In this document: piece after piece, positions 1 to 64,000 of the stretch
Layout of the letters: each line of letters opens with the position of its first letter
How positions within the stretch are numbered: position 1 is the first letter of the stretch
From: Alphaproteobacteria bacterium
GTDB taxonomy: Bacteria > Pseudomonadota > Alphaproteobacteria > Micavibrionales > Micavibrionaceae
Direction: 5' to 3'
Length of the DNA stretch: 64,000 bases
NCBI GenBank assembly: GCA_020443075.1
Contig: JAGRIU010000034.1
Span: 23,421 to 87,420, forward strand
Notes under the pieces: generated by a model
The model's input: the letters and a program-made list of their open reading frames with translations, nothing else
The model's database searches: none
Told to the model about the DNA's origin: nothing
Made by a program: the position numbers and the translations under genes

Positions 1-656
1 ACGGCCTGATCATCACCAGCCCGTCTAATCCGACCGGAGCGATGATCGATGAAACAGAACTGCAAAAAATTTGCGCATGGTGTGAAGACAATGACGTGCG
101 CTTGATCTCCGATGAGGCCTATCACCGTATCACCTACGAAAAACCTGCGCAAACCGCCCTGAAATATTCAAAGACTGCGATTGTCCTCAACACCTTTTCC
201 AAATATTTTGCCATGACGGGCTGGCGCATGGGCTGGGTCGTCGTGCCGGGTGATATGGCCGATCGCATGAAGCGCCTCTCTGAAAGCCTGTTTGTTTCTC
301 CGCCGACCCTCTCCCAACATGTCGCTTATAAAATTTTTGATCATATCGACGTGCTGGACGGCTATGTCGCCCATTATAAGAAAAACCGCGATATTTTGCG
401 CGAAGGATTGCCCAAGGCCGGTTTGAAAAACCTCTCAGCGGCCCAAGGCGCATTTTATTTCTACGTCGATGTCAGCGATCTGACGAATAACGCCCCGGAT
501 TTTTGCCGTCAGATGCTGGATGAGGCCGGCGTGTCCATGACCGCCGGACTGGATTTCGACCTCACCCGCGGCCACCAAACCCTACGCATCTCCTACGCCG
601 GCACACCGGAGGATATGCATGAGGCTTGTGCGCGCCTTGGCAAGTGGCTAGGCTGA
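1..656 (+). CDS. Class I/II PLP-dependent aminotransferase, C-terminal part (5' end lies outside the window)
   Basis: The frame is open from the window edge. NTFSKYFAMTGWRMGW matches the PLP-lysine motif (SxSK...GxR) of aspartate/aromatic aminotransferases. Stop codon at 654-656. Confidence 0.8.
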   Translation, partial: GLIITSPSNPTGAMIDETELQKICAWCEDNDVRLISDEAYHRITYEKPAQTALKYSKTAIVLNTFSKYFAMTGWRMGWVVVPGDMADRMKRLSESLFVSPPTLSQHVAYKIFDHIDVLDGYVAHYKKNRDILREGLPKAGLKNLSAAQGAFYFYVDVSDLTNNAPDFCRQMLDEAGVSMTAGLDFDLTRGHQTLRISYAGTPEDMHEACARLGKWLG

Positions 657-661
657 AAAGC

Positions 662-1366
662 ATGAAACAAACGCTAAAATCACAATCCGGTAACGTTCTT
701 TGGTTTATTCTGATCGCCGTTGTCTTGCTCGGCGCACTGACCATGGTACTCTCGCGCGGCGGCTCCAATATTGATCAAACCGGCGATGTCGAGCAAAGCC
801 GCATTCTGGCCAGCCAGATTCTGCGCTATGCCAAAGGCGTCGAAACCGCGATTGAGAAAATGAAGCTGCAAGGCGTATCGGAAAACGATATCAGCTTCGA
901 AAATTCCACCACGACCACCGACTACACAAACGCCAATTGCACGGATACGGCGTGCCGCTTGTTCGATGTCGGCGGGGCCGGACTGGAATATAAAAATTTC
1001 TCATCCGCCAATGACGGCAGCGACTGGATTTTTACCGGCGCCAATAATGTCGGTACGGCCGCAGGCCCGGTCGGCACCACCGCATCCTCTTCAGGGAACG
1101 ACCTCATCATGCTGCTGCCCAACGCCAAAACGGCCCTATGCAAGCAAATAAACCGCGATCTGGGCGTCGGCACGGCAGGCACCTTGCCCACCGAAACTAC
1201 AGGCATCGTCACCATTGCCTTTGCCGGCAGCTATGCGGGCGGCGCGCCGACAATTCTGGACGGGGACCCCACGCCGTTCGAACTCGATAAACAACCCGCC
1301 GGATGCTTCATCGATGCCAGCGATTCCAATAAGGTTTATTTCTACTACGTTGTCTTGGCGCGTTAG
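662..1366 (+). CDS. Pilin-like protein, orphan paralog of the subunit encoded at 40989-41744
   Basis: ATG at 662 gives MKQTLKSQSG|NVLWFILIAVVLLGAL: a short charged leader, Gly, then a hydrophobic helix. It shares internal blocks with 40989-41744 (W[IV]F.G, GN[DE][LV]I..LP, C..IN..L) and the C-terminal Y[FY]Y.V[VL][LV].R. The upstream M at 626 overlaps the aminotransferase end and is unlikely. Confidence 0.6.
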   Translation: MKQTLKSQSGNVLWFILIAVVLLGALTMVLSRGGSNIDQTGDVEQSRILASQILRYAKGVETAIEKMKLQGVSENDISFENSTTTTDYTNANCTDTACRLFDVGGAGLEYKNFSSANDGSDWIFTGANNVGTAAGPVGTTASSSGNDLIMLLPNAKTALCKQINRDLGVGTAGTLPTETTGIVTIAFAGSYAGGAPTILDGDPTPFELDKQPAGCFIDASDSNKVYFYYVVLAR

Positions 1367-1581
1367 AGCGCAGATCTTACCCTTCCGCATTACGGCTATC
1401 TCCGCCTTAACCTACTGAATTTCATAGATTTTATGAAAAGTTTTTGACTTTTCTCAAGGGCTTTTGTTACGATAGCCTCATAGTGAGATAAATGCGGACA
1501 GCCCGAAAACCGGAAGTGGTAAGCCGGTTGAAAAGGGTCAATATAAAATCCGCAAAATGGTAAAAGTAGAGGGTTTATGCC

Positions 1582-2034
1582 ATGAAGCAATCACCGGATT
1601 GCACGGGCGGTAGCGCTTGCATGAAAAAGCACGAACTGACGCGCAGCATTATAAAATTATGCCATGGTGTATCCGAGGGCAGGGATTTTTATGCGTTCGT
1701 AGCCATAGAGTCTCAGGACCTGCCTTACTTCAACGAAAATTACTGCGCCGGAGCGCATTCACGTTTCGAGCCTTTCGGTGTTGAAATTTTGCGTGGCTGG
1801 GGCCAGACTCCGCCCGAAGGTGTTATAGAATACCTCCGCAGGGAATACGGCATAGAATTTTTTAAAGACGATGAGATGCTGATGAAAATGAGCCGGGATG
1901 TGGCCGGGCATCTTCATGTCGATTCCGCGCTGACATTGCTGGATACCGGCCCGTCCACGCCGGATCTAACAGGGTTTCCGCTTACCTTTCCTAGGCGGTT
2001 TGTTGAAAAATCTAAAAAACAGGCAGGATTCTAA
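1582..2034 (+). CDS. Hypothetical protein (no recognisable domain)
   Basis: 150-aa ORF with a purine-rich stretch (agaggg) about 10 nt upstream. An alternative start at 1621 gives MKKHELTR. No motif recognised. Confidence 0.4.
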   Translation: MKQSPDCTGGSACMKKHELTRSIIKLCHGVSEGRDFYAFVAIESQDLPYFNENYCAGAHSRFEPFGVEILRGWGQTPPEGVIEYLRREYGIEFFKDDEMLMKMSRDVAGHLHVDSALTLLDTGPSTPDLTGFPLTFPRRFVEKSKKQAGF

Positions 2035-2070
2035 CCCCCCACTTTCAGATCCTGCCCGTTAGGGTTTTTC
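2018..2070 (+). terminator. Possible intrinsic terminator after 1582-2034
   Basis: Arms aacaggcaggat (2018-2029) and atcctgcccgtt (2049-2060) pair at 11 of 12 positions, with a T5 run at 2065-2069. The 19-nt loop is large for a terminator. Confidence 0.3.
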
Positions 2071-2209
2071 AAATACGTAGCTGGCTCTCTCCGCGCATGA
2101 TCCCCCACTTCAAAAATGCCGGAGGGAGCCAAACTTTTTAAAATTATGGTGTATAGATTTTTGGGCTCCATGCTATAAAGGCTGGACTTCTCCACGGTCA
2201 TCGGCCACT

Positions 2210-5065
2210 TTGTGGATTATGCCTGTTTCCGATGCCGCCCATATTTACACGCCCGATTCATCTGAGGACGAACTGTTCCTCATCGATGGTTCGGGCTTTA
2301 TTTTTCGCGCCTATTTTGCCATGGCCTACAGCGGCCGCGGCGAGATGACCAATCCGGACGGCACACCGATTGCCGCCGTCTTCGGCTTTACGCAAATGCT
2401 GCTTAAAATGCTCGCCGATTACCACGCGCCCTATATTGCCGTGATCTTCGATGCCGCGCGCGCCAATTTCCGCAACGATATCTATCCCGAATATAAAGCC
2501 AACCGCGACGAAACACCGGAAGGCCTCATCCCGCAATTTCCGCTGATCCGCGACGCGGTCGAGGCCTTTGATATGCCGGCCATTGAGCTCGAAGGTTTCG
2601 AAGCCGATGATTTGATCGCCGCCTATACCAAGCGCGCGCGCGAATTAGGCAAAAAGGTCGTTATAGTCTCTTCCGATAAAGACTTGATGCAGCTCGTCGG
2701 TGAGGGTGTGCGCATGCTCGATCCGATGAAGGGCAAATTTATGGACGAAAAAGACGTCCTTGAAAAATTCGGCGTTACCCCGAATCGCGTGGTCGATGTG
2801 CAGGCGTTGGCCGGAGATTCCACCGATAACGTACCGGGCGTACCGGGCATCGGCATCAAAACCGCCGCACAGCTTATCAACGAATATGGCAGCCTCGAAG
2901 AGCTTTTGAGCCGCGCTGGAGAAATTAAACAACCCAAGCGCCGCGAAAGCCTGATCGAACATGCCGAAATGGCGCGTATTTCTGAAAAGCTGGTACGCCT
3001 CGATGAAAATGCGCCGCTGCCGCTACCGATCGAGGAACTCAAAACCCATGATCCGGATAAGCCGGGCCTGATGGAATTCCTGCAAAAGCATGGTTTTAAT
3101 TCGATTATCAAGCGTTTGGGTGGTGAAACGGTGGCGGTGTCTCATGCACCGTCTAAAGTGTCATCAGATGTGCAGCACCCCCCGCCGCCACAAGAAAAAT
3201 TCCCCCCTATAACAGACAATCAATACATCCTCATCAACGATGAAAAGACCCTGAAAGACTGGATCGATGAGGCGCAGAGCGAAGGCCTCGTGTGCATCGA
3301 TACCGAAACCACGTCCCTGACCCCCGCCAAGGCCGATCTGGTCGGCATTTCGCTATGTATAAAACCGGGCCGGGCAGCTTATATCCCGCTCGGCCATAAA
3401 GCCGCACAGATTGATTTGCTCGGTGAAACCACCGGCGATGATACGCCGCAACTGCCCAAAGATAAGGCACTGGCCATTCTCAAACCTTTGCTGGAGGATG
3501 AGGCCGTTCTCAAAATCGCCCATAACATGAAATATGACTGGCAGCTTTTTGCCAAAGCAGGCATCCATGTCGGCCCGTGCGACGACACGATGCTGATGTC
3601 CTATGTGCTCGACGGGGCAAGTCATTCGCACTCAATGGATAATCTTTCCAAGCACTATTTCGACCATGAACCGATCAAATACGAAGAGGTAGCGGGTAAA
3701 GGTAAATCAGCTGTGACCTTCGATCAGGTCGACATCTCCAAGGCCCTTGATTATGCCGCCGAAGACGCCGATATCACGCTGCGCCTGTATCATGTTCTCA
3801 AACCCCGCCTGTTCGCCGAGAAAATGCTCGCCGTCTATGAGAATATCGAGCGTCCGCTCATCCCCGTCATCGCGCAAATGGAGCTCACAGGCATTAAAGT
3901 CGATCCGGCAGTGCTCAAAACCATGAGCGCCGATTTTGCCAAACGCATCGCTGCTCTTGAAGAGGAAATTTATAAGCTCGCAGGCACCACGTTCAATATT
4001 GGTTCGCCCAAACAAATCGGCGAAATCCTGTTCGAACAGATGGGCCTTGAAGGCGGCAAGAAAACCAAAACCGGCCAGCATTCAACGGATGTGAAAACGC
4101 TGGAAACCTTGGCCATGCAAGGCCATGAAATTGTGCGTAAAATCCTTGATTGGCGCGGCTTGTCAAAGCTCAAATCCACCTATACTGACGCGCTGCAAGA
4201 TGAAATAAACCCCGCGAGCGGGCGCGTGCATACTTCCTATCATATGACCGGCACTTCGACCGGACGGCTAGCCTCAAGTGATCCAAACCTGCAAAATATC
4301 CCGATCCGCACCGAGGATGGGCGCAAAATCCGCGAAGCCTTCATCGCCGAAAAAGGCTGCACGCTTTTATCGGTCGATTACTCGCAGGTTGAATTGCGGC
4401 TGGCCGCAGAAATGGCGGGCGTCGAAGCTCTGCGCGGCGCGTTCAAAGACGGGCTGGACATTCATGCCCTGACCGCCTCTCAGGTGTTTGACACGCCGCT
4501 GGATCAAGTCACACCGGAATTGCGCCGCCGCGCCAAAGCGGTAAATTTCGGCATTATCTACGGTATTTCCGGCTGGGGACTGGCCCAGCAACTGGGCTGC
4601 CAGCCCGGCGAAGCCAGCGAATTCATCCGCCGCTACCTCGCACGTTTTCCCGAGATCAAGGACTACATGGAGGAAACAAAAGAAGAAGCGCGTGTCAAAG
4701 GCTATGTTGAAACGCTTTACGGGCGCAAATGCTTCATTCCCAATATCAACGCCAAAATCCCCGCGCAAAAAGCAGGCGCCGAGCGTGCCGCTATCAATGC
4801 GCCGCTGCAAGGCACGGCTGCCGATATCATGAAAATCGCCATGGCGAAGATCCCTCCGGCCCTCAAAAAACGGAACTTGTCGGCCAAAATGCTCTTGCAG
4901 GTGCATGACGAGCTCATTTTCGAAGTGCCAGACGACCAGCTAGAGGCTACCGCCGCGCTGGTCAAGGATATCATGCAAAACGCCTATCACATTATGGGCG
5001 TGAAGATTGCCGTACCGTTAGAGGCTGAAACCGGCACCGGCACCTCATGGGCCGCCGCGCATTAG
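2210..5065 (+). CDS. polA: DNA polymerase I
   Basis: 951-aa ORF with a 5'-3' exonuclease N-terminus (FLIDGSGFIFRAYFA), a 3'-5' exonuclease block (VCIDTETTSL) and polymerase motifs (DYSQVELRLAA, QVHDELIFEV). The start may be the ATG at 2219. Confidence 0.95.
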   Translation: MWIMPVSDAAHIYTPDSSEDELFLIDGSGFIFRAYFAMAYSGRGEMTNPDGTPIAAVFGFTQMLLKMLADYHAPYIAVIFDAARANFRNDIYPEYKANRDETPEGLIPQFPLIRDAVEAFDMPAIELEGFEADDLIAAYTKRARELGKKVVIVSSDKDLMQLVGEGVRMLDPMKGKFMDEKDVLEKFGVTPNRVVDVQALAGDSTDNVPGVPGIGIKTAAQLINEYGSLEELLSRAGEIKQPKRRESLIEHAEMARISEKLVRLDENAPLPLPIEELKTHDPDKPGLMEFLQKHGFNSIIKRLGGETVAVSHAPSKVSSDVQHPPPPQEKFPPITDNQYILINDEKTLKDWIDEAQSEGLVCIDTETTSLTPAKADLVGISLCIKPGRAAYIPLGHKAAQIDLLGETTGDDTPQLPKDKALAILKPLLEDEAVLKIAHNMKYDWQLFAKAGIHVGPCDDTMLMSYVLDGASHSHSMDNLSKHYFDHEPIKYEEVAGKGKSAVTFDQVDISKALDYAAEDADITLRLYHVLKPRLFAEKMLAVYENIERPLIPVIAQMELTGIKVDPAVLKTMSADFAKRIAALEEEIYKLAGTTFNIGSPKQIGEILFEQMGLEGGKKTKTGQHSTDVKTLETLAMQGHEIVRKILDWRGLSKLKSTYTDALQDEINPASGRVHTSYHMTGTSTGRLASSDPNLQNIPIRTEDGRKIREAFIAEKGCTLLSVDYSQVELRLAAEMAGVEALRGAFKDGLDIHALTASQVFDTPLDQVTPELRRRAKAVNFGIIYGISGWGLAQQLGCQPGEASEFIRRYLARFPEIKDYMEETKEEARVKGYVETLYGRKCFIPNINAKIPAQKAGAERAAINAPLQGTAADIMKIAMAKIPPALKKRNLSAKMLLQVHDELIFEVPDDQLEATAALVKDIMQNAYHIMGVKIAVPLEAETGTGTSWAAAH

Positions 5066-5390
5066 TATGTCAATAAGCCCGCGACGGCGGGCCGGCCCTT
5101 ATGGACCGGAGCCTGCGTGGCGTTTGAACGCTCAATTCTTATTCGCAGAATGAGAATTGACTAAAATTTCCTTGCTTTTATGCCTAAACCCCTTGTATAA
5201 ACCTCCCACTGCAAAAAGATGGTCTGGCGAAAACGGCTGCCTCGGCCATCGGCTTACAGTTCGGCTTTGTGTATTCGTCAAAGAGATTTGCCCTTACACA
5301 AGGCGCACGAAAGCGAAATGTACAAATGCGTACCTGAGCGACGAGCAACGAAGTGTAAGAACAAATGTCAAAGACGAAAAGGAGATGAAA

Positions 5391-5636
5391 ATGCCGAAAA
5401 TGAAAACCAAGTCTGGTGCCAAGAAGCGATTCAAGGTTACCTCCAGTGGCAAGGTTAAGGTCAAACAGGCCTACATGCGCCACATGCAAATGAACAAACC
5501 CAAATCGATGAAAAGAAAGGCACGCGGCCTGACCACATTGTGTGAGGCGGACGGAGAAAAAGTCCTGCGCAATTACCTGCCTTATTCCCGTAAGAAAAAG
5601 AAAGCAGCCAAGCCCGCTGCGAAGAAGGAGGCATAA
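5391..5636 (+). CDS. rpmI: 50S ribosomal protein L35 with a Lys-rich C-terminal tail
   Basis: MPKMKTKSGAKKRFKVTSSGKVK is the canonical L35 N-terminus. GGAG at 5381-5384 lies 6 nt before the ATG at 5391. The long track ORF starting at 5157 is upstream read-through. Confidence 0.9.
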   Translation: MPKMKTKSGAKKRFKVTSSGKVKVKQAYMRHMQMNKPKSMKRKARGLTTLCEADGEKVLRNYLPYSRKKKKAAKPAAKKEA

Positions 5637-5639
5637 GAC

Positions 5640-6005
5640 ATGGCACGTGTTAAAGGAGGCCCTCGCGCCCACGCCCGTCACAGAAAAGTCATCAAGGCTG
5701 CCAAAGGCTACTACGGCCGCCGGAAAAATTGTTTCCGCACCGCTGTTCAGGCTGTTGAAAAAGCCGGTCAGTACGCTTACCGCGACCGCCGCAACAAAAA
5801 ACGCGACTTCCGCGCTTTGTGGATCCAGCGGATCAACGCGGCTGCTCGTCTGCACGGTCTGACATACTCGACCTTCATGCATGGCCTGAAACTTTCCGGC
5901 ATCGAACTGGACCGCAAATCTCTCTCCGAGATCGCCATCCACGATGAAAAAGGCTTCGCCGCCATCGCCAAGCAAGCGCAGGATGCTTTGAAAAAAGCCG
6001 CTTAA
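5640..6005 (+). CDS. rplT: 50S ribosomal protein L20
   Basis: [30 protein letters not shown] is the canonical L20 N-terminus. The gene starts 3 nt after rpmI. Confidence 0.95.
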
Positions 6006-6026
6006 GAGCGTTAGAAAACAAATACA

Positions 6027-6055
6027 AAGGCCCCGTTAGGGGCCTTCTTTCTTTT
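6027..6055 (+). terminator. Intrinsic terminator of rpmI-rplT
   Basis: aaggcccc-gtta-ggggcctt hairpin followed by a T-rich tract (cttt cttttc). Confidence 0.7.
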
Positions 6056-6132
6056 CACCACCACGATCACAAAGACCACAACGACTTGAATTTTTTCTTT
6101 ATTCGTCGTGATCGTCGTGTACGTTGTGGTTT

Positions 6133-6822
6133 ATGAAGAATCACAAAAAACTCATCGTCTTTGACTGGAACGGCACGCTGCTCTCCGACACGATCCCGAG
6201 CTGGAAAGCCTCCAATATCTGCCTTGAATTCTATGGCGCGCCGCCCATATCTCTTGCCCGTTTCCGCGAAACCTTCAATTTTCCGGTGCTCAAATTCTAT
6301 GAGGATAATGGCGTGAGCGCCGAAACAGTGCTCGAGCGCAAGGACGAGGGCAATCAGGCCTTCCAAAGCGCGTATGAGCGTCTCGCCGCCAAGGCCCGCA
6401 CCCGCAAAGGCGCACATGACCTCTTGCAAAATCTTAATAAACAGGGCCATGAATGCATGATCCTGTCCAACTACATCACCGAAAAAATTGAAGGGCACCT
6501 ACAGCGCCTGAGCATGCGCGGCTATTTCGCCCATGTGAACGCGCATACCTGCGACGGCACGACAATCTTGCAATCCACCACCAAAACGCTGCGCCTGCGC
6601 GAATATATGCGCATGGAGGGCGCATCCCCCGAAGACACGATCATTATCGGGGATTCCATAGAGGAACCGGAAATCGCCCGCGCGCTGGGCATTACCTCGA
6701 TCGGCATTACCGGCGGCGCTATTTCCACTGCCCGCCTCAAAGCCGCCGCCCCGGATTATATCGTCTCCAGCCTTTGGGAAATCAAACGTCTCATAAAAAC
6801 CCTTGGCGCGCCAATCTCTTAA
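6133..6822 (+). CDS. HAD-superfamily hydrolase (phosphoglycolate phosphatase-like)
   Basis: Motif I-like LIVFDWNGTLLSD, a motif III/IV-like IIIGDSIEE, and a Rossmann-like layout. ATG at 6133; the track ORF begins at TTG 6124. Confidence 0.7.
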   Translation: MKNHKKLIVFDWNGTLLSDTIPSWKASNICLEFYGAPPISLARFRETFNFPVLKFYEDNGVSAETVLERKDEGNQAFQSAYERLAAKARTRKGAHDLLQNLNKQGHECMILSNYITEKIEGHLQRLSMRGYFAHVNAHTCDGTTILQSTTKTLRLREYMRMEGASPEDTIIIGDSIEEPEIARALGITSIGITGGAISTARLKAAAPDYIVSSLWEIKRLIKTLGAPIS

Positions 6823-6838
6823 TGCTAAAACCCTTCCC

Positions 6839-7939
6839 ATGAGCGACATTACGACCTTAAAAACAGAACTGACGACCCAGATCGAAGCAGCCAATGATTT
6901 GCAGTCGCTTGACGATGTGCGTGTATCGGCCTTGGGCAAGAAAGGGCGCATCACGGCGCTGATGAAAACACTGGGCACGATGAGCCCAGAAGAGCGCCAG
7001 ACCACAGGTCAGGCCCTCAATGCGCTAAAAGACGAAATCGCCGCGCTTATTAAATCGCAGGAAGCCGCGCTGAAAAAACAGGCGCTGGCCCAGCGCTTGG
7101 CCACCGAAACGCAGGACATTACGCTTTCGACGCGCCCACAGCGTCAAGGCGCGGTACATCCGGTTTCCCAGACCATGGAAGAACTGGTCACGATCTTTGG
7201 CGCGATGGGTTTCAAGGTCGCCCAAGGACCAGATATCGAAGATGACTGGCATAATTTCACGGCTCTGAACTTTCCGCCCGGCCACCCGGCGCGCGAAATG
7301 CAGGACACATTCTTCCTGCCCGAAGACCCGTCCGAAGAGGGCGAGCGCGCCAAGAAATTGCTGCGCACGCATACCTCGTCCGTACAGATCCGCCACATGC
7401 AAAATCACCAGCCCCCCATCAAGACGATTTGCTTTGGCCGGACCTATCGCTCGGATTACGACATGACGCACACGCCGATGTTCCACCAGATGGAATGTCT
7501 GTATATCGACCGCGACGTGACGATGGCCCACCTCAAAGGCTGCCTGAGCGATTTTGTCCGTGCGTTCTTCAAGATCGACGATCTGCCCGTACGCTTCCGC
7601 CCGTCCTTTTTCCCCTTCGTCGAACCGGGCGCGGAAGTCGATATCGGCTACGTCAAAAAACCCGATGGCGGCATCAAGCTCGGCAAAGCCCCGGAGGGCG
7701 AAGAGCAAAAATGGATGGAAATTCTCGGCGCGGGCATGGTGCATCCAAACGTGCTGAAAAATTGCGGCATCGACCCCGAAGCCTATCAGGGCTTTGCCTT
7801 CGGCATGGGGCTGGAACGTGCCACAATGCTTAAATACGGCATACCGGACCTGCGCACATTTTTCGAATGCGATACCCGTTGGCTGGCCCATTATGGTTTT
7901 GACCCGCTTCAGCGTCCAAACGCGGCCACAGGCCAATAA
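6839..7939 (+). CDS. pheS: Phenylalanine--tRNA ligase alpha subunit
   Basis: N-terminal coiled coil (VRVSALGKKGRITALMK) and a class II core (HPAREMQDTFF, FRPSFFPFVEPGAEVD, AFGMGLERATMLKYGI). The ATG at 6839 avoids overlap with the HAD gene. Confidence 0.95.
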   Translation: MSDITTLKTELTTQIEAANDLQSLDDVRVSALGKKGRITALMKTLGTMSPEERQTTGQALNALKDEIAALIKSQEAALKKQALAQRLATETQDITLSTRPQRQGAVHPVSQTMEELVTIFGAMGFKVAQGPDIEDDWHNFTALNFPPGHPAREMQDTFFLPEDPSEEGERAKKLLRTHTSSVQIRHMQNHQPPIKTICFGRTYRSDYDMTHTPMFHQMECLYIDRDVTMAHLKGCLSDFVRAFFKIDDLPVRFRPSFFPFVEPGAEVDIGYVKKPDGGIKLGKAPEGEEQKWMEILGAGMVHPNVLKNCGIDPEAYQGFAFGMGLERATMLKYGIPDLRTFFECDTRWLAHYGFDPLQRPNAATGQ

Positions 7940-7956
7940 ATGAAATAGGAAAAAGA

Positions 7957-10362
7957 ATGAAATTCACGCTGAGCTGGCTCAAAAGACATCTGGACACCGA
8001 CGCTTCGTTAGAGGAGATCGGCAAAGCCCTGACCGCCATAGGCCTTGAGGTCGAGGAGATCACCGACCGCGCGAAAGACTTCGCCCCGTTCAAAGTCGCG
8101 CTCATCGAGGCCGCCGAAAAGCATCCCGATGCGGATAAGCTCAAAGTCTGCACTGTGAAAACAGAAAGCGGCATGCAGCAAGTCGTCTGCGGTGCCCCCA
8201 ACGCGCGCGCCGGGATGAAAGGCATTTTCGCACCTGAAAATACGTATATTCCGGGGCTGGATGTGACCTTGAAAAAGACCAAAATTCGCGGCGTCGAAAG
8301 CTGCGGCATGATGGTTTCGGAAAAGGAAATGCAGCTTTCCGACGAACACAAAGGCATTATCGAAGTCGATGATTCATACGCGATCGGCACGCCGATGGCC
8401 GGAATTTTCGGCCTTGATGATCCTGTCATTGAAATCGCCCTCACCCCCAACCGCGCCGATTGTGCAGGCGTGCGCGGCATTGCGCGCGATCTTGCCGCCG
8501 CAGGTCTGGGTAAGCTCAAACCGCTCCAAACGCCGTCCGTAACAGGGCAAGGCGCTTCGCCCGTCAAGGTTACAATCGAAGATACCGAAGGTTGCCCGCT
8601 CTTTCTCGGCCGCTATATCAAGGGCGTCAAAAACGCCCCCTCGCCGAAATGGCTGCAAGACCAGCTCAAAGCCGTGGGCCTCAGGCCCATTTCCGCGCTG
8701 GTCGATATCACAAACTTTATCTGTCTCGACCATGCCCGCCCGCTGCACGTTTATGATGCGGACAAACTGAGCGGTGATATTTACGTTAGAACGTCTCACA
8801 AAAACGAAACATTTAGAGATTTGAACGTAAAAGCTCATACATTCAAGGGCAATGAATTGGTCATTAGCGATGAGGCTGGCCCTCAGGGGCTGGCGGGCAT
8901 TATAGGTGGTCAGGACACTTGCGTAGAAGAAGACACCACCAACATCTTCCTCGAATGCGCCTATTTCAAACCCGAACGCATCGCCCGCACAGGCCGTGCC
9001 CTGAGTATCGACAGCGATGCGCGCTATCGTTTCGATCGCGGCGTCGATCCGGCTTTCCTCTCCGAAGCCATGGAGATTTTCACGGCTATGGTGCTGGACA
9101 TTTGCGGCGGACAGGCGAGCGAGATCGTCACAGCAGGCCAAGAGCCAAACTGGCAAACCGAAATAGAATACGATCCTGCTTATTGTGCGCAGCTCATCGG
9201 TCTGGATATACCCCAAGCCCGCCAGCTTGAAATCCTGAGCGCGCTCGGCTTCGAAGTCTCCGGCAGCGCGCCGAAACTCAAAATCCGTCCACCCTCATGG
9301 CGCGGAGACGTGTTCGCCCGTGCCGACATCGTTGAGGAAATCATCCGCATCGAGGGCTTTGACAAGCTGCCTGCCGTCTCCGTGATCAACGACACGGCCG
9401 TGCCTTCGGGCGCCGAAACCCCGCTGCTGACCCGCATGCGTACGGCCCGCGCCGCGCTGGCCGCCCGCGGTTTGCAGGAATCGATCACCTGGTCATTCAT
9501 TGGTCGTGACTTTGCAGCCGCCTTTGGCGCGAATGATAACCAGATCGCCGCGCTCACTTTACAAAACCCGATTTCTTCGGAAATGGATGTCATGCGCCCG
9601 TCAATCTTGCCGACCTTGATCGAAGCCGCCATCCGCAACGAAGCACGCGGTTATCCGTCCGCCGCCCTGTTTGAAGTCGGCCCCGTTTTTGCTGGCGTCA
9701 AACCCGAAGATCAATCTATCCTCGCCGCCGGAATCCGCACCGGATCAAATGCCGCGCGTCACTGGGCTGATAAAACTGCTGCGCGCCCTGTCGATCTTTA
9801 TGACGCCAAAGCAGACGCTTTAGCTGCGTTGGCCGCTGCGGGCGCACCGGCCGAAAACGCGCAGATCAGCGCCGACGCACCGGAATACTATCATCCGGGC
9901 CGCTCGGGCGCCCTCAGACTGGGTAAAAACGTTTTGGCCTATTTCGGAGAAATCCATCCGGCCACACTGGAAGACATGGACGTGAAATTCCCTATCGTGG
10001 CATTCGAGGTTTTCCTTGAAAATATCCCCGAAGCCAAAAAGAAATCCGGCACGGAAAAACCGTATCTCACGCTCGAACCGCTCCAGCCGCTCGCGCGCGA
10101 CTTTGCCTTTGTGGTCGATGAACAAACACCCGCCGCCGATATTATCCGCGCCGCAAAATCCGCCGATAAAACCCTGATCACAGGAGCGGAGATTTTCGAC
10201 GTGTATCAGGGCAAAGGCGTCGAGCCGGGGCAAAAATCTATCGCCCTGTCCGTCAGCATCCAACCCACAGAGCAAACCCTGACCGACAAAGACCTCGAAG
10301 GCCTGATGGCCCGCGTCATCGACGCCGTGCAGCAAAAATGCGGCGGGGTTTTGCGGGGGTGA
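7957..10362 (+). CDS. pheT: Phenylalanine--tRNA ligase beta subunit
   Basis: 801 aa starting MKFTLSWLKRHLD, with a tRNA-binding domain (KLKVCTVKTESG), B3/4 and B5 regions and an FDX-ACB C-terminus. It directly follows pheS. Confidence 0.95.
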   Translation: MKFTLSWLKRHLDTDASLEEIGKALTAIGLEVEEITDRAKDFAPFKVALIEAAEKHPDADKLKVCTVKTESGMQQVVCGAPNARAGMKGIFAPENTYIPGLDVTLKKTKIRGVESCGMMVSEKEMQLSDEHKGIIEVDDSYAIGTPMAGIFGLDDPVIEIALTPNRADCAGVRGIARDLAAAGLGKLKPLQTPSVTGQGASPVKVTIEDTEGCPLFLGRYIKGVKNAPSPKWLQDQLKAVGLRPISALVDITNFICLDHARPLHVYDADKLSGDIYVRTSHKNETFRDLNVKAHTFKGNELVISDEAGPQGLAGIIGGQDTCVEEDTTNIFLECAYFKPERIARTGRALSIDSDARYRFDRGVDPAFLSEAMEIFTAMVLDICGGQASEIVTAGQEPNWQTEIEYDPAYCAQLIGLDIPQARQLEILSALGFEVSGSAPKLKIRPPSWRGDVFARADIVEEIIRIEGFDKLPAVSVINDTAVPSGAETPLLTRMRTARAALAARGLQESITWSFIGRDFAAAFGANDNQIAALTLQNPISSEMDVMRPSILPTLIEAAIRNEARGYPSAALFEVGPVFAGVKPEDQSILAAGIRTGSNAARHWADKTAARPVDLYDAKADALAALAAAGAPAENAQISADAPEYYHPGRSGALRLGKNVLAYFGEIHPATLEDMDVKFPIVAFEVFLENIPEAKKKSGTEKPYLTLEPLQPLARDFAFVVDEQTPAADIIRAAKSADKTLITGAEIFDVYQGKGVEPGQKSIALSVSIQPTEQTLTDKDLEGLMARVIDAVQQKCGGVLRG

Positions 10363-10363
10363 T

Positions 10364-10888
10364 GTGAGTGCGGAGAATATTTATATCCGCGCACTGACGC
10401 CCGATGATTGGCAGGACTTACGGACCATTCGCATCCGCGCGGTCAAAAAGCATACAAACGTATTTTTAGCCGATCCCAAGGATACCGAAGACAAGCCCAA
10501 AGAACATTGGCAGGATGTCAGCGGCGACAAACAAGTCTTTGGCCTATTCGACGACCAAACGCTGATTGGCATTACCGGTGTTTTTACCTGGCGCGAAGAC
10601 CCCGACGGTCACACCGGCATCATGGCCATGAGCTATATCGAACCCGCATATCGGGGAAAAGGCTACAGCGCTTTATTATACAAAGCCCGGATAGATTTCT
10701 CTCTTGAATACAAGCCGTGGGTGAAGCTCAGAGTCTCTCATCGCGCAGGCAACGAAGCCTCGCGCCGCGCTATGATTAAACACGGCTTTAAGCTGATCGG
10801 TCAAAAAGAAATCAACTGGCCTGACGGTACGCGCGATCTGGAATACCAATACGAACTGGACTTGAAAGCTTTACGCACCGCATCTTGA
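10364..10888 (+). CDS. GNAT-family N-acetyltransferase
   Basis: Acetyl-CoA binding motif YRGKGYSALLYKARIDF and an NEASRRAMIKHGFK C-terminal block. GTG start lies 1 nt after the pheT stop. Confidence 0.75.
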   Translation: MSAENIYIRALTPDDWQDLRTIRIRAVKKHTNVFLADPKDTEDKPKEHWQDVSGDKQVFGLFDDQTLIGITGVFTWREDPDGHTGIMAMSYIEPAYRGKGYSALLYKARIDFSLEYKPWVKLRVSHRAGNEASRRAMIKHGFKLIGQKEINWPDGTRDLEYQYELDLKALRTAS

Positions 10889-10955
10889 TCTTGACAAATA
10901 CGCTCTTTTGTAGGAATATAGTCCTCTAAATTCACCCTGAATCCGTCTAGACGAA

Positions 10956-10980
10956 GAGCCCATCTCAAGGGGCTTTTTTC
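10956..10980 (+). terminator. Intrinsic terminator after pheST-GNAT
   Basis: agccc (10957-10961) pairs with gggct (10970-10974), followed by a T6 run. Confidence 0.5.
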
Positions 10981-11017
10981 ATGCCCCTTTCCAAAACATA
11001 AAAGGAGACAAACGCCC

Positions 11018-11638
11018 ATGCTGTTTAACAATGTGATGAAACTCATTCATGAACCGGTCGGTAATAATTTGACCAACCGCCCCGAAGACGTTGAAAACGT
11101 CAAATTCAAATTCGCAACCATCGATCGTTACAAAACGCCCGTGGAAAACGGCTATATAGACCGTGAACTGAACGACGCCATCCTCGGTTTTCAACGCGAT
11201 AAAGGCTTGAAAGTCGACGGCCGTATGAATCCCGGCGGGGAAACCGAAGCAGCTCTGGTCGGCGATATCTTAGGCTTTACCGATGAGGATAGAAATATCC
11301 CAAACCCGGAGCCGCAAAAAATAGCCGGGCTGGGCGCACTTCCAGGTCTTTTTATAAGATTAGCCCCGGTCCTCAGAATGGCGCCGCTTGTCGCCAAGGA
11401 CTGGTGGGCAAACCAAAGCACCGAAGAACGCGAACGCGCCTTGCAAAAGACAAAAGAAGAGGAAGCGCGTAAAGCGGAGTGCGATGAAACATATTCGGAA
11501 AACACGCAAGCTTGTAATCGTGTTACACAAGCAAAAGGCGAGCGTGCCGGAGCTATTTGCCATCAATCAGCATCAGAAATTTATGCAAGTTGTCTTAGTG
11601 GTAAAGAGAAAGAATATTGGCCACCCTTGCAGGACTAA
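11018..11638 (+). CDS. Hypothetical protein with a peptidoglycan-binding-like segment and a Cys-rich C-terminus
   Basis: Strong RBS (aaggag, 9 nt before the ATG). LNDAILGFQRDKGLKVDGRMNPGGETEAAL resembles the PG_binding_1 repeat. There is a hydrophobic stretch (IAGLGALPGLFIRLAPVL) and four Cys in the last 60 aa. Confidence 0.5.
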   Translation: MLFNNVMKLIHEPVGNNLTNRPEDVENVKFKFATIDRYKTPVENGYIDRELNDAILGFQRDKGLKVDGRMNPGGETEAALVGDILGFTDEDRNIPNPEPQKIAGLGALPGLFIRLAPVLRMAPLVAKDWWANQSTEERERALQKTKEEEARKAECDETYSENTQACNRVTQAKGERAGAICHQSASEIYASCLSGKEKEYWPPLQD

Positions 11639-11662
11639 TCAAAGCAGCTTAAAATCTAGGAC

Positions 11663-12157
11663 ATGATAAGGCGCCCTCAAAAACAAATGCTTTATATCTC
11701 GGCGCATGACCCACATGGCGAACCATATCTTAAGTTTGAGCGCGAACTATATTATAGAAATCAAAAGCGCGAATGCCATAAGGAACGTCAACTATATACA
11801 AAAGATATAGAAATCCTGCGCCGAGATGATGAGTGGCTCAAAGAGCTAGGCTTTGGGCTGATTTTAAGCCTTTTAATCCGCAAAGACTTAAAAGACAGTA
11901 AGGGTCGCACGTGGGCGCAAATTCCCTATCCGCATCACCGTGGCCGCACCCCGGTTGTGCGGATAGATCAGGAACCCTATGAATACAAAAAATGCCGAAC
12001 ATTCTGCACCATCATGCCGCTTCCCAGCATAGATGTGGATAGGGAAATCGTAAATGAAGAGCTGAAAAGAGCTTTGGCGCTCACGGTTCTGGAGTATCTT
12101 CCTTTAGATGTGGAGGATGGCGAGTCTGAAGCGGACGTAGTCCGCGGCGCAGGCTAA
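11663..12157 (+). CDS. Hypothetical protein (no recognisable domain)
   Basis: 164-aa ORF lying 25 nt downstream of 11018-11638 and AT-richer than its neighbours. Weak RBS. Its 3' end overlaps the convergent fadD stop by 4 nt. Confidence 0.4.
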   Translation: MIRRPQKQMLYISAHDPHGEPYLKFERELYYRNQKRECHKERQLYTKDIEILRRDDEWLKELGFGLILSLLIRKDLKDSKGRTWAQIPYPHHRGRTPVVRIDQEPYEYKKCRTFCTIMPLPSIDVDREIVNEELKRALALTVLEYLPLDVEDGESEADVVRGAG

Positions 12158-13854
12158 CCTTCCCCCAACTCCTCCGCCACGATATCTTTCCGTGATAATT
12201 TCCCGATCATGGTCTTCGGCAAGGGCGCATCACGAAATTCGATCCGGCGCGGCATTTCGATTTTTGAAATCTTATCCTCCAGAAAACTTTTCAGCTCTTC
12301 GACGCTCAGATGCCGCCCCTCTTTGAGCTTGATCCACGCTTTGACAATCTCCCCGCGCTGCGCATCGGGCAGGCCCGCAACGATGCATTCCTCGACATTG
12401 GGATGCATATAAATCGCCTCTTCGACATGGCGCGGATAGACATTATAGCCGTTGGTGATGATCAGATCCTTGATCCGGTCGACAATATAACAATACCCCT
12501 TGGCATCCATATAGGCGATGTCCCCGGTATGCAGCCGTAAGTCCCCGTCGCCCGTGGGACGCAGCACGCCGTCCGTAGCCTGCGGATTATTGTAATAGCC
12601 TTTCATCACTTGCGGCCCGCGGATGCAGATTTCCCCGCGCTCGCCCAGCGGCATCGGCGTGGTCTTATCCTCCGGATCAATGATCTCAATCACCGTGCCG
12701 GGCAGCGGCAAGCCAATCGATCCGGCCACATTCTCGCCAAAAGGCGGATTCACAGCCACCACCGGAGACGTTTCGCTCAGGCCATAGCCTTCCACCACCG
12801 TGCAGCCCGTTTTGGCCTCGAACTTTTTCTTCACCTCCACTGGCAACGGCGCACCGCCGGAAATGCAAAACCGCAAGGATGACAGATCAAAATGATCGAG
12901 CTTCGGATGCGTGTTGATTGCGCCGAAAATCGCCGGCACGGCGGGCATATAATGTGGGCGTTTTTTGTGGATGAGATCCAGCGTGTCTTTTAGATCAAAG
13001 CGCGGCAAGGTGACGATTTTCATTCCGGCTATCACCGCCATGTTCAGGCACACCGTCATCGCAAAAACATGAAAAAACGGCAACGCCGCCAGCATCTTTT
13101 CGTGTGGCTCATCCGTGGGGGGATCGGGAAAATGCGCATAACACTGCACCGCATTGATGGAGATATTCGCATGCGTCAACATCGCGCCTTTGGGTACGCC
13201 GGTCGTCCCGCCGGTATATTGCAGCACCGCCACATCATTGACCAAATCAATCTCTGGCCGCACGGCTTTCCCGTCATTTTTAAGAAGCTCATGGAGCTTG
13301 ATAAAGCGTGCATCGTTATTGATTGACGCAATTTCTCCGGCCTTGATCAAGGGAAACAGCGCGTTTTTAGGAAAGGGTAGAAAATCGGCAAACCGCCCGA
13401 TAATCAGTTTTTCCAGCCGCGTGCTCGCCAGCGCTTTCTCCAGCTTGCCCATCATAAGCTTCAAATCCAGCGTAACGATAATATCGCATTCACTATCTTC
13501 GATCAGATGCTCAAGTTCCCGCTCGGCATAGAGCGGATTGAAATTCACCACCACCGCCCCGGCCATCAATGCGCCGTAATAGGCAATCGGGTACAACGGA
13601 CAATTCGGCAGGCATAAACCCACCTTATCACCTTTTTGTACGCTCAGAGTTTGTAGTCCTTTGGCAAATCGCCCGACGAGATTATACAACTTATGGTATG
13701 TATATATTTTCCCCATAAAATCCATCGCCGGACGGGTTGGATGTTTCGTTGCACTGTCCCCCAGCGCATCAACCATCCATCTCGGCTCAAGCTCCATGTC
13801 CCAACGCGGGCGATCGGGATAGAATTTCAGCCATGGATATTCGGAAGGGCTCAT
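12154..13854 (-). CDS. fadD: Long-chain fatty acid--CoA ligase (AMP-forming)
   Basis: AMP-binding signature LQYTGGTTGVPKGAMLTH, plus the GYGLSETSP and TGDIAYMDAKGYCYIVDRIKD motifs. 566 aa. Confidence 0.9.
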   Translation of the reverse strand: MSPSEYPWLKFYPDRPRWDMELEPRWMVDALGDSATKHPTRPAMDFMGKIYTYHKLYNLVGRFAKGLQTLSVQKGDKVGLCLPNCPLYPIAYYGALMAGAVVVNFNPLYAERELEHLIEDSECDIIVTLDLKLMMGKLEKALASTRLEKLIIGRFADFLPFPKNALFPLIKAGEIASINNDARFIKLHELLKNDGKAVRPEIDLVNDVAVLQYTGGTTGVPKGAMLTHANISINAVQCYAHFPDPPTDEPHEKMLAALPFFHVFAMTVCLNMAVIAGMKIVTLPRFDLKDTLDLIHKKRPHYMPAVPAIFGAINTHPKLDHFDLSSLRFCISGGAPLPVEVKKKFEAKTGCTVVEGYGLSETSPVVAVNPPFGENVAGSIGLPLPGTVIEIIDPEDKTTPMPLGERGEICIRGPQVMKGYYNNPQATDGVLRPTGDGDLRLHTGDIAYMDAKGYCYIVDRIKDLIITNGYNVYPRHVEEAIYMHPNVEECIVAGLPDAQRGEIVKAWIKLKEGRHLSVEELKSFLEDKISKIEMPRRIEFRDAPLPKTMIGKLSRKDIVAEELGEG

Positions 13855-14061
13855 AGGGGTTTTTGCTCATTTGCAGGTTAAAAAGAATATAGACTCAATG
13901 TCTTATTCTACCACTTTCCAACAAGCAAAGGGCGCAAAATATCGGAAAAGTAAAAAACCATCTCGACATAGCGCTGGATTTTTGCCCCGTCTTGAGGCAA
14001 AATATTCGCATTGCCCGTTCGGGTGATATGTTCTGCGTTATCGACGATAACAACCTTAAGG

Positions 14062-14580
14062 ATGAATTTCGTGCCAACACCCAACCTTGAATCGCAGCCC
14101 GAAGGCGAGATCAAGCCGATCAAAATGCACCTCAAATGGTTTAATGGTGCGAAGGGTTTCGGTTTTGTGGTTCCCGATGATGAAAGCTTTGATGCTTTTG
14201 TGCATATCACAACGCTTCAAGAAGCCGGCCTGCACGCACTGGGCGAAGGCGCGGTGTTGATGTGTACGATTTGTGATGGCCCGAAAGGCAAACAGGTTCA
14301 AGACATTATCGAAGTCATCGATCAGGGCAGTGTGAACCTAATGCCCGAGGAAGTCGGTGAGGACGGAACGTTTTCCATGGGCGGGCTGGTCAAATGGTAT
14401 AAACCGGAAAAAGGCTTCGGTTTCATTATGCCAGATGACGGCATGAAAGATATCTTCATCCACAAAAGCCTGCTCGATAAACTGGAACTCGAAGAACTCA
14501 GCGCCGGCACCCGCGTCAAGGTCACGCTCAAAATCGTCGACAAAGGCCGCGAAGCTGTCGATCTGGAAATCATCCGCTAA
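14062..14580 (+). CDS. Cold-shock-domain protein with two tandem CSDs
   Basis: Two copies of the CSD RNP motifs ([22 protein letters not shown] and [22 protein letters not shown]). The start is uncertain (ATG 14062, GTG 14071 or ATG 14125). Confidence 0.85.
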
Positions 14581-17500
14581 AATTTGAGGCTTTCGGTTGG
14601 GGCGCTGCTGTCTCGTCTTTCTTCCAAAACCGTATGCGCTTCCATAAACGTCCGGCTTTATCGCGCAGCATGAGCGCCGATGGCGTCACCACCAGTGTCA
14701 ACACGGTTGAAAAACTCAGGCCGTAAACAATCGCCGTGGAAAGCTGAACCCACCACTGCGTCGAAGGGGCTCCGACGCTGACCGCGCGCGTGATGAAATC
14801 AATATTGACCTGTAACACCATCGGCAGCAAGCCGACGACCGTTGTCACCGTCGTCAACAAGACCGGTCGCAAACGCTGCGCCCCCGTGCGCAATATCAAC
14901 TCGCGCGTATCCATCCTATCGCCATAGGTTTTCTTGAGTTGGTCAAACGTGTCGATCAGCACGATATTATTATTCACGATAATGCCCGCCAGCGCGATCA
15001 CACCCACGCCGCTCATGATAATACCGAAGGGCTGGCCCGTGACCATCAGTCCGATCATAACGCCGATGGTAGACATGATGACTGCGCTGAGGATCAAGAG
15101 CGCGCTGTAAAAGCTGTTAAACTGCGTGACCAGGATAATCGCCATCATAAATAGCGCTACGCCGAACGCATTGATCAAAAAGGCCTGAGATTCACGCTGG
15201 GTTTCATCATCGCCTTTAAACGTGATCGCCACATCCGGATCCAGCTTGTCTTTGTTATTTTTAAGCCACGCCTTGATCTGATCAATTTTAGCATTGATAT
15301 TCATCCCTGGCGGCAAGTCCGCTTGTACAGTGATAATTCGGCGCTGATCGGAGCGGTTGATCACGCCCACGGACGGCTTGGCCCGCCGTTCGGCGAAACT
15401 GGAAATCGGCACGCTGCCGCCTTTGGAAGTTTCAATCCGCACCCGGTCAAGCTGGTCCAGCGTGCGTTTGTCTTTTTCATGCCGGATAACGATGTCGATC
15501 TCTTCATCGCTGTCATCGGGGCGGTATCCGCCGATAATCAGCCCGTTCGTCACCATGCGCACATAATAGCCGATCGTGGTGATATCCAGCCCGAATTTGG
15601 CCGCTTGCGAGCGATCGACATCCAGTTCCCAGTCGATCCCGGGCAGAGGACGGCTGTCTTCAACATCGCGGAAATCTCCAAGTTCGTCCAAAACCGCAAG
15701 AGTCGTTTCCGTTGCCCCCTCAAGTTTTTCCGGGAAGCGCGAAGCGATCTGGATTTGCACAGCTTTCCCGGAGGATGGTCCATCCTGCTGCTTTTGCGTT
15801 TCAACAAAAATCCCGGCAATACCGGCGGTGTTTTTGCGGATATCATCGAGAATTTTATCCGCCGGCGGTCGCTCGTCCCAGTCTTTGAACTGGATTTGCA
15901 ATTGCCCGATTACATCCTCAGCCAAATTCGCACCGCGCTGCGCGGCTTTTCCGGAACGGGTATAAAGACTTTCGATCCCTTCGGATTGCTCCAAAACCCG
16001 GTTTTCAACCTCGCGCACCAACTGATCTTTTTCATGCACAGAAAGGTTGCCGCGTGCATGAACGAGCACATTGGCAAATTCCGGTTCGATATCCGGAAAA
16101 AATTCAATGCCTTTTCCAAACTTTGCGTAAGAAAGCTGTACACTCACTAAAACAAGAGCGGCGGCCAATAAAACCAAACCCGGACGTTTCAAGGCGGCGC
16201 CTAAAACACCTAAATACCACCCTGTAAAACCTTTAACGTCCTTAAGGTCTCCTTCTTCGGCCGCCGCCAGCATTTTTCGTGCTTTCGGATCTTTGGCCGC
16301 ACCGGCCTTGCCGATCAGCGAACCCAACGTCGGCACAAAGATCAGCGCCATCAAAAGTGAGGAAAACAAAACACAAATCATCGTCAGCGGCATATAGCGC
16401 ATGAACTGTCCGGGAATGCCCGGCCAGAAGAGCAAGGGCGCAAACGCCGCCAGTGTCGTGGCGGTCGAAGATGTAATCGGCCAGGCCATTCGCTTGGCCG
16501 CGTAGCCATAGGCCTCTTTGCGGCTCAAACCTTCGGCCATCTTTCGGTCGGCCAGCTCCACGACCACAATCGCGCCGTCCACCAGCATCCCGACCGAAAG
16601 GATCAGCGAAAAGAGAACCACAATATTGACGGTCAGCCCCATCGTAGAGAGCACTAAAATCCCGGTCAAAAACGCACCGGGAATGGCCACGCCCACAAGT
16701 GCAGCGGCGCGCAAGCCCAAGGCCCACACCACAACGATCATCACCAGTAAGATTGCACTGATCACGTTATTTTGCAGATCCAAAAGCATCGTTTTGATCT
16801 GCTTGGATTCATCGCGGGTAAACGTGACCTCGACGTTGGACGGCCAGAAGACTTTTTCCTGAGCAACAACGCGCTGAACCTCGTCGATCGTATCAATAAT
16901 ATTTTCACCGGCGCGTTTGACAACCTCAATGGAAATAGCGCGCTGGCCGTTGATCCGCGCGAAATTCTGCGGGTCTTTGAATGTGCGCCTGATCTCGGCG
17001 ATATCCCCGACCGTAATCACGGAATCCCCGCTGGTTTTCAGCGGCATTTTCATCACATCGTAGACATCTTTGAACAGGCCCGGCACTTCGACAGCAAAAC
17101 TACCCGCCCCCGTATCAAGCTGTCCGGCGGCGACCAGCCGGTTTGAAAGCCTAAAGAAATTGAGAATGGCCACGCCGTCCAGCCCGTAACTCTCCAAAAG
17201 TTCGGGATTTACGACAATCTCGACCAGCTCTTCACGGTCCCCGGCGATCGCCGATTCCAAAACCGAAGGGATAGTCTCGATCTTATCCTGAAGATCATTG
17301 GCCAACTTTAAAAGCGTGCGTTCGGGCACATCACCTGACAAATTGACCACCAGCACCGGAAACAGGCTGAAATTTACTTCCGTGACTTTGGGCTCTTCCA
17401 CATCGTCGGGAAGCTCAGGTCGCGCTTGATCAACGGCCTTTTGCACATCATCCAGTGCTTTGTCCTTGTTAAAACCGGCGTTAAATTCCAGCAAAACATA

Positions 17501-17773
17501 GCCCCCGCCCTGATACCCCGAAGAGAGCATTTCCTTCACCCCGTCGATCGAGGAGAGCTCTTGCTCTAAGGGGCGCAACAAAAGGCGCTCAGCATCATCT
17601 GGCGATATCCCTTCAAGGCCCACAGAAACATAAATTTTCGGAATATCGATGTCCGGAGAGGATTCCTTAGGGATACTGACATAGGCAACCGTACCCGCGA
17701 TCAAGAGCAGGGCCAGCGTCAATAAAACCGTGCGCGCATGCGTGATCGAGGCGTCAATAATCGGCGCAATCAT
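14570..17773 (-). CDS. RND efflux transporter permease (AcrB/HAE family)
   Basis: 1067 aa with a 12-TM layout, two large periplasmic loops and typical AcrB blocks ([32 protein letters not shown]). Confidence 0.95.
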
Positions 17774-18855
17774 AAAAGCCCCTCGCCCTGACTTTCAATA
17801 GGTTCAACTGTTTGCCCCGAGGCCACAAAGTCTTGCCCGACGGTAATCAGCCGCACCTGTGCAGGCAGTCCCGCCACCCACATGGAATCTGTTTTATCGG
17901 ACAGAATTTCAACAGGCATAAACTGCACGGCGTTATTCTCATCGACGATTTTCACACCGATCCGTCCTTCCGTATCCAACGTCAAAACCGACGGCGAAAT
18001 CCGGTGCGCTTGTTTTTCCGAAGCTGGCAACGCCATTTTGGCTGTCAAGCCGTCCTTGATTTTCAAATCCGGATTATCGGCGCGGACAATCACGCGGAAC
18101 GTGCGTGTTTGCTCATCAGAAACCGGAGAGATATACGAAATCGCCCCTTGCAAAACCGTACCATCAAGAAACGCCGCGCTGGCCGAAGCGCCCAGCGTTA
18201 AAACCTGCACATGGCGCTCGGACACAAATCCGACAAGCTCGATCGGGTCCAGATCAATCAGGCGGAAAACAGGATCACCCGGACTGACGTAATCCCCATT
18301 TTCAACATCCTGACGCGCAATGACCCCGTCAAAGGCCGCTGTAATTTTGGTTTTGTTCACATCGACCTGCGCCTGTTTCAGGGCCGCTTTCGCATTCTCA
18401 AGATCGGCCAGCGCCTGAGCTAGACGCACTTTGGAGTTAAAGCCTTTATCGGCCAGCTTTTTCGCCGCGTTATATTCGATCTGGCGCTGCTCAACGCGTT
18501 GGCGCGCTTCGGCTTGCGCCGCCGCGCGGTTGCGCAGTTCGATCTCGGCCAGAACATCGCCTTCCGAGACATGCTGGCCTTCCTCTTTTAAAACCGAAAT
18601 AACCTCTCCGGTAATTTCGGCCTTCATTTCCACATCGCGTGAGGCTTGTGTGCGTCCGGTAACAATAACCTGATCCGCGTAGTTTTGCGCCCGGCTTGTT
18701 TTAAAACGCACCTGTATGAGAGGTTTATGCGCCGCGTCATGATCAGGTGATGTTTCTTCGGCTTGTAGCGATTTCGTCGGCAAAATAAATCCCGATCCAA
18801 TCCACAGCAAAGCCACAACGGCAATGAAAACGGCAATAATTTTCGAAGATCCCAT
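17770..18855 (-). CDS. RND efflux periplasmic adaptor (membrane fusion protein)
   Basis: N-terminal anchor, a coiled-coil hairpin (AQAEARQRVEQRQIEYNAAKKLADKG...LENAKAALKQAQVD) and a beta-barrel C-terminus. Overlaps the RND gene by 4 nt. Confidence 0.9.
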   Translation of the reverse strand: MGSSKIIAVFIAVVALLWIGSGFILPTKSLQAEETSPDHDAAHKPLIQVRFKTSRAQNYADQVIVTGRTQASRDVEMKAEITGEVISVLKEEGQHVSEGDVLAEIELRNRAAAQAEARQRVEQRQIEYNAAKKLADKGFNSKVRLAQALADLENAKAALKQAQVDVNKTKITAAFDGVIARQDVENGDYVSPGDPVFRLIDLDPIELVGFVSERHVQVLTLGASASAAFLDGTVLQGAISYISPVSDEQTRTFRVIVRADNPDLKIKDGLTAKMALPASEKQAHRISPSVLTLDTEGRIGVKIVDENNAVQFMPVEILSDKTDSMWVAGLPAQVRLITVGQDFVASGQTVEPIESQGEGLL

Positions 18856-18930
18856 GCGACAGTTTTCCAGCTTTTTAAAAATAGAGCAGAGTCAGTATAT
18901 AGCACGCACGGACCAAGAAAACCCGTCTAA

Positions 18931-18981
18931 AATAAAGAAAATAAAAACAAAAACGCCGCCGGAGAAACCTCAAGCGGCGCT
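18931..18981 (-). terminator. Intrinsic terminator after gcrA
   Basis: On the minus strand, GCGCCGC...GGCGGCG hairpin (plus-strand 18954-18980) is followed by TTTTTGTTTTTATTTTCTTTATTTT. Confidence 0.6.
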
Positions 18982-19004
18982 TTCTTTCCCTAGGAAGAAA
19001 AAAC

Positions 19005-19511
19005 TTACTGATTAACGGCCTTTTTTGCAGCTTCCAGCTCTTCGGCTGTGACCTCATCCTGCGCCCCCTGATTTTTCAAAATGCGGTTACGCGTCGCGGC
19101 TTGATAGGCAATTTTGGCATGCTCGGTACAATAAGGCAGACCGGGCAGAGCGCGCGCGCCGCAAAAACCGAAATCCTCCTCGCGCGGATCGCCGTCCGCC
19201 CAGCGGCATTCATTGGCTTTGAGATCAATCAGCGGCACTTTCGGGCGGCGGCTTTCATTTGAAGCCGCACGCACGACAACAGCCGGCGCAGCTTTTTTCT
19301 CAAGAACCGGTTTTGTTGTCACAGGCGCCTTTACGGCAGGTTTTTTATTTTGCTGGATCGGAGAAACACGGTTGGACAGTTTCAAACGGTGGGCTTTACC
19401 AATCACAGCATTACGGGTCACGCCGCCAAGCTCTTTGGCAATCTCGGCCGCCGTCTTGCCTTCGCCCCAGAGTTTCTTCAAAAGCGCCACGCGGTCATCA
19501 GTCCAACTCAT
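19005..19511 (-). CDS. gcrA: Cell-cycle transcriptional regulator GcrA
   Basis: MSWTDDRVALLKKLWGEGKTAAEIAKELGGVTRNAVIGKAHRLKLSNR is the hallmark GcrA N-terminus. The conserved C-terminal block CRWADGDP...FCG...PYCTEHA is also present. Confidence 0.9.
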   Translation of the reverse strand: MSWTDDRVALLKKLWGEGKTAAEIAKELGGVTRNAVIGKAHRLKLSNRVSPIQQNKKPAVKAPVTTKPVLEKKAAPAVVVRAASNESRRPKVPLIDLKANECRWADGDPREEDFGFCGARALPGLPYCTEHAKIAYQAATRNRILKNQGAQDEVTAEELEAAKKAVNQ

Positions 19512-19728
19512 ATATTTCTACCCCTGATTTTTGGCAAAAATGACAATTAAGCCATTGATTTGCAATGTTAAATAAACAATTTTCCTCGAAAGATAGGAAA
19601 CACTCTATCAGCCCGCGTGTCATTCTGCCAAGAATTTGAAAAATTTTTTTTCCCTTATCCACATGGCGATTTTTGGGCGATTTTTTATAGCGCGCATGCT
19701 ATTGGGCATGCAGGGTTTTAAAAGAAGG

Positions 19729-20646
19729 CTATTCGATGAGCCCCATGAGACGAAGCATTTCAGGCTCTTCGCTCCAATTGTCTTTGACCTTGGCAAAGAG
19801 TTTCAGATGTACGCGCCGCTCCAGTATGTCTTCGAGCTCTTTGCGCGCAGCCTGACCGATTTGCTTGATGCGAGCGCCGCCGCGTCCCAGAACAATGGCT
19901 TTTTGGCTATCGCGTTCGACATAAAGGATCTGGTGAATTTTAACGTCGCCGTTATCGAAGTCTTCCCATTTCTCGGTTTCGACAAAGCACGATGTCGGCA
20001 GTTCTTTGTAAAGCTGATTGAAAATTTTCTCGCGCGTGATTTCCGCAGCCATCAGACGCATCGGCATATCGGTAATCTGGTCCTCGTCAAACAGCCATGG
20101 TCCGGTTTTGACCTCCTCCGCCAGATGAGAGAGCAGGGCCTGTGTTCCGTTGCCTTTGAGCGCGGAAATCATAAAGGTGGCTTCATAATCGAAGGCTGCA
20201 TTAAAATCCGAAGCCAGTGCCAGAAGATCAGGCTTTTGCACGCAATCTGTTTTGTTAAGAACCAGTAAAACAGGTTTGTTTTGCGGCAGGCGCTTGATCA
20301 ATTCCGCATTGCGCTCCCGTGCGCCGGACTGGCTCGCATCCACCAGATGAAGAGCGATTTCGCCCTCTTCCAGAGCATCATACGCCGCGCCGACCATCGC
20401 ACGTTCCATCGTTTTGCGGGCCTCGAAAATCCCCGGTGTATCGATCAGGATAACCTGCGCCGCGCCTTCTATGACAATACCCAAAACCCGGCTGCGCGTT
20501 GTTTGCACGCGCTTTGAGACAATCGAAACTTTTTGTCCGACAAGCTGGTTGATCAAGGTTGACTTTCCGGCATTGGGCAGTCCGACAACACTGACAAAAC
20601 CACAGCGCATTTCATCACCCGGAGAAGAACTGTTCGCCTCGCTCAT
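19729..20646 (-). CDS. era: GTPase Era
   Basis: G1 GLPNAGKST, G3 DTPG, G4 NKTD and a C-terminal KH domain (VERDSQKAIVLGRGGARIK). It directly follows rnc. Confidence 0.95.
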   Translation of the reverse strand: MSEANSSSPGDEMRCGFVSVVGLPNAGKSTLINQLVGQKVSIVSKRVQTTRSRVLGIVIEGAAQVILIDTPGIFEARKTMERAMVGAAYDALEEGEIALHLVDASQSGARERNAELIKRLPQNKPVLLVLNKTDCVQKPDLLALASDFNAAFDYEATFMISALKGNGTQALLSHLAEEVKTGPWLFDEDQITDMPMRLMAAEITREKIFNQLYKELPTSCFVETEKWEDFDNGDVKIHQILYVERDSQKAIVLGRGGARIKQIGQAARKELEDILERRVHLKLFAKVKDNWSEEPEMLRLMGLIE

Positions 20647-21327
20647 CTACGCCCCTGATTTGAGTTTTTGCAGAAAATCGGCGGCCGCCTGTTTTTCCGC
20701 CGCCTGACGGGAACGCCCTTGCGCGACAACAGGCCCATAGCCCTCGACGCTCAATTCGACATCGAAAAACGGCGCGTGATCGGGGCCGGATTGTTCGACG
20801 ATTGTGTAAGAAGGCAGGCCCAACCCTTGGCTTTGCGCCCATTCCTGCAAAGCGGTTTTTGGATGCGCGGGCGGCGTTTTCATGACTTCGAGCCGCTCGC
20901 CCCAAAGCCGCTCGATCAAACGCTGGCAGGCCTCGAAACCGCTATCTAGATACAAAGCGCCGATGACGGATTCAAAGACATCGGCCAGAATATTATCGTT
21001 ATCCGCCCCACCCGCCTGGGCTTCGGAATCGGAAAATACAATATAGGCCCCTAGATCCATTTCTTTGGCAATCTCGGCCAGAAAAGCGCCTTGCACCAGC
21101 GCCGCTAGCCGTTTCGCCAGATCCCCTTCGGTTTCATTCGGAAAACGCTTGTACAGAAGCTCAGCAATCACCAATCCCAAAACGCGGTCACCCAAAAACT
21201 CTAGCCGCTCGTAATTGCGCCCGGCTTTCACATTGCTGCTTGAATGCGTCAGAGCTGTGAGCAAAAGAGACTTATCCGCAAAAGAATGCGCGATAAAGTC
21301 CTCCAGATTGGCAGGATCATGTGCCAT
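20647..21327 (-). CDS. rnc: Ribonuclease III
   Basis: RNase III signature NYERLEFLGDRVLG and a dsRBD C-terminus (PKTALQEWAQSQG...). Lies in the conserved lepB-rnc-era order. Confidence 0.95.
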   Translation of the reverse strand: MAHDPANLEDFIAHSFADKSLLLTALTHSSSNVKAGRNYERLEFLGDRVLGLVIAELLYKRFPNETEGDLAKRLAALVQGAFLAEIAKEMDLGAYIVFSDSEAQAGGADNDNILADVFESVIGALYLDSGFEACQRLIERLWGERLEVMKTPPAHPKTALQEWAQSQGLGLPSYTIVEQSGPDHAPFFDVELSVEGYGPVVAQGRSRQAAEKQAAADFLQKLKSGA

Positions 21328-21329
21328 TT

Positions 21330-22229
21330 TTATTTACCGCTATCTTGTGTATCCGCCAAGCGCACCGGATCAATATCGTTAAACAGGCGCCCGTAGCGAA
21401 TGGCCCACGGCCACTTCCAAAACTCGAACAAATGCGCCGAGCCATCGACTGAGAAGAAAATAAAATCCGCTCGCCCGACAATATTTTCAAACGGAACAAA
21501 CCCGACAGCACTGGCCACGCGGCTGTCTTGCGAATTATCGCGGTTATCGCCCATCATGAAATAATGCCCGTCCGGCACATGATAGGGCTGGGTCTCGTCT
21601 AAAGGCTCGTAATCGCTCATCTCGTAGATGCTGTGCATCGCCCCGCCGGGCAGCGTTTCGATATATTCCATCATCGAGCCTTCGAATCCGTCCGGCCCGC
21701 TCACTTCTTTGAGGCCCACAGTCTCGCGCGGAACGGCTTTACCGTTGATATAAAGCTGGCCGCGACGCACCTGGATTGTATCACCGGGCAGGCCGATAAC
21801 CCGCTTGATATAATCAATCGACGGGTTTGTCGGCAGTTTGAAAACAACAACATCGCCGCGCTGCGGCTCCTTCGCCCAAACACGTCCTTCAATCGGCGCC
21901 AGCCCGAACGGAAAAGAATAGCGGCTATAGCCGTAGGCCGGTTTATTGACGAACAGATAATCTCCGACCAATAAGGTCGGCTTCATCGAACCGGAAGGAA
22001 TATTAAACGGCTCGAATAAAAATGTACGGATAATCACGGCCAGTAAAACGGCAATCAATGCTGTGCGGAACAGATCACCCAGCTCCTCCTTGGCATTCAT
22101 CGGCACAGTCTGCTTTTGCAGACTCTCTTTAGGCTCGGCTCTCAAAACATCGGAACTACTTGGGGGTGCAGACGCCGCCGCGCCGGAGTCAGCAGAATCC
22201 ACAATCGGGGCTTGTCGTTTTTTATTCAT
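21330..22229 (-). CDS. lepB: Signal peptidase I
   Basis: Catalytic boxes IPSGSMKPTL, GDVVVFK, YIKRVIGLPGD and YFMMGDNRDNSQDSR. Confidence 0.9.
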   Translation of the reverse strand: MNKKRQAPIVDSADSGAAASAPPSSSDVLRAEPKESLQKQTVPMNAKEELGDLFRTALIAVLLAVIIRTFLFEPFNIPSGSMKPTLLVGDYLFVNKPAYGYSRYSFPFGLAPIEGRVWAKEPQRGDVVVFKLPTNPSIDYIKRVIGLPGDTIQVRRGQLYINGKAVPRETVGLKEVSGPDGFEGSMMEYIETLPGGAMHSIYEMSDYEPLDETQPYHVPDGHYFMMGDNRDNSQDSRVASAVGFVPFENIVGRADFIFFSVDGSAHLFEFWKWPWAIRYGRLFNDIDPVRLADTQDSGK

Positions 22230-22309
22230 ATCGTGAACGCTCTATATTTTTGAAATCTGTTGGCGCTTTTACAATATTGGCGGCCAAATTACCAGCCTTG
22301 TTTAATCAC

Positions 22310-22717
22310 TCAGGTTTTTAAGCCTTCGATAATCACAAGGGCCTTGCCTAAAGGCGGCTCATCCGTGAGTGTTAAATGAACGACGGCTTTATACCCTTCG
22401 GGCGTCATAGCCTCAAGCCGCGCCAGCGCCCCCCCGGTTAATTCTAAGGTCGGCGCCCCGGACGGGGCATTGATCACGCCGATATCTTTCATATAGACGC
22501 CTTGCGCAAACCCTGTACCCAAAGCCTTCGAACAAGCCTCCTTGGCGGCGAAGCGTTTGGCATAGGTCGCAATATGCGTACCGCCGCCGCGCCGTCGCTC
22601 GGCTTTGGCGCGCTCTATTTCGGTGAAGCAACGGGCAATAAACCGCTCTTCATACCGACGCATGACCTTTTCGACGCGCCTTATATCAATCAGATCGCTG
22701 CCGATCCCCAAAATCAT
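22310..22717 (-). CDS. acpS: Holo-[acyl-carrier-protein] synthase
   Basis: [16 protein letters not shown] start, the [14 protein letters not shown] motif, 135 aa. Confidence 0.9.
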
Positions 22718-23298
22718 CGGCTTTGCCCTGTCATATCCTTAGCCTCAATATGCAGTTTGCGCTCGCGCGCTTTCTTGCGCGCCAGCTTGGCCCCGCCCAC
22801 CAGATAGTAAAATACGAAATAAGTGAAGGGCATGCTCAGAAAGCCCAAAAGATAACCCCCGACAAGCCATGGTAAAAAAATACGAAACGGATCGTTTTTA
22901 ATTATATCCCAGATAATGGAAAAACTCACATGGTCAGGCAAAGACGTCGAGGCCGGCAAGCCGACCAGCTGAAAGAGAAAAGAGCCGAAGCTGATGGCGG
23001 CCCACCACATGAACGGAAAGGTCCACGGGTTGCCCGCAAAGGTGCCGATCAGCGCCGAAATAAAATTCGCCCGCACCAGATAGGCGATAAATCCGGCCTG
23101 AATAAAATGGGTCCCGACAATCGGCGTAAAGGAAATCGCCGAGCCGATGGACAGGCCCAATGCAATCCGGTGCGTAGAATCCGACAACCGCACTAAACGC
23201 AACTTAGTATAGTGAAACGCCCGGATCCAGCCCATAGAAGGCCAGAACAGCTCGCGGATATTTTGCAAAATTGAGCGAGCGTTGCGCCTTTTAAACAT
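22714..23298 (-). CDS. DUF2062-family membrane protein
   Basis: Basic N-terminus, then [23 protein letters not shown] and multiple TM segments, as in DUF2062. Overlaps acpS by 4 nt. Confidence 0.65.
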
Positions 23299-23489
23299 GG
23301 AAATCTCTAGCCGCCAGTGATTGAAATTATAATTTTCAAACCCTGTTATAACAAAAAGAACGGCTTAGGAAACGGCTTTTCCATTATTTTTTGCTCATGT
23401 CGAAAGCAAAGGAAAAAATCCGTTGGCGGGCAGAGGGTCCATCGTTAAAATAAAAAGCGGCGCTAACGACAAAATAGGACCTTGCCACT

Positions 23490-24005
23490 ATGAAGCTTCT
23501 TGATCATATCCGTATCGTTCCCGATTTTCCCAAACCCGGCATCAATTTTTACGATATTGCGACCTTGTTGCGTCATCCCGGCGCATGGCGCGAAACCATA
23601 GCCAAACTACAAGATCTGGCTGAGGATTATCAGCCCGATTTGCTCATGGGCATTGAATCGCGCGGCTTTTTGGTTGCCGCGCCCTTGGCTCTGGAAATGG
23701 GCTGCGGTTTCGGCATGGTGCGTAAAAAAGGCAAGCTTCCGGGGCAAACCCTGTCCTACAGCTATGATCTGGAATATGACTCAGACGAAATCGAAATCCA
23801 GCCCGACCTCGTGCCTGCTGGTGCCAAGGTTGTGATTGTCGATGATTTATTAGCCACGGGCGGGACGATGAGTGCGGCGGAAAAGCTGATCCACAAGACA
23901 GGCGCAAAGGTCGTGGCCAACCTGTGTTTGATCGAACTCGAAGGCCTCGGCGGACGCGATAAACTTAATGCTCCGTTTGCGTCTCTTCTGAAGTGTCCGG
24001 CTTAG
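23490..24005 (+). CDS. apt: Adenine phosphoribosyltransferase
   Basis: IRIVPDFPKPGINFYDI, GIESRGF and the PRPP motif VVIVDDLLATGGT. Confidence 0.9.
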   Translation: MKLLDHIRIVPDFPKPGINFYDIATLLRHPGAWRETIAKLQDLAEDYQPDLLMGIESRGFLVAAPLALEMGCGFGMVRKKGKLPGQTLSYSYDLEYDSDEIEIQPDLVPAGAKVVIVDDLLATGGTMSAAEKLIHKTGAKVVANLCLIELEGLGGRDKLNAPFASLLKCPA

Positions 24006-25809
24006 GCTCTACGCGCAGCGTTTCAGATTCAAATAAAACCAGAACATGCTCGGGGCTGAGCGCCTCGAAATTATTCACGACGCTCAAGCCAAGGCGTTTG
24101 CGCGGTGTGAACATTCCTAAAATCTTCAAAGTTCCGGCCTTGGCCTGTTCCTGCAACGCTTTCAAATTATCTTCCTGCCCGACCCGTGAGGTTCGGAAAC
24201 GCCAGCCTTGCAGGAAATATCCGGAAATGTCCCAGAAATCGAGATCGGCCCCGCCAAAGGTCTGCCCGCGCACATCGCTGGTCATTTGCCGGCGCTCATG
24301 CTCGTCTTCTTCATGCGGCAGGAACTGATACACCTTATCACGCCCGAATTCATGGATAAACTTGTTGCACACCAAAGCGTTATAGGCCGGATTATTGGTC
24401 ACCGCCAGCAGCATGTTATAGCGCGCCAACTCCAGATGATATTCCGTTTCATCCGATAGGATTTCCCCGTAATACACCGGAATATTGGCCAGCCGCGCCG
24501 GACGCAGCGCATGCCAGTTTTTATCCGCGATCATCACGTCTATGCCCCGGTTCTTAAGCGTCTGCGCAAATTGTACAGCCCATTCCGAAGCCCCGACGAT
24601 CAAAAGGCTGTCTTCTCCGCCATAGGCCAGCCCCAGCTTTTTGCCCAAAGGTGCGGCGCTCAGGCCGTGGGCAATGACGCTAAAGAGCACGATCGCAAAG
24701 GCCAGCGCCAGAATTTGCGCCCCGTCCGCATAGCCCAGTTCGACCAGAAACGGTCCCAAAACCCCGGCAACGGCCGCGCAGACAATTCCGCGCGGGGCAA
24801 TCCAGCCGGTCAGGAAAACCTCCGGCCAGCTCATTTTGGTTCCCACGGAGGCCGCTGCCACCGCCAAAGGCCGGATGACAAACAGCAACAAGGCGATAAA
24901 GGCAAAGCCTCGCCAGTCAATACCCAGCAAGATCAACGGGTCAATATTGGCCGTGAGCATAATAAACACACCGGAAATCAGCATCATCGACAGCGTTTCT
25001 TTAAAACGTTTGATCTCCTCGATGCCTGTGACGCCCATATTAGCCAGTGCCACCCCGAAAATAGTCACCCCGATCAGTCCGAAATCATGCTCGATGGAAT
25101 TGCACAACGCAAAAAACACGACGACCGTGGAAAGCAAAAAGGTCGGTTTCAGATATTCCGGGATCAGGTCGCGGTTAAACAGGGCGCTCGTGCAATAAGC
25201 CGCCAGTACGCCAAAAAAACCGATCAACCCGATCTCCATTAAGGTCGAGGCAAAAAACGTCGAAATCTCGGGGCTGTTACCGGCCGTAATTTTGAAATAC
25301 TCATAACAGAGAATGGCCAAAACGGCACCGATCGGATCATTGATGATGCCTTCCCATTTCAGGATCGAAGCCGGGCGCTCTTTCAAATGCGCATTTTTCA
25401 AAAGCGGAATAATCACCGTCGGCCCGGTGACAATCAACAGCGCCCCGAAGGTTAGCGCGACTGGAAAACTCAAACCGGCCACATAATATCCCGCCAACGT
25501 CGTCATCGCCCATACTAAAGGCCCCGAAACCATGATGATGCGCCGGATCGAGGCTTGGGCTTGGCGGATTTCCTTGAAATTCAGGTTCAAAGACCCTTCA
25601 AAGAGGATAATCCCCACGGCCAGCGAAACGACAGGTTGCAACAAATCGCCCAGCAAGGCCTGCGGATGCACGAGATCAAAAACGGGCCCGGCCAGAAAGC
25701 CCCCGATCAGCAAGAACACAATCGCCGGGGTCTTCATCCGCCAGCCCAGCCACTGCGCGGCCAAACCGAAAAACGCAATCCATGAAATTTGTGTCAGGAC
25801 ATCGTGCAT
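23965..25809 (-). CDS. Cation:proton antiporter (CPA1/NhaP-like) with a C-terminal RCK/TrkA-N-like domain
   Basis: About 400 aa of TM helices, then a Rossmann-like LLIVGASEWAVQFAQTLKNRGIDVMIADKN. Its 3' end overlaps the convergent apt by 41 nt. Confidence 0.85.
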   Translation of the reverse strand: MHDVLTQISWIAFFGLAAQWLGWRMKTPAIVFLLIGGFLAGPVFDLVHPQALLGDLLQPVVSLAVGIILFEGSLNLNFKEIRQAQASIRRIIMVSGPLVWAMTTLAGYYVAGLSFPVALTFGALLIVTGPTVIIPLLKNAHLKERPASILKWEGIINDPIGAVLAILCYEYFKITAGNSPEISTFFASTLMEIGLIGFFGVLAAYCTSALFNRDLIPEYLKPTFLLSTVVVFFALCNSIEHDFGLIGVTIFGVALANMGVTGIEEIKRFKETLSMMLISGVFIMLTANIDPLILLGIDWRGFAFIALLLFVIRPLAVAAASVGTKMSWPEVFLTGWIAPRGIVCAAVAGVLGPFLVELGYADGAQILALAFAIVLFSVIAHGLSAAPLGKKLGLAYGGEDSLLIVGASEWAVQFAQTLKNRGIDVMIADKNWHALRPARLANIPVYYGEILSDETEYHLELARYNMLLAVTNNPAYNALVCNKFIHEFGRDKVYQFLPHEEDEHERRQMTSDVRGQTFGGADLDFWDISGYFLQGWRFRTSRVGQEDNLKALQEQAKAGTLKILGMFTPRKRLGLSVVNNFEALSPEHVLVLFESETLRVEPKPDTSEETQTEH

Positions 25810-25868
25810 TTGTTCAATCTACAGGGCGGGGGCAGTAATGACCAGAGGTGTTTGGGATTTGATTAATC

Positions 25869-28091
25869 CTACCGCCCCTTCGCCCGGTCAACGCTGGCGA
25901 TGGTCGGGGTAGCGCGCAGGGCGGCGATAATGTTATTGAGATGCTGCGTATCGTTCACATAGATATCCAGTAAAATTTCCCAAAAATCGGTAGAGCGGCT
26001 GGTAATCTTCAAATTCGTGATATTCCCGCCATTGATCCCGATCACGGTGGACAGCGTCCCCAAAGCTCCCGGCTCGTTCTGGATCACCACCTGCAGCCGC
26101 CCGACATGCGCTTCGGGGGAATCATCGCCCTCGCCCCACGACACATCCAACCATCTTTCAGGCGTATCGGCGAAAGTCTCCAGCGTTTCACAATCAATCG
26201 TATGGATGGTCACGCCCTTGCCCGTGGTCACGATCCCGACAATCCGGTCCCCGGGGAGCGGATGACAGCACCGTGCCATATGTACCGCCATGCCGGGGAT
26301 CAAGCCCTTGATCGGCATCGGTGCGTCCGCACCGCTGGCCGGGCGCACCATGACGGCTTGGTCCATATCGCCGGACGGGCGCTTGGCAATCTCGGTATTA
26401 TGCGCCGGGAAGATGGTTTTGAATACGTCACGCGCGACGAAAATACCAGAGCCGATCTTGGCGTAGATATCGTCGTTTTCCTCGGCCTTGAAATTCTTCA
26501 AAACGCCGGTCACGGCCTTTTCGGTGAAATCGTAGCCTTCCTGGCGGAAAATCTTCTGCAACATCGCTTTACCCAGCGTCACATATTCATCGCGCTGCTG
26601 GTTGCGGATGAATTTGCGGATATGGCTGCGCGCCTTACCCGTGACAACAAAGCGCTCCCACGTCGGAGAGGGCTGCTGCGTTTTCGAGGTGATGACCTCG
26701 ACCTGATCTCCGTTGCCCAGCGTAGAGTTCAAAGGCGCGATCCGCCCGTTAATCTTGGCCCCGACGCATTTATCGCCGATATCCGAGTGAATGGCATAGG
26801 CAAAATCAATGGGCGTCGCGCCGGAGGGCAGTTCGATCAAATCGCCTTTCGGGGAAAACACATACACATGATCTTGAAACAGCTCGAGCTTGGTATTCTC
26901 CCAAAAATCTTCAGGTTGCTGCTCTTGTTCGAGGATTTCCAACAGCTCGCGCAGCCAGCGATAATTCTTAACGTCTTTATAGCTAGGTGGTTTACCTTCT
27001 TTATAGGCCCAGTGCGCAGCCACCCCCATATCGGCCTGATAATGCATCTCGGTTGTGCGGATTTGAATCTCGATCCGTTGGCGCGCCGGACCCATCACGG
27101 TGGTATGGATCGAACGGTACCCGTTAGGCTTGGGCGTGGAAATATAATCCTTAAACCGCCCGGGAACGGATGGATAGCGGCTGTGAATTAGACCCAAAAC
27201 CATATAGCATTGCTCGATATTCTTAACGACAATGCGAAACGCCATAATGTCGGAAAGCTGCTCGAAGGCCACGTTCTTGCGCTGCATCTTCTTCCAGATC
27301 GAATAGCGCGTTTTCTCCCGGCCCGTAATCTCTGCCTCAATCCTGGCCTCATCAAACAGCTTTTGCAGCTCGTCGATAATCTGGTCAACAACATCCGTAC
27401 CTTCCTTACGCAAGAAAGACAGACGGTTGGTAATGCTCTCGCGCGCCTCGGGATTAAGCTCGGAAAACGCCAGATCTTCAAGCTCGCCCTTGATTTTGTG
27501 TACGCCGATCCGCTCGGCCAGCGGCACATAGATCTCCAGTGTTTCCAGCGCGATGCGCCGGCGTTTTTCCGGCTTTTTAATCCCGTCGATCGTGCGCATG
27601 TTATGCAGACGGTCCGCCAGCTTTACAATCAGAACGCGGATATCCTCGCTCATCGCCAACAGAAGCTTACGGAAGTTTTCCGCCTGTTTACCCTCTGTGG
27701 TCTTGCTCTCGATCCGCGTCAGCTTGGAAACTCCGTCCACCAGATCGGCGACCTCGGTACCGAAACGCTCTTCCACGCTCTCATAGGTGGCTTCAGTGTC
27801 TTCGATCGTGTCATGCAAAATAGCCGTGATCAACGTCGCCGGATCCATCTTCATTTCGGCGAGAATGCCTGCAACCTCGACCGGATGCGTATAATACGGC
27901 TCCCCCGAAGAGCGCGTCTGCCCCTCATGCATGGTTTTGGCGTAATCAATCGCCTCTTCAATGCGCGAAACATCCTCCTCCTGCGGATCATAGGACCGGA
28001 TCCGGTCTAAAAGGCTGGTTTGACACGCAGGAATTTCACTCATCAGCATTAGGCGTTCGTTTGTTAGCGTTTTGAAATATTCAGGGCTCAC
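25869..28091 (-). CDS. spoT: Bifunctional (p)ppGpp synthetase/hydrolase (RelA/SpoT homolog)
   Basis: HD domain (HEGQTRSSGEPYYTHPVEVA, HDTIEDT), synthetase block (RYSIWKKM, GYRSIHT), TGS and ACT domains. The start may be a downstream Met (MLMSE, about 28049). Confidence 0.95.
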   Translation of the reverse strand: MSPEYFKTLTNERLMLMSEIPACQTSLLDRIRSYDPQEEDVSRIEEAIDYAKTMHEGQTRSSGEPYYTHPVEVAGILAEMKMDPATLITAILHDTIEDTEATYESVEERFGTEVADLVDGVSKLTRIESKTTEGKQAENFRKLLLAMSEDIRVLIVKLADRLHNMRTIDGIKKPEKRRRIALETLEIYVPLAERIGVHKIKGELEDLAFSELNPEARESITNRLSFLRKEGTDVVDQIIDELQKLFDEARIEAEITGREKTRYSIWKKMQRKNVAFEQLSDIMAFRIVVKNIEQCYMVLGLIHSRYPSVPGRFKDYISTPKPNGYRSIHTTVMGPARQRIEIQIRTTEMHYQADMGVAAHWAYKEGKPPSYKDVKNYRWLRELLEILEQEQQPEDFWENTKLELFQDHVYVFSPKGDLIELPSGATPIDFAYAIHSDIGDKCVGAKINGRIAPLNSTLGNGDQVEVITSKTQQPSPTWERFVVTGKARSHIRKFIRNQQRDEYVTLGKAMLQKIFRQEGYDFTEKAVTGVLKNFKAEENDDIYAKIGSGIFVARDVFKTIFPAHNTEIAKRPSGDMDQAVMVRPASGADAPMPIKGLIPGMAVHMARCCHPLPGDRIVGIVTTGKGVTIHTIDCETLETFADTPERWLDVSWGEGDDSPEAHVGRLQVVIQNEPGALGTLSTVIGINGGNITNLKITSRSTDFWEILLDIYVNDTQHLNNIIAALRATPTIASVDRAKGR

Positions 28092-28384
28092 ACTATAACA
28101 CAGCCCACGCCGTCAGGGGCAGGGTAAAAAGATTTTCGCCAGACAAAGATTTGACTTTTTGATTAAAATATAGGACTATAATCCTGACATTTACATTACG
28201 TACCCAGTATTATGAATACAATCATCTTGTTTGCTAGGCGTGTGCCTATTTATGCCTGTGGATTGCGGTGATAACTTTACCTTGTCAGCACACAAACAGT
28301 TATCTTGATTTGCCTACCTTTAATACTTGACACATTGCTTGCCTATGCTATTTTAAAATCACACGCAGAATCATAGGTGTAAAG

Positions 28385-28831
28385 ATGAGTAAGATTATTG
28401 AAATACTTCTCAAAGAACGAGAAGAAATACTAAAGTGTATAGAAGAGGCAACCGCCCCTTATAAAGATGAATTAAATAAGGCTGATGCTGCACTTATGAT
28501 TTTAGGTCACAAGTTTGATAGCCAGAAATCACAAGAAACACTTAATAAACCAGTTCTTAAAAATCCAACCATCAAGGAGCGCGTAACACAAGCACTTACA
28601 GAGCGTTACCCTAATGGAGCGCATTATTCAGCTATTCTTGATTATATCAACGAAACATGGCCTCACTTGCCCGTAAAGCGCACTAGTTTATCTCCACAAT
28701 TAACGCGACTTCGTAATAAAGTTATCAAACTAGACGAAGAAAAAGGAGTTTGGCACTTGATTAAAGATCAGGAGCCGCAAAAAAATTCAGCCGCCATGGT
28801 GGTTGATAACGAGGAGAATAGTTTCCTCTAG
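28385..28831 (+). CDS. Hypothetical protein in the AT-rich islet, possible C-terminal winged-helix
   Basis: 148-aa ORF. Helical N-terminus, and a C-terminal YSAILDYINETWPHLPVKRTSLSPQLTRLRNKVIKLDEEKGVWHL that resembles a winged-helix wing. Candidate -35/-10 (ttgaca at about 28327, then tatttt). Confidence 0.5.
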   Translation: MSKIIEILLKEREEILKCIEEATAPYKDELNKADAALMILGHKFDSQKSQETLNKPVLKNPTIKERVTQALTERYPNGAHYSAILDYINETWPHLPVKRTSLSPQLTRLRNKVIKLDEEKGVWHLIKDQEPQKNSAAMVVDNEENSFL

Positions 28832-29101
28832 GACAATGTATGAAAAGGAGAAAAAACATGGAAAGAAGAGAAATAGGCTTCCAGTGCGCGGATACCCGCT
28901 GTGAAGCCGATAATAAAAAGGACTAAAACCTTGTCATTTGTGGTGAGCTGGTTTTAGTCCTTGGTATCTACCCCTACCTGTCCCCCGTCCAAACGGGGAT
29001 AAGGAGCAAAGGCGCTGGGTGTCCAAAACTCTGCGCCTTTGTGCATTTTATAGCATGAAAATTATAAAAGTCCAGTTAAATGATTCTGTAAATTATGGAA
29101 T

Positions 29102-29260
29102 CTATTTATGGCTATTTTCTACTATCTTGTCGAAAACCCTCTCAAACTCACCATCGCTATCGTCTACACCAATCTCCTTGGCGTATTCTATAAAGCGTTC
29201 TTTTTGAGTAAGATTTTGATCTGGCTTCTTTTTAGATTTTGTCTTTTTCTTATCGGGCAT
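29102..29260 (-). CDS. Small protein (52 aa), basic N-terminus and acidic C-terminus; absent from the ORF track (below its size cutoff)
   Basis: Hand translation of the minus strand gives MPDKKKTKSKKKPDQNLTQKERFIEYAKEIGVDDSDGEFERVFDKIVENSHK*. From memory, the SQKERFIE..E.G.DE..E.FER.F..IV pattern recurs in small hypothetical proteins on alphaproteobacterial mobile elements. No clear SD. Confidence 0.4.
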   Translation of the reverse strand: MPDKKKTKSKKKPDQNLTQKERFIEYAKEIGVDDSDGEFERVFDKIVENSHK

Positions 29261-29384
29261 TTTAGCAAGGTCTTTGATACATTAAGCGTTTACCGACTAA
29301 CCGGTACATTGCAAATCAAAAATGGTAAACTGACCAACCCTAGTTTAGAATGGGAGGACTTGAACCACGGACAGGAGAAATAAG

Positions 29385-29618
29385 ATGGGGGCGACTATCG
29401 AAATAGTAGTTTCGTTAATTTTATTTCTTCTCCTCTTCGGTATTCTCGGTGCATTCATCTGTGGGATCTATTATAAAAAAAAACAGCAACCGTTTCTTCA
29501 TGGTTTATTTTTGGGGGGGGTACACAGGCCTTTTAGCAGGTATCATATCAATAGGTATTTTTTTTGTTTCATGGTTTGTATTTTGAAAAATTCTTCATTT
29601 CCCCCAATTTATCCGTAA
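29385..29618 (+). CDS. Small hydrophobic protein; the frame may be disturbed at a G8 tract
   Basis: MGATIEIVVSLILFLLLFGILGAFICGIYYKKKQQ is a clean TM helix followed by a basic stop-transfer. After the G8 tract at 29513-29520, a second TM helix (YTGLLAGIISIGIFFVSWFVF*) is encoded in the +1 frame. Confidence 0.3.
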   Translation: MGATIEIVVSLILFLLLFGILGAFICGIYYKKKQQPFLHGLFLGGVHRPFSRYHINRYFFCFMVCILKNSSFPPIYP

Positions 29619-29678
29619 ATCATATCTGCTCCCGCGTTTTAATTCTTTCAAAAAACGTAAAGAACAAAAATAGCGACA

Positions 29679-31499
29679 CTACTCCGGCAAGAAGCCGCCC
29701 GATTGCATCGTCCATAGCCGGTGATAAACGCCGCCGCGCGCCAGAAGCTCCTCATGCGTGCCGTCCTCGGCAATCCGGCCGCCCTCCATGACGATCAGCC
29801 GATCGAGATGATTGATCGTCGAAAGCCGGTGCGCAATCGCGATGACGGTTTTGCCGCGCATCAGATTTTCCAGCGCTTCTTGCAGCAATTTTTCACTTTC
29901 ACTATCCAGCGCCGAGGTCGCTTCATCCAAAATCAGGATTGGTGCATCCTTCAAAATCGCCCGCGCAATCGCTACGCGCTGGCGCTGCCCGCCCGAAAGC
30001 TTGAGCCCGCGCTCGCCCACCAGCGTGTCATAGCCCTGCGGCAAACGTGCAATAAAATCATCCGCATGCGCGAGCCTGGCCGCCGCCATAACCTCTTCAT
30101 CGCTGGCCTCCAGACGTCCATAGCGGATATTGTCCAGAATAGAGCGGTGAAACAAAGCCGTATCCTGCGGAATAACGGCAATCTGCCGCCGCAGCGAATG
30201 CTGGCTGACTTCGGCTATAGCCTGCCCGTCGATTTCAATAGCCCCGTTTTTCACATCGAAAAACCGCTGCAGCAAATTCGCCAGCGTGCTTTTGCCCGCG
30301 CCCGAATGCCCGATCAGCCCAACGCGCTGCCCCGGCTTAATATGCAGGTTCAAACCGTCGAACACGCCTTGACCGCTGTAGTCAAAACCCACATCACGGA
30401 AAACGATATCTCCGTTTGCAACGGTTAGATCCGGCGCTTCATCACGGTCGATAACACTTTGCGGCTTGATTAGCGTCGTCAGGGAGTCATTGAGATAACC
30501 CACGGACTCCATGACGTGAATTACGCCCATACTCAAATTCCACGCATTGGCGGTAAAGTTAAACGACACGCCCATGATCGTGGCGATCTCGCCAAGGGTG
30601 ATAAGCCCGTGCTGCCAGCCCAGAACGCAGGCCGCCATCATCCCAGAGCCGAAAACCACCAGCGTCATGCGCCGGTAGTTATCCAGCAGCAGAAAGACCC
30701 GCAGCATCTTGTGCCAGGCGATCATCTGCGCTTCGGAGATTTTTTTATGCTCCTCCATTTCCCGCGCTTCATGAGCGTAGGATTTAACCGAAGCAATATT
30801 GGTCAGACTATCGACGATCTGTCCCGTCACAGCCGAACAGGAATCGGCGTAAATCCGTGATTTTTCCCGTAGCTTGTCGAGCTTAAGCAACACAGGCAGC
30901 AAAATAAAAATCAAAAATGCGCATACCAAAGACCCGTAAACCCACGACACGCCCAGCAGAATAAGCCCCGAAGTCCCCATGCTGACCAGTGGTAACAAGA
31001 TCTGCCAGCGCACCTGTTCTTGCAGGTTCAGGCCTTTTTCAACCCCTTCGGAGACTTTGCGCGCCAGCGATCCGGCAAAATGGTTTTGAAAATAGGTGAA
31101 CGAATGCCCCAGCGTATAGGTCATCAAATCGCTGCGCAGCTCTGCCCTTGCGCGTTTCCACCAATCAAAGGTCAGGTAATGCGGCAACATATGCGCCATC
31201 TCGCCGATCAACAAAGCAGCGAAAATCAGGCCTGTATACATCCATACATCGTGCGGAATGGCCGCGCCCTTGGGCACATCCGAAAGGCGGTCAATGATTA
31301 CTCCGGTCAGGAAAAATGACAGCGGATAACGTATGCCGTGAATGATATCCATGATAATCATCCCCGCCCACATCCACGGATCACGCGCAATCACCATACG
31401 CACATACGCCATCAGCCCCGCCGGCACATCGGTGCGCGGCTGGTAATCCAGCGTATATTTCATGTCTTTGCGCAAATAGCGGTTAGTCTTCAACATCAT
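29679..31499 (-). CDS. ABC exporter, fused permease/ATPase (MsbA/multidrug type)
   Basis: Six-TM N-terminal half, Walker A GHSGAGKST, signature LSGGQRQRVAIARA, Walker B ILILDEATSALD. Confidence 0.9.
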   Translation of the reverse strand: MMLKTNRYLRKDMKYTLDYQPRTDVPAGLMAYVRMVIARDPWMWAGMIIMDIIHGIRYPLSFFLTGVIIDRLSDVPKGAAIPHDVWMYTGLIFAALLIGEMAHMLPHYLTFDWWKRARAELRSDLMTYTLGHSFTYFQNHFAGSLARKVSEGVEKGLNLQEQVRWQILLPLVSMGTSGLILLGVSWVYGSLVCAFLIFILLPVLLKLDKLREKSRIYADSCSAVTGQIVDSLTNIASVKSYAHEAREMEEHKKISEAQMIAWHKMLRVFLLLDNYRRMTLVVFGSGMMAACVLGWQHGLITLGEIATIMGVSFNFTANAWNLSMGVIHVMESVGYLNDSLTTLIKPQSVIDRDEAPDLTVANGDIVFRDVGFDYSGQGVFDGLNLHIKPGQRVGLIGHSGAGKSTLANLLQRFFDVKNGAIEIDGQAIAEVSQHSLRRQIAVIPQDTALFHRSILDNIRYGRLEASDEEVMAAARLAHADDFIARLPQGYDTLVGERGLKLSGGQRQRVAIARAILKDAPILILDEATSALDSESEKLLQEALENLMRGKTVIAIAHRLSTINHLDRLIVMEGGRIAEDGTHEELLARGGVYHRLWTMQSGGFLPE

Positions 31500-31530
31500 T
31501 TAAAACCTTGAAATCCCCTGAGATTTCTTG

Positions 31531-31577
31531 AAAAAAGGGAATAAAAAAAGCGCCGTTCTCAAGAAGAAAGGCGCTTT
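31531..31577 (-). terminator. Intrinsic terminator after rpmG
   Basis: aaagcgcc (31547-31554) pairs with ggcgcttt (31570-31577). On the minus strand the hairpin is followed by TTTTTTATTCCCTTTTTT. Confidence 0.6.
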
Positions 31578-31599
31578 GCTTCGAAAAAGGTTTAAAGCC

Positions 31600-31803
31600 T
31601 TAATTCTTCTTATGAGGGGGCATTTTTTTCTCGACAAAAAACACATGCGCGCCTTTTTTGCCTGTCTCTTCGTTAATGGCCCACGGATCATATTTTTTCT
31701 TACGGATTTTATATTCCGCGCGCGTGGAACGTTTAGCGTAATAGCGGTATCCTGTACCTGCTTCGCTTTCCAGTCTGACTTTTACGTGGGAGGCCTTTGC
31801 CAT
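31600..31803 (-). CDS. rpmG: 50S ribosomal protein L33 (divergent, 67 aa)
   Basis: MAKASHVKVRLESEAGTGYRYYAKRSTR...KKKYDP follows the L33 pattern (MAK..IKIKL.S.AGTG.FY...KN.R....K...RKYDP). It carries an insertion and a C-terminal extension. Confidence 0.8.
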   Translation of the reverse strand: MAKASHVKVRLESEAGTGYRYYAKRSTRAEYKIRKKKYDPWAINEETGKKGAHVFFVEKKMPPHKKN

Positions 31804-31868
31804 CTCTTTAACTCCAAATTTCTAAATTGAGACGGCTTTATGCGCGATTGAAAGGAAAATGTCAAGCC

Positions 31869-34220
31869 TCATTTGCGTTTTGATGGCGGACCGCTGTGTT
31901 TGCGCCCTCCGCTTTTCTTAAAACCGCCTTTTGAGGGAGGCCGCTGTGATCTGTTCGACCGGCCACGGCTGTTTTTCCCGCCGCGGCGATGGCTTTGCTC
32001 GTCCGGCACGCGACTCTTGAAGCGCACGCCCGGAATATCCGCCCCGTTCATGCTTTTCCCGCTTAAGCGCAAAACCAGAGAGCCGGTCAGCCCGTCCGCT
32101 TCGGTAATCCGCACGGTGACCGGCGCGCCCAAACGAAACAGCTTTTTATTCTTGCGGCCCACCAGCGCATGGCCTTTTTCATCATGGATGTAAAAATCAT
32201 CGCTTAAGGATTTCATCGGCACCAGCCCATCGGCCCCGCTTTCCAACAGCTCGACAAACAGGCCAAAGCGTGTCACCCCGGTAATGCGCCCGGCAAATTC
32301 GGCCCCTACCTGTTCGGACAGATAGGACGAGGTAAAACGGTCGACCGCGCTGCGCTCGGCCTCCATGGATGTGCGCTCTGTTGACGAAATATGCCCGCAA
32401 ATCTCATCTAGCCTTGCAATCTCTTCATCCGACAAGCCCCCCGGCCCCAGATCATAAGCGTTGATCAGGCTGCGGTGCACCAGCAAATCCGCATAGCGGC
32501 GAATAGGCGAGGTAAAATGCGCATAACGCTGCAAAGCGAGGCCGAAATGCCCGATATTATCGGGGCTATAGACCGCTTGCGCCTGTGATCGCAAAATTAC
32601 CTGCGAAATCAGGTGGGAGTAGGGCGTTTTCGCCGCTTGCCGCAAAATACCGTTGATCTGGCCGGACTGCATCACCTGTCCCTTGGGCAGGGAAATCCCG
32701 AAGCTTTCAACGAAATCGCGCATCTCGTCCAAACGGTCGGACTTGGGCCGATCGTGAATGCGGTACACGCACGGATAGCTCTGCGCATCGCGCTTGGCTT
32801 CCAAAGCGCTGGCAGCCGCCACATTGGCCAAAATCATAAACTCTTCGATCAGTTTATGCGCATCCAGCCGCAAACGGGGTTTCACGCCGATCATCTGCCC
32901 GCGCTCATCAATCAGAATCTGCCGCTCGGGTAAATCCAGATCCAGCGCCCCGCGTTTTTGCCGCGCCGCATCGAGTGTACGGTAAGCTTCATACAAAACC
33001 AAAATAGCATCCCGGACTTGATCCGGGATCTTCTCGAAAAGCTCATCAGATCCCCGATTGCTCGGGGATGCGTTGATTTGGTCGTAGTAGTATTGCACCT
33101 GCTCATAGACCAGCCGCGCCTTCGATTTCATGAGCCCGCGCACGAACTTATATTTGGTCATCTGCCCGTCTGCATCAATATACAGATGCACGGCCATACA
33201 GGCGCGATCCTCGTGCGGACGCAAAGAGCACAGATCGTTCGATAAAGCTTCGGGCAGCATCGGTACAACGCGGTCGGGAAAGTACGTAGAGTTTCCACGC
33301 TTTTGCGCCTCGATATCTAACGGCGCATTCGGGCGCACATAATAGGCCACATCGGCAATCGCGACGATCAGGTGAAAGCCGCCGTTATCCGTCTTCTCCG
33401 CAAAAACCGCATCATCAAAATCGCGCGCATCGGCCCCGTCGATGGTCACCAGTGGATAATCGCGCAAATCCTCACGGCCTTTCAAAGGCGGCACTTTTAG
33501 GCCCTTGGCCGCGTCTAAAACGGTATCGGGAAATTCTTCGCTCAATCCCGCTTCATAGAGAGAAATCAGGCTGATCGCTTGCGGATCACCTTGCTTGCCC
33601 AAAATCTCGGTAATGCGCACGCGTTTGCGTTTAATCCCGCGTCCGCGCTGGACTTCCCCAACGGCCAGATCACCCTCTTGCGCGCCGTTCAAATCCCCCG
33701 GATTGATATCGAAATCATATTTGGCCTTTTTATCGGTCGGCGCGAGTATAGGCCCGTGTTTGGTATATCGCACGATCCCGAGAATATTGGCGCTTTTCTC
33801 GTAATCCAGCGCCTTGATGATCTTGGCCTCATACAGCGTTTCGCTTTGCCGCGATAAACGCACCAAGGCCCGCGCTTTATCCTTCATATGCGCGAAATGC
33901 TTTTTATCGGGAACAATCTCGATGCGCGGCGCTTCGCCTTGCACCTCATCGCTCCAATCTACAGGCCGGGCAAACACGTCCCCGTCGGCTGTGATCTCGC
34001 ACACCTCCACCACGCACACACCGGGCAGCCCCTTGGGCACGCTGTAGGCGCCGCCGGGCTGTTTGATAATAGCTTCTTCGGCCTCCAGCGCTTTGAGAAT
34101 TTGCTTGAGCGCGACGCGGTTTTCTCCGCCCTTAATGCCAAAGCCGCGCGCCACCTCGCGCTTGGTCACCGGCGCGGACACCGAGCGGATAAAATCAAGA
34201 ATGTCGGATTTTTTGAGCAA
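31869..34220 (-). CDS. rnr: Ribonuclease R
   Basis: RNB catalytic block (TIDGADARDFDDAV, HFGLALQRYAHFTSPIRRYADLLVHR), an S1 domain and a basic C-terminal tail. TTG at 34220 (AAGGA 5 nt upstream) avoids the 41-nt overlap with sdhA that ATG 34271 would create. Confidence 0.9.
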   Translation of the reverse strand: MLKKSDILDFIRSVSAPVTKREVARGFGIKGGENRVALKQILKALEAEEAIIKQPGGAYSVPKGLPGVCVVEVCEITADGDVFARPVDWSDEVQGEAPRIEIVPDKKHFAHMKDKARALVRLSRQSETLYEAKIIKALDYEKSANILGIVRYTKHGPILAPTDKKAKYDFDINPGDLNGAQEGDLAVGEVQRGRGIKRKRVRITEILGKQGDPQAISLISLYEAGLSEEFPDTVLDAAKGLKVPPLKGREDLRDYPLVTIDGADARDFDDAVFAEKTDNGGFHLIVAIADVAYYVRPNAPLDIEAQKRGNSTYFPDRVVPMLPEALSNDLCSLRPHEDRACMAVHLYIDADGQMTKYKFVRGLMKSKARLVYEQVQYYYDQINASPSNRGSDELFEKIPDQVRDAILVLYEAYRTLDAARQKRGALDLDLPERQILIDERGQMIGVKPRLRLDAHKLIEEFMILANVAAASALEAKRDAQSYPCVYRIHDRPKSDRLDEMRDFVESFGISLPKGQVMQSGQINGILRQAAKTPYSHLISQVILRSQAQAVYSPDNIGHFGLALQRYAHFTSPIRRYADLLVHRSLINAYDLGPGGLSDEEIARLDEICGHISSTERTSMEAERSAVDRFTSSYLSEQVGAEFAGRITGVTRFGLFVELLESGADGLVPMKSLSDDFYIHDEKGHALVGRKNKKLFRLGAPVTVRITEADGLTGSLVLRLSGKSMNGADIPGVRFKSRVPDEQSHRRGGKNSRGRSNRSQRPPSKGGFKKSGGRKHSGPPSKRK

Positions 34221-34230
34221 ATTAATCCTT

Positions 34231-36021
34231 TTAATAAACCCTTGCCTTTGGCGGCACGGCTTCGACCTCATCGGTTAATGGCTTAAGCGCGACGGGGCGG
34301 TAGCTAATATCCGTGCTCCAGTCCGGATTGACGCGGATCACTGTGTGTTTGAGCCAGTTTTTATCATCGCGGTCGGGGAAATCCTCGCGCGCATGCGCTC
34401 CGCGGGACTCTTTCCGGTTCGCCGCCGCATTCATCGTCACCACGGCGCTGCAAAGCAGGTTTTCAAGCTCCAGCGTTTCCACCAGATCCGAGTTCCAGAT
34501 CAGCGATTTATCAACCGTGCCCAGCCATTCATATTTAGCTGAAACTTCTTTCATTTGCGCCACGCCTTCATCCAGAACCTCTCCGGTGCGGAACACGGCG
34601 GCATGGTTCTGCATCGTGCGCTGCATCTCGAGACGCAGATCCGCCGTTGAAATCTCCGGCGTTTTATTGAGCAAGCGGTCCATGCGCGACATTCCGAACT
34701 GTCCGGCGTCTTTGCGTTTGGCTTTGTGCGGCGTATTGGGCGTCAAAAGCTCGGCGCAGCGATTGGCCGCTGCCCGTCCAAACACCACCAGATCCAGCAA
34801 GGAATTCGAGCCGAGACGGTTCGCCCCGTGAACGGACACACAGGCCGCTTCCCCGATTGCCATCAGCCCCGGCACGATCGCATTCGGGTCTTTGGCCGTG
34901 GGGTTGATCACTTCGGTATGCACATTGGTCGGAATGCCGCCCATATTGTAATGCACGGTCGGCAGAACAGGGATCGGCTCTTTCGTCACATCCACACCGG
35001 CGAAAATGCGCGCGCTCTCGGCAATGCCCGGCAAGCGCTCATGAATAATATCCGCATCCAGATGCATCAGATTGAGGTGAATGTGGTCCTTATGCGGTCC
35101 CACGCCGCGCCCTTCGCGGATTTCAATCGTCATAGAGCGGCTCACCACATCGCGGCTGGCCAGATCTTTCGCGCTCGGCGCATAACGCTCCATAAAGCGC
35201 TCACCCTCGCTGTTCGTCAGATACCCGCCTTCCCCGCGCACGCCTTCGGTAATCAGGCAGCCTGCGCCGTAAATCCCGGTCGGGTGGAATTGCACGAACT
35301 CCATATCCTGTAGCGGCAATCCGGCGCGCAGCACCATTGCATTCCCGTCACCCGTACAGGTATGCGCAGACGTACAGGAGAAGAACGTCCGCCCGTAACC
35401 GCCTGTGGCCAAAATCGTCTGGTGCGCAAAGAAACGATGCACCGTCCCGTCATCCAGATTGAGCGCCACAACGCCTTCACAGGTTCCATCATCACCCATC
35501 ATCAGATCCAGCGCGAAATACTCGATGAAAAACTCGGCCCTGTGCTTAAGCGCTTGCGTATAAAGCGTATGCAAGATCGCATGCCCCGTCCGGTCCGCCG
35601 CCGCGCAGGTGCGCTGGGCCGTACCTTGACCGTAATGCGTAGTCATCCCGCCAAACGCGCGCTGGTAAATCTTGCCCTCGGCCGTACGCGAAAACGGCAC
35701 GCCATAATGCTCCAGCTCGATAATCGCCGGAATGGCTTCCTTGCACATATATTCAATGGCGTCCTGATCGCCCAGCCAGTCCGAGCCCTTGATAGTGTCG
35801 TAAAAGTGAAAGCGCCAGTCATCCTCGCCCATATTCCCCAAAGCGGCCGAAATCCCGCCCTGCGCCGCCACCGTGTGCGAGCGCGTCGGAAACACTTTGG
35901 AAATCAGCGCTGTCTTCAGGCCCTTCTCCGCACAGCCAAACCCGGCGCGTAAACCCGCTCCGCCCGCGCCGATAACGACAACGTCGAATTCATGATCGAT
36001 AATTTCGTATGCTTTAGTCAT
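34231..36021 (-). CDS. sdhA: Succinate dehydrogenase flavoprotein subunit
   Basis: [18 protein letters not shown] fold, covalent-FAD block [10 protein letters not shown], and [18 protein letters not shown]. Confidence 0.97.
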
Positions 36022-36150
36022 GGTTTTATCCTTAATATTTATGCAGATACCATCGCAAAGTCTCTAAGACGCGAGTCGCTCGGTTTCATTCTCAATCACC
36101 GTCAGCTTTGCGGTTTTGGGCTTTGCGATTCCATCTCGATCATCCTTATC

Positions 36151-36546
36151 CTACAAAGCCACTTTCAAAATGCTGAAAATGCAAGCCACTGCCAGCGCCG
36201 CAAAAAACAATTTCTGCCCCGTCAGCTTCACCCACTTAAAGCCTTCGTGATGAATGTAATCTTCTGTAATGACCTGCGCGCCGAGAACAGCGTGAAAAAC
36301 CACCGCCAGCGAAAGCAAAATCATCAAGATCGCATTGAAAGGCTCGGACAGCCACATCGTAAAATACACATAATCCGCGCCCTTTAAATGCACGATCGAA
36401 AACACAAACCAGATAGCCAGCGGAATAAGCGCGACTGCGGTGAGGCGCTGGGCAATCCAATGCTCCGCGCCATGACCGGCAGCGCCTAACCCGCGTGCGC
36501 GGCCCAGCGGTGATTTCATCCCGTCTTTTTCCCATTTAAGCTTCAT
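36151..36546 (-). CDS. sdhD: Succinate dehydrogenase membrane anchor subunit
   Basis: Three TM helices with a heme-ligand His context (GAEHWIAQRLTAVALIPL). ATG at 36546 lies 4 nt after the sdhC stop. Confidence 0.85.
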   Translation of the reverse strand: MKLKWEKDGMKSPLGRARGLGAAGHGAEHWIAQRLTAVALIPLAIWFVFSIVHLKGADYVYFTMWLSEPFNAILMILLSLAVVFHAVLGAQVITEDYIHHEGFKWVKLTGQKLFFAALAVACIFSILKVAL

Positions 36547-36550
36547 GGCG

Positions 36551-37054
36551 TTACTCCTTCTGCCCTTGAGCGCCCGCATTATCGTCGATGATCACGACCC
36601 CGCCATCCTCGACGAGGAGCTCAAGCGCATTTTCTTCCGCGCTATAGACGTGCTTTCCGGCATAATTCATCGCACAAATCCACGTCGCCGCCGTCAGGAT
36701 AATTGCGCCCGCCAAAACCGCATAACCGGCTTTATAGGCGCTTTCAATTTTGAACAGATAGCCCATATCCCAAAACAGGTGACGAATCCCGTTGAGCAGG
36801 TGATAATACAGTGCCGCGCTAAAGCCGAACAGCACCAGCGTCCCGAAAGACGAACCCATAAAATTTTGCACATCTTCATAAGCATCCGGCCCGCTGGCCG
36901 CCGCCACCAGCCACCACGTAAAAAGCATCAATCCTAAAATAAGCCCTGCGCCCGTTATGCGGTGCAGGATAGACATCCGTGCCGTCAAAGGGAGGCGGTA
37001 AATCTGCAAGTGCGGTGAAAGCGGCCGATCCTTGGCGTGAGTTGTTTCAGGCAT
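36551..37054 (-). CDS. sdhC: Succinate dehydrogenase cytochrome b556 subunit
   Basis: RPLSPHLQIYRLPLTARMSILHRITG is the SdhC signature. The C-terminus is longer than usual. Confidence 0.85.
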   Translation of the reverse strand: MPETTHAKDRPLSPHLQIYRLPLTARMSILHRITGAGLILGLMLFTWWLVAAASGPDAYEDVQNFMGSSFGTLVLFGFSAALYYHLLNGIRHLFWDMGYLFKIESAYKAGYAVLAGAIILTAATWICAMNYAGKHVYSAEENALELLVEDGGVVIIDDNAGAQGQKE

Positions 37055-37136
37055 AATCCTTCCCTGCCTTTCAAAATGAAGGGTCCATCAGATACGCCCT
37101 ATAATAGGGTTTTGGCCTTGAAGATCAACGGATTTT

Positions 37137-38159
37137 TTAGGCCGCAGCCTTGGCTTTGTTTTTGACCAGAAGCTCGGCGATCTGCACGGTGTTCAGCGCC
37201 GCGCCTTTGCGCAGATTATCCGCCACGCACCAGAAATTCAGCCCGTTTTCAACGCTGATGTCCTCGCGCACGCGGGAAATAAACACATCATCCTCGCCCT
37301 GAATTTCACTCGGCGTGACATATTCCAGATCTTCCTGTTCCAGATCGACCAGCGTAATGCCCTCGGCCTTGCGGAACAGCTCTTTGGCTTGCGCCGCCGA
37401 AAGCTCGTTGTCCAGCTCGACATTGACCATTTCCGCATGCCCGATAAACACAGGAATGCGCACGCATGACGCGCAGACCTTGATTTTGGGATCGAGAATT
37501 TTCTTGGTCTCGACAACCATTTTCCATTCTTCTTTGGTCATCCCGTCATCCATGAACACGTCGATTTGCGGAATCGCGTTAAAGGCGATTTGCTTTGGAT
37601 AAACGGACGGCACGGGCGTTTCATTGGCATAAACGCCTTTGGTCTGGTTGAACAGCTCATCCATCGCCGCTTTACCTGAACCCGATGTAGACTGATATGT
37701 CGCCACGACAACGCGTTTAACGGTTGCCGCATCATGCAAGGGCTTGAGCGCGACAACCATCTGGATCGTCGAGCAATTCGGATTGGCGATAATGCCTTTT
37801 TGTATTTCGTTTATCGCTTGCGGATTGACTTCCGGCACGATCAACGGCACGTCCGGATCCATCCGCCAGTAAGACGTATTGTCAATAACGATGGCCCCGG
37901 CGGCTGCAGCTTTCGGGGAGTATTCCGCAGACACTTTCGCGCCCGGCGAAGACAGCACGATATCCACGCCTTTGAAATCGAATTTTGCCAGATCCTGAAC
38001 TTTCAGGTCGGTATCGCCATAGGAGACTTCGCGCCCGACGCTACGCTCGGAGGCCAGCGCAATCACGTCTGAAGCCGGAAAATTACGCTCATCGAGAATT
38101 TTCAACATTTCATGGCCGACATTACCCGTCGCACCGACAACCGCTACTTTATAGCCCAT
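37137..38159 (-). CDS. asd: Aspartate-semialdehyde dehydrogenase
   Basis: VAVVGATGNVGHEML NAD fold and the active-site context IIANPNCSTIQMV. 340 aa. Confidence 0.95.
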   Translation of the reverse strand: MGYKVAVVGATGNVGHEMLKILDERNFPASDVIALASERSVGREVSYGDTDLKVQDLAKFDFKGVDIVLSSPGAKVSAEYSPKAAAAGAIVIDNTSYWRMDPDVPLIVPEVNPQAINEIQKGIIANPNCSTIQMVVALKPLHDAATVKRVVVATYQSTSGSGKAAMDELFNQTKGVYANETPVPSVYPKQIAFNAIPQIDVFMDDGMTKEEWKMVVETKKILDPKIKVCASCVRIPVFIGHAEMVNVELDNELSAAQAKELFRKAEGITLVDLEQEDLEYVTPSEIQGEDDVFISRVREDISVENGLNFWCVADNLRKGAALNTVQIAELLVKNKAKAAA

Positions 38160-38248
38160 TGTACTATTTCCCTTCTTTTCAAAGAATACAATTGATATGA
38201 TAAACAGCGTCGCTTTTGCAAGTCTCTTTATCCAAAAACCTAATATTC

Positions 38249-40210
38249 ATGCCTAAATCCAAACCGCCATCCATTGCCGAACTACAGCAAAAAATCGCCG
38301 CCGCCGATGCGCTGGCGGAGCAAAAATCGAATTTTCTCGCCACGATGAGCCATGAAATCCGCACGCCGATGCAAACCATCTACGGCCTGTTGGAACTCAT
38401 CGCCGATGAAAAGCCCTCACAAAGCATTACCGAAATGGTCACCACCGCGCAGGGCGCGGCCAGCGGCTTGCTGGAAATCCTCGATGACGTGCTGGATCTG
38501 GCGAAAATGGACGCCGATAAAATGGAGCTTGATGCCTTCGAGGTTCCTGTGCGCCTGCTGGTGCGCGGCTTGCTCGAAGCCTTGGCGGTCAAAGTCCACG
38601 GCGTGGATATCGAGTTGATCGACGACATTGAAAAAGATGTTCCTTTCGTTGTGGTCGGCGATCCCAAGCGCCTGCGCCAGATCATTATGAATCTGTGCGG
38701 CAATGCGCTGAAATTCACCCATGAAGGCCGCGTCACCGTGCGCGTCACCACAAAAATTCAGGCCATTAAAGCGCCAAAAGACGGCGTAGGGCTTCGTTTC
38801 GAAGTCATCGACACCGGCATCGGCATGAATAAAGAAACCTGCGCGCGGCTTTTTGAATCCTTTTCCCAAGCCGATAATTCGACGCAGCGCAAATATGGCG
38901 GCACGGGGCTGGGCCTGTCCATTTCCAAAAAACTCGTCGAGCTTATGGACGGGCGGATCGGCGTAGACAGCGAGGAAGGCAAAGGCTCGACCTTCTGGTT
39001 CGAAATCCCCACCCGCGAGGTCAGCGCCGATGAAAGCACGGTCGAACTTCCCAAGCTCGACGGTATCTCCGTGCTCTCGGTCGAAGACCACCCGCAAGGC
39101 GCCAAGGAAATTGTCAATTCCCTGCGCTCGATGGGCGCCAGCGTCGAAAGCTGCCCGACTTATAAGGAAGGCTTGGAGCTGGCCCGCCGCCGCCCCTTTG
39201 ACGTTGCCGTGATTGATCAGGGGCTACCCGACGGGCTGGGGCTGGATTTGATCAAAGAGCTGATTGATATCCGCCCGCACATGGGCCTTGTCATGTACAC
39301 GGTGCGCGAGGATGTCGGTCTGGCGCATTCTTTGAAAGCGCTGGGCGCAACCTATCTCACCAAACCGGCCAGCCGCAAAGGCTTGGGCGAAGCCGTGCAG
39401 GACTGCGCACAAAAATCTTTGTCGATGGATATTAGCGGTCCGACAAAAATGCTCATCGCCGAAGATACGGAGAGCGTGCGTGATATCCTTAAGCGCCAGC
39501 TTGATAAACTGGGCGTAGAGGCCAGCTTCGCCGGCAATGGCAAGGAAGCCTTGAAAGCTCTTAAAGGTGGAGAATATGGTATTTTGCTCACGGACCTGCA
39601 CATGCCGGAAATGGACGGTTATGCGCTGGTCGAGGCGATCCGCACGCAGGAAAAAAGCGCAGGAAAGCATTTCCCCGTCATCGTCCTGACCGCCGATGTG
39701 CAAATGGCCCAGCGCGAAACCTATCTGCGCCATGGCTTTGATGAATGTTTGCTCAAGCCTGTGAGCTTAGGCCAGTTCCAGCGCTTGCTGATGCGCTGGG
39801 GGCTTTTGAAACAAGAGCCGCAAATCGCAGAGCATCCTAAGACAGAAAAATCCGCCGTAGAGGAAAACGGCGCGGCCATTGACCGTCAGGCGATTATTGA
39901 TCAGATGGGCGCATTGGATGAGATGGCGATAGACATGCTGGGCATGTTCGTAGAGATGACCGCGCCTTTGATTGAGCAAATAGCCGCCGCTCATGACGCG
40001 CAGGACTGGTCGGCACTGGCTGAGGCCGCACACAGCCTCAAAGGCAGCGCCCGCTCGGCCTGTTGCCTTGCCCTTGGCGATGCGGCGGCAAAGCTGCAAG
40101 ATACCGCAGAAAAAGGCCCTGCCAAAGCTGGCCTTATTGATAAGATCAAAACAGAATTTAAAAACGTCGAAGAAGATCTGCCTGTTTTGAAGGCACAGGC
40201 AGAGCGCTAG
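38249..40210 (+). CDS. Soluble hybrid histidine kinase: HisKA-HATPase-REC-REC-Hpt
   Basis: H-box FLATMSHEIRTPM, G2 box GGTGLGLSISKKLVELMDG, two receiver domains (DVAVIDQGLPDGLG and ILLTDLHMPEMDG) and Hpt (AAHSLKGSARS). No TM or sensor domain lies before the H-box. The ORF is also open from 38216. Confidence 0.85.
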   Translation: MPKSKPPSIAELQQKIAAADALAEQKSNFLATMSHEIRTPMQTIYGLLELIADEKPSQSITEMVTTAQGAASGLLEILDDVLDLAKMDADKMELDAFEVPVRLLVRGLLEALAVKVHGVDIELIDDIEKDVPFVVVGDPKRLRQIIMNLCGNALKFTHEGRVTVRVTTKIQAIKAPKDGVGLRFEVIDTGIGMNKETCARLFESFSQADNSTQRKYGGTGLGLSISKKLVELMDGRIGVDSEEGKGSTFWFEIPTREVSADESTVELPKLDGISVLSVEDHPQGAKEIVNSLRSMGASVESCPTYKEGLELARRRPFDVAVIDQGLPDGLGLDLIKELIDIRPHMGLVMYTVREDVGLAHSLKALGATYLTKPASRKGLGEAVQDCAQKSLSMDISGPTKMLIAEDTESVRDILKRQLDKLGVEASFAGNGKEALKALKGGEYGILLTDLHMPEMDGYALVEAIRTQEKSAGKHFPVIVLTADVQMAQRETYLRHGFDECLLKPVSLGQFQRLLMRWGLLKQEPQIAEHPKTEKSAVEENGAAIDRQAIIDQMGALDEMAIDMLGMFVEMTAPLIEQIAAAHDAQDWSALAEAAHSLKGSARSACCLALGDAAAKLQDTAEKGPAKAGLIDKIKTEFKNVEEDLPVLKAQAER

Positions 40211-40219
40211 GAAAATAAC

Positions 40220-40969
40220 CTAGCTGTCACATCCGTCAGCCGTATCTTGGTGCTGTCCGGCAGGCGATTTGGTCAAGACCCAGACGCGGAAACATAGATT
40301 CCCGGCCGGACATGTTGTTTCCGCCGTACCCGCATCATCCAGATTCACCGCACCGCCGCTCGCATCAATGACATCGGTCTCACAGGCGGAAAACTCCGCA
40401 TCCAGCTTGCTCAAGGCAGAAGCGAGAAAAGAGTCCGATTTGGTCGTGCGCGTCCAGAAATAGATCCCGTCCTGCCCGTTATAATATTGCCAGTCTTCAA
40501 AGAGGTCCGGCGGCGGCGGTAAAAACTTACCCGATTTGCCTGAAAAAATTTTGGCATGATCCGTCACATTCGCACCGTCTTGATGACCGGGGCAGCGTAT
40601 ATCTTTCACCAACCGTCCTGCGGTCTTGCCAATCACAGCCGCAGGCGGCCCGTCATAATGGGTAGAGCTGGGCTTAATCGGATAACGATCATCCGCGCTG
40701 GGATCACTGCCGCCGCCCGATGTATCAATTGTGCTATCCCCGCCCGGATATTTCAAAATGCATTCCTGGATGGCCGAGCGTATAATATTGACCTGTCCTT
40801 GCAGCCCTGCAACAGATTTGAAACTGTTTTGTGAAGAGGTTTGCTGCGAAGAGTTGTCCATGAAACTCAGCGTTAAAGCGGCCAGCAGCGCAATCGCGAT
40901 CAGGATATAAACAAGCGCGCTTCCGGCTTCGGAGGCGCGCTTAGCATAAGGTGTAAAAGACGGTTTCAT
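40220..40969 (-). CDS. Pilin-like protein 2 (about 250 aa) of the type IV filament-like cluster
   Basis: ATG at 40969 gives MKPSFTPYAKRASEAG|SALVYILIAIALLAALTLSF: a charged leader, Gly, then a hydrophobic helix. Several Cys lie in the C-terminal half. The track start at 41089 would overlap the upstream gene by 100 nt. Confidence 0.6.
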   Translation of the reverse strand: MKPSFTPYAKRASEAGSALVYILIAIALLAALTLSFMDNSSQQTSSQNSFKSVAGLQGQVNIIRSAIQECILKYPGGDSTIDTSGGGSDPSADDRYPIKPSSTHYDGPPAAVIGKTAGRLVKDIRCPGHQDGANVTDHAKIFSGKSGKFLPPPPDLFEDWQYYNGQDGIYFWTRTTKSDSFLASALSKLDAEFSACETDVIDASGGAVNLDDAGTAETTCPAGNLCFRVWVLTKSPAGQHQDTADGCDS

Positions 40970-40988
40970 CGCAACCAAAGGCCTTGCC

Positions 40989-41744
40989 TTAACGCTCGAC
41001 CAGAACGTGATAATACACGTAATCGCCGCTCCCGCCACCGTTACGGAAACAGCCGAAGGCTTCGCCGTCGAACAGGGCGCTGGTTTCATCGCCGCCCGTC
41101 CCCAAAATCAGGTCGCCCGCAGAGGCCATCGTCAACTCACCGCTGACTTTGCCGTGCATATAACCGATTGTTGTGGCATTGCCGGCGCGGCTGGCCGAAA
41201 GTGTAGGTGTTGTCCCGAAGCTTAACTCGCTATTAATCCGGTCGCAAATCGACGACTTAATGCCCGGCAAAAAAGCAATGACTTCATTACCGGCTGTTGC
41301 CTCGTTACTGCTGGTCCCGAGATTGACGACTTCAAAATCGCCGTTAAAAACCCACGTGCCGGGATTGCCGCTAGCCATAACATCAGCCGGGGCCGGTGCA
41401 AAGGTAGCCCCGCCGCCGCTCGGGTGAAAAACACAATCTGTAGGCGTAGCATTACAGGTTGTTGCAAAGGCCGATGGAGGATCAAAGTTGAGATCTGCCG
41501 GATCAACACCGCTACTAACCATCATACGGATAATCGCCGTGCGAACGGAAGCCGGATATTGAGTAATAGTCGCGCTACTGATCAGATTTGTCTCACTGCT
41601 GGCATCCCCGCCGCCTGAACGCGAAGACTGCGTCACGGCATAGGACAAAGCCGCAAAAAGTGCGACGGCGATCAAAATCAGAAACAAGACGTTCCCGCTT
41701 TCTTTCGAACGTGAAGCCGGAAGATGGGCCGGAATTTCAAACAT
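40989..41744 (-). CDS. Pilin-like protein 1 (251 aa) of the type IV filament-like cluster
   Basis: MFEIPAHLPASRSKESG|NVLFLILIAVALFAALSYAV: a 17-aa charged leader ending in Gly, then about 20 hydrophobic residues. It has Cys pairs and is paralogous to 662-1366. Confidence 0.65.
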   Translation of the reverse strand: MFEIPAHLPASRSKESGNVLFLILIAVALFAALSYAVTQSSRSGGGDASSETNLISSATITQYPASVRTAIIRMMVSSGVDPADLNFDPPSAFATTCNATPTDCVFHPSGGGATFAPAPADVMASGNPGTWVFNGDFEVVNLGTSSNEATAGNEVIAFLPGIKSSICDRINSELSFGTTPTLSASRAGNATTIGYMHGKVSGELTMASAGDLILGTGGDETSALFDGEAFGCFRNGGGSGDYVYYHVLVER

Positions 41745-41805
41745 TAAATCTCTCCATATTATTCAAACAACAACCACAAACTTATCCTTACGCCGACCAA
41801 GTATA

Positions 41806-42357
41806 TCACCCTGGCGTATTGACGGAAACCTTATTTATCCTCAAAGAGGCGGCCAGCGGATATTTATCGCACTCGCGCCCGACGCATAGTCTTTCAATGC
41901 TGACACGCCAGCCCGACCCTCCGTTTTGGATATGCCCGATGGCTTCGCGAAACTGGCCAAAGGCCGCTGTCGTGCTCGCAGTAATCAAAACGGTCGAACC
42001 GCTGGCCTTGATATCCAGCCCGGTATAAACATCCTTGGCATTTTTGACGAAATTTTCAACTTCCGCGCCGTTGACGGCCATATCCTGAATTTGTGGCACG
42101 GCCGGCTTCAAAGCGCTGCCTTCGGCCAATTTAGTTCTTAAAGCCGTGAGTTCCTGAAGCTGAACGGTTGTATAAAGCCCAGTGGCGGCCGCGGTGGCCC
42201 AAACGGCTCCCAAAATGATCAGCATCGTTTTATTGGTGTTTTGCGGAAGTTTCTCCAAAAAAACATTGAGATCATCAGCTACGCGAGGGTTGGCGAGCTT
42301 TTTAAAAGAACGCCAGTTAATCCCACTTGCCATTTTTTTGAACGCTGCAAAATCCAA
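41806..42357 (-). CDS. Bitopic assembly protein, GspM/PilO-like by architecture
   Basis: About 45 aa cytoplasmic, one TM (MLIILGAVWATAAATGLYTTV), a coiled-coil segment, then an approximately 100-aa periplasmic domain. Called from position in the cluster only. The start is uncertain (TTG 42357 or ATG 42333). Confidence 0.4.
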   Translation of the reverse strand: MDFAAFKKMASGINWRSFKKLANPRVADDLNVFLEKLPQNTNKTMLIILGAVWATAAATGLYTTVQLQELTALRTKLAEGSALKPAVPQIQDMAVNGAEVENFVKNAKDVYTGLDIKASGSTVLITASTTAAFGQFREAIGHIQNGGSGWRVSIERLCVGRECDKYPLAASLRINKVSVNTPG

Positions 42358-42438
42358 AACTTAAATCCGATCTTGTTTAAGGTATGAAACCGAACCCCTG
42401 CACTCGATTATACCTCATTTTATTATACTTTCCAGATG

Positions 42439-42454
42439 TTAAAGGGCCTTTAAC
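42439..42454. promoter_or_regulatory. CtrA-box-like motif TTAA-N7-TTAAC inside a 21-bp perfect palindrome
   Basis: TTAAagggcctTTAAC at 42439-42454, embedded in atgttaaagggcctttaacat (42436-42456). It lies in the 148-nt AT-rich gap about 80-100 nt upstream of 41806-42357 and the pilin genes. Confidence 0.45.
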
Positions 42455-42505
42455 ATATTGATATATTTTAAGTATGGCTTGGGCCTATCCTTTTGATACG
42501 AAAAC

Positions 42506-43495
42506 TTATCTGTTGCCGATGACACGAATACGTTCATCTTTCGAACGATCCTTTTCATCGACCCGCACACCGTATTTTTTGATAACGGTTTGTACGAAGG
42601 CAGGCGGCACCAGAGCTTCCCATTCGACACGGTCGCCTGTGACCTCATAGCGTACAAGCGTACTGTCCAGTTTGCTTAAACCATCCAGAATTTCCTGAAT
42701 TCGTACCATATGCTTGATGGTGTTGCTCTGCATCGCGTTATAAGCATTGAGCATCAAATCATTCGCGGCCTTGTCTGTCTCACGTTTAACCGTATCCAGA
42801 TCCCGCTTAATGAAATTAATGCTGATATAATTGAAGATGAGAATACTTAAAGCAATCCCGGCCACGGCTAAACCGGTAAAAATAAGCATGCGCACGGTCG
42901 CGCGTGAAAGCTTTTCCGTTTTGAGCGTCCGGTTTTGCCAAGGGATAATATCGGCGACCTCGGTATTGATCGTCACAAAATTGGCATCCATACTCTGAAC
43001 GCGCGGCAAGATCGTCCGCGACGCGCCCAGAAAAACCTGCATCCGCCCCGTTTCCGGGTCCCAGCGCAAAGCCGAAGCCAAACCTTCTTGTTCATACAAG
43101 TAAACGGTTTCTTTATCCCAATGCTCGCTATTGCCCGGCAGCGCCGCCGCCAACGGGCACCAGCTATCCGGATTCGAGGACAAAGATGCCGAAGGACAGG
43201 CCAGATACCAGATCCGTCCACCGTCAATCGAATACACATAATGAACTTTTTCTGTGCCGCAGGCCTGAGAAGCAGCATTCCAGACAGCTTCGTCTTCGGT
43301 CCCCGATACGTGGGGGATGACCCCGCCGACAATATCCTGCGGCAGATAAGGCTGAAGATCGCGAACATAATTTTTGGCCTCTCCGGCAAGCATATCGGAA
43401 AGGCCGGGCATGGGCCGCGCCGCCTGCGCGCTCTTTCGCTGTTCCATAAAGCGGCCGCGCTCTAAAGCTTTTTGATCATCCTTCGTAGTCGCCAC
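42506..43495 (-). CDS. Bitopic assembly protein, GspL / PilM-PilN-fusion-like by architecture
   Basis: About 210-aa cytoplasmic domain, one TM (MLIFTGLAVAGIALSILIF), and an approximately 100-aa periplasmic coiled-coil/ferredoxin-like tail. GTG start with a good RBS (aaggaagg). It directly follows the platform gene. Confidence 0.5.
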   Translation of the reverse strand: MATTKDDQKALERGRFMEQRKSAQAARPMPGLSDMLAGEAKNYVRDLQPYLPQDIVGGVIPHVSGTEDEAVWNAASQACGTEKVHYVYSIDGGRIWYLACPSASLSSNPDSWCPLAAALPGNSEHWDKETVYLYEQEGLASALRWDPETGRMQVFLGASRTILPRVQSMDANFVTINTEVADIIPWQNRTLKTEKLSRATVRMLIFTGLAVAGIALSILIFNYISINFIKRDLDTVKRETDKAANDLMLNAYNAMQSNTIKHMVRIQEILDGLSKLDSTLVRYEVTGDRVEWEALVPPAFVQTVIKKYGVRVDEKDRSKDERIRVIGNR

Positions 43496-43509
43496 GTGTT
43501 AAGCCTTCC

Positions 43510-44730
43510 TTATACTGCCCCTTGCATCAAGCCGCCCATCATAGAATCCATACTCATATTCATCACGGTCAAGGCGTAGATGGCGCTTCCGAACGCAATG
43601 GCCAGAAAAACCCCGGTAATAGCAAACGCAATCCATACGATCATCGAGTGCTTGGACTTTGCCGCATGCGAACGCATTTCGGCGATAGACTCCATAACTG
43701 TAGCAACTTGTCCCAGGTCAGACAAGGCCGCAAGCTCTAAACGTTCATTCCGGCGCAGCGGCGCACGGTCAAGTGCCGACCCCAGTGTCATCCCGCGGCT
43801 CAGATCAGCCAGCGTATCCAACCAATATTGCGTCACATCCGGCGCTGCTGACGCTTCGGCCGATTGTTCCAATGTTGTGTTAATCGGCACAAGGCCGCGC
43901 AGCATCCGTGCCGCTGCCGACATCGAATCGGCAAAGGCCAGATCGCGCAAATAACCACCGATTAACGGAATTTTTCGCACCAAGCGCGCGGTCGGCCAGT
44001 CTTTTTTGCCGCGATTGATCCAGTAGGAAAAAATACACCAGCACATAAAAGCGCCCGTAGCCACGGAAAGATAGATCAATATATCCCACGTCAGCCCCAG
44101 ACGATTGACCACCAAAGTGAACTTCTCAAGTTCGTCCGGATCACTGGGAGGATTGTCACGAAACCATTTTAAAACCATATCCTTCCCCGCCCACAAAGAC
44201 GTCACAATCGAAAACACGTCAAAGCCGAGCCAACCCATTGTCCCCATAATCGCGCGCGTATTTTTGCGCTTCTGCGTAATCGACTGGATTGCGTGTGGAA
44301 TGCCTTCAATCAAACGGTTTGCGCGTTCGCTACCGGCCAGAATCGCCAGTGTTCCGTGATCGAAGATATTCAGCGCCTTAAGTGCATCAATGACCCCCAG
44401 ACCTCGGGCCAGCGCTTCCCGAGCGGGAGCAAGAATATTTTGCCTGCGCGGGTTGGTTTCGGCCTGAATGATTTTCCACAGCGCCACGCCCGGCGATGTC
44501 GAACCGGAGCGAAACTGGATACCGCGCAAAAGCTGGACCTGCCACCATGTCGAACGCGCCAAGAGCCGCTCAAGCGGTGAACGTTCATAGGGGCGGATAC
44601 TTAAAACATAACCACCTTTCTTGGAAATGACCTCGCGTACGTCATCGGCGGTGGGCAGGTAAAATGTCTCGGTCGCTTTTTTAGCGCCGGAAGTTGTATC
44701 ATAAGCAATTTCAGCAATCCATTGCTGCAT
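43510..44730 (-). CDS. Type IV filament platform protein (GspF/PilC family)
   Basis: 406 aa with two repeated T2SSF-like halves (IPLIGGYLRDLAFADSMSAAARMLRGLVP...) and three TM segments. Lies next to the ATPase. Confidence 0.75.
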   Translation of the reverse strand: MQQWIAEIAYDTTSGAKKATETFYLPTADDVREVISKKGGYVLSIRPYERSPLERLLARSTWWQVQLLRGIQFRSGSTSPGVALWKIIQAETNPRRQNILAPAREALARGLGVIDALKALNIFDHGTLAILAGSERANRLIEGIPHAIQSITQKRKNTRAIMGTMGWLGFDVFSIVTSLWAGKDMVLKWFRDNPPSDPDELEKFTLVVNRLGLTWDILIYLSVATGAFMCWCIFSYWINRGKKDWPTARLVRKIPLIGGYLRDLAFADSMSAAARMLRGLVPINTTLEQSAEASAAPDVTQYWLDTLADLSRGMTLGSALDRAPLRRNERLELAALSDLGQVATVMESIAEMRSHAAKSKHSMIVWIAFAITGVFLAIAFGSAIYALTVMNMSMDSMMGGLMQGAV

Positions 44731-44742
44731 AGGACAGGGGCC

Positions 44743-46512
44743 TTATTCTTCCAGATAAGACAGGGCGGCTTTCGGATCGACCAGCCCGCTCAAAACCAGA
44801 TCGACCAGTCCCTCGCGGCGTGTATGGACAATCACCCCGTCTTCTTTGATCACATGGTTAACGTTATGAAGCAGAGCCTCATAAATCTCATTTCTCTGGG
44901 CCGGACCGACAGTAATTAAAAGTGCATCCAAAAGAAGTGTTCGCCCGGAAATCCCGGTACGGTTACATAGGTCACAACCCGATGTATTGTGACGGCGGAT
45001 CTTGGCTTCAGGCTCAATCTTCAGGTGGGCGAGCTCGTCCGGACTCAGAATTTTCCCGGCCATATCCTTATGAGAGCAACCCTGACACAGGGTTCGGACC
45101 AGACGTTGGTTCAAAATACAGCGCACCTGCTGCGCCAGTGTATAGGTCGAGGAACGCTCGCGCGTATGCGGCATCAAAGAGCGCAAGCGCTCAAAAGTTT
45201 GCAGCGCCGTATCGGCGTGGATAGTCGAAATCACGGTATGCCCGGATTCGGCAGCCTTCAGCGCTGTTTCCACCGTATCACCATCGCGCATCTCCCCGAT
45301 GATAATATAGTCCGGGTCATGACGCATCGAGGCACGGATCAAGTCAGCGAATTCCCCACCCGGCATCCCGGGGCGCACCTGCCATTGCGTGGCATAGCGC
45401 AACTCATATTCGATCGGGTCTTCGATCGTCAGGACATGTCTGCGCCGCCGGTCGATCTCTTGAATACAGGCATACAGCGTCGTGGTTTTACCGGAACCCG
45501 TCGGACCGGAGAGCAGGATCAAACCGCCGCCGCCCTTAATCTCGGGAGAAAGCAGTTTGGCCAGATATTCCCCGACATCCTTGTGGCGGCGGAAAAGCTC
45601 GTCAAAGCCTTTCAGGGCCGCGCGGTCAAGCAAACGCAGCGTTAGCTTTTCCCCGTCTTGGGCCTGCGGGCCGGCGGCCACACGCACGTCAATGGCGCGG
45701 CCTTGCCAGGTAAAACCAAACCGCCCGTCTTTAGGCGTGGTTCTGTCCCCGAAGTTCAGCCCGGCATCGCGCTTGAGCAAAGTCGTCAAACGTGCCATCG
45801 CATCGGGCGGCAGCAAATGCATCGGAATCATATCCCCGTCAATCCGGTACTGGATCCAGTTCGGCGCTTCGGGGTTGTTATCTTGCACAAGGTGAATATC
45901 CGAGGCGCGCATTTGCAGGGCTTCGGCCAGCATATCGCGCTGGAACTGGTTGAGCAGCAAACCGTTATCACTGTCGTTTAACCACAAGGCCAGCGTCTTC
46001 TCGCAGCGATCAGCCGAAAGATCGTGCACAGAGCGCAGCGTATCGATCAGTTCCTTACGGTCCCAGATTTCCGATTCCACGCGTTCGACGTGAAAGCCGC
46101 TTCGGCTGGCCGTGGAAATCAGCGTTTCAATCTGGCGCTCGTTAAGCTCTTGCAAGGGCGCAATGCGCAAAACCCCGTCGCTCAGACCGATCAGGTGAAT
46201 ACTTAAAGGCAACCAGGCTTGCACGGGTAAAATCGCGCGCAGCTGGTCTCCGGTCGCGCGGTCCTTAATTCCCTCGTCTTCAATATCGGAAGGTAAAACG
46301 GCCCCGGCCATATCCAAAAGCTGCTCGGTCGAGCGGGAAATACCCTGATCAAGCATCATCGATCGTTCGCGCTGGACCATATCCAGATAACGTTCGCGCC
46401 CCTCATGGGCGCGCCGCACACGTTCAGAAGCAGAGTGACGGCGCTCTACACCGCTTGGCGGCCCGCTGTCTTTCCTACGTTTTTCGGTATCTTGAGAGTC
46501 TTGACTGGCCAT
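44743..46512 (-). CDS. Type IV filament assembly ATPase (GspE/PilB family)
   Basis: Walker A LSGPTGSGKTTT, Asp box, Walker B YIIIGEMRD, His box GHTVISTIHA, and a tetracysteine motif CQGC...CDLC. Confidence 0.95.
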   Translation of the reverse strand: MASQDSQDTEKRRKDSGPPSGVERRHSASERVRRAHEGRERYLDMVQRERSMMLDQGISRSTEQLLDMAGAVLPSDIEDEGIKDRATGDQLRAILPVQAWLPLSIHLIGLSDGVLRIAPLQELNERQIETLISTASRSGFHVERVESEIWDRKELIDTLRSVHDLSADRCEKTLALWLNDSDNGLLLNQFQRDMLAEALQMRASDIHLVQDNNPEAPNWIQYRIDGDMIPMHLLPPDAMARLTTLLKRDAGLNFGDRTTPKDGRFGFTWQGRAIDVRVAAGPQAQDGEKLTLRLLDRAALKGFDELFRRHKDVGEYLAKLLSPEIKGGGGLILLSGPTGSGKTTTLYACIQEIDRRRRHVLTIEDPIEYELRYATQWQVRPGMPGGEFADLIRASMRHDPDYIIIGEMRDGDTVETALKAAESGHTVISTIHADTALQTFERLRSLMPHTRERSSTYTLAQQVRCILNQRLVRTLCQGCSHKDMAGKILSPDELAHLKIEPEAKIRRHNTSGCDLCNRTGISGRTLLLDALLITVGPAQRNEIYEALLHNVNHVIKEDGVIVHTRREGLVDLVLSGLVDPKAALSYLEE

Positions 46513-46515
46513 ATT

Positions 46516-48135
46516 CTACTGAACACTGCTTTCCGCGTCCCCGCCGCTAGAGCTGTTTGTCGAAGACGAGGCGACAACCCGGTTAATAGAGGATAAAGAA
46601 CGGTCAAACAGCAACAAAACACGGTGTTTTTTATGCACAAATTCAATGCCGTCGGCCTTAATCAGGGTCATCCAGGGCACACCGCCCAGAACGCTCTCTT
46701 CATTGTGAAAGACAATGCGGCTACCGCCGGGTCCGTTGATAATGGCCCGCGTTGGCGAAAACGAAGTGATTTTATAACCATCCAGCGTGCCGACCGGATT
46801 GGATGTGGCTCCGGTGCTACCGTTATAAGCCAAAGCCGCATTACGCGCCGCAGCTTCTTGTTGACTTGAGGGGACGCCGGCTTGCTGTGCGCTCTGCGAA
46901 GGCTCTGGCGTTTCGTCCGAGGAGAGGATAACCGCCGAGGGGTCGGACAAGACGATGGCTTTTTGATCCTGACTGACCGTTGAAACGGCGGATCCGCGCA
47001 CGGGCAAAACCAACACGCCGCGCGCGCCGTCATGGAGAATCTGGATATCGTCCAAAAGCTCGCCGACACGCGTTGGCGACCATGAAATTGTGAGCGGACA
47101 AGCTTCGATCGGTTCCAAAATATCCCCGCCGGCGCAGCCTTCGGTTTTATAGCTCACGCCGTTGTCCGATCCTGAAACTTTTATATCTTCGATCGTCAAG
47201 GGCGCATCGCCCGAATTAACCAAAGAGACGGTAATCGTGGATGTTGTGTTGATATCGCCGCCGAAATCGACTTCTTTCTGCGAAGACACCAGCAGACCTT
47301 TACCCGGTACGGCTTGCGGGAAGGTTTCGGCTTCATTCACAGCTTCGGGAGCGTATTCGCCCTTTAAGGGGACGCTGGACAGACCTGCCGGACCGCTATG
47401 TTTGGCAACTAAAACACCCGATGACCGCCCTTTGAGCTTCGGCGACCACGTCACGGTGGCGATGCACGATTGCCCGGCGGCAAGCTCCTCGCACTCCCCT
47501 TTCAGGGAATAACCGGCCTGCTCGCTGGCATCAATATACAGATTGCTAATCTTGATAGGCGTAGAAGTGACATTTCTCAAAATGATAGGCTCAACAAGCG
47601 TTTGGCTGCTGCTCAAAGATCCGAAATCAAGCTCGGACGGGATCATCTCGATATCGCTGGTCAGGTTTTCGCCAGCCCCTTCGGCCGCTTCAACCGATCC
47701 GGAAATCGTAGAAGTGACAAGGCGGCTGCGTCCATTATGCGACATCAGCATCTCAATCCGCCAGGGCCCGGGCTGCAAACCTTTAACAGAAAGCGCAATC
47801 GCACATTCAGCGCCGGAGGGCAGGGGTTCTTCCTCACACTGGTTCAAGGAAACGGCGCTGGAAACAGTGGACGACGGGTAAAGCCGGATCGTCCCCGTTT
47901 CCACAGGACGGCCGCCGTCATTTTTAAATAACAGGACGACCTGCGCGGTGGCGCCGATCGGAATTGTGCCGCCGTCCACTTGCGGAGCAACGGGCGCAAG
48001 CCCTTCCCCGGTTGCGCCCGAAGAGCGCGCGCCGGGATCATCGAGTCCGGGATATTGCGCAAGCGTCGAAGAAGTCAGCGCTAAAGCACTGAAGAAAAGA
48101 CAACCCGCATATAAAATCTTGTAACGCGAACGCAT
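46516..48135 (-). CDS. Secreted protein with three Ig-like (ASH/choice-of-anchor-D-like) repeats and a C-terminal PilP/GspC-HR-like domain
   Basis: Signal peptide MRSRYKILYAGCLFFSALALTSSTLAQ (ATG 48135). Three repeats follow the pattern (L/V)DFG...(I/V).L.N....P(I/L).I......C..L..G..C.(I/A).V.WSP. The C-terminus LDGYKITSFSPTRAIINGPGGSRIVFHNEESVLGGVPWMTLIKADGIEF resembles PilP-type beta domains. Confidence 0.55.
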   Translation of the reverse strand: MRSRYKILYAGCLFFSALALTSSTLAQYPGLDDPGARSSGATGEGLAPVAPQVDGGTIPIGATAQVVLLFKNDGGRPVETGTIRLYPSSTVSSAVSLNQCEEEPLPSGAECAIALSVKGLQPGPWRIEMLMSHNGRSRLVTSTISGSVEAAEGAGENLTSDIEMIPSELDFGSLSSSQTLVEPIILRNVTSTPIKISNLYIDASEQAGYSLKGECEELAAGQSCIATVTWSPKLKGRSSGVLVAKHSGPAGLSSVPLKGEYAPEAVNEAETFPQAVPGKGLLVSSQKEVDFGGDINTTSTITVSLVNSGDAPLTIEDIKVSGSDNGVSYKTEGCAGGDILEPIEACPLTISWSPTRVGELLDDIQILHDGARGVLVLPVRGSAVSTVSQDQKAIVLSDPSAVILSSDETPEPSQSAQQAGVPSSQQEAAARNAALAYNGSTGATSNPVGTLDGYKITSFSPTRAIINGPGGSRIVFHNEESVLGGVPWMTLIKADGIEFVHKKHRVLLLFDRSLSSINRVVASSSTNSSSGGDAESSVQ

Positions 48136-48301
48136 GATGATGTCGATGGTTTGAGTGATCCGGAAAGGACAAAAGGCAAATTTACTCTGCCGAGTGTAAC
48201 ACAAAAATTATCCACAGGATAATGGAAAGTGGCCCTTTGTAAGGCAAAAACCTTTTTTTAAGAAAAAACGGCCATGAAAAAGCGCAGAAATAAAGAAAAC
48301 T

Positions 48302-49831
48302 TTATTCCACAGAACCCGCCGGATTGAGAAGATCCGCAGGAAGGCTGCTGCCGGTTGTGCCGGTATATTCGAAATCAGGCAACTCGCCATTGTTACGGCC
48401 GTTCATATTATGGCTCGGATCTCCTTCCGAGGTATAGACAATAACCCGCGGTTTAAGCAGGAACACAAGCTCGGTATTGGAAATGGATGTGGAACGTGAA
48501 CTTGGGAAGAGTGGCTCATTAAAGCCTGGACCAGCTTTATCATATTGGTCGTTTTCACGCACCAATCCGGCAATCAGGAGTGAATCACCCGGGCGAATGC
48601 GAATCTGCGTTGACAACTCGCGCTCTGTTGTTTCGGGAAGCTGTAAAATCGTCCCGTCGGCTTCGAAATCCTGAAAACGTCGGAATTCTTGAAGGTTGAT
48701 ACCAATATTGCCGTAAACGGTCGATTTATCCCACGCACTGGAAATCGTCAGCGTAAAACCGGTATCCACAGAGTCGGTTTCGGTGGACACTGTTGTTTCT
48801 CCGTTTTCGATCGTCCGGCTGAGCGAGGATACGTAGTTCACCGTATCGGCCACGCGCAATGTCGCTTCGGCCCCGGATAAAACGGTAATTTGCGGCTGGG
48901 AAATCGTTTTGACCGAACCGTAATCGGAAATAAACTGCAGAACATTCGAAGTATCAAAGTTGGTATCGCCTAGAGCACTCGGCAACCCTATACTAACTGG
49001 CGTGTTGGATGTGGTGCCGATGCTGCCGGGCAAGCTGATGGCCGCGCCGCCGATCTTGCCGAACTGGCTCCAGTCAATCCCCATATTATTATCCGAATTC
49101 AAACCCACTTCCCAGATATAAACTTCGAAAACAATCAACGCCGTATTGGAGCGAATACGCTGGAAATAACGCTCGGCCAGATCAGCCGTACGGCTGGTGG
49201 CATCATATATAATCGTGCGCGTGCCTTCTTCGGTGATAGGCGTGGTTCCGGTAATGGCTTGCAGGCCCTTGGCCAAAGACGCCAGAATATCGGTATCGCC
49301 GCCCACTGGCGGGACGCTGACGGTAAAGGTTTGCCTGTCTTTAACCACCAACAGGCCGTCTTCAAACGAACAATATAAATCCGCAAGCCCGCAAACCTTA
49401 CTGACAACACGGTCAAGCGGCCCGCGCAAGTTGGCCACGGTGATCGTGCGCGTGAGCCCTTGCTCGGTTTCAAAGGCCAACGGAATTTGATAATCCGCTA
49501 AAATCAGTTGTAACGCCCCGGCCAACGTTTCTCCGCGCAACTCAAACGGCCCGACAACGGCGTTGGGCAAACCGGTGCCGCCCTCAGCCTCGGGAACCAG
49601 CACATCGCTGCCCAAAGGCAGGTACAAAACACTGTCGGGTTTTTCGTTAATGGCTTCGGGGCGCGGATCAGCCATCGTCGGGGAGGGAATATGGGCGTTG
49701 CGGGCTTTAGGTGTTTTCACGTCCGCACAGCTGCCAAGCAGAAAACACAAGCAAAGGCCAAGAACCGAAACGGGACGAAGCACGCTGCGTTTTGGAGATA
49801 GGCCTGGCATTCCATCAATCCTGAATCTCAT
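48302..49831 (-). CDS. Secretin-family outer-membrane channel, probable lipoprotein
   Basis: C-terminal secretin blocks (ISQPQITVLSGAEATLRVADTVNYVS, LIAGLVREND, NTELVFLLKPRVI). Lipobox-like CFLLGS|C near the N-terminus. The ATG overlaps the upstream receiver stop (ATGA). Confidence 0.85.
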   Translation of the reverse strand: MRFRIDGMPGLSPKRSVLRPVSVLGLCLCFLLGSCADVKTPKARNAHIPSPTMADPRPEAINEKPDSVLYLPLGSDVLVPEAEGGTGLPNAVVGPFELRGETLAGALQLILADYQIPLAFETEQGLTRTITVANLRGPLDRVVSKVCGLADLYCSFEDGLLVVKDRQTFTVSVPPVGGDTDILASLAKGLQAITGTTPITEEGTRTIIYDATSRTADLAERYFQRIRSNTALIVFEVYIWEVGLNSDNNMGIDWSQFGKIGGAAISLPGSIGTTSNTPVSIGLPSALGDTNFDTSNVLQFISDYGSVKTISQPQITVLSGAEATLRVADTVNYVSSLSRTIENGETTVSTETDSVDTGFTLTISSAWDKSTVYGNIGINLQEFRRFQDFEADGTILQLPETTERELSTQIRIRPGDSLLIAGLVRENDQYDKAGPGFNEPLFPSSRSTSISNTELVFLLKPRVIVYTSEGDPSHNMNGRNNGELPDFEYTGTTGSSLPADLLNPAGSVE

Positions 49832-50208
49832 GCGCTTTCACTCCGATGTCCGAGCGTCCGCGCCACAGTTTTTAAAAGCCGATCGCGCTGTACGGGCTTC
49901 ATTAAAACCGCCGCCACAGATAATTTGCCTGATTCGCTTAAAACATCTGAATTTTGGTCCCCGGTCACCAAAATAACCGGAGTTTTGACGCCCTCACTGC
50001 GGATCGTGCGAATAAACTCAAATCCGTCAATCGGCTCCATCCGCACGTCGACAATGGCCAGATGAATTGAAGGACTCATGTGTTCCAACGCTTCTTGTCC
50101 GTCATGACACTCCACGACCTCGTGTCCGTCATCATTCAGGAAACGCGCGATCTGCATCCGAACAAAATCATTGTCCTCTACAATCAAAATTTTTGAACCA
50201 TGGCTCAT
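49828..50208 (-). CDS. Single-domain CheY-like response regulator, first gene of the filament cluster
   Basis: KILIVEDND, the phosphoacceptor context LAIVDVRMEPIDG, VILVTGD and LMKPV are all canonical. ATG at 50208; the upstream extension to 50277 has no support. Confidence 0.85.
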   Translation of the reverse strand: MSHGSKILIVEDNDFVRMQIARFLNDDGHEVVECHDGQEALEHMSPSIHLAIVDVRMEPIDGFEFIRTIRSEGVKTPVILVTGDQNSDVLSESGKLSVAAVLMKPVQRDRLLKTVARTLGHRSESA

Positions 50209-50371
50209 GGTTAAACAGCTAGACCTTACAAGAGCGCCGCAGACAAAACATGCGGGCAGGGGGGATGGATAAGACAAAAGCGAATCAGTGCCAAAGGGCC
50301 TTGATCAGAGACCATTCTATCCCCTACGATAGCAGAAGTCTAGACCTTGGCTTTTAAGGGCCGTCATTCCC

Positions 50372-50887
50372 ATGCAAATGTTTGCCTCTATATTAGCCTG
50401 TTTTCTCCTCTGTGCCGCGCTAGCGCTTTTATACAACCTTGCACGCATTGATTTGAAAACCCGTCTTTTGCCCAATAAACTGGTTTTTCCGTTTGCACTT
50501 TTGGGCGTTCTTTTTCATGCCGTTTTATCATTCGGCCTGCTGCCGCTCTCGGCCATGATGATCGGCGCGGCCCTGGGCGGCGGGATTTTGCTGGGCATTC
50601 GGACACTGGCCAACGCGTTCTATAAACAAGACACGCTGGGCCTTGGAGATGTGAAGCTGATGGCCGCCGCAGGACTTTGGCTGGGGCCGGATGTCTTGCT
50701 CGCTTTAACATTAGGGGCAGTGGCCGGATTGTTGCACGGGCTAGGCGTTGCCTTATGGACGCATCACAAAAATAAACAGCCCGTCAATCTGGCGCGGCTG
50801 GAAATTCCAGCCGGACCGGGTTTTATTGTCGGCATCCTGATCGGCGCTGCCGTAAAATTTCAGAGCTTGCCCACGCTTTTATTTTAA
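50372..50887 (+). CDS. Prepilin peptidase, short form (A24 family, no methyltransferase domain)
   Basis: Two catalytic Asp contexts, ARIDLKTRLLPN and LGLGDVKLMAAAG. 171 aa, polytopic. Divergent from the cluster. Confidence 0.85.
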   Translation: MQMFASILACFLLCAALALLYNLARIDLKTRLLPNKLVFPFALLGVLFHAVLSFGLLPLSAMMIGAALGGGILLGIRTLANAFYKQDTLGLGDVKLMAAAGLWLGPDVLLALTLGAVAGLLHGLGVALWTHHKNKQPVNLARLEIPAGPGFIVGILIGAAVKFQSLPTLLF

Positions 50888-50926
50888 TGTTATCTCGAAT
50901 ATCGGGGCAACCAAGCAGGAGTCTGT

Positions 50927-51832
50927 ATGCAACATCTTTTGGGCATCGATGAAATCGACGCGGGCGCAATCACGGCAATTTTGGATAAAGCGCAGGACTA
51001 TGCGGATAAGCTGAAACAGGGGGAATGGGATCAAACCCGCCTGAAGGGCAAAATCATCTTGCACCTGTTTTTCGAGCACTCTACGCGCACTTTGACCTCA
51101 TTCGAGATGGCCGCCAAGCGTTTGGGCGCGGATGTGATTAACTGGAATCCTGAAACCAGCTCGTTGACAAAAGGCGAGAATTTTATCGACACCATCGACA
51201 CCCTGACCTCGATGAAACCTGATGCGATCGTCATGCGTCATGCCGAATTCGGCGCGCCGAAATTTGTCGCCACCCGTGCAAAATGTCCCGTAATCAACGG
51301 CGGGGATAGCTGGCGCGAACACCCGACGCAGGCGCTTTTGGATGCGCTGACCATGCGCCAGAATTTCGGAAAGCTGGAAGGGCTGAACGTGACCATTATC
51401 GGCGATATCGCCCATTCCCGCGTCGCCTCTTCCAATATGCAGCTCCTTACCAAAATGGGTGCGCATGTGAGCGTGGTCGCGCCGGAAATCTTGATGCCCG
51501 AAAGCCTGCCTTTCCCACAGATCAAAGCTTATCATACGCTGGAAGAAGGTTTGCCCGGTGCGGACGTGGTGATGACGCTGCGCCTGCAAAAAGAACGTAT
51601 GGACAAGGCGCTGATTTCCGATGCGGCCTATTTCAACGAATTTGGCCTGACCTTTGAGCGCCTCGAAAAATTCTGTCCCAAAGCCGTCATTATGGACCCC
51701 GGCCCGCTGGTGCGCGGTGTGCAAATGGAAGACAGCGTTGCCGAAGATCCTGAGCGGAGCCTGATCTTGCGGCAGGTCGCCAACGGCATCCCGACCCGTA
51801 TGGCCGTCCTCGATATGCTGGTGGGGGGATAG
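50927..51832 (+). CDS. pyrB: Aspartate carbamoyltransferase catalytic subunit
   Basis: FFEHSTRTLTSFEMAAKRLGA, HPTQALLD and IIGDIAHSRVA motifs. AGGAG lies 6 nt upstream of the ATG. Confidence 0.95.
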   Translation: MQHLLGIDEIDAGAITAILDKAQDYADKLKQGEWDQTRLKGKIILHLFFEHSTRTLTSFEMAAKRLGADVINWNPETSSLTKGENFIDTIDTLTSMKPDAIVMRHAEFGAPKFVATRAKCPVINGGDSWREHPTQALLDALTMRQNFGKLEGLNVTIIGDIAHSRVASSNMQLLTKMGAHVSVVAPEILMPESLPFPQIKAYHTLEEGLPGADVVMTLRLQKERMDKALISDAAYFNEFGLTFERLEKFCPKAVIMDPGPLVRGVQMEDSVAEDPERSLILRQVANGIPTRMAVLDMLVGG

Positions 51833-51834
51833 GA

Positions 51835-52527
51835 ATGGTTTCGAATTTTGTGGGCAATCCTCCTGAACCTATGTTGCTCCCGCTTTTTGTCGTTTTCCTG
51901 TATACTATAGCCGCCTACCTGATTGGCTCTATACCATTCGGACTGCTACTTTCTAAAATTTTTGGATACGGCGATATTCGCAAAATTGGTTCAGGTAATA
52001 TCGGCGCAACGAATGTGTTAAGGACCGGGAATAAAAAGTTAGCGTTTATAACGTTGCTTTTAGATGCATCTAAAGCAGCCGTTTTCCTCCTTTTTCTTCA
52101 GATGGAGAGTACTCCTCACTCCAGCGGAGCGTACGATCCCACTATACATGTAATCCTTCTTTTATTGGGTTTTGTCGCCATCCTCGGCCATTGCTATCCC
52201 GTTTGGCTCAAATTCAAGGGCGGTAAGGGCGTGGCCACAGCGCTCGGCGTGTTGCTCGCCGCCGTGCCGATGGCTGGGCTGGTCGCGGTGACAACATGGG
52301 GGATTGTCGCCGGGTTTTTCCGTTATTCTTCACTGGCCGCGCTGAGCGCTCTGGCGATCACACCGCTGGCTACATTCTTGATATACGGCGGCGCGCCCGC
52401 CCTCATCACGCTTTTGATCGCCGCGCTGGTTTTCTGGCGTCATAAGGACAATATTAAGCGCCTGATGAAAGGCGAGGAACCGAAAATCAGACAGAAAAAG
52501 AAGGATTCTAACCACCAAGAACACTAA
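51835..52527 (+). CDS. plsY: Glycerol-3-phosphate acyltransferase PlsY
   Basis: AYLIGSIPFGLLLSKIFGYGDIRKIGSGNIGATNVLRTG is the PlsY signature. The last codons lie inside the inverted repeat at 52511-52537. Confidence 0.9.
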   Translation: MVSNFVGNPPEPMLLPLFVVFLYTIAAYLIGSIPFGLLLSKIFGYGDIRKIGSGNIGATNVLRTGNKKLAFITLLLDASKAAVFLLFLQMESTPHSSGAYDPTIHVILLLLGFVAILGHCYPVWLKFKGGKGVATALGVLLAAVPMAGLVAVTTWGIVAGFFRYSSLAALSALAITPLATFLIYGGAPALITLLIAALVFWRHKDNIKRLMKGEEPKIRQKKKDSNHQEH

Positions 52528-52660
52528 GAACACCAAGATATCGCAGAAAAACAAAGCGCCGCAGGCACTAAAAAACATCCGGCAGGTCGAACGTTTATTT
52601 TTATTACGCCTTCGGCGCAGTTTGTAAAGAACGCTTGGTGATCTTGGCGTGCTTGGCGGT
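52511..52660. repeat. 150-bp imperfect inverted-repeat element; each 27-nt arm is three 9-bp tandem units
   Basis: Left arm accaccaag|aacactaag|aacaccaag (52511-52537). Right arm cttggtgat|cttggcgtg|cttggcggt (52634-52660). They are complementary at 22 of 27 positions. An inner pair gcgccgcagg/ccttcggcgc extends the symmetry. Confidence 0.5.
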
Positions 52661-52681
52661 TAAATATAAAACGGAAAAAAC

Positions 52682-53824
52682 ATGATCCAGCCCCTGAAAA
52701 CGACTGAAGCGCCCAATGAGGCTGAAAAGATAGACTGGCTGCGTCTCTCGCGCACCGAAAATATCGGCCCTATCACCTTTTACCGCCTGCTCGAAACCTA
52801 CGGCAGTGCCGCCAAAGCCCTCGACGCCTTGCCCGAACTCTCTCGCCGTGGTGGGCGAAAAAAACCCTTAAGCGCCGCGCCGCGCGTGCACATCGAAGAC
52901 GAATACGCCGCCATACAAAAGCTGGGCGGCGACATCGTGATCGCCGCTGAACAAGACTATCCGTTGGCCCTCAGCGCCATAGACGACGCCCCGCCGGTGC
53001 TTTCCTACTTCGGCAATCCCAAGATCATGGGTCAAAGCTGTATCGGGCTCGTTGGCGCGCGCAGCGCCTCGCTCAACGGGCGCAAATTCGCTTTCCATCT
53101 CGCCGGAGAGCTTGGTCGGCAAAACCAGATCATCGTCTCTGGTCTGGCGCGCGGCATTGATACCGCTGCCCATGAAGGCGCGCTGGAAACAGGCACGATC
53201 GCCGTGGTGGCGGGCGGTCTGGATGTAGTCTATCCCGAAGAAAACAAGGCCTTGTTCGGGGTCATCGCCGAAAAAGGGCTGGTCATAGCCGAAAGCCCGC
53301 TCGGCACCGCGCCCAAGGCCCAGCATTTCCCGCGCCGTAACCGCCTTGTTTCCGGCTTGTCCAAAGCCGTGATCGTGATTGAGGCCACCATGCGCTCGGG
53401 CTCGCTGATTACCGCAAGACTGGCCGGAGAGCAGGGGCGCGATGTGATGGCCGTGCCCGGTCATCCGCTTGATCCGCGCGCGCAGGGGCCCAACCATTTG
53501 ATCCGCGAGGGTGCTACGCTGGTGAGGAATGCCGCGGACGTTTTGGAAATAATCCGCGATTTTTCAGGCACCGGATTGCGCGAGCCTGTGTACCCGCAAA
53601 GCGTCTACGCCGGACCGGTAATGAGCGAAGAAAACCTCCCTGATAATGCGCGCGCCCGCGTCCTTGAAAATTTGTCCTTTACACCCATAACGGTTGACGA
53701 ATTGCTCCGGGCATGCGATTTGAGTATTCCGGCCCTGCAGACAATCCTGCTGGAACTTGAAATCGCCGGACGCATAAAACGCGAGCCGGGAGGCCGCATA
53801 AGTTTGCTGGAAACAGGATATTAA
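52682..53824 (+). CDS. dprA: DNA-processing protein DprA
   Basis: Rossmann-like DprA core (GLVGARSASLNGRKFA, SGLARGIDTAAHEGAL, PGHPLDPRAQGPNHLIREGA) and a winged-helix C-terminus. Confidence 0.9.
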   Translation: MIQPLKTTEAPNEAEKIDWLRLSRTENIGPITFYRLLETYGSAAKALDALPELSRRGGRKKPLSAAPRVHIEDEYAAIQKLGGDIVIAAEQDYPLALSAIDDAPPVLSYFGNPKIMGQSCIGLVGARSASLNGRKFAFHLAGELGRQNQIIVSGLARGIDTAAHEGALETGTIAVVAGGLDVVYPEENKALFGVIAEKGLVIAESPLGTAPKAQHFPRRNRLVSGLSKAVIVIEATMRSGSLITARLAGEQGRDVMAVPGHPLDPRAQGPNHLIREGATLVRNAADVLEIIRDFSGTGLREPVYPQSVYAGPVMSEENLPDNARARVLENLSFTPITVDELLRACDLSIPALQTILLELEIAGRIKREPGGRISLLETGY

Positions 53825-53825
53825 T

Positions 53826-56360
53826 TTGACCCAGAACCTCGTCATTGTGGAATCGCCGGCCAAGGCCAAAACCATCGGGAAATATCTCGGCCCGGGTTTC
53901 GAAGTGCTGGCCTCATTTGGCCACGTGCGCGATCTGGTCGGCAAAGACGGCTCTGTACTGCCGGATGAGGATTTCGCCATGCGCTGGCAACTGGGCGAGC
54001 GCTCGGCCAAGCATGTCAGCGACATCAAACGCGCGGTGAAAAAGGCCGATGCCGTTTGGCTCGCGCCCGACCCGGACCGCGAGGGAGAAGCCATTGCCTG
54101 GCACGTGCAGGAACTTCTCGAAGAAGACGGCCTGCTGGCGGGCAAAGACGTTCACCGCGTCACCTTTAACGAAATCACCAAAACCGCCGTGCAAAAAGCC
54201 TTTCAAAATGCCCGCGGTCTGGATAAGCCCCTGATCGAAGCCTATCTGGCGCGCCGGGCGCTGGATTATCTGGTCGGCTTTACGCTTTCGCCCGTTCTCT
54301 GGCGCAAATTGCCGGGCTCCAAATCGGCCGGGCGCGTACAATCTGTGGCGCTGCGTCTGATTTGCGAACGCGAAGCCGAGATCGAAATTTTCAAGGCGCA
54401 GGAATACTGGTCCATCGAAACCCGCTTGCATACACCCGAAGGCGCACCTTTTACCGCACGCCTGACGCATCTGGCGGGGAACAAACTCGGGAAGCTGGAC
54501 ATTAGCAGCGAAGCCGATGCACAAAAAGCCGTCGAGCGCATCCGCCACAAAAATCTGTCCGTGCAAAATATTGAGAAAAAGCAGGTCCGCCGCAATCCGG
54601 CCCCGCCTTTTATCACCTCGTCCTTGCAAATGGAGGCCTCGCGCAAGCTGGGCTTTAGCGCAGCCCACACCATGCGCGTCGCCCAAGGTCTATACGAGGC
54701 CGGATATATTACTTATATGCGAACGGATGGCACAACGCTTTCGGGCGAAGCGGTGGCCCAGGCCCGCAGCGTCATTAAAAAGGAATACGGCGATAAGTAC
54801 GTCCCCGAAGCGCCGCGCCTGTATAAGTCAAAAGCCAAGAACGCACAGGAAGCCCACGAAGCGATCCGCCCGACCGACCTGTCGAAAATTCCCGGCCGGC
54901 AAGGCTCGCCCATGTCTGATGAAAACCAGCGCAGACTCTATGAGCTCATTTGGAAACGAACCGTAGCGTCACAAATGGAAAACGCTGTGATGGATCAAAT
55001 GGCCGTTGATATTTCCGATGGAACCGACGATGTCATTTTGCGCGCCAATGGCTCGGTCGTCACTTTCGATGGTTTCCTGACCCTGTATCAGGAAAACGAC
55101 AACGATGATGCGCCGGAAAAAGAGGGCGATGAAAATGATCGCCGCCTGCCGCCGCTTAACCAAGGCGATAAAACCAAGCTTGTCGATGTCAAGCCCGACC
55201 AGCATTTCACCCAGCCTCCGCCGCGCTATACCGAGGCCTCTTTGGTCAAAAAAATGGAAGAACTCGGTATCGGCCGTCCCTCGACTTATGCTTCGATTTT
55301 GCAGGTCTTGCGCGACCGTAACTACGTCACCATGGATTCGCGCCGCTTTATCCCGCAAGACCGCGGCCGCGTGGTGACCACCTTCCTGACCAATTTTTTC
55401 GCTCGCTATGTCGATTACGATTTCACGGCTAATCTCGAAGAAGAGCTCGATGCGATCGCCGGCGGTCATGTGCAGTGGAAAGAGGCTCTGCGCCAGTTCT
55501 GGGTGGATTTCAAAGCCGCCGTCGATCAAACCAAAGAACTGACCATCACCGATGTGATTAATCATCTGGACGAGGATTTGGGGCCGCACTTCTTTCCCGA
55601 AGGTGACGCTAGCCGCAAATGCCAGGCCTGTGCCGAAACACATGGCGATGGCCGGTTGGGCCTAAAACTCGGTAAATTCGGCGCGTTCATAGGCTGTTCG
55701 AACTACCCCGAATGTAAATTCACCAAGCCGCTTGTCGTGCCGGACAAGGAAGGCGATGAGGATTCTGATGCCGCCGCGCTGGCGAATGAGCCGAAAATTC
55801 TCGGCGAAGAACCCGGCACAGGCCGCACCGTATCTCTGCGCCGCGGGCCGTATGGTCCTTATGTGCAGATCGATCCGGCACCCACGGACATCGTGGATCT
55901 AGGCCCTTATGAAGCCGAGCTCAAAGCTTGGGAAGAGGCAAAGAAAGCTGCCAAAGCCGAAGGCAAAAAAGCCCCTAAAAAGCCGAAAAAACCCACCGCG
56001 CCCAAGCCTAAACGTCAAGGCTTGCCAAAGGGGCTATCCCCGGCGGATGTAACGCTGGAAAAAGCTTTAAGTCTGCTGGCCTTGCCGCGTGATGTCGGTG
56101 AGCATCCCGAAACCGGAAAAATGATCAAGGCCGGAATAGGGCGCTTTGGCCCCTTCGTCCAGCATGACGGAAAATTCGCCTCCATTCCCAAAGACGAGGA
56201 TGTGATGACGATCGGCATGAACCGGGCTGTGGACCTGATCGCGCAAAAAGAAAAGCGCGATGCGGAAAAAGCGGCCAAAGGCACCGCACCGAAAACGGCG
56301 AAAAAGCCCGTTAAAAAACCGGCTAAAAAGAAAGCGACCAAAAAGAAAAAGAGCGCTTAA
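53826..56360 (+). CDS. topA: DNA topoisomerase I
   Basis: TOPRIM start LVIVESPAKAKTIGKYLG, the active-site region GYITYMRTDG, one Cys4 zinc ribbon and a Lys-rich tail. TTG start lies 1 nt after the dprA stop. Confidence 0.95.
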   Translation: MTQNLVIVESPAKAKTIGKYLGPGFEVLASFGHVRDLVGKDGSVLPDEDFAMRWQLGERSAKHVSDIKRAVKKADAVWLAPDPDREGEAIAWHVQELLEEDGLLAGKDVHRVTFNEITKTAVQKAFQNARGLDKPLIEAYLARRALDYLVGFTLSPVLWRKLPGSKSAGRVQSVALRLICEREAEIEIFKAQEYWSIETRLHTPEGAPFTARLTHLAGNKLGKLDISSEADAQKAVERIRHKNLSVQNIEKKQVRRNPAPPFITSSLQMEASRKLGFSAAHTMRVAQGLYEAGYITYMRTDGTTLSGEAVAQARSVIKKEYGDKYVPEAPRLYKSKAKNAQEAHEAIRPTDLSKIPGRQGSPMSDENQRRLYELIWKRTVASQMENAVMDQMAVDISDGTDDVILRANGSVVTFDGFLTLYQENDNDDAPEKEGDENDRRLPPLNQGDKTKLVDVKPDQHFTQPPPRYTEASLVKKMEELGIGRPSTYASILQVLRDRNYVTMDSRRFIPQDRGRVVTTFLTNFFARYVDYDFTANLEEELDAIAGGHVQWKEALRQFWVDFKAAVDQTKELTITDVINHLDEDLGPHFFPEGDASRKCQACAETHGDGRLGLKLGKFGAFIGCSNYPECKFTKPLVVPDKEGDEDSDAAALANEPKILGEEPGTGRTVSLRRGPYGPYVQIDPAPTDIVDLGPYEAELKAWEEAKKAAKAEGKKAPKKPKKPTAPKPKRQGLPKGLSPADVTLEKALSLLALPRDVGEHPETGKMIKAGIGRFGPFVQHDGKFASIPKDEDVMTIGMNRAVDLIAQKEKRDAEKAAKGTAPKTAKKPVKKPAKKKATKKKKSA

Positions 56361-56505
56361 AGTACAAAAAAGAAAAGCGCCTTATAATCTTGCGCCCGGT
56401 GAAGAGGGTATGGTATATCCGACAGCAGCTCTATACTTTACGAAAATAAAATATAGAGTCATACGTTTTTAAGTCGTGAAAATCTGAAGTGTGGGCGCAA
56501 CATCA

Positions 56506-58041
56506 ATGCCAAAGCCTTTATATTCTTTTGTTACGGCGGCATTATTAACCGCTACCGCATCCGCAACGAGCCTCGAAAAAACTTCCAATCCGGAGTTTGA
56601 GAGTGCATCAACACTGAATCCCGCGGTCTATTTAAGCCCGATCGCCATTAAGGGCCTATCGCCCAAACCCAGAGGCCAGAACGATAACATGGCCCCCGAG
56701 GAATCCGTCGTCAGTGTCCGCGCCGCCAGTGACAACGGCCAGAAATTCTGCAGTATCGGCGGATTGATTTCCGCTTCGAAAAAACTGATTTCCTTGGGCG
56801 ACTTTAAAAAAGGCGTGAAAGAGAATCTGGGCTGGGATAGCATCTTTGCAAAATATCCAGCCGTAGAGGGAAAGCGCAGAGCGCCGATCACGGATGCGCG
56901 CGTAGGTTTTGCCAAGTCTGAAAACGATTTCGGCTGGCAGCGCATGGGCTTTCCTCTACAGTCTTTCACCGAAGCGGGTCTTTTGGAATCGGACGCCAAA
57001 CTACAAATCGGCGGCACGTATTATGCGGCCGATATTGATCCGAATAATAGCTATAACCTTAGAATTACCGACCCCCGCACACTCAACACTTACGTAGAGG
57101 CGCTGGCAAAGGGGGAGCCCATTACCGCCTACGCGCTCAGCGCCAATGAAAGAGCCCCCAAAGTGGGACAGTATATCTCCCAAGGAAACAGGGACGTTAG
57201 CGGTGAACTCACCGCCTGTTTGCAAGACTTGGAAAAAACCGATGTGATTGAATCGCGCGTGCCCACAATCACATTCACGCCGATTGAAATGACCAATCCG
57301 GACGGCAGCCCGCGTTTTCCGGTGGAAGAACTGAAACAGATTTTCGGGATGCAATGCCTGCCGTGGCCGGAAGACGCCGCGCAGAGTGCGCAGCTTGTCT
57401 CCGTGGATCACGGTACAGGGCTGCTGGCCCCGTTTGCCCACGGCGTAAAATTCCCCCAAGGCATAAAATTCGCCGACGGCACGTCTTTGCCGCCCGGTTC
57501 CATCGCCGTGGCCGATTACATCAAAAGTCAGGCCCCATATAGCGATAGCGAAGGTTATCACAACGGGCTGGAGCTTTCTGAAAGCCTGCAGGACGATACC
57601 AAAACCACATGCCTGAGCAATGTGCCGGTTATTTTTCCGGAGGATGAATATCCGGGCATCACCGGTATTCCACCTATATCACCGGTACCGCCCGGAAATC
57701 CGGATCTCCCCGATATTGTCTATTGGCCGCATTATCCCTACCCGTACGATCCACCTTACGGGCCACCATGTTGCGGCGGCGGGGGCGGAAATCCGCCGCC
57801 GGGAACGCCGCCCCCGCCTGTGATTCCACCCCCCGTGGAGCCTCCTCCCGTGGAACCGCCGCCCGTGGAACCGCCGCCCGTGGAACCGCCGCCCGTGGAA
57901 CCGCCGCCCGGAAAAGTGCCTAACCCTTCGTCAGCATTCCTCCTCGCTGCAGGTATGATCGCTTTTGCGGCGCGAAGACTGAGGCCAACACGTAAAACAG
58001 CGCCGACCGCCAGCGGCTCTTCACCGCAGCCGGGCGCATAA
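56506..58041 (+). CDS. Secreted protein with a Pro-rich (PPVEP)x5 stalk and a PEP-CTERM-like C-terminal anchor
   Basis: Signal peptide MPKPLYSFVTAALLTATASA. The C-terminus VPNPSSAFLLAAGMIAFAARRLR follows the PEP-CTERM layout (VPEPS, TM, RR), then carries a 19-aa extra tail. Confidence 0.6.
   Translation: MPKPLYSFVTAALLTATASATSLEKTSNPEFESASTLNPAVYLSPIAIKGLSPKPRGQNDNMAPEESVVSVRAASDNGQKFCSIGGLISASKKLISLGDFKKGVKENLGWDSIFAKYPAVEGKRRAPITDARVGFAKSENDFGWQRMGFPLQSFTEAGLLESDAKLQIGGTYYAADIDPNNSYNLRITDPRTLNTYVEALAKGEPITAYALSANERAPKVGQYISQGNRDVSGELTACLQDLEKTDVIESRVPTITFTPIEMTNPDGSPRFPVEELKQIFGMQCLPWPEDAAQSAQLVSVDHGTGLLAPFAHGVKFPQGIKFADGTSLPPGSIAVADYIKSQAPYSDSEGYHNGLELSESLQDDTKTTCLSNVPVIFPEDEYPGITGIPPISPVPPGNPDLPDIVYWPHYPYPYDPPYGPPCCGGGGGNPPPGTPPPPVIPPPVEPPPVEPPPVEPPPVEPPPVEPPPGKVPNPSSAFLLAAGMIAFAARRLRPTRKTAPTASGSSPQPGA
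57826..57909 (+). repeat. 15-bp in-frame tandem repeat (about 5.6 units) encoding PPVEP
   Basis: ccgccgcccgtggaa is repeated exactly three times (57856-57900). Two diverged units precede it and a partial unit follows. Confidence 0.9.
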
Positions 58042-58053
58042 ACCCGATAGGAT

Positions 58054-59484
58054 TTAATCGATAAGGGAGCGCTTTTGTTCCTGATAAAGCGCTGGGTCAA
58101 GCTTGCCCACGCCCTCGAAGACAACACAGTTGCGCCCGCCTTCTTTGGCCTGATAGAGCGAGGCATCGGCGCGCTCTAAAGCTTCCAAATACGTGTTTGG
58201 CTCTCCGGGATGAATGAGGGTCCCGCCAATGGATGTGGTCACGGGAATAGCTCCTTCCGGCGCGCCGACCTCAAAGACATCATCGGCAATCGAATGACGC
58301 AGGCGCTCGGCCACCATATGGGCGCGGCGCTCCGAAACATCGGGTAAAATCGCCACAAATTCCTCGCCGCCCGGCCGCGCCACAAGGTCAAAACTGCGCA
58401 AATTATCTTTCAAACGCTGGGCAAAGATTTTCAGAACCTCATCCCCGGCTTTATGCCCGTACGTATCATTCACCGTTTTGAAATGATCAATATCAATCAT
58501 CAACACGGCCAGGGATTTATTGCTATCCTGATTTTTCTCTAAAAGCTTTTGTAGGTGCACTTCCAGATAGCGCCGGTTATACAAACCCGTCAAACTGTCA
58601 GTAAGCGCCAGAGACAGGCTCAAATCATACGTCGAGCGCAAACGGGCTTGAAAACGATGCCGGCGGATCTGTGTGCGCACGCGCGCCAGTAATTCGTTAC
58701 GGTCCACGGGCCGCATAATATAATCATGGGCGCCGATCTCAAGACCTTGGGCAATGCGCTCCATATCCTCCGGGCCGCCGACCATAACCAGCGGAATATG
58801 ACGCGTACGCTCGGTATATTTCAAATGAGAACACAGCCTCAGCCCGTCTTCTTGCGCGAGATTTAGGCTGACAATCATCAATTCGAAATCATATGTTTTT
58901 GTAAGCTCCAGAGCCTCCCGACCGCCGGTGACGCTGGTGACCTCATCGTGGTCGCGCTCTAAAGCTTCGCGCATCTTGCTCAGTTCGAAATCTTTATCCT
59001 CGACGATCAGAATTTTGGCATTTTCACACGATTGTGTTGTAACGCTGGCGGTTTCTTCGACAACACCGAGCTGGGTCGCCGTATTTTCGCGCATCCGCCA
59101 CTCATCGGTCGACATCTTGAGCCGCACTAAAGAGCGCACGCGGGCCATCAGCGCCGTGTCGTTGATCGGTTTGCTCAGGAAATCATCCGCCCCGGCCTCC
59201 AGCCCGCGCACCCGGTCCTGCGGATCGGTCAAAGCTGTGACCATTACAACCGGAATGTGCGCGGTTGCCGGATTGGCTTTGATCCGCGTGCAAACCTCAA
59301 ATCCATCCATACCGGGCATCATCACATCCAGCAGCACAAGGTCCGGGCTTTCCTCCTCGACTTTACTCAACGCTTCGGGCCCGTTCATCGCAGTCAAAAC
59401 GTCGTAATAATCGCGCATCAACTTGGCTTCCAACAGCTTTACGTTGGGCAAAATATCATCGACAACCAAAATACGCGCAGACAT
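58054..59484 (-). CDS. pleD: Response regulator diguanylate cyclase PleD (REC-REC-GGDEF)
   Basis: Two receiver domains (LVLLDVMMPGMDG in the first) and a GGDEF domain with active site GGEEF and I-site RSFD five residues upstream. It directly follows divK. Confidence 0.9.
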   Translation of the reverse strand: MSARILVVDDILPNVKLLEAKLMRDYYDVLTAMNGPEALSKVEEESPDLVLLDVMMPGMDGFEVCTRIKANPATAHIPVVMVTALTDPQDRVRGLEAGADDFLSKPINDTALMARVRSLVRLKMSTDEWRMRENTATQLGVVEETASVTTQSCENAKILIVEDKDFELSKMREALERDHDEVTSVTGGREALELTKTYDFELMIVSLNLAQEDGLRLCSHLKYTERTRHIPLVMVGGPEDMERIAQGLEIGAHDYIMRPVDRNELLARVRTQIRRHRFQARLRSTYDLSLSLALTDSLTGLYNRRYLEVHLQKLLEKNQDSNKSLAVLMIDIDHFKTVNDTYGHKAGDEVLKIFAQRLKDNLRSFDLVARPGGEEFVAILPDVSERRAHMVAERLRHSIADDVFEVGAPEGAIPVTTSIGGTLIHPGEPNTYLEALERADASLYQAKEGGRNCVVFEGVGKLDPALYQEQKRSLID

Positions 59485-59494
59485 CCGCTTCCTT

Positions 59495-59860
59495 TTACTT
59501 CAAATAGCTCTCAACGACTTCCATGAAACGAGAGACGGAAATAGGCTTGGAGATATAATCTTCACAACCGCCTTCCCGAATCTTTTGCTCGTCCCCCTTC
59601 ATGGCAAAGGCCGTAACGGCAATCACGGGTATGGATTTAAGATCTTCATCGGCTTTAAGCGTTTTTGTGACCTCCAGCCCGGAAATTTCCGGCAGCTGAA
59701 TATCCATTAAAATCAAATCCGGTTTATGGGCGCGGGCCATATCAACCACGTTGCGCCCGTCATTGGTTTCAACGGTCTGAATACCGTGCGCTTTCAGCAA
59801 ATCGTGAAACAGCTTCATATTCAATTCATTATCTTCAACGATCAGGACGGTCTTGCTCAT
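59495..59860 (-). CDS. divK: Single-domain response regulator DivK
   Basis: [44 protein letters not shown] and YISKPI. The divK-pleD order is as in Caulobacter. Confidence 0.85.
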
Positions 59861-59977
59861 GGGCTATAGCTTCAAAAAACTCACATATCTCAGATTATAA
59901 TGTGTTTATTGCTAAACGGTTAAAGTGTATAGGTTTTAAGGCTCTTTGAGAACCTTATTTTTCGGCGAAAGGAAGCA

Positions 59978-60892
59978 TTAATCAGCTTTCAAAGAGTGCG
60001 CTCTGGCCGTGCATTCGTCGGGCAGCTCCTCAAGTGCGACAAGTTTTTGCGAAATCGTGAAATCATCATATTCGACGGTCATATCGCTGATGATGCCGTT
60101 TTCGTGGAAAACGAGGTCCATTTCATAATCGGCGGTATCTTCTTCGCTGTTTTCAGGAAAAAACGCAAGCCGGACTTTCCGGGCCTGCGATTTTAAAAGC
60201 GCGGTATCAACATTCTCGTGCGGTCCAGATAGGAGAGGCGAAACAGTTTCTTGGCCGATAAAACTGTTAACCTCGACAGGCCCTTCGACGTCGCTGCCGT
60301 CAAAAATGGTGGCCTTGTAGAATGTTTCTCCGTTCTGAATGCTTTGAATCACCGCGCTGGTATGGGCAACCGGAAACAAAGTGCCTCTGGCCAGTTTATA
60401 AGAAAGATGCTCCGGCCGCGCATAATCGACCTGACCGTCTTGACCGGGTTTGATGGCGGCATCCCCGCGAATCTCTTCAAACACATCACCGTTTTGCCGC
60501 CGCTGGGAGCTAAACAAAAGCTGCGTTCCGGCAAAATCCTCGAAGGTTGAAAAATGACTGGCGATATGTACGGGCGGCGTATCGGCATATTCATAGAACA
60601 TGTTGAAACGGTGATCGGACACCCAGCCCTCACAGCTGCGCTCAAGCTGATAAAACATCTGCCCTGAAATATTGACGACTTGCGATCCGCTATGGGTCGC
60701 GATCAACCTGATATCGTAGAGAGCTTTATGAGGAACAAAATTTTCGGCCGTTTTACCGAGATTGTGATGCAATTTGGCTGTATGTGCCGCGCTGCGATCC
60801 ATCAATCTCTCGCGGTTCATCCACAAAATACCGGCAAGCAAGAGCGCCGGAATAAGAAGAAGCAAGGCAGGATTGAAAAGGCGTTGAGACAT
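59978..60892 (-). CDS. DUF1849/EipB-like periplasmic protein
   Basis: N-terminal anchor/signal, then FVPHKALYDIRL....GSQVVNISGQMFYQLERSCEGW, matching my recollection of the DUF1849 N-terminal block. Confidence 0.55.
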   Translation of the reverse strand: MSQRLFNPALLLLIPALLLAGILWMNRERLMDRSAAHTAKLHHNLGKTAENFVPHKALYDIRLIATHSGSQVVNISGQMFYQLERSCEGWVSDHRFNMFYEYADTPPVHIASHFSTFEDFAGTQLLFSSQRRQNGDVFEEIRGDAAIKPGQDGQVDYARPEHLSYKLARGTLFPVAHTSAVIQSIQNGETFYKATIFDGSDVEGPVEVNSFIGQETVSPLLSGPHENVDTALLKSQARKVRLAFFPENSEEDTADYEMDLVFHENGIISDMTVEYDDFTISQKLVALEELPDECTARAHSLKAD

Positions 60893-61258
60893 ATAAAACC
60901 TGTGTGAGAAAGGCGGCTAAAGCCAAAACTCCCCGATCATAGCAAACCCCTGTCTCATTAGAAAGGGATAAGCGCCTGTGTAGAGAGTCTTTCTGATCTG
61001 AGCCGAAAAATAATGAGCTTGGAACGCGGCAGGACAATTATGCCCGGCAAACGCTGCCCAAGGCGGGAAAAAATGGCCTAGTTTTACATAAGAAAAAAGC
61101 CTTAGGAAAGGTGGGGAGCATCAGAGGAAAGTCATAACATATTGATTTATAATAAAATTATTGATTTCCGATTCTGGCACGCCGTTCGCAATACTTTTAA
61201 CAAACAACAAACAAAACTTTAGGGATTGCCAATTAGGGATAAAAAAAGGGTAGCATTT

Positions 61259-62059
61259 ATGACTTCGGATATATTGCAAGATCAAACCTCTCATAACGCC
61301 CCGGCGCCATCATGGACGCTGGCGAAGATGCCGGCGCAAAGCCCGAGTGCAAACACGCTGCATTTACGCAAAAATATAGAGCTGTCCCGCGACGCCGGAT
61401 TTATCGAAGGCCGCCACGATATTTTCGATCTTCTGGCTCGTCATGGCCATGAAAAAGATGCTCTCGAACGCTCCTTGGGTGCCACGATCGCGCTGTTGAG
61501 GCGCTCTGGAGATATGTTGCGCGAGGCTGAAGAAACGATTGAAGTGCAAAATGCGCGCCTGGCACAACTGAATGAACAAATAAGAATCGAACCGGTTTCC
61601 GGTCTGCTCAGCCGTCGCGGTTTTGCCGAAATTCTTACCCGGGAGGTTGCGCGCACAAACCGTGGCCAGAATTCAGGCGGCTTGCTGGTAATGTTTAGCC
61701 TTGAAAATTTGAGCCGGATTCGCCGCCAGCACGGATCAAAAGCCGCCAACCGCGCCGTCGAGCTAATTACAAAAGCGCTTAAGGACGAAACCCGCATTGA
61801 AGATCATGCCGCGCGGATTTGCGACGAGGAATTTATCCTGCTCTTTACCGCCACACAAATGAAAGACGCACTGGAGCGCCTGCAAAACATGGCCATGCGC
61901 CTGAATAAACTGTCCTTGATCTGGGACGGCCGCGAAATTCGCCTGAATTTGAGTCTGGGTCTGAAGACCTACGAAACGGGCGAGGACGCCGAAGAAATTT
62001 TCACGGCGCTGAACGAAGATTTACAACGCAACCGCAAAGGACAAGCCATGGCGCGTTAA
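61259..62059 (+). CDS. GGDEF-domain protein with a degenerate active site (CDEEF) and a retained I-site (RIED)
   Basis: DSLTGL-like VSGLLSRRGF, a GGDEF fold, ARICDEEFILLF in place of GGDEF, and RxxD exactly five residues upstream. The N-terminal ~120 aa is helical. ATG at 61259. Confidence 0.7.
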   Translation: MTSDILQDQTSHNAPAPSWTLAKMPAQSPSANTLHLRKNIELSRDAGFIEGRHDIFDLLARHGHEKDALERSLGATIALLRRSGDMLREAEETIEVQNARLAQLNEQIRIEPVSGLLSRRGFAEILTREVARTNRGQNSGGLLVMFSLENLSRIRRQHGSKAANRAVELITKALKDETRIEDHAARICDEEFILLFTATQMKDALERLQNMAMRLNKLSLIWDGREIRLNLSLGLKTYETGEDAEEIFTALNEDLQRNRKGQAMAR

Positions 62060-62125
62060 AAAAATTACTCCTGGCCTGCCGGCCCTCCCCAACCCGAACC
62101 CAACCCAAAACGGCAGGCAAACCCA

Positions 62126-62187
62126 AGAAGCCCGGTCTTTTCAGAACAAACCTCCAAACTGAAAAGCCGGGCTTTCCCTTTCTCTTC
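62126..62187 (+). terminator. Possible terminator or structured element after 61259-62059
   Basis: aagaagcccggtcttttcag (62126-62144) pairs with ctgaaaagccgggctt (62159-62174) with one bulge, followed by the pyrimidine-rich tccctttctcttc. Confidence 0.3.
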
Positions 62188-62245
62188 GGCCGGTACGCAT
62201 CTCCTCTTTTGACTTGGCCCAAAAAACACTCTAAAATCCCGATTT

Positions 62246-63040
62246 ATGGAAGCCGCAGATTTAGTATTCAACACCCAAGAGCCGGAACGCGACGGCCCGG
62301 CCGATAATGATGCCGTTTTCGACCTTGAGCCTTCGCCGCTCATGGCCGATCTTTTTTCGCGTCCCGTTCATGTAGGGCTGGATTCACGCTCTGAAAATGA
62401 CCGCAATCGCATAGTGATCGAACTTGAACGCATGGGAATGCGCCGCCGTAGCGGCCTCAGGCCGCAAGTCCTCATTCCCGAGCGCCGTAACGGCTCTTTG
62501 GCTCTGCTCGGCGATCTTGACGGTGACAGAGAAGCCGAAGAAGAAAGACGCGCCGTTCTTGAGCGTTTTCTCGCCGCAATGGCATACTACGATGCTCTGT
62601 ACTATCAAACACTGACGTTGGTCCAGAACGCTATGGATCAAACCGATCAGGCGATTGAAGTCTTGGATCAACAAATCGAGATCATCGAAGCCGATCAAAA
62701 TCCGGCCGAAAAGCTGATGGGCAACTTTAACCCGGACAGTCCGGCACAAAAACTCAAAGACCGCCGCTCGCGGTTGAAAAATTTCCGCGACAAAACCTTG
62801 CGGGCACATCAAGAAACCCTGCAATCGAAAGAAAATCTTCCATCGGAAGAACAGCTCAACAAGATTCAAATACAAATTAACAAAGAAACGGCCGAATTAG
62901 ATATTTCCGCTCTGGCCAGCGCCAATCCGAAAGCCGCGAAAACTAAGGGCAAAAGCGGCAAGAGCAAAGCCGGCAAAACGGACGACGAAGATGAGAAAGA
63001 AAAGCCGCCTATGCCCGATCTGGGCAACGACGGGGCTTAA
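62246..63040 (+). CDS. Hypothetical coiled-coil protein with a Lys-rich tail
   Basis: 264-aa ORF with a heptad-like central region (QTDQAIEVLDQQIEIIEADQN...) and a KAAKTKGKSGKSKAGK tail. No domain recognised. Confidence 0.45.
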   Translation: MEAADLVFNTQEPERDGPADNDAVFDLEPSPLMADLFSRPVHVGLDSRSENDRNRIVIELERMGMRRRSGLRPQVLIPERRNGSLALLGDLDGDREAEEERRAVLERFLAAMAYYDALYYQTLTLVQNAMDQTDQAIEVLDQQIEIIEADQNPAEKLMGNFNPDSPAQKLKDRRSRLKNFRDKTLRAHQETLQSKENLPSEEQLNKIQIQINKETAELDISALASANPKAAKTKGKSGKSKAGKTDDEDEKEKPPMPDLGNDGA

Positions 63041-63050
63041 GCATTCAAGG

Positions 63051-64000
63051 CTAAGCTGCTTCTTCGCTGCTCACCAGCTTTTTCGGCAAATTCAGCTTTA
63101 AATGCAGATCTTTAAGCTGCTGCTCCAGAGCCTCGCTAGGAGCACCCATCATCTGGTCTTCATATTGACCGTTCATCACAAACGCGTAGACTTCGCGTAA
63201 ATTCGGCTCATCGGCCAGCAACATGACAATTCGGTCGATCCCGAAGGCCAGCCCGCCATGCGGCGGCGCGCCGAAGCGCATAGCGTTCAACATGCCGCCG
63301 AACTTGGCTTCCAGCACATCCTTACCGTATCCGGCCAGACCAAAGGCCTTTTCCATGATTTCCGGCTTGTGGTTTCGGATCGCACCCGAAGCCAGCTCGA
63401 ACCCGTTACAGACGCAGTCATACTGGAAAGCATAGATGTCGAGTGGGTCTTTATTCTCCAGATCATCCATCCCGCCTTGCGGCATAGAAAACGGGTTGTG
63501 CGAGAAGTCGATTTTCTGATGCGCTTCGTCGAATTCATACATCGGGAAATCGACAATCCAGCAGAATTTATAAACGCCTTGCTCCCGCGCGGCTTTATGC
63601 CCTTCAGGCAGGGCGCTGCAAATCGCATCCCGCGCTGCGCCTGCGAATTTCGCGGCTTTGCTTTCGCTGTTACAGACAAAGAACACCGCATCGCCGTCTT
63701 CTGCGCCGCAAATCTCGCGGAGTTGGGCTTGCGCCGCTTCCGGGATGAACTTTGCGATCGGGCCCTTACCTTCGCCGCCTTCAAACAAGACATAGCCAAG
63801 CCCCGGCGCGCCTTCGCTCTGCGCCCAGCCATTGAGCTTGTCAAAGAAGCTGCGCGGCTGGTCCGCCACGGCCGGTGCGCGGATCGCCCGCACCACGCCG
63901 CCCTTTTCAATCACGCCCTTAAACGCCTTAAACTCCACATCATCGCGCGCGAAAACATCCGTCACATCGCAGATTTCCAGCGGATTGCGCAAGTCCGGCT
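63051..64000 (-). CDS. aspS: Aspartate--tRNA ligase, C-terminal part (5' end lies outside the window)
   Basis: GAD insertion domain, class II motif 2/3 region ([37 protein letters not shown]). The frame is open to the window edge. Confidence 0.95.

Follow-up and report, generated by a model that had tools for sequence, protein, structure and literature searches.

Micavibrio is an obligate epibiotic predator. Among described filament systems, the R64-type thin pili of conjugative plasmids serve cell-cell contact. A bona fide type II secretion system (T2SS) of Ralstonia has the gene order G-K, L, M, N, D, E, F, and this permuted arrangement makes gene order a weak criterion. Glu5 is regarded as important for subunit docking in bacterial filaments (PMC10191384). 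M. aeruginosavorus is without a canonical T2SS, yet encodes many secreted hydrolases, and its authors took a T2SS without GspC, G, H and K to be present (Wang 2011).

The window analyzed here is a stretch of 64,000 nucleotides from the genome of a Micavibrio-like alphaproteobacterium. Nine co-directional minus-strand genes and one divergent gene occupy positions 40220-50887, and all ten were recovered as described in the first-pass annotation, with the start of pilin-like gene 2 corrected from 41089 to 40969. The features are listed below.

662..1366, plus strand: third pilin-like paralogue, stand-alone, 234 aa, KSQSG followed by NVLWFILIAVVLLGAL (motif scan)
38216..40210, plus strand: hybrid histidine kinase, HisKA-HATPase-REC-REC-HPt by Pfam, convergent with the operon
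40220..40969, minus strand: pilin-like subunit B (Pil2), 249 aa, variable leader, Gly-1, predicted mature N-terminus SALVYILIAIALLAALT
40989..41744, minus strand: pilin-like subunit A (Pil1), 251 aa, 17-aa leader, Gly-1, predicted mature N-terminus NVLFLILIAVALFAALSYAVT
41806..42357, minus strand: bitopic protein, 183 aa, GspM/PilO-type architecture, transmembrane segment at approximately 45-66
42506..43495, minus strand: bitopic protein, 329 aa, GspL/PilN-type architecture
43510..44730, minus strand: inner-membrane platform protein, 406 aa, T2SSF 6.6e-6, 26.5 bits (just above the cut-off of 25.2)
44743..46512, minus strand: GspE/PilB-type assembly ATPase, 589 aa, Pfam T2SSE 1e-78
46516..48138, minus strand: exported periplasmic Ig-repeat protein, 540 aa from ATG, with ASH, HYDIN_VesB and choice-of-anchor-D domains
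48302..49831, minus strand: outer-membrane lipoprotein secretin, 509 aa, Pfam Secretin 1.2e-17, lipobox LLGSC
49828..50208, minus strand: CheY-like single-domain receiver, 126 aa from MSHGSK, Pfam Response_reg 1.8e-23
50372..50887, plus strand: short A24 prepilin peptidase, 171 aa, Pfam Peptidase_A24 9e-18, residues 15-123

The analysis confirmed that the ten-gene module is a real, intact and complete machine from the superfamily of type IV filaments (TFF), as its part list had suggested, with catalytic motifs and domains intact across the machine parts. The earlier identification of the lipoprotein secretin, the ATPase, the platform and a receiver coupled to the secretin was borne out by the domain matches above, and the ATGA overlap of the receiver stop with the secretin start was read directly in the sequence. 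The receiver open reading frame extends to 50277, but its orthologs have a median length of 127 aa, which supports the start at MSHGSK. The peptidase carries the catalytic residues Asp26 (RIDLK) and Asp93 (GLGDVK). Pfam returned the Peptidase_A24 domain alone, and the N-methyltransferase domain is absent, as first noted.

Matches were obtained in 209 species genomes, and the order of the locus and its flanks is unchanged in the best 80 of these, as far as the contigs reach, which suggests a core locus passed on by vertical inheritance. The flanks consist of core genes, with sdh, asd and the hybrid kinase on one side and pyrB, plsY, dprA and topA on the other. Chromosomal fixation, proposed earlier from the flanking genes, is thus strongly supported. 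The short peptidase is syntenic in 67 related loci. The hybrid kinase adjoins pilin-like gene 2 in nearly all related loci that reach that far, and by this synteny it is a candidate phosphorelay partner of the CheY-like receiver. Sequence identities in the best 80 of the 209 genomes were 75-87% for the ATPase and 69-86% for the platform; the subunits were among the most divergent components (40-67%).

Curated NCBIfam class models for T2SS, T4aP, R64-type T4bP, MSH and Tad were scored against their own cut-offs, and every score fell far below. The values were 234 vs 630 for GspE, 43 vs 351 for GspD and 22 vs 424 for GspF (T2SS), 230 vs 676 for PilB and 13 vs 284 for PilQ (T4aP), 93 vs 250 for MshL (MSH), 83 vs 288 for PilN (R64 T4bP) and 67.5 vs 373 for the TadA-family model (Tad). 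Every class-specific test run on the locus failed. Rough neighbor-joining trees, built with few references and without MshE or TcpT, placed the ATPase and the platform outside the GspE, HofB and BfpD/PilQ groups. Both grouped with proteins encoded on two conjugative plasmids of Burkholderiales (Rhodoferax and Methylibium), in a joint clade with bootstrap support of 96% in the ATPase tree and 100% in the platform tree. Gene-by-gene orthology with these plasmids was supported. On both plasmids, as in the locus, the core genes run secretin-X-ATPase-platform-L-M with pilin-like genes after them, and a response regulator precedes the secretins in the Rhodoferax cluster too. The proposal of a machine outside the textbook classes is supported, but the core order is not unique since it recurs on two betaproteobacterial plasmids, and a T2SS or T4bP arrangement in permuted form is another way to read the layout. 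Sequence comparison supports the view that the locus fits no named TFF class (T2SS, T4aP, T4bP or Tad), and it probably lies outside MSH as well, judged from trees that contained no MshE reference. Our preferred reading, held with moderate confidence, is a separate TFF lineage that would build a surface filament for prey contact.

The ATPase matched EpsE/GspE best among PDB sequences (180 bits), followed by PilF/PilB (150-160), BfpD (89) and CpaF (44). Its Walker A motif (336), Asp box (364), Walker B motif (399) and His box (424) were identified, in addition to a tetracysteine motif consisting of the cysteine pairs CQGC476 and CDLC513, and its N-terminal region is lineage-specific and highly conserved. 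The platform is, by sequence, a very divergent GspF/PilC relative. In blastp searches it matched the platforms of Rhodoferax (2.5e-19) and Methylibium (2.9e-20), of which the former matches GspF, ComGB and PilC models, and its ortholog in M. aeruginosavorus ARL-13 is annotated as "hypothetical". The secretin scored best with the NCBIfam models MshL and R64 PilN, both below cut-off, and its sole PDB sequence match was the lipoprotein secretin BfpB (1.7e-15). The lipobox L-x-[S/G]-C-A is present in nearly all full-length orthologs, and N0-N3 domains were undetectable in domain searches. The lipoprotein secretin, the long leaders and the large subunits of the locus resemble those of adhesive T4b pili.

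The exported protein encoded next to the secretin has a Sec-type signal peptide, read from the sequence, that ends at TLA before Q; an alternative upstream TTG at 48204 is possible and would yield 562 aa. The three Ig-like repeats in the first-pass annotation were recovered, each with an invariant Cys pair. The PilP/GspC-like domain was not: profile comparison did not confirm a GspC/PilP HR domain, and the match to XpsN spanned only 24 residues (E 0.004). The conserved C-terminal domain of approximately 90 aa has a fold without assignment. In the 329-aa bitopic protein, a single transmembrane helix connects the highly conserved cytoplasmic domain to a long helix, which is followed by a predicted periplasmic ferredoxin-like domain; residues 60-190 are the most conserved part of the protein. 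Its C-terminal domain was modeled by AF2 with a pLDDT of 80-89, and the best Foldseek match was the periplasmic domain of EpsM (prob 0.95, E 0.06), followed by PulM, PulL-PulM and PilO/PilN. The 183-aa protein has an invariant C158/C163 pair and gave no significant match when compared with GspM and HofN/O. Searches of Pfam and NCBIfam gave no match for either protein, nor did PDB for the smaller one. They are orthologous to hyp307 and hyp154 of Rhodoferax and to hyp320 and hyp159 of Methylibium, respectively (hhalign prob 97.9 and 96.1). Of the GspL/GspM likeness noted earlier, the membrane architecture and one borderline predicted-fold match remain, with no family or profile matches.

The main rival is a highly divergent T2SS-like system, which we regard as a tentative possibility. 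Here, the pilin-like proteins would form a short periplasmic pseudopilus that drives hydrolases or toxins, exported by Sec or Tat, through the secretin, thereby supplying the predator's extracellular digestive enzymes. The best curated and PDB matches of the ATPase to GspE, its tetracysteine motif, and the absence of a canonical T2SS from a genome rich in secreted hydrolases are consistent with such a system, and the matches and the missing T2SS were counted against a surface filament. The same holds for the retraction ATPase, which is absent from the cluster, as first noted, and which M. aeruginosavorus encodes as PilT in a separate T4aP-like locus. Like GspL and GspM, the two bitopic proteins come after the platform, one with a periplasmic domain best matching EpsM/PulM, the exported multidomain protein adjoins the secretin at the position of GspC, Pil2 is weakly similar to GspK, and T2SS gene order is in itself variable. 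However, the T2SS equivalog models fail by a wide gap, profile comparisons with GspC, GspL, GspM and GspG-J were not significant, and the secretin belongs with the BfpB/PilN lipoprotein secretins. Moreover, the subunits are approximately 230 aa when mature, hypervariable and multi-copy, in contrast to the small and highly conserved GspG, and the relatives are located on conjugative plasmids, a setting in which R64-type thin pili bring cells into contact and which speaks for a surface filament.

Subunit A is probably the major subunit and subunit B probably a minor or initiating one. The two pilin-like proteins described earlier are both in the cluster, but the stand-alone paralogue brings the number in the window to three. 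This paralogue shares 32% identity, the N-terminus and the YFYYVVLAR-type C-terminal end with subunit A. It has no Pfam match, and subunits A and B likewise matched no family in Pfam or NCBIfam. The Pil1 family is large and unannotated (4254 clusters at 50% identity), and the N-terminal motif was parsed in 133 of the 148 top representatives of such clusters. The mature N-terminus is near-identical in these 133, with leaders of 5-46 aa and Asn at +1 in 132. Glu at +5 occurs in none, in agreement with the reported lack of Glu5 in subunits A and B. A leader variable in length and sequence, a conserved Gly and then approximately 21 near-invariant hydrophobic residues form a class III signal pattern. 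In the listed orthologs of subunit B, too, the leader varies and a conserved Gly precedes a near-invariant SAL(V/I)YIL(I/V)A(I/V)AL. The plasmid orthologs of subunit B are hyp180 in Rhodoferax and hyp184/238 in Methylibium (hhalign prob 98.8), and the subunit weakly matches GspK, a Glu5-less tip pseudopilin (prob 60, E 9e-5, hhalign). The AF2 model of Pil1 is confident (pLDDT 86) and has a pilin-like topology, in which a linker joins the transmembrane helix to a long helix and a beta-sheet domain follows. An 11-residue Gly/Ser linker interrupts the predicted alpha1 helix, which was counted against a surface filament. Residues 180-220 are hypervariable and bracketed by the invariant C167 and C232. 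This loop and the divergence of the subunits form the pattern expected of surface-exposed major pilins, not of conserved periplasmic pseudopilins.

It is improbable that the 250-aa proteins are instead cargo or accessory factors, secreted or membrane-anchored, in the periplasm or at the surface, with the true pilins of the machine encoded elsewhere. The lack of Glu5 in every subunit is in favor of this reading and was also counted against a surface filament, as it could mean that they do not polymerise conventionally. They matched no pilin or pseudopilin family (Pfam on 98 members, PDB profiles and hhalign); the top three Foldseek matches of Pil1 were all the type IV pilin PilA1 but were not significant (E 0.2-0.7). 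Eight prepilin-type proteins have been reported in M. aeruginosavorus, and classical prepilin genes sit at other ARL-13 loci. However, these lie with, or are assignable to, the T4aP-like locus, which has its own long peptidase, and the plasmids carry no further pilin genes close by. Across hundreds of divergent sequences the 21-residue mature N-terminus hardly varies, far beyond the needs of a membrane anchor, and in front of it stand a basic leader that varies and then a conserved Gly. Two subunit orthogroups accompany the machine in all three lineages. A DNA-uptake (competence) pilus, prompted by dprA two genes downstream (52682-53824) and by the common role of type IV filaments in DNA uptake, is very improbable, since dprA is part of a housekeeping block (pyrB-plsY-dprA-topA) that runs on the other strand, approximately 2 kb of other sequence separates this block from the peptidase in ARL-13 (a CoA-transferase gene) and many other relatives, and the cluster contains neither a ComEA-/ComEC-like gene nor a retraction ATPase.

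For the preferred surface filament, we propose that the pilin-like proteins would insert into the inner membrane by their invariant hydrophobic N-terminus, with putative cleavage after the conserved Gly by the short A24 peptidase, without N-methylation. The docking sites of the zinc-finger GspE/PilB-type ATPase would be the platform and the highly conserved cytoplasmic part of the 329-aa protein. This motor may be linked to the secretin by the Ig-repeat protein and by the ferredoxin-like domains that the 329-aa and 183-aa proteins would place in the periplasm. Type A subunits, with their hypervariable disulfide-bracketed loop, would polymerise behind type B and exit through the secretin as a putatively surface-exposed filament. 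Its chemistry would dispense with the salt bridge from Glu5 to the N-terminal amine, which archaeal pili also lack. As a putative form of regulation, the CheY-like receiver would gate machine activity together with the hybrid kinase/HPt encoded next to the operon.

M. aeruginosavorus ARL-13 transcribes every gene of the locus. Among the cluster genes, the Pil1 ortholog GMV_1931 has the highest expression in the attachment phase, with values of 9.9 in attack and 53.8 in attachment (a 5.4-fold rise), an increase common to most housekeeping and secretion genes of the same data set. The filament would most likely mediate prey-cell recognition or stable contact as its putative role in predation. 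The machine is a good candidate for an organelle that contacts or feeds on prey.

The locus consists of nine tightly packed minus-strand genes (window 40220-50277) and a tenth, divergent gene at 50372-50887. All of the genes listed in the first-pass annotation were present.

Genes of the type IV filament (TFF) cluster, with family matches.
50372-50887, divergent: A24 prepilin peptidase; Peptidase_A24 9e-18, methyltransferase domain absent (Pfam)
minus strand: single-domain receiver; Response_reg 1.8e-23 (Pfam)
minus strand: secretin; Secretin 1.2e-17 (Pfam)
minus strand: exported Ig-repeat protein; ASH/HYDIN-type Ig-like and choice-of-anchor-D domains (Pfam/NCBIfam)
minus strand: ATPase; T2SSE 1e-78 (Pfam)
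minus strand: platform; T2SSF 26.5 bits against a cut-off of 25.2, weak but above threshold (Pfam)
42506-43495, minus strand: 329-aa L-like bitopic protein; no family match (Pfam and NCBIfam)
41806-42357, minus strand: 183-aa M-like bitopic protein; no family match (Pfam and NCBIfam)
40989-41744, minus strand: Pil1, type A subunit, 251 aa; no family match (Pfam and NCBIfam)
40220-40969, minus strand: Pil2, type B subunit, 249 aa; no family match (Pfam and NCBIfam)

The stop codon of the receiver gene and the start codon of the secretin gene overlap as ATGA, a coupling that had been proposed and can be read directly in the sequence. The remaining junctions are mostly 3-19 nt, with longer gaps after the secretin gene (approximately 100-160 nt), before the 183-aa gene (approximately 150 nt) and before Pil1 (approximately 60 nt). 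Pil2 was found as the last gene, but its start had to be corrected to 40969. Housekeeping genes flank the cluster, with pyrB, plsY, dprA and topA at one end and sdh, asd and a hybrid kinase gene at the other. The Walker A, Asp box, Walker B and His box motifs of the ATPase are intact, in addition to a CxxC...CxxC tetracysteine, and both catalytic Asp residues are present in the peptidase, for which only Peptidase_A24 was matched, in agreement with the earlier statement that it has no N-methyltransferase domain. No PilT-like gene was found in the locus.

The best sigma-70-like match of the region (TGGAAA-16-TATAAT, 10/12, consensus match only) is located at 42407-42434 on the minus strand, within the 148 nt that separate the 329-aa gene from the 183-aa gene. 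This site could be an internal promoter for the M-like, Pil1 and Pil2 genes, which would fit the higher expression of Pil1 in M. aeruginosavorus ARL-13. In a Logan assembly of the same strain (L001, position 3506; window position approximately 43000), the 329-aa gene is divided into two ORFs by the loss of 1 nt from a T5 run, and two mismatches are seen in the platform gene. No entry of the protein collection matched the intact 329-aa protein at 100%, and the gene may therefore appear as frameshifted in public annotations of this genome. Elsewhere in the window, a stretch at approximately 28100-29700, between spoT/relA and an ABC transporter gene, has a GC content of 0.42 as compared to approximately 0.53 and holds only small orphan ORFs, one of them of 148 aa; it may be foreign DNA.

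Of the components that define the TFF superfamily (Denise et al. 2019, PMC6668835), a PilB/GspE/TadA-family AAA+ assembly ATPase, a polytopic inner-membrane platform of the GspF/PilC family and an A24 peptidase are encoded in the locus, together with putative subunits that show a class III signal peptide-like N-terminus. The family membership of the platform is bridged by blastp to the platform of a Rhodoferax plasmid, which matches the GspF, ComGB and PilC models. Neither Micavibrio nor Rhodoferax is mentioned in the supplements of Denise et al. 2019 (PMC6668835). Every curated class model scored far below its cut-off, the best-scoring secretin model being MshL.

Scores of curated class models (NCBIfam), in bits.
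GspE: 234, cut-off 630
PilB: 230, cut-off 676
GspD: 42.8, cut-off 351
PilQ: 12.9, cut-off 284
GspF: 21.7, cut-off 424
MshL: 93, cut-off 250
R64 PilN: 83, cut-off 288
TadA family: 67.5, cut-off 373

Comparison of the ATPase with PDB sequences ranked EpsE/GspE first (180 bits), followed by PilF/PilB (150-160 bits), BfpD (89 bits) and CpaF with only 44 bits, which shows that its NCBI name 'TadA' is wrong. The secretin matched a single PDB sequence, the lipoprotein secretin BfpB (1.7e-15), and a lipobox is present in nearly all of its full-length orthologs. We constructed bootstrapped neighbor-joining trees with references from annotated records (five T2SS, E. coli HofB/C/Q, EPEC Bfp and an R64-type thin-pilus operon); these trees are rough, with few references and without MshE. 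The ATPases of Micavibrio and of two plasmid systems formed a clade with 96% support, outside GspE (100%), GspE+HofB (85%) and BfpD+PilQ (95%). The platform tree displayed the same clade (100%), outside the GspF group. As the first-pass annotation had expected, in these trees neither protein nests within a named reference clade. The secretin was placed on the BfpB/PilN side of the split from GspD/HofQ (86%).

The subunits belong to a large family. At 90% clustering, over 3400 relatives of Pil1 were found, every named one of which is 'hypothetical', and a profile search of 1.84 billion representatives retrieved 4254 clusters at 50% identity. The N-terminal motif was parsed in 133 of the 148 top representatives of the family. 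In these, a variable, basic leader of 5 to 46 residues ends in a conserved Gly at position -1 and is followed by an invariant hydrophobic helix, the 21 residues after the leader (NVLFLILIAVALFAALSYAVT) being essentially invariant. Asn occupies position +1 in 132 of the 133 sequences, whereas +5 is taken by Leu, Ile, Met or Phe but in no case by Glu, which bears out the claim that no subunit carries Glu5. The Pil2 orthologs follow the same pattern, SAL(V/I)YILIAIALLAALT. Judged from the sequences, this N-terminal pattern has the form expected of a class III signal peptide, with cleavage predicted, and its conservation appears to far exceed the needs of a membrane anchor. The count of two subunits was correct for the cluster, but a third, stand-alone paralogue of the family (234 aa, KSQSG/NVLWFILIAVVLLGAL) is encoded 40 kb away from the cluster, at 662-1366 on the plus strand, with an aminotransferase gene fragment on one side and polA on the other.

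The confident AlphaFold model of Pil1 (pLDDT 86, pTM 0.77) has a pilin-like topology. Residues 19-36 form a hydrophobic helix, which an 11-residue Gly/Ser linker separates from a long helix at residues 48-78; the long helix is predicted to pack against the globular domain, and the model also contains a beta-sheet domain. The top three Foldseek matches were all to the C. difficile type IV pilin PilA1, with non-significant E-values of 0.2-0.7. Residues 180-220 are hypervariable and lie between the invariant Cys167 and Cys232, an arrangement reminiscent of the type IV pilin D-region. Among 98 subunit-family members, no match to any pilin or N_methyl Pfam model was obtained, the Pil1 and Pil2 profiles gave nothing significant against PDB sequences, and hhalign comparisons with GspG/H/J, BfpA/PilS and PpdD were not significant. 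Only a weak match between Pil2 and GspK, the Glu5-less tip pseudopilin, was obtained (hhalign probability 60, E 9e-5). Apart from this, the subunits matched no existing pilin or pseudopilin family in these comparisons.

For bacteria, a system in which Glu5 is missing throughout and a methylase is lacking as well is, to our knowledge, unusual. It resembles archaeal pili, for which an unmethylated, Glu5-less N-terminal chemistry is otherwise typical; the subunits of archaeal type IV pili lack Glu5 as those of the locus do, and the latter are presumably unmethylated. In bacterial filaments, Glu5 is thought to neutralize the N-terminal amine of the neighboring subunit, and subunits without Glu5 cap the filament tip (PMC10191384).

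The model of the 329-aa protein was of moderate quality only (pLDDT 67), with a C-terminal beta-beta-alpha-beta-beta domain at pLDDT 80-89. This domain best resembles the periplasmic structures of EpsM, PulM, PulL-PulM and PilO/PilN (top probability 0.95, E 0.06). The cytoplasmic domain is the most conserved portion of the protein and would fit a GspL-like contact with the ATPase. The 183-aa protein is GspM/PilO-like in topology only. The proposed likeness to GspL and GspM is one of bitopic architecture, which fits in both proteins, and of a borderline EpsM/PulM fold match in the 329-aa protein; at the sequence level, homology to GspL, GspM, GspC, PilMNOP, BfpC/U or R64-type PilO/PilP was not detected. 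The profiles of the 329-aa, 183-aa and Ig-repeat proteins gave nothing significant against PDB sequences. The same was true of hhalign comparisons with small reference alignments of GspL, GspM and GspC/N, and with single HofM/N/O/P, BfpC/U/G/L and R64-type PilO2/PilP sequences, where BfpC reached only E 0.006; with so few references, the hhalign results are weak negatives. A PilP/GspC-like domain in the Ig-repeat protein could not be confirmed. The synteny of the receiver with the always-adjacent hybrid kinase/HPt suggests phosphorelay control.

The locus was compared with each of the named systems. With T4b pili (EPEC Bfp, R64, V. cholerae Tcp) it shares a single compact operon, a lipoprotein secretin, the order secretin ... 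ATPase-platform, long and variable prepilin leaders, a residue other than Phe at +1, large subunits and relatives on conjugative plasmids, and a retraction ATPase can be missing there too, as in Tcp. However, the ATPase is far nearer to GspE/PilB (180 and 150-160 bits) than to BfpD (89 bits), the bitopic proteins come after the platform and not before the ATPase, and the locus has no Glu5, no BfpA/PilS match and a peptidase without a methylase domain. A T4b pilin has a long leader, Glu5 and about 190 aa.

The features shared with the T2SS (Gsp/Eps/Pul) are a GspE-like motor with a zinc-binding tetracysteine, a single two-domain platform, the lack of a retraction ATPase, two bitopic proteins of L/M-type architecture, one of them with an EpsM/PulM-like predicted periplasmic fold, an exported protein encoded beside the secretin, and one faintly GspK-like subunit type. 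In contrast to the T2SS, all curated Gsp models fail, the GspG-J set is absent, and the subunits are approximately 230 aa, hypervariable and without Glu5, a residue carried by the T2SS pseudopilins GspG-K with the exception of GspK. Furthermore, the secretin is a lipoprotein without recognizable N0-N3 domains, the HR/PDZ domain of GspC is not detectable, and the peptidase is short and without a methylase domain.

The MSH system has in common with the locus the order secretin-X-ATPase-platform-...-pilins and an ATPase of the PilB/GspE type, whereas homologs of MshI, J, K, M and N are absent from the locus and MSH pilins have Glu5. The MshEN c-di-GMP motif was not found in the ATPase N-terminus by a regular expression search, nor was NF053729 matched. 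An Aeromonas chromosome misfiled as a plasmid, tried as a source of MshE, was discarded as the region is the Exe T2SS. The sole Tad-like part is the short A24 peptidase without a methyltransferase domain; unlike Tad/Flp systems, the locus has an ATPase not of the TadA/CpaF type, one 406-aa platform instead of a TadB/TadC pair, no Flp-size pilin, TadZ or RcpA, and subunits without the G/XXXXEY motif. For T4aP, the PilB and PilQ models fail, no PilT is present in the locus, and the HofM/N/O/P comparisons were not significant.

Two peptide patterns from the N-terminal region of the ATPase identified 209 species-representative genomes, of which the best 80 were all Micavibrio-like MAGs by label or synteny. 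In these 80 loci, as far as the contigs reach, one gene order is observed: peptidase (on the opposite strand), receiver, secretin, Ig-repeat protein, ATPase, platform, 329-aa protein, 183-aa protein, Pil1, Pil2, hybrid kinase (on the opposite strand) and asd. An alphaproteobacterial MAG encodes a protein identical to the window ATPase, and the best 120 relatives listed, some of which are labelled Micavibrio, share 81-88% identity with the ATPase. Across the 80 loci, the identity to the window proteins declines from the motor toward the subunits. Thus, we conclude that the locus is a vertically inherited core of the Micavibrio-like lineage and not a recent acquisition, in line with the earlier view that it is chromosomally fixed.

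Identity to the window proteins across the 80 Micavibrio-like loci, and relation to the Rhodoferax and Methylibium plasmid proteins.
ATPase: 75-87%; plasmid relatives 35-37% identity
Platform: 69-86%; plasmid relatives approximately 1e-19 to 1e-20 (BLASTP)
329-aa protein: 55-75%; plasmid relatives hhalign probability 97.9
Secretin: 54-76%; Rhodoferax 4e-61, Methylibium 1e-37 (BLASTP)
Ig-repeat protein: 41-70%; no detectable relation to the plasmid protein in the same position (219-234 aa)
183-aa protein: 42-65%; plasmid relatives hhalign probability 96.1
Pil1 (type A): 40-60%, one partial match 71%; plasmid relatives hhalign probability 98.1
Pil2 (type B): 44-67%; plasmid relatives hhalign probability 98.8

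The secretins of the Micavibrio-like loci range from approximately 466 to 742 aa, owing to insertions after the conserved N-terminal lipoprotein segment, and the window secretin (509 aa) is a short form. The peptidase gene is directly followed by pyrB in the window (50887-50927), whereas approximately 2 kb separate them in most relatives; in ARL-13 the interval is filled by a CoA-transferase III gene. A genome labelled 'Alcanivorax sp.' (L099, GCA_051967755.1) was considered as a wider host and set aside; its 555-kb contig holds the complete locus with Micavibrio-type flanks (plsY-pyrB ... asd-sdh), and the label is probably wrong.

The best plasmid matches were found on the conjugative plasmid of Rhodoferax ferrireducens T118 (NC_007901) and on the conjugative megaplasmid of Methylibium petroleiphilum PM1 (NC_008826). 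Both encode a secretin, a short exported protein, an ATPase, a platform, proteins of 307-320 aa and 154-159 aa, and then pilin-like proteins. Gene-by-gene orthology between the Micavibrio and plasmid components is supported by BLASTP and hhalign for the secretin, the ATPase, the platform, the L- and M-like proteins and each of the two subunit types. The first-pass claim that the gene order fits no textbook class was upheld, but the order is not confined to this lineage: since the same core order is found on both plasmids, it represents a recurrent architecture in its own right. Taken by itself, gene order discriminates only weakly, as a bona fide T2SS in Ralstonia has the order G-K, L, M, N, D, E, F.

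The plasmid proteins are 20-37% identical to the Micavibrio ones, and the plasmid clusters, uncharacterized and unannotated as well, are located beside PRTRC or integrase genes. Their subunits likewise lack Glu5 and have Phe at +1, as compared to Asn or Ser in Micavibrio. The Methylibium secretin, read directly, is a lipoprotein like that of Micavibrio, and two further small type A pilin-like genes are located upstream of it. In Rhodoferax, a response regulator gene lies upstream of the cluster, which adjoins a PRTRC system, and a peptidyl-prolyl isomerase (PPIase) gene is found between the 154-aa gene and the pilin-like genes. The Rhodoferax extras (L084, 4635-8019 and 15893-19042) comprise a second, tandem secretin paralogue, the PPIase and, after the pilin-like genes, a 1049-aa protein that is possibly an adhesin.

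The architecture is rare on plasmids, the Rhodoferax L-like protein being found on only 2 of 72,556 plasmid records; a tblastn search with Pil1 against the 72,556 plasmids gave no match. ATPase matches on Methylobacterium pAMS5b and a Burkholderia PAMC 26561 plasmid were rejected because of their unrelated context, and a Vibrio megaplasmid cluster was rejected as a close relative, being only distantly related. The latter (L095, 882-kb plasmid of V. parahaemolyticus, 10842-21940) encodes a lipoprotein secretin, an ATPase, a platform and three identical tandem 179-aa pilin-like proteins that start with MFNLIISIIAIAL and have no obvious leader; all genes other than those for the ATPase and platform are annotated as hypothetical.

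M. aeruginosavorus ARL-13, a cultured predator, carries the orthologous genes as GMV_1930-1939. ARL-13 also has a genuine Tad locus and, separately, a T4aP-like locus that encodes a long peptidase and includes two PilT genes, which makes the present cluster a third filament system in this strain; the absence of a PilT-type gene, noted in the first-pass annotation, thus concerns the locus and not the organism. According to a 2011 RNA-seq table, all of GMV_1930-1939 are transcribed, and the index of the Pil1 ortholog GMV_1931 is 9.9 during attack and 53.8 in the attachment phase, the highest of the cluster genes in that phase. The 2011 genome paper reported a 'T2SS lacking GspCGHK' in M. aeruginosavorus, which probably is this cluster; our literature searches found the system described nowhere else.

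Taken together, the locus very probably encodes a functional TFF-superfamily machine from a distinct lineage that has not been described before. What this machine does is less certain. We favor a surface filament for prey contact, for which we consider the chances to be about even. This reading is favored by subunits that are large, multi-copy and among the fastest-evolving proteins of the cluster, with a disulfide-bracketed hypervariable loop, by a secretin that resembles the adhesive T4b type, by plasmid relatives located where cell-cell contact pili are expected, and by a putative major subunit that is the most expressed cluster gene in the attachment phase. The main rival, a T2SS-like secretion device, is less likely; it agrees with the absence of a retraction ATPase from the locus, the GspE-like motor and the L/M-like proteins, and the fact that the predator secretes many hydrolases yet has no canonical T2SS, whereas the subunits and secretin differ from those of the T2SS. 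By analogy with Tcp and CFA/III, a dual role would be possible. The synteny with dprA was judged to be coincidental, and a link was rejected.

More tentatively, we suggest that the machine may represent a new TFF family, in which a GspE/PilB-type motor is combined with a T4b-type lipoprotein secretin and with unmethylated, Glu5-less pilins whose alpha1 helix would be permanently interrupted by a flexible linker. Such a family could be universal in the predatory order around Micavibrio as an organelle of prey recognition, attachment or effector delivery, and exchanged with conjugative plasmids of Burkholderiales. If true, bacterial machines can polymerize subunits without the salt bridge between Glu5 and the N-terminus and without N-methylation, and a lineage would be added that the 2019 census suggested to be unlikely among systems with the three key components. 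The analysis also defines a large unannotated protein family with more than 4000 clusters at 50% identity and corrects the routine misannotation of the ATPase as 'TadA'. Present in every relative examined, strongly conserved, and expressed at the highest level during attachment, the locus is a concrete and genetically tractable candidate for the means by which Micavibrio and other epibiotic predators attach to and drain their prey.

What the first reader, a model, noticed from the sequence alone, without database searches (positions are those of the whole stretch)
40220..41744. Putative prepilins with a conserved leader-Gly but no Glu5 and unusual +1 residues
The three paralogous or analogous proteins read ...KESG|NVLFLILIAVALFAAL (40989-41744), ...SEAG|SALVYILIAIALLAAL (40220-40969) and ...SQSG|NVLWFILIAVVLLGAL (662-1366). 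All have a 10-17 aa charged leader, an invariant Gly and a shared ILIA(V/I).L..AL core. Position +5 is L, Y or F, not the near-universal Glu that pairs with the N-terminal amine in assembled type IV pilins and pseudopilins. Position +1 is Asn or Ser rather than Phe or Met. The short peptidase has no methyltransferase domain. Together these point to a subunit class assembled without the canonical N-methyl/Glu5 salt bridge. At ~250 aa the subunits are also unusually large.
Basis: partly seen in the sequence, partly recalled or inferred. Interest (0 to 1): 0.7.

Follow-up and report, generated by a model that had tools for sequence, protein, structure and literature searches.

The report
Glu5-less pilin-like subunits, Micavibrio-type predators
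A gene cluster conserved across Micavibrio-like predatory bacteria encodes a pilus/secretion machine whose likely filament subunits have a nearly invariant N-terminal segment but lack the glutamate regarded as universal in bacterial pilins; cleavage and assembly have still to be shown experimentally.

Summary
Three ORFs (40989-41744, 40220-40969, 662-1366) carry a 10-17 aa basic leader, [E/Q]-x-Gly, then about 21 hydrophobic residues starting with Asn or Ser and with no Glu at +5.

- **Family-wide feature.** In 79 pilA-type genomic copies plus 120 pilB-type and 112 pilC-type homologues, -1 is always Gly and +1 always Asn or Ser. None of the roughly 590 N-termini tabulated has Glu at +5.
- **Selection on the protein.** 78 genomes encode the identical GNVLFLILIAVALFAALSYAVT, although third codon positions are only 39% identical.
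- **Controls.** Ordinary signal peptides and membrane anchors in the same cluster are far less conserved (0.35-0.66 against 0.94-1.0).
- **Context.** The genes end a syntenic type IV filament cluster: short A24 peptidase without a methylase domain, secretin, GspE-like ATPase, GspF-like platform and three unassigned proteins. The window has no canonical prepilin.
- **Known organism.** In Micavibrio aeruginosavorus ARL-13 the same cluster was read as a type II secretion system lacking pseudopilins.

Best reading: non-canonical prepilins of a Micavibrionales-specific type IV filament. Cleavage and polymerisation are untested, and no pilin HMM or significant fold match supports membership. I rate it a new variant of a known kind, interest about 0.65.

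The parts
40989..41744 (-). pilA-type subunit (251 aa), the candidate major subunit. 17-aa leader ending ESG, then the invariant NVLFLILIAVALFAALSYAVT, a Gly-rich linker, a long helix and an alpha/beta domain with invariant Cys167/Cys232.
   Evidence: Its ARL-13 counterpart GMV_1931 is the most expressed gene of the cluster.
40220..40969 (-). pilB-type subunit (249 aa), the candidate minor or priming subunit. 16-aa leader ending EAG, then SALVYILIAIALLAAL. AlphaFold2 predicts a near-continuous 56-residue N-terminal helix plus a beta-sheet. Six invariant Cys.
662..1366 (+). pilC-type orphan paralogue of pilA (234 aa). 10-aa leader ending QSG, then NVLWFILIAVVLLGAL.
50372..50887 (+). Dedicated prepilin-type aspartic peptidase (A24, 171 aa) with no methyltransferase domain. 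Both catalytic Asp motifs are present (IDxxxxxLPN and LGLGDVKL).
   Evidence: Pfam hit. Motifs are conserved at 90% or more in 54 orthologues. Synteny.
44743..46512 (-). Assembly ATPase of the GspE/PilB type (589 aa).
   Evidence: T2SSE 1e-78. GspE 234 bits and PilB 230 bits. PDB: EpsE 180 bits, above PilF 160, BfpD 89 and CpaF 44.
43510..44730 (-). Divergent GspF/PilC-type platform protein (406 aa).
   Evidence: T2SSF 6.6e-6. Weak GspF, ComGB and PilC matches. Annotated 'hypothetical' in ARL-13.
42506..43495 (-). 329-aa bitopic protein: roughly 200-aa cytoplasmic domain, one TM, roughly 100-aa periplasmic part. Its layout resembles GspL, but there is no sequence match.
   Evidence: Colinear in 69/80 loci.
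41806..42357 (-). 183-aa bitopic protein, always directly upstream of pilA even where the cluster is split. Its layout resembles GspM/PilO, but there is no sequence match.
46516..48204 (-). Periplasmic protein with Ig-like domains (ASH/choice-of-anchor D). The likely start is at 48135 (MRSRYK..., an ordinary Sec signal). A weak XpsN/GspC-like stretch lies near the C-terminus.
48302..49831 (-). Secretin (509 aa) with a lipoprotein-type signal (LLGSC). Closest models are MshL and the type IVb PilN.
   Evidence: Secretin 1.2e-17. MshL 93 bits, PilN 83 bits, GspD 43 bits.
49828..50277 (-). Single-domain response regulator, first gene of the operon.
   Evidence: synteny.
38216..40210 (+). Soluble hybrid histidine kinase (HisKA-HATPase-REC-REC-Hpt), convergent with pilB and syntenic.
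   Evidence: synteny.

Best explanation
The three proteins are non-canonical prepilins, the filament subunits of a type IV filament machine specific to Micavibrio-like (Micavibrionales) predatory alphaproteobacteria.

Proposed mechanism (steps 1, 3 and 4 are inferred; none has been shown, here or in the papers I found and could read):
1. Each protein inserts into the inner membrane through its ~21-residue hydrophobic segment, leaving the basic leader in the cytoplasm.
2. The dedicated methylase-less A24 peptidase (50372-50887) recognises [E/Q]-x-Gly and cleaves after the Gly. This leaves an unmethylated Asn1 (pilA and pilC types) or Ser1 (pilB type).
3. The GspE-type ATPase and GspF-type platform, together with the 329-aa and 183-aa bitopic proteins, extract subunits from the membrane and polymerise pilA-type subunits. 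The invariant N-terminal helices form the filament core. pilB, which shares only the N-terminus, probably primes or caps the filament.
4. The filament grows through the lipoprotein secretin.

Because no subunit has Glu5 and the peptidase cannot methylate, the core must be held together without the Glu5/N-terminal-amine salt bridge, as in archaeal pili. Conserved polar residues (Asn1/Ser1, Tyr5 in pilB, Ser17-Tyr18-Thr21 in pilA) could take over that role.

On function, I lean towards a surface pilus with a type IVb-like layout used during prey contact, rather than a purely periplasmic pseudopilus. This choice is weakly supported.
For: **Shown**
- *Class-III-like N-terminus in all three families.* The leader has a median length of 15 aa and a net charge of about +2. 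-1 Gly is 100% conserved, -3 is Glu/Gln in about 96%, and roughly 21 hydrophobic residues follow.
- *Pilin-type conservation pattern.* For pilA the most common residue per column averages 0.24 in the leader, 0.996 in the hydrophobic segment and 0.56 in the globular part. For pilB the values are 0.30, 0.94 and 0.66.
- *Purifying selection on the peptide.* 78 genomes encode the identical 22-mer, yet third codon positions are only 39% identical.
- *Controls from the same cluster and genomes.* The Sec signal of the Ig protein scores 0.35, the secretin lipoprotein signal 0.42, and the TM anchors of the 183-aa and 329-aa proteins 0.66 and 0.53.
- *N-terminus-only homology.* The pilA and pilB families are related only over the N-terminal 40 columns, as pilins are.
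- *Synteny.* GspF-329-183-pilA is colinear in 69/80 loci, and 183-pilA-pilB is adjacent in 75/80. The peptidase, secretin and ATPase are present in 54/65 loci with enough flank.
- *No alternative substrate.* There is no canonical G|xxxxE prepilin anywhere in the window.
- *Peptidase.* It keeps both catalytic Asp motifs.
- *AlphaFold2 models.* Both are confident (pLDDT 87 and 86) and have an N-terminal helix and a beta-sheet domain. The top Foldseek hits are type IV pilins: C. difficile PilA1 (prob 0.63, TM 0.57 on the target) and TcpB for pilB, and S. Typhi PilS for pilA.
- *Extracytoplasmic location.* Invariant Cys pairs fit a periplasmic or extracellular globular domain.
- *Automated annotation.* JGI's pipeline names some pilB- and pilC-type members 'pseudopilin PulG'.

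**From the literature**
- M. aeruginosavorus ARL-13 has the same cluster, GMV_1929-1939, with both subunit genes annotated 'hypothetical'. Its Tad and type IVa systems each have their own peptidase.
- The authors noted that GspCGHK were missing from the annotated T2SS components.
- GMV_1931, the pilA counterpart, is the most expressed gene of the cluster and rises from 9.9 to 53.8 in the attachment phase (PMC3189940).
Against: - No pilin or pseudopilin HMM matches (Pfam, including N_methyl, and NCBIfam).
- A profile of the N-terminus finds no pilin among PDB sequences.
- The Foldseek matches are not significant (E 0.2-1.2). The pilA model has a Gly-rich break between the hydrophobic helix and the next helix, not one continuous alpha1.
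- Glu5, required for assembly in the bacterial systems tested, is absent from every subunit.
- Only two subunit genes sit in the cluster.
- Paralogues exist in which the same globular domain sits on an ordinary anchor behind an anti-sigma-like N-terminus. The domain can therefore work as a plain membrane-anchored periplasmic module.
- There is no direct evidence for cleavage, methylation state or filaments.
Confidence: 0.62

Rival explanations
1. They are uncleaved bitopic inner-membrane proteins, either accessory or assembly components of the machine in the manner of GspM/PilN/PilO, or periplasmic receptors. The conserved membrane helix would contact the platform rather than form a filament core.
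For: - The layout (short cytoplasmic N-terminus, one TM, a long helix, then an alpha/beta domain) also fits PilN/PilO/GspM-type proteins.
- There is no pilin HMM match and no significant fold match.
- Anti-sigma-like paralogues use the same globular domain on a normal anchor.
Against: - The GspL-, GspM- and GspC-like slots are already filled by the 329-aa, 183-aa and Ig-domain proteins. Their TM segments are only 0.53-0.66 conserved, against 0.94-1.0 here.
- An invariant Gly directly before the hydrophobic segment, shared by families with unrelated globular domains, is the signature of a cleavage site, not of an anchor.
- The machine would then have a dedicated prepilin peptidase, ATPase, platform and secretin but no subunit.
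- The pilA counterpart is the most expressed gene of the cluster.
Confidence: 0.2
2. They are Sec-exported proteins with an unusually conserved signal peptide that signal peptidase I removes (for example after ..LSYA in pilA). They could be abundant cargo of the neighbouring type II-like secretion machine.
For: - pilA has a possible S-Y-A|V site at the end of the hydrophobic stretch (sequence).
- The globular domains are Cys-rich and extracytoplasmic.
- The cluster was read as a T2SS in ARL-13.
Against: - The hydrophobic stretch is about 21 residues long and invariant. The genuine Sec and lipoprotein signals in the same cluster are the least conserved parts of their proteins (0.35 and 0.42).
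- A conserved acidic residue at -3 next to the hydrophobic core is atypical for Sec n-regions.
- pilB and pilC lack a comparable conserved A-x-A-like site.
- The anti-sigma-like paralogues keep ..SYAVTQSS.. although they must stay membrane-anchored to work.
Confidence: 0.07
3. The shared motif is a chance resemblance or an annotation artefact with no common function.
For: None found.
Against: - Thousands of homologues exist: 3443, 959 and 263 hits, and 4263 clusters at 50% identity.
- The motif is invariant and the synteny is strict.
Confidence: 0.01

Closest known systems
Type II secretion pseudopilins (GspG-K/PulG) and the T2SS machine
   Same: - Basic leader, Gly at -1 and a ~20-residue hydrophobic N-terminus.
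- The ATPase scores best against GspE, and there is a GspF-type platform and a secretin.
- Three further envelope proteins have layouts like GspL, GspM and GspC.
- No retraction ATPase in the cluster.
- The ARL-13 authors counted these genes as a T2SS, and JGI labels some members PulG.
   Different: - No Glu5, no Phe/Met at +1 and no N_methyl/GFxxxE HMM match.
- Two subunit genes in the cluster instead of five.
- Mature subunits of about 230 aa, against about 140.
- Peptidase without a methylase domain.
- The secretin is short, lipidated and closer to MshL/PilN than to GspD.
- The GspC/L/M-like proteins have no detectable sequence similarity to the real ones.
Type IVb pili (TCP, BFP, CFA/III, R64 thin pilus)
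   Same: - Large pilins, longer leaders and a variable +1 residue.
- One major plus one minor subunit, in a compact operon with its own peptidase.
- A lipoprotein secretin (PilN-family model, 83 bits).
- The best, though insignificant, structural neighbours are type IVb pilins or type IVb-like ones: PilS, TcpB and C. difficile PilA1.
   Different: - Type IVb pilins keep Glu5, and it forms the salt bridge in TCP (PMC10710030).
- The ATPase here is much closer to GspE/PilB than to BfpD (180 against 89 bits).
Tad/Flp (type IVc) pili
   Same: The prepilin peptidase lacks the methylase domain, as TadV does (PMC10191384), so the pilins are not N-methylated.
   Different: - Flp pilins are about 50-60 aa with G|xxxxEY.
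- Tad uses a TadA/CpaF ATPase (44 bits here) and two half-size platform proteins.
- ARL-13 has a separate, complete Tad locus.
Archaeal type IV pilins and archaellins
   Same: [quoted passage not shown]
- A variable small or polar +1 residue.
- Peptidases without a methylase domain.
- Many proteins with different globular domains sharing one class III signal.
   Different: - The machine here is bacterial: a GspE-type ATPase and a secretin in a diderm envelope.
- The FlaI match is weak (64 bits).
- There is no sequence similarity between the subunits.
Tip minor pilins lacking Glu5 (GspK/PilK/PilX-type)
   Same: These are bacterial pilin-like proteins that naturally lack Glu5 (PMC10191384).
   Different: In those systems only the single capping subunit lacks Glu5. 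Here every subunit does, including the candidate major one.

Membership tests
Type IV pilin / class III signal peptide proteins (Pfam N_methyl PF07963, TIGR02532) | Short, positively charged leader ending in Gly at -1 | tested here: met
   Leader median length is 15 aa and net charge about +2. Gly at -1 in 79/79, 120/120 and 112/112 sequences.
Type IV pilin / class III signal peptide proteins (Pfam N_methyl PF07963, TIGR02532) | About 20 uninterrupted hydrophobic residues directly after the cleavage site, more conserved than the rest of the protein | tested here: met
   The 21-residue segment scores 0.996 (pilA) and 0.94 (pilB), against 0.56 and 0.66 for the globular parts. Control signals and anchors score 0.35-0.66.
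Type IV pilin / class III signal peptide proteins (Pfam N_methyl PF07963, TIGR02532) | Glu at mature position 5 | tested here: not met
   +5 is L/I/M (pilA), Y (pilB) or F/I/L/M/V/Y (pilC). It is never Glu in any homologue examined.
Type IV pilin / class III signal peptide proteins (Pfam N_methyl PF07963, TIGR02532) | Match to the family HMMs | tested here: not met
   No Pfam or NCBIfam pilin model matches, even at E up to 10 on the N-terminal 60 aa. The only hint is a match of the pilB N-terminus to the first 42 positions of Verru_Chthon cassette protein A (E 0.0024, far below its cut-off).
Type IV pilin / class III signal peptide proteins (Pfam N_methyl PF07963, TIGR02532) | Long N-terminal alpha-helix packed on an antiparallel beta-sheet (the 'lollipop' fold) | tested here: inconclusive
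   In the AlphaFold2 model of pilB, helices 18-37 and 39-73 precede a sheet. Its top PDB hit is C. difficile PilA1, at E 0.21 and TM 0.57 on the target. In pilA the helix is broken by a Gly-rich loop, and the top hit, PilS, has E 1.2.
Type IV pilin / class III signal peptide proteins (Pfam N_methyl PF07963, TIGR02532) | Leader removed by a prepilin peptidase; subunits polymerise into a filament | not testable with these tools
   This needs N-terminal proteomics and filament isolation.
Type IV filament machinery (core set) | A24 aspartic prepilin peptidase with two catalytic Asp | tested here: met
   Peptidase_A24 at 9e-18. The IDxxxxxLPN and LGLGDVKL motifs are conserved at 90% or more in 54 orthologues.
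Type IV filament machinery (core set) | Assembly ATPase (GspE/PilB family) and polytopic platform (GspF/PilC family) | tested here: met
   T2SSE at 1e-78 and T2SSF at 6.6e-6, just above its gathering score.
Canonical T2SS (Gsp) | Five pseudopilins GspG-K, plus GspC, GspL and GspM recognisable by sequence, and a GspD secretin | tested here: not met
   No GspG-K, GspC, GspL or GspM models match. The secretin scores MshL 93 and PilN 83, above GspD 43. All equivalog scores fall far below their cut-offs.
Type IVb pilus | Type IVb assembly ATPase (BfpD/TcpT/PilQ clade) and pilins with Glu5 | tested here: not met
   BfpD scores 89 bits against EpsE 180 bits, and there is no Glu5.
Tad/Flp pilus | Flp-type small pilin with G|xxxxEY, a TadA ATPase and a TadB/TadC pair | tested here: not met
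   The subunits are about 230 aa with no EY motif. CpaF scores 44 bits, and there is a single 406-aa platform protein.

The most novel reading that the evidence does not exclude
This is a distinct, order-wide class of bacterial type IV filament. Its core is built from an invariant, uncharged, unmethylated N-terminal helix (Asn1...Thr21) with no Glu5 salt bridge in any subunit. It serves as the prey-contact or feeding organelle of epibiotic Micavibrio-like predators. Its exchangeable major-subunit paralogues are switched by ECF sigma factors, whose anti-sigma partners carry a pilin-mimicking periplasmic domain.
Probability: 0.3. Interest if true: 0.85.

Novelty: new variant of a known kind. Interest (0 to 1): 0.65.

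Why it matters
Glu5 is treated as the one universal residue of bacterial type IV pilins. [quoted passage not shown] Together with N-methylation it underlies current models of subunit docking.

- **A natural test case.** A large bacterial family (more than 4000 clusters at 50% identity) lacks both features in every subunit yet keeps an extraordinarily constrained N-terminal helix. It could show what Glu5 and methylation are really needed for, and how a filament core can be specified by other contacts.
- **A gap filled.** The 'missing pseudopilins' of the type II-like system in the M. aeruginosavorus ARL-13 genome paper now have candidates. Two families of 'hypothetical proteins' have a likely assignment.
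- **A lead on predation.** The cluster points to a conserved, attachment-phase-induced envelope machine in epibiotic predators. A 2025 review says their prey junction has no known molecular basis (PMC12428579).
- **A practical point.** Pilin detectors based on the GFxxxE motif will miss this class entirely.

Tried and rejected
- **HMM libraries on all cluster proteins.** Pfam and NCBIfam gave nothing for the three subunits or for the 183-aa and 329-aa proteins.
- **Profiles against PDB sequences.** Profiles of the 329-aa protein, the 183-aa protein and the shared N-terminus, and the peptidase sequence itself (phmmer), gave only chance hits or none. GspL/GspM identity therefore rests on layout alone.
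- **Foldseek of both AlphaFold2 models against the PDB.** Pilins rank first, but no hit has E below 0.001. I do not count this as membership.
- **Canonical prepilins.** A scan for G-x4-E followed by a hydrophobic stretch found none in the window.
- **Further family members.** A profile scan of the six-frame translation found only the three.
- **DNA-level explanation.** I considered whether the conserved N-terminus reflects DNA-level conservation or recent transfer, and rejected it. Third codon positions are close to saturated.
- **Sec signal peptide and plain TM anchor readings.** Both are disfavoured by the conservation controls from the same cluster.
- **Promoter and terminator scan around the subunit genes.** The counts were no higher than in shuffled sequence.
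- **Literature.** Searches for a description of this system or of Glu5-less bacterial major pilins found nothing specific. Pasternak et al. 2014 could not be read.
- **Limits.** A proper ATPase phylogeny was not built; only model and PDB scores were compared.
Full report
**1. The observation**

All three ORFs exist as described.
- pilA-type, 40989-41744(-), reads MFEIPAHLPASRSKESG|NVLFLILIAVALFAALSYAVT...
- pilB-type, 40220-40969(-), reads MKPSFTPYAKRASEAG|SALVYILIAIALLAAL...
- pilC-type, 662-1366(+), reads MKQTLKSQSG|NVLWFILIAVVLLGAL...

A regular-expression scan and profile scans of the six-frame translation find exactly these three members in the 64 kb. pilA and pilC are true paralogues (29% identity, E 6e-26). 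pilB is related to them only over the first 40 columns, that is the end of the leader plus the hydrophobic segment (hhalign prob 96%, E 2e-9; BLASTP finds nothing else).

No Pfam or NCBIfam family matches any of the three. The peptidase at 50372-50887 is 171 aa, with a Peptidase_A24 domain only.

**2. The features are family-wide**

| Search | Result |
|---|---|
| pilA against the 5.8-billion-protein set | 3443 homologues |
| pilB, same set | 959 homologues |
| pilC, same set | 263 homologues |
| pilA profile against 50%-identity representatives | 4263 clusters at E <= 1e-3; 777 at E <= 1e-30 |

Nearly all are unnamed or 'hypothetical'. Where a source is named, they come from Micavibrio or alphaproteobacterial MAGs. 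A scan of one genome per species found 492 coding stretches. The 80 loci kept include the complete genome of M. aeruginosavorus HCB189.

Among the homologues examined:
- The leader varies in length (5-46 aa, median 15) and in sequence, with a net charge of about +2.
- -1 is Gly in 79/79 pilA genomic copies, 120/120 pilB proteins and 112/112 pilC proteins.
- -3 is Glu (about 80%) or Gln (about 16%).
- +1 is always Asn (pilA, pilC) or Ser (pilB).
- +5 is L/I/M, Y or F/I/L/M/V/Y, never Glu.

**3. The hydrophobic segment is under extraordinary protein-level constraint**

Seventy-eight genomes encode the identical 22-mer GNVLFLILIAVALFAALSYAVT. Their codons nevertheless differ freely: pairwise identity is 0.95 at codon positions 1 and 2 but only 0.39 at position 3.

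The table gives the mean frequency of the commonest residue per column.

| Protein and segment | Conservation |
|---|---|
| pilA leader | 0.24 |
| pilA -3 to -1 | 0.79 |
| pilA hydrophobic segment | 0.996 |
| pilA globular part | 0.56 |
| pilB leader / hydrophobic segment / rest | 0.30 / 0.94 / 0.66 |
| Ig-domain protein, Sec signal / rest | 0.35 / 0.67 |
| Secretin, lipoprotein signal / rest | 0.42 / 0.74 |
| 183-aa protein, TM anchor | 0.66 |
| 329-aa protein, TM anchor | 0.53 |

The last four rows are controls from the same cluster and the same genomes. Ordinary signal peptides and anchors are no better conserved than the rest of their proteins. The pilA and pilB N-termini are far better conserved than their globular parts. 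That is the classic pilin pattern, and it argues against both a Sec signal peptide and a plain membrane anchor.

**4. Context**

The subunit genes end a strictly syntenic operon. The peptidase is divergent from it, and the gene order is response regulator, secretin, Ig-domain protein, GspE-type ATPase, GspF-type platform, 329-aa protein, 183-aa protein, pilA, pilB. A convergent hybrid histidine kinase follows.

- GspF-329-183-pilA is colinear in 69 of 80 loci.
- 183-pilA-pilB is adjacent in 75 of 80.
- The peptidase, secretin and ATPase are present in 54 of the 65 loci with enough upstream DNA.
- In 8 loci the subunit trio lies apart from the machinery.

The components look like this:
- The ATPase scores best against GspE (NCBIfam 234 bits against PilB 230). 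Against PDB sequences EpsE scores 180 bits, PilF 160, BfpD 89 and CpaF 44.
- The secretin is a short lipoprotein, closest to the MshL and type IVb PilN models (93 and 83 bits, against GspD 43).
- The peptidase orthologues keep both catalytic Asp motifs, IDxxxxxLPN and LGLGDVKL.
- The window has no canonical prepilin, meaning G-x4-E followed by a hydrophobic stretch.

**5. Link to a cultured organism**

The expression table of the M. aeruginosavorus ARL-13 genome paper lists the same gene order (PMC3189940, Additional file 4).

| Gene | Annotation | Length | Counterpart here |
|---|---|---|---|
| GMV_1929 | His kinase | 2334 bp | hybrid kinase |
| GMV_1930 | hypothetical | 774 bp | pilB |
| GMV_1931 | hypothetical | 738 bp | pilA |
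| GMV_1932 | hypothetical | 531 bp | 183-aa protein |
| GMV_1933 | hypothetical | 996 bp | 329-aa protein |
| GMV_1934 | hypothetical | 1221 bp | platform |
| GMV_1935 | type II/IV secretion ATPase | 1842 bp | ATPase |
| GMV_1936 | hypothetical | 1632 bp | Ig-domain protein |
| GMV_1937 | secretin | 1785 bp | secretin |
| GMV_1938 | response regulator | 564 bp | response regulator |
| GMV_1939 | leader peptidase | 507 bp | peptidase |

pyrB (GMV_1941) lies just beyond the peptidase gene, as it does in the window.

- That paper called the type II secretion system 'functional' but noted that GspCGHK were absent from the annotation.
- ARL-13 also has a Tad locus with its own peptidase (GMV_531) and a type IVa locus with a longer 825-bp leader-peptidase gene and PilT genes (GMV_1530-1544). 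Each filament system therefore has its own peptidase.
- The canonical prepilins sit with the other two systems, leaving GMV_1930/1931 as the only candidate substrates for GMV_1939.
- GMV_1931 is the most expressed gene of the cluster and rises from an expression index of 9.9 (attack phase) to 53.8 (attachment phase).
- I matched these genes to the window by order and length, not by sequence.

**6. Structure**

Both AlphaFold2 models are confident.
- pilA (pLDDT 87, pTM 0.77): helix 19-39, a Gly-rich loop at 40-47, helix 48-78, then an alpha/beta domain.
- pilB (pLDDT 86, pTM 0.78): helices 18-37 and 39-73 form a near-continuous 56-residue N-terminal helix, followed by a beta-sheet.

Foldseek against the PDB gives no significant match, although type IV pilins rank first. 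For pilB these are C. difficile PilA1 (E 0.21, prob 0.63, TM 0.57 on the target) and the minor pilin TcpB. For pilA the top hit is the type IVb pilin PilS of S. Typhi (E 1.2).

Invariant Cys residues (two in pilA, six in pilB) fit an extracytoplasmic, disulfide-bonded domain. I treat the fold evidence as compatible with a pilin but not as proof.

**7. Most likely mechanism**

- *Shown:* a class-III-like N-terminus; pilin-type conservation; a dedicated, catalytically intact, methylase-less A24 peptidase; a complete filament motor and secretin; no other subunit candidates; attachment-phase expression in ARL-13.
- *Inferred:* the peptidase cleaves after [E/Q]-x-Gly, and mature Asn1/Ser1 subunits are not methylated. 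pilA polymerises as the major subunit, with its invariant helix in the filament core, and pilB primes or caps. The GspE-type ATPase with the platform and the 329-aa and 183-aa proteins drives assembly through the secretin.

With no Glu5 in any subunit, the N-terminal amine cannot be neutralised in the usual way. Precedents exist. Archaeal pili lack Glu5, and in the Caulobacter Tad pilus Glu5 does not contact neighbouring subunits (PMC10710030). Conserved polar residues (Asn1/Ser1, Tyr5 of pilB, Ser17/Tyr18/Thr21 of pilA) are candidate substitutes.

Pilus or pseudopilus is unresolved.
- The ATPase and the GspL/M/C-like layouts point to type II secretion.
- The secretin type, the two-subunit layout, the large subunits and the many major-subunit paralogues point to a type IVb-like surface pilus. 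I lean to the latter.

**8. Rivals**

- *Uncleaved bitopic accessory proteins (0.20).* The layout is compatible, and anti-sigma-like paralogues show that the domain works on a normal anchor. However, the invariant Gly, the conservation controls, the already occupied L/M/C slots and the otherwise subunit-less machine all argue against it.
- *Sec signal peptide, possibly type II secretion cargo (0.07).* pilA has a possible SYA|V site. However, the segment is too long and far too conserved, the -3 acidic residue is atypical, and the anti-sigma paralogues keep ..SYAVTQSS.. while needing to stay anchored.
- *Chance (0.01).* Excluded.

**9. Comparison with known systems and novelty**

The system works like a type IV filament and has the core machinery. 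The subunits, however, fail two defining tests of the classical pilin family, Glu5 and the HMM match. The machine fits none of T2SS, T4aP, T4bP, MSH, Tad or Com cleanly.

In bacteria, loss of Glu5 is otherwise known only for the single tip subunit (PMC10191384). I found no paper describing this system or a bacterial major pilin without Glu5. [quoted passage not shown]

Verdict: a real feature, a new variant of a known kind, with a confidence of 0.62 in the pilin reading and an interest of about 0.65.

Noticed in passing
L084:6091-8296; L083:202-1838 (not in the window): Some pilA-family members (P0258, P0292, P0310, P0315, P0317, P0326, P0343, P0366) have lost the [E/Q]xG|NVLFLILIA part. They carry instead a 55-65 aa cytoplasmic N-terminus and a different first half of the TM, but keep ..SY(A/M)VTQSSRSGGGDA and the whole globular domain (49% identity to the window pilA). 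In L084 such a gene overlaps the end of an ECF sigma factor gene and is followed by a normal pilA-type gene. L083 also has a normal pilA-type gene directly downstream, but only an unidentified 68-aa fragment upstream. In L084 this makes an ECF sigma / anti-sigma (pilin-like periplasmic domain) / pilin operon, which suggests regulation by pilin mimicry.
   Followed up: partly
window 662-1366; L081/L082:8001-8720: The pilC-type paralogue is an orphan gene whose neighbourhood differs between genomes: between an aminotransferase and polA here, next to RNase E in L081/L082. Its hydrophobic segment varies among orthologues, unlike the invariant pilA segment. That fits a minor or alternative subunit.
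   Followed up: partly
window 41806-42357 and loci L003, L033, L048, L049, L051, L057, L075: The 183-aa bitopic protein stays directly upstream of pilA-pilB even in the loci where the rest of the machinery is elsewhere. It may be tied functionally to the subunits rather than to the motor. It has no detectable homologue in Pfam, NCBIfam or PDB sequences.
   Followed up: partly
window 38216-40210 and 49828-50277: A soluble hybrid histidine kinase (HisKA-HATPase-REC-REC-Hpt) and a stand-alone receiver protein flank the cluster and are syntenic with it in most loci. They are probably a dedicated phosphorelay controlling the machine. The response regulator ORF overlaps the secretin start by 4 nt.
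   Followed up: partly
window 46516-48204: The 562-aa protein between the secretin and the ATPase has Ig-like ASH/choice-of-anchor D/DUF1573 domains and an ordinary Sec signal (likely start at 48135). Only a very weak XpsN (GspC)-like stretch lies near its C-terminus. It may link the inner-membrane platform to the secretin.
   Followed up: partly
L060:10849-12312; L079:3-2091: Some genomes carry tandem duplicates of the subunit genes: two pilB-type genes in L060, and pilA-pilB-pilA in L079.
   Followed up: no
proteins P0199, P0229, P0426, P0493, P0506: JGI's automatic annotation names a few pilB- and pilC-type proteins 'type II secretory pathway pseudopilin PulG', while NCBI calls all of them hypothetical. 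Pipelines are inconsistent for this family.
   Followed up: no
window 40970-41089: The mechanical ORF for pilB extends 40 codons upstream to an ATG at 41089, overlapping the 3' end of pilA. Homologue leader lengths indicate that the 40969 start is the real one.
   Followed up: yes
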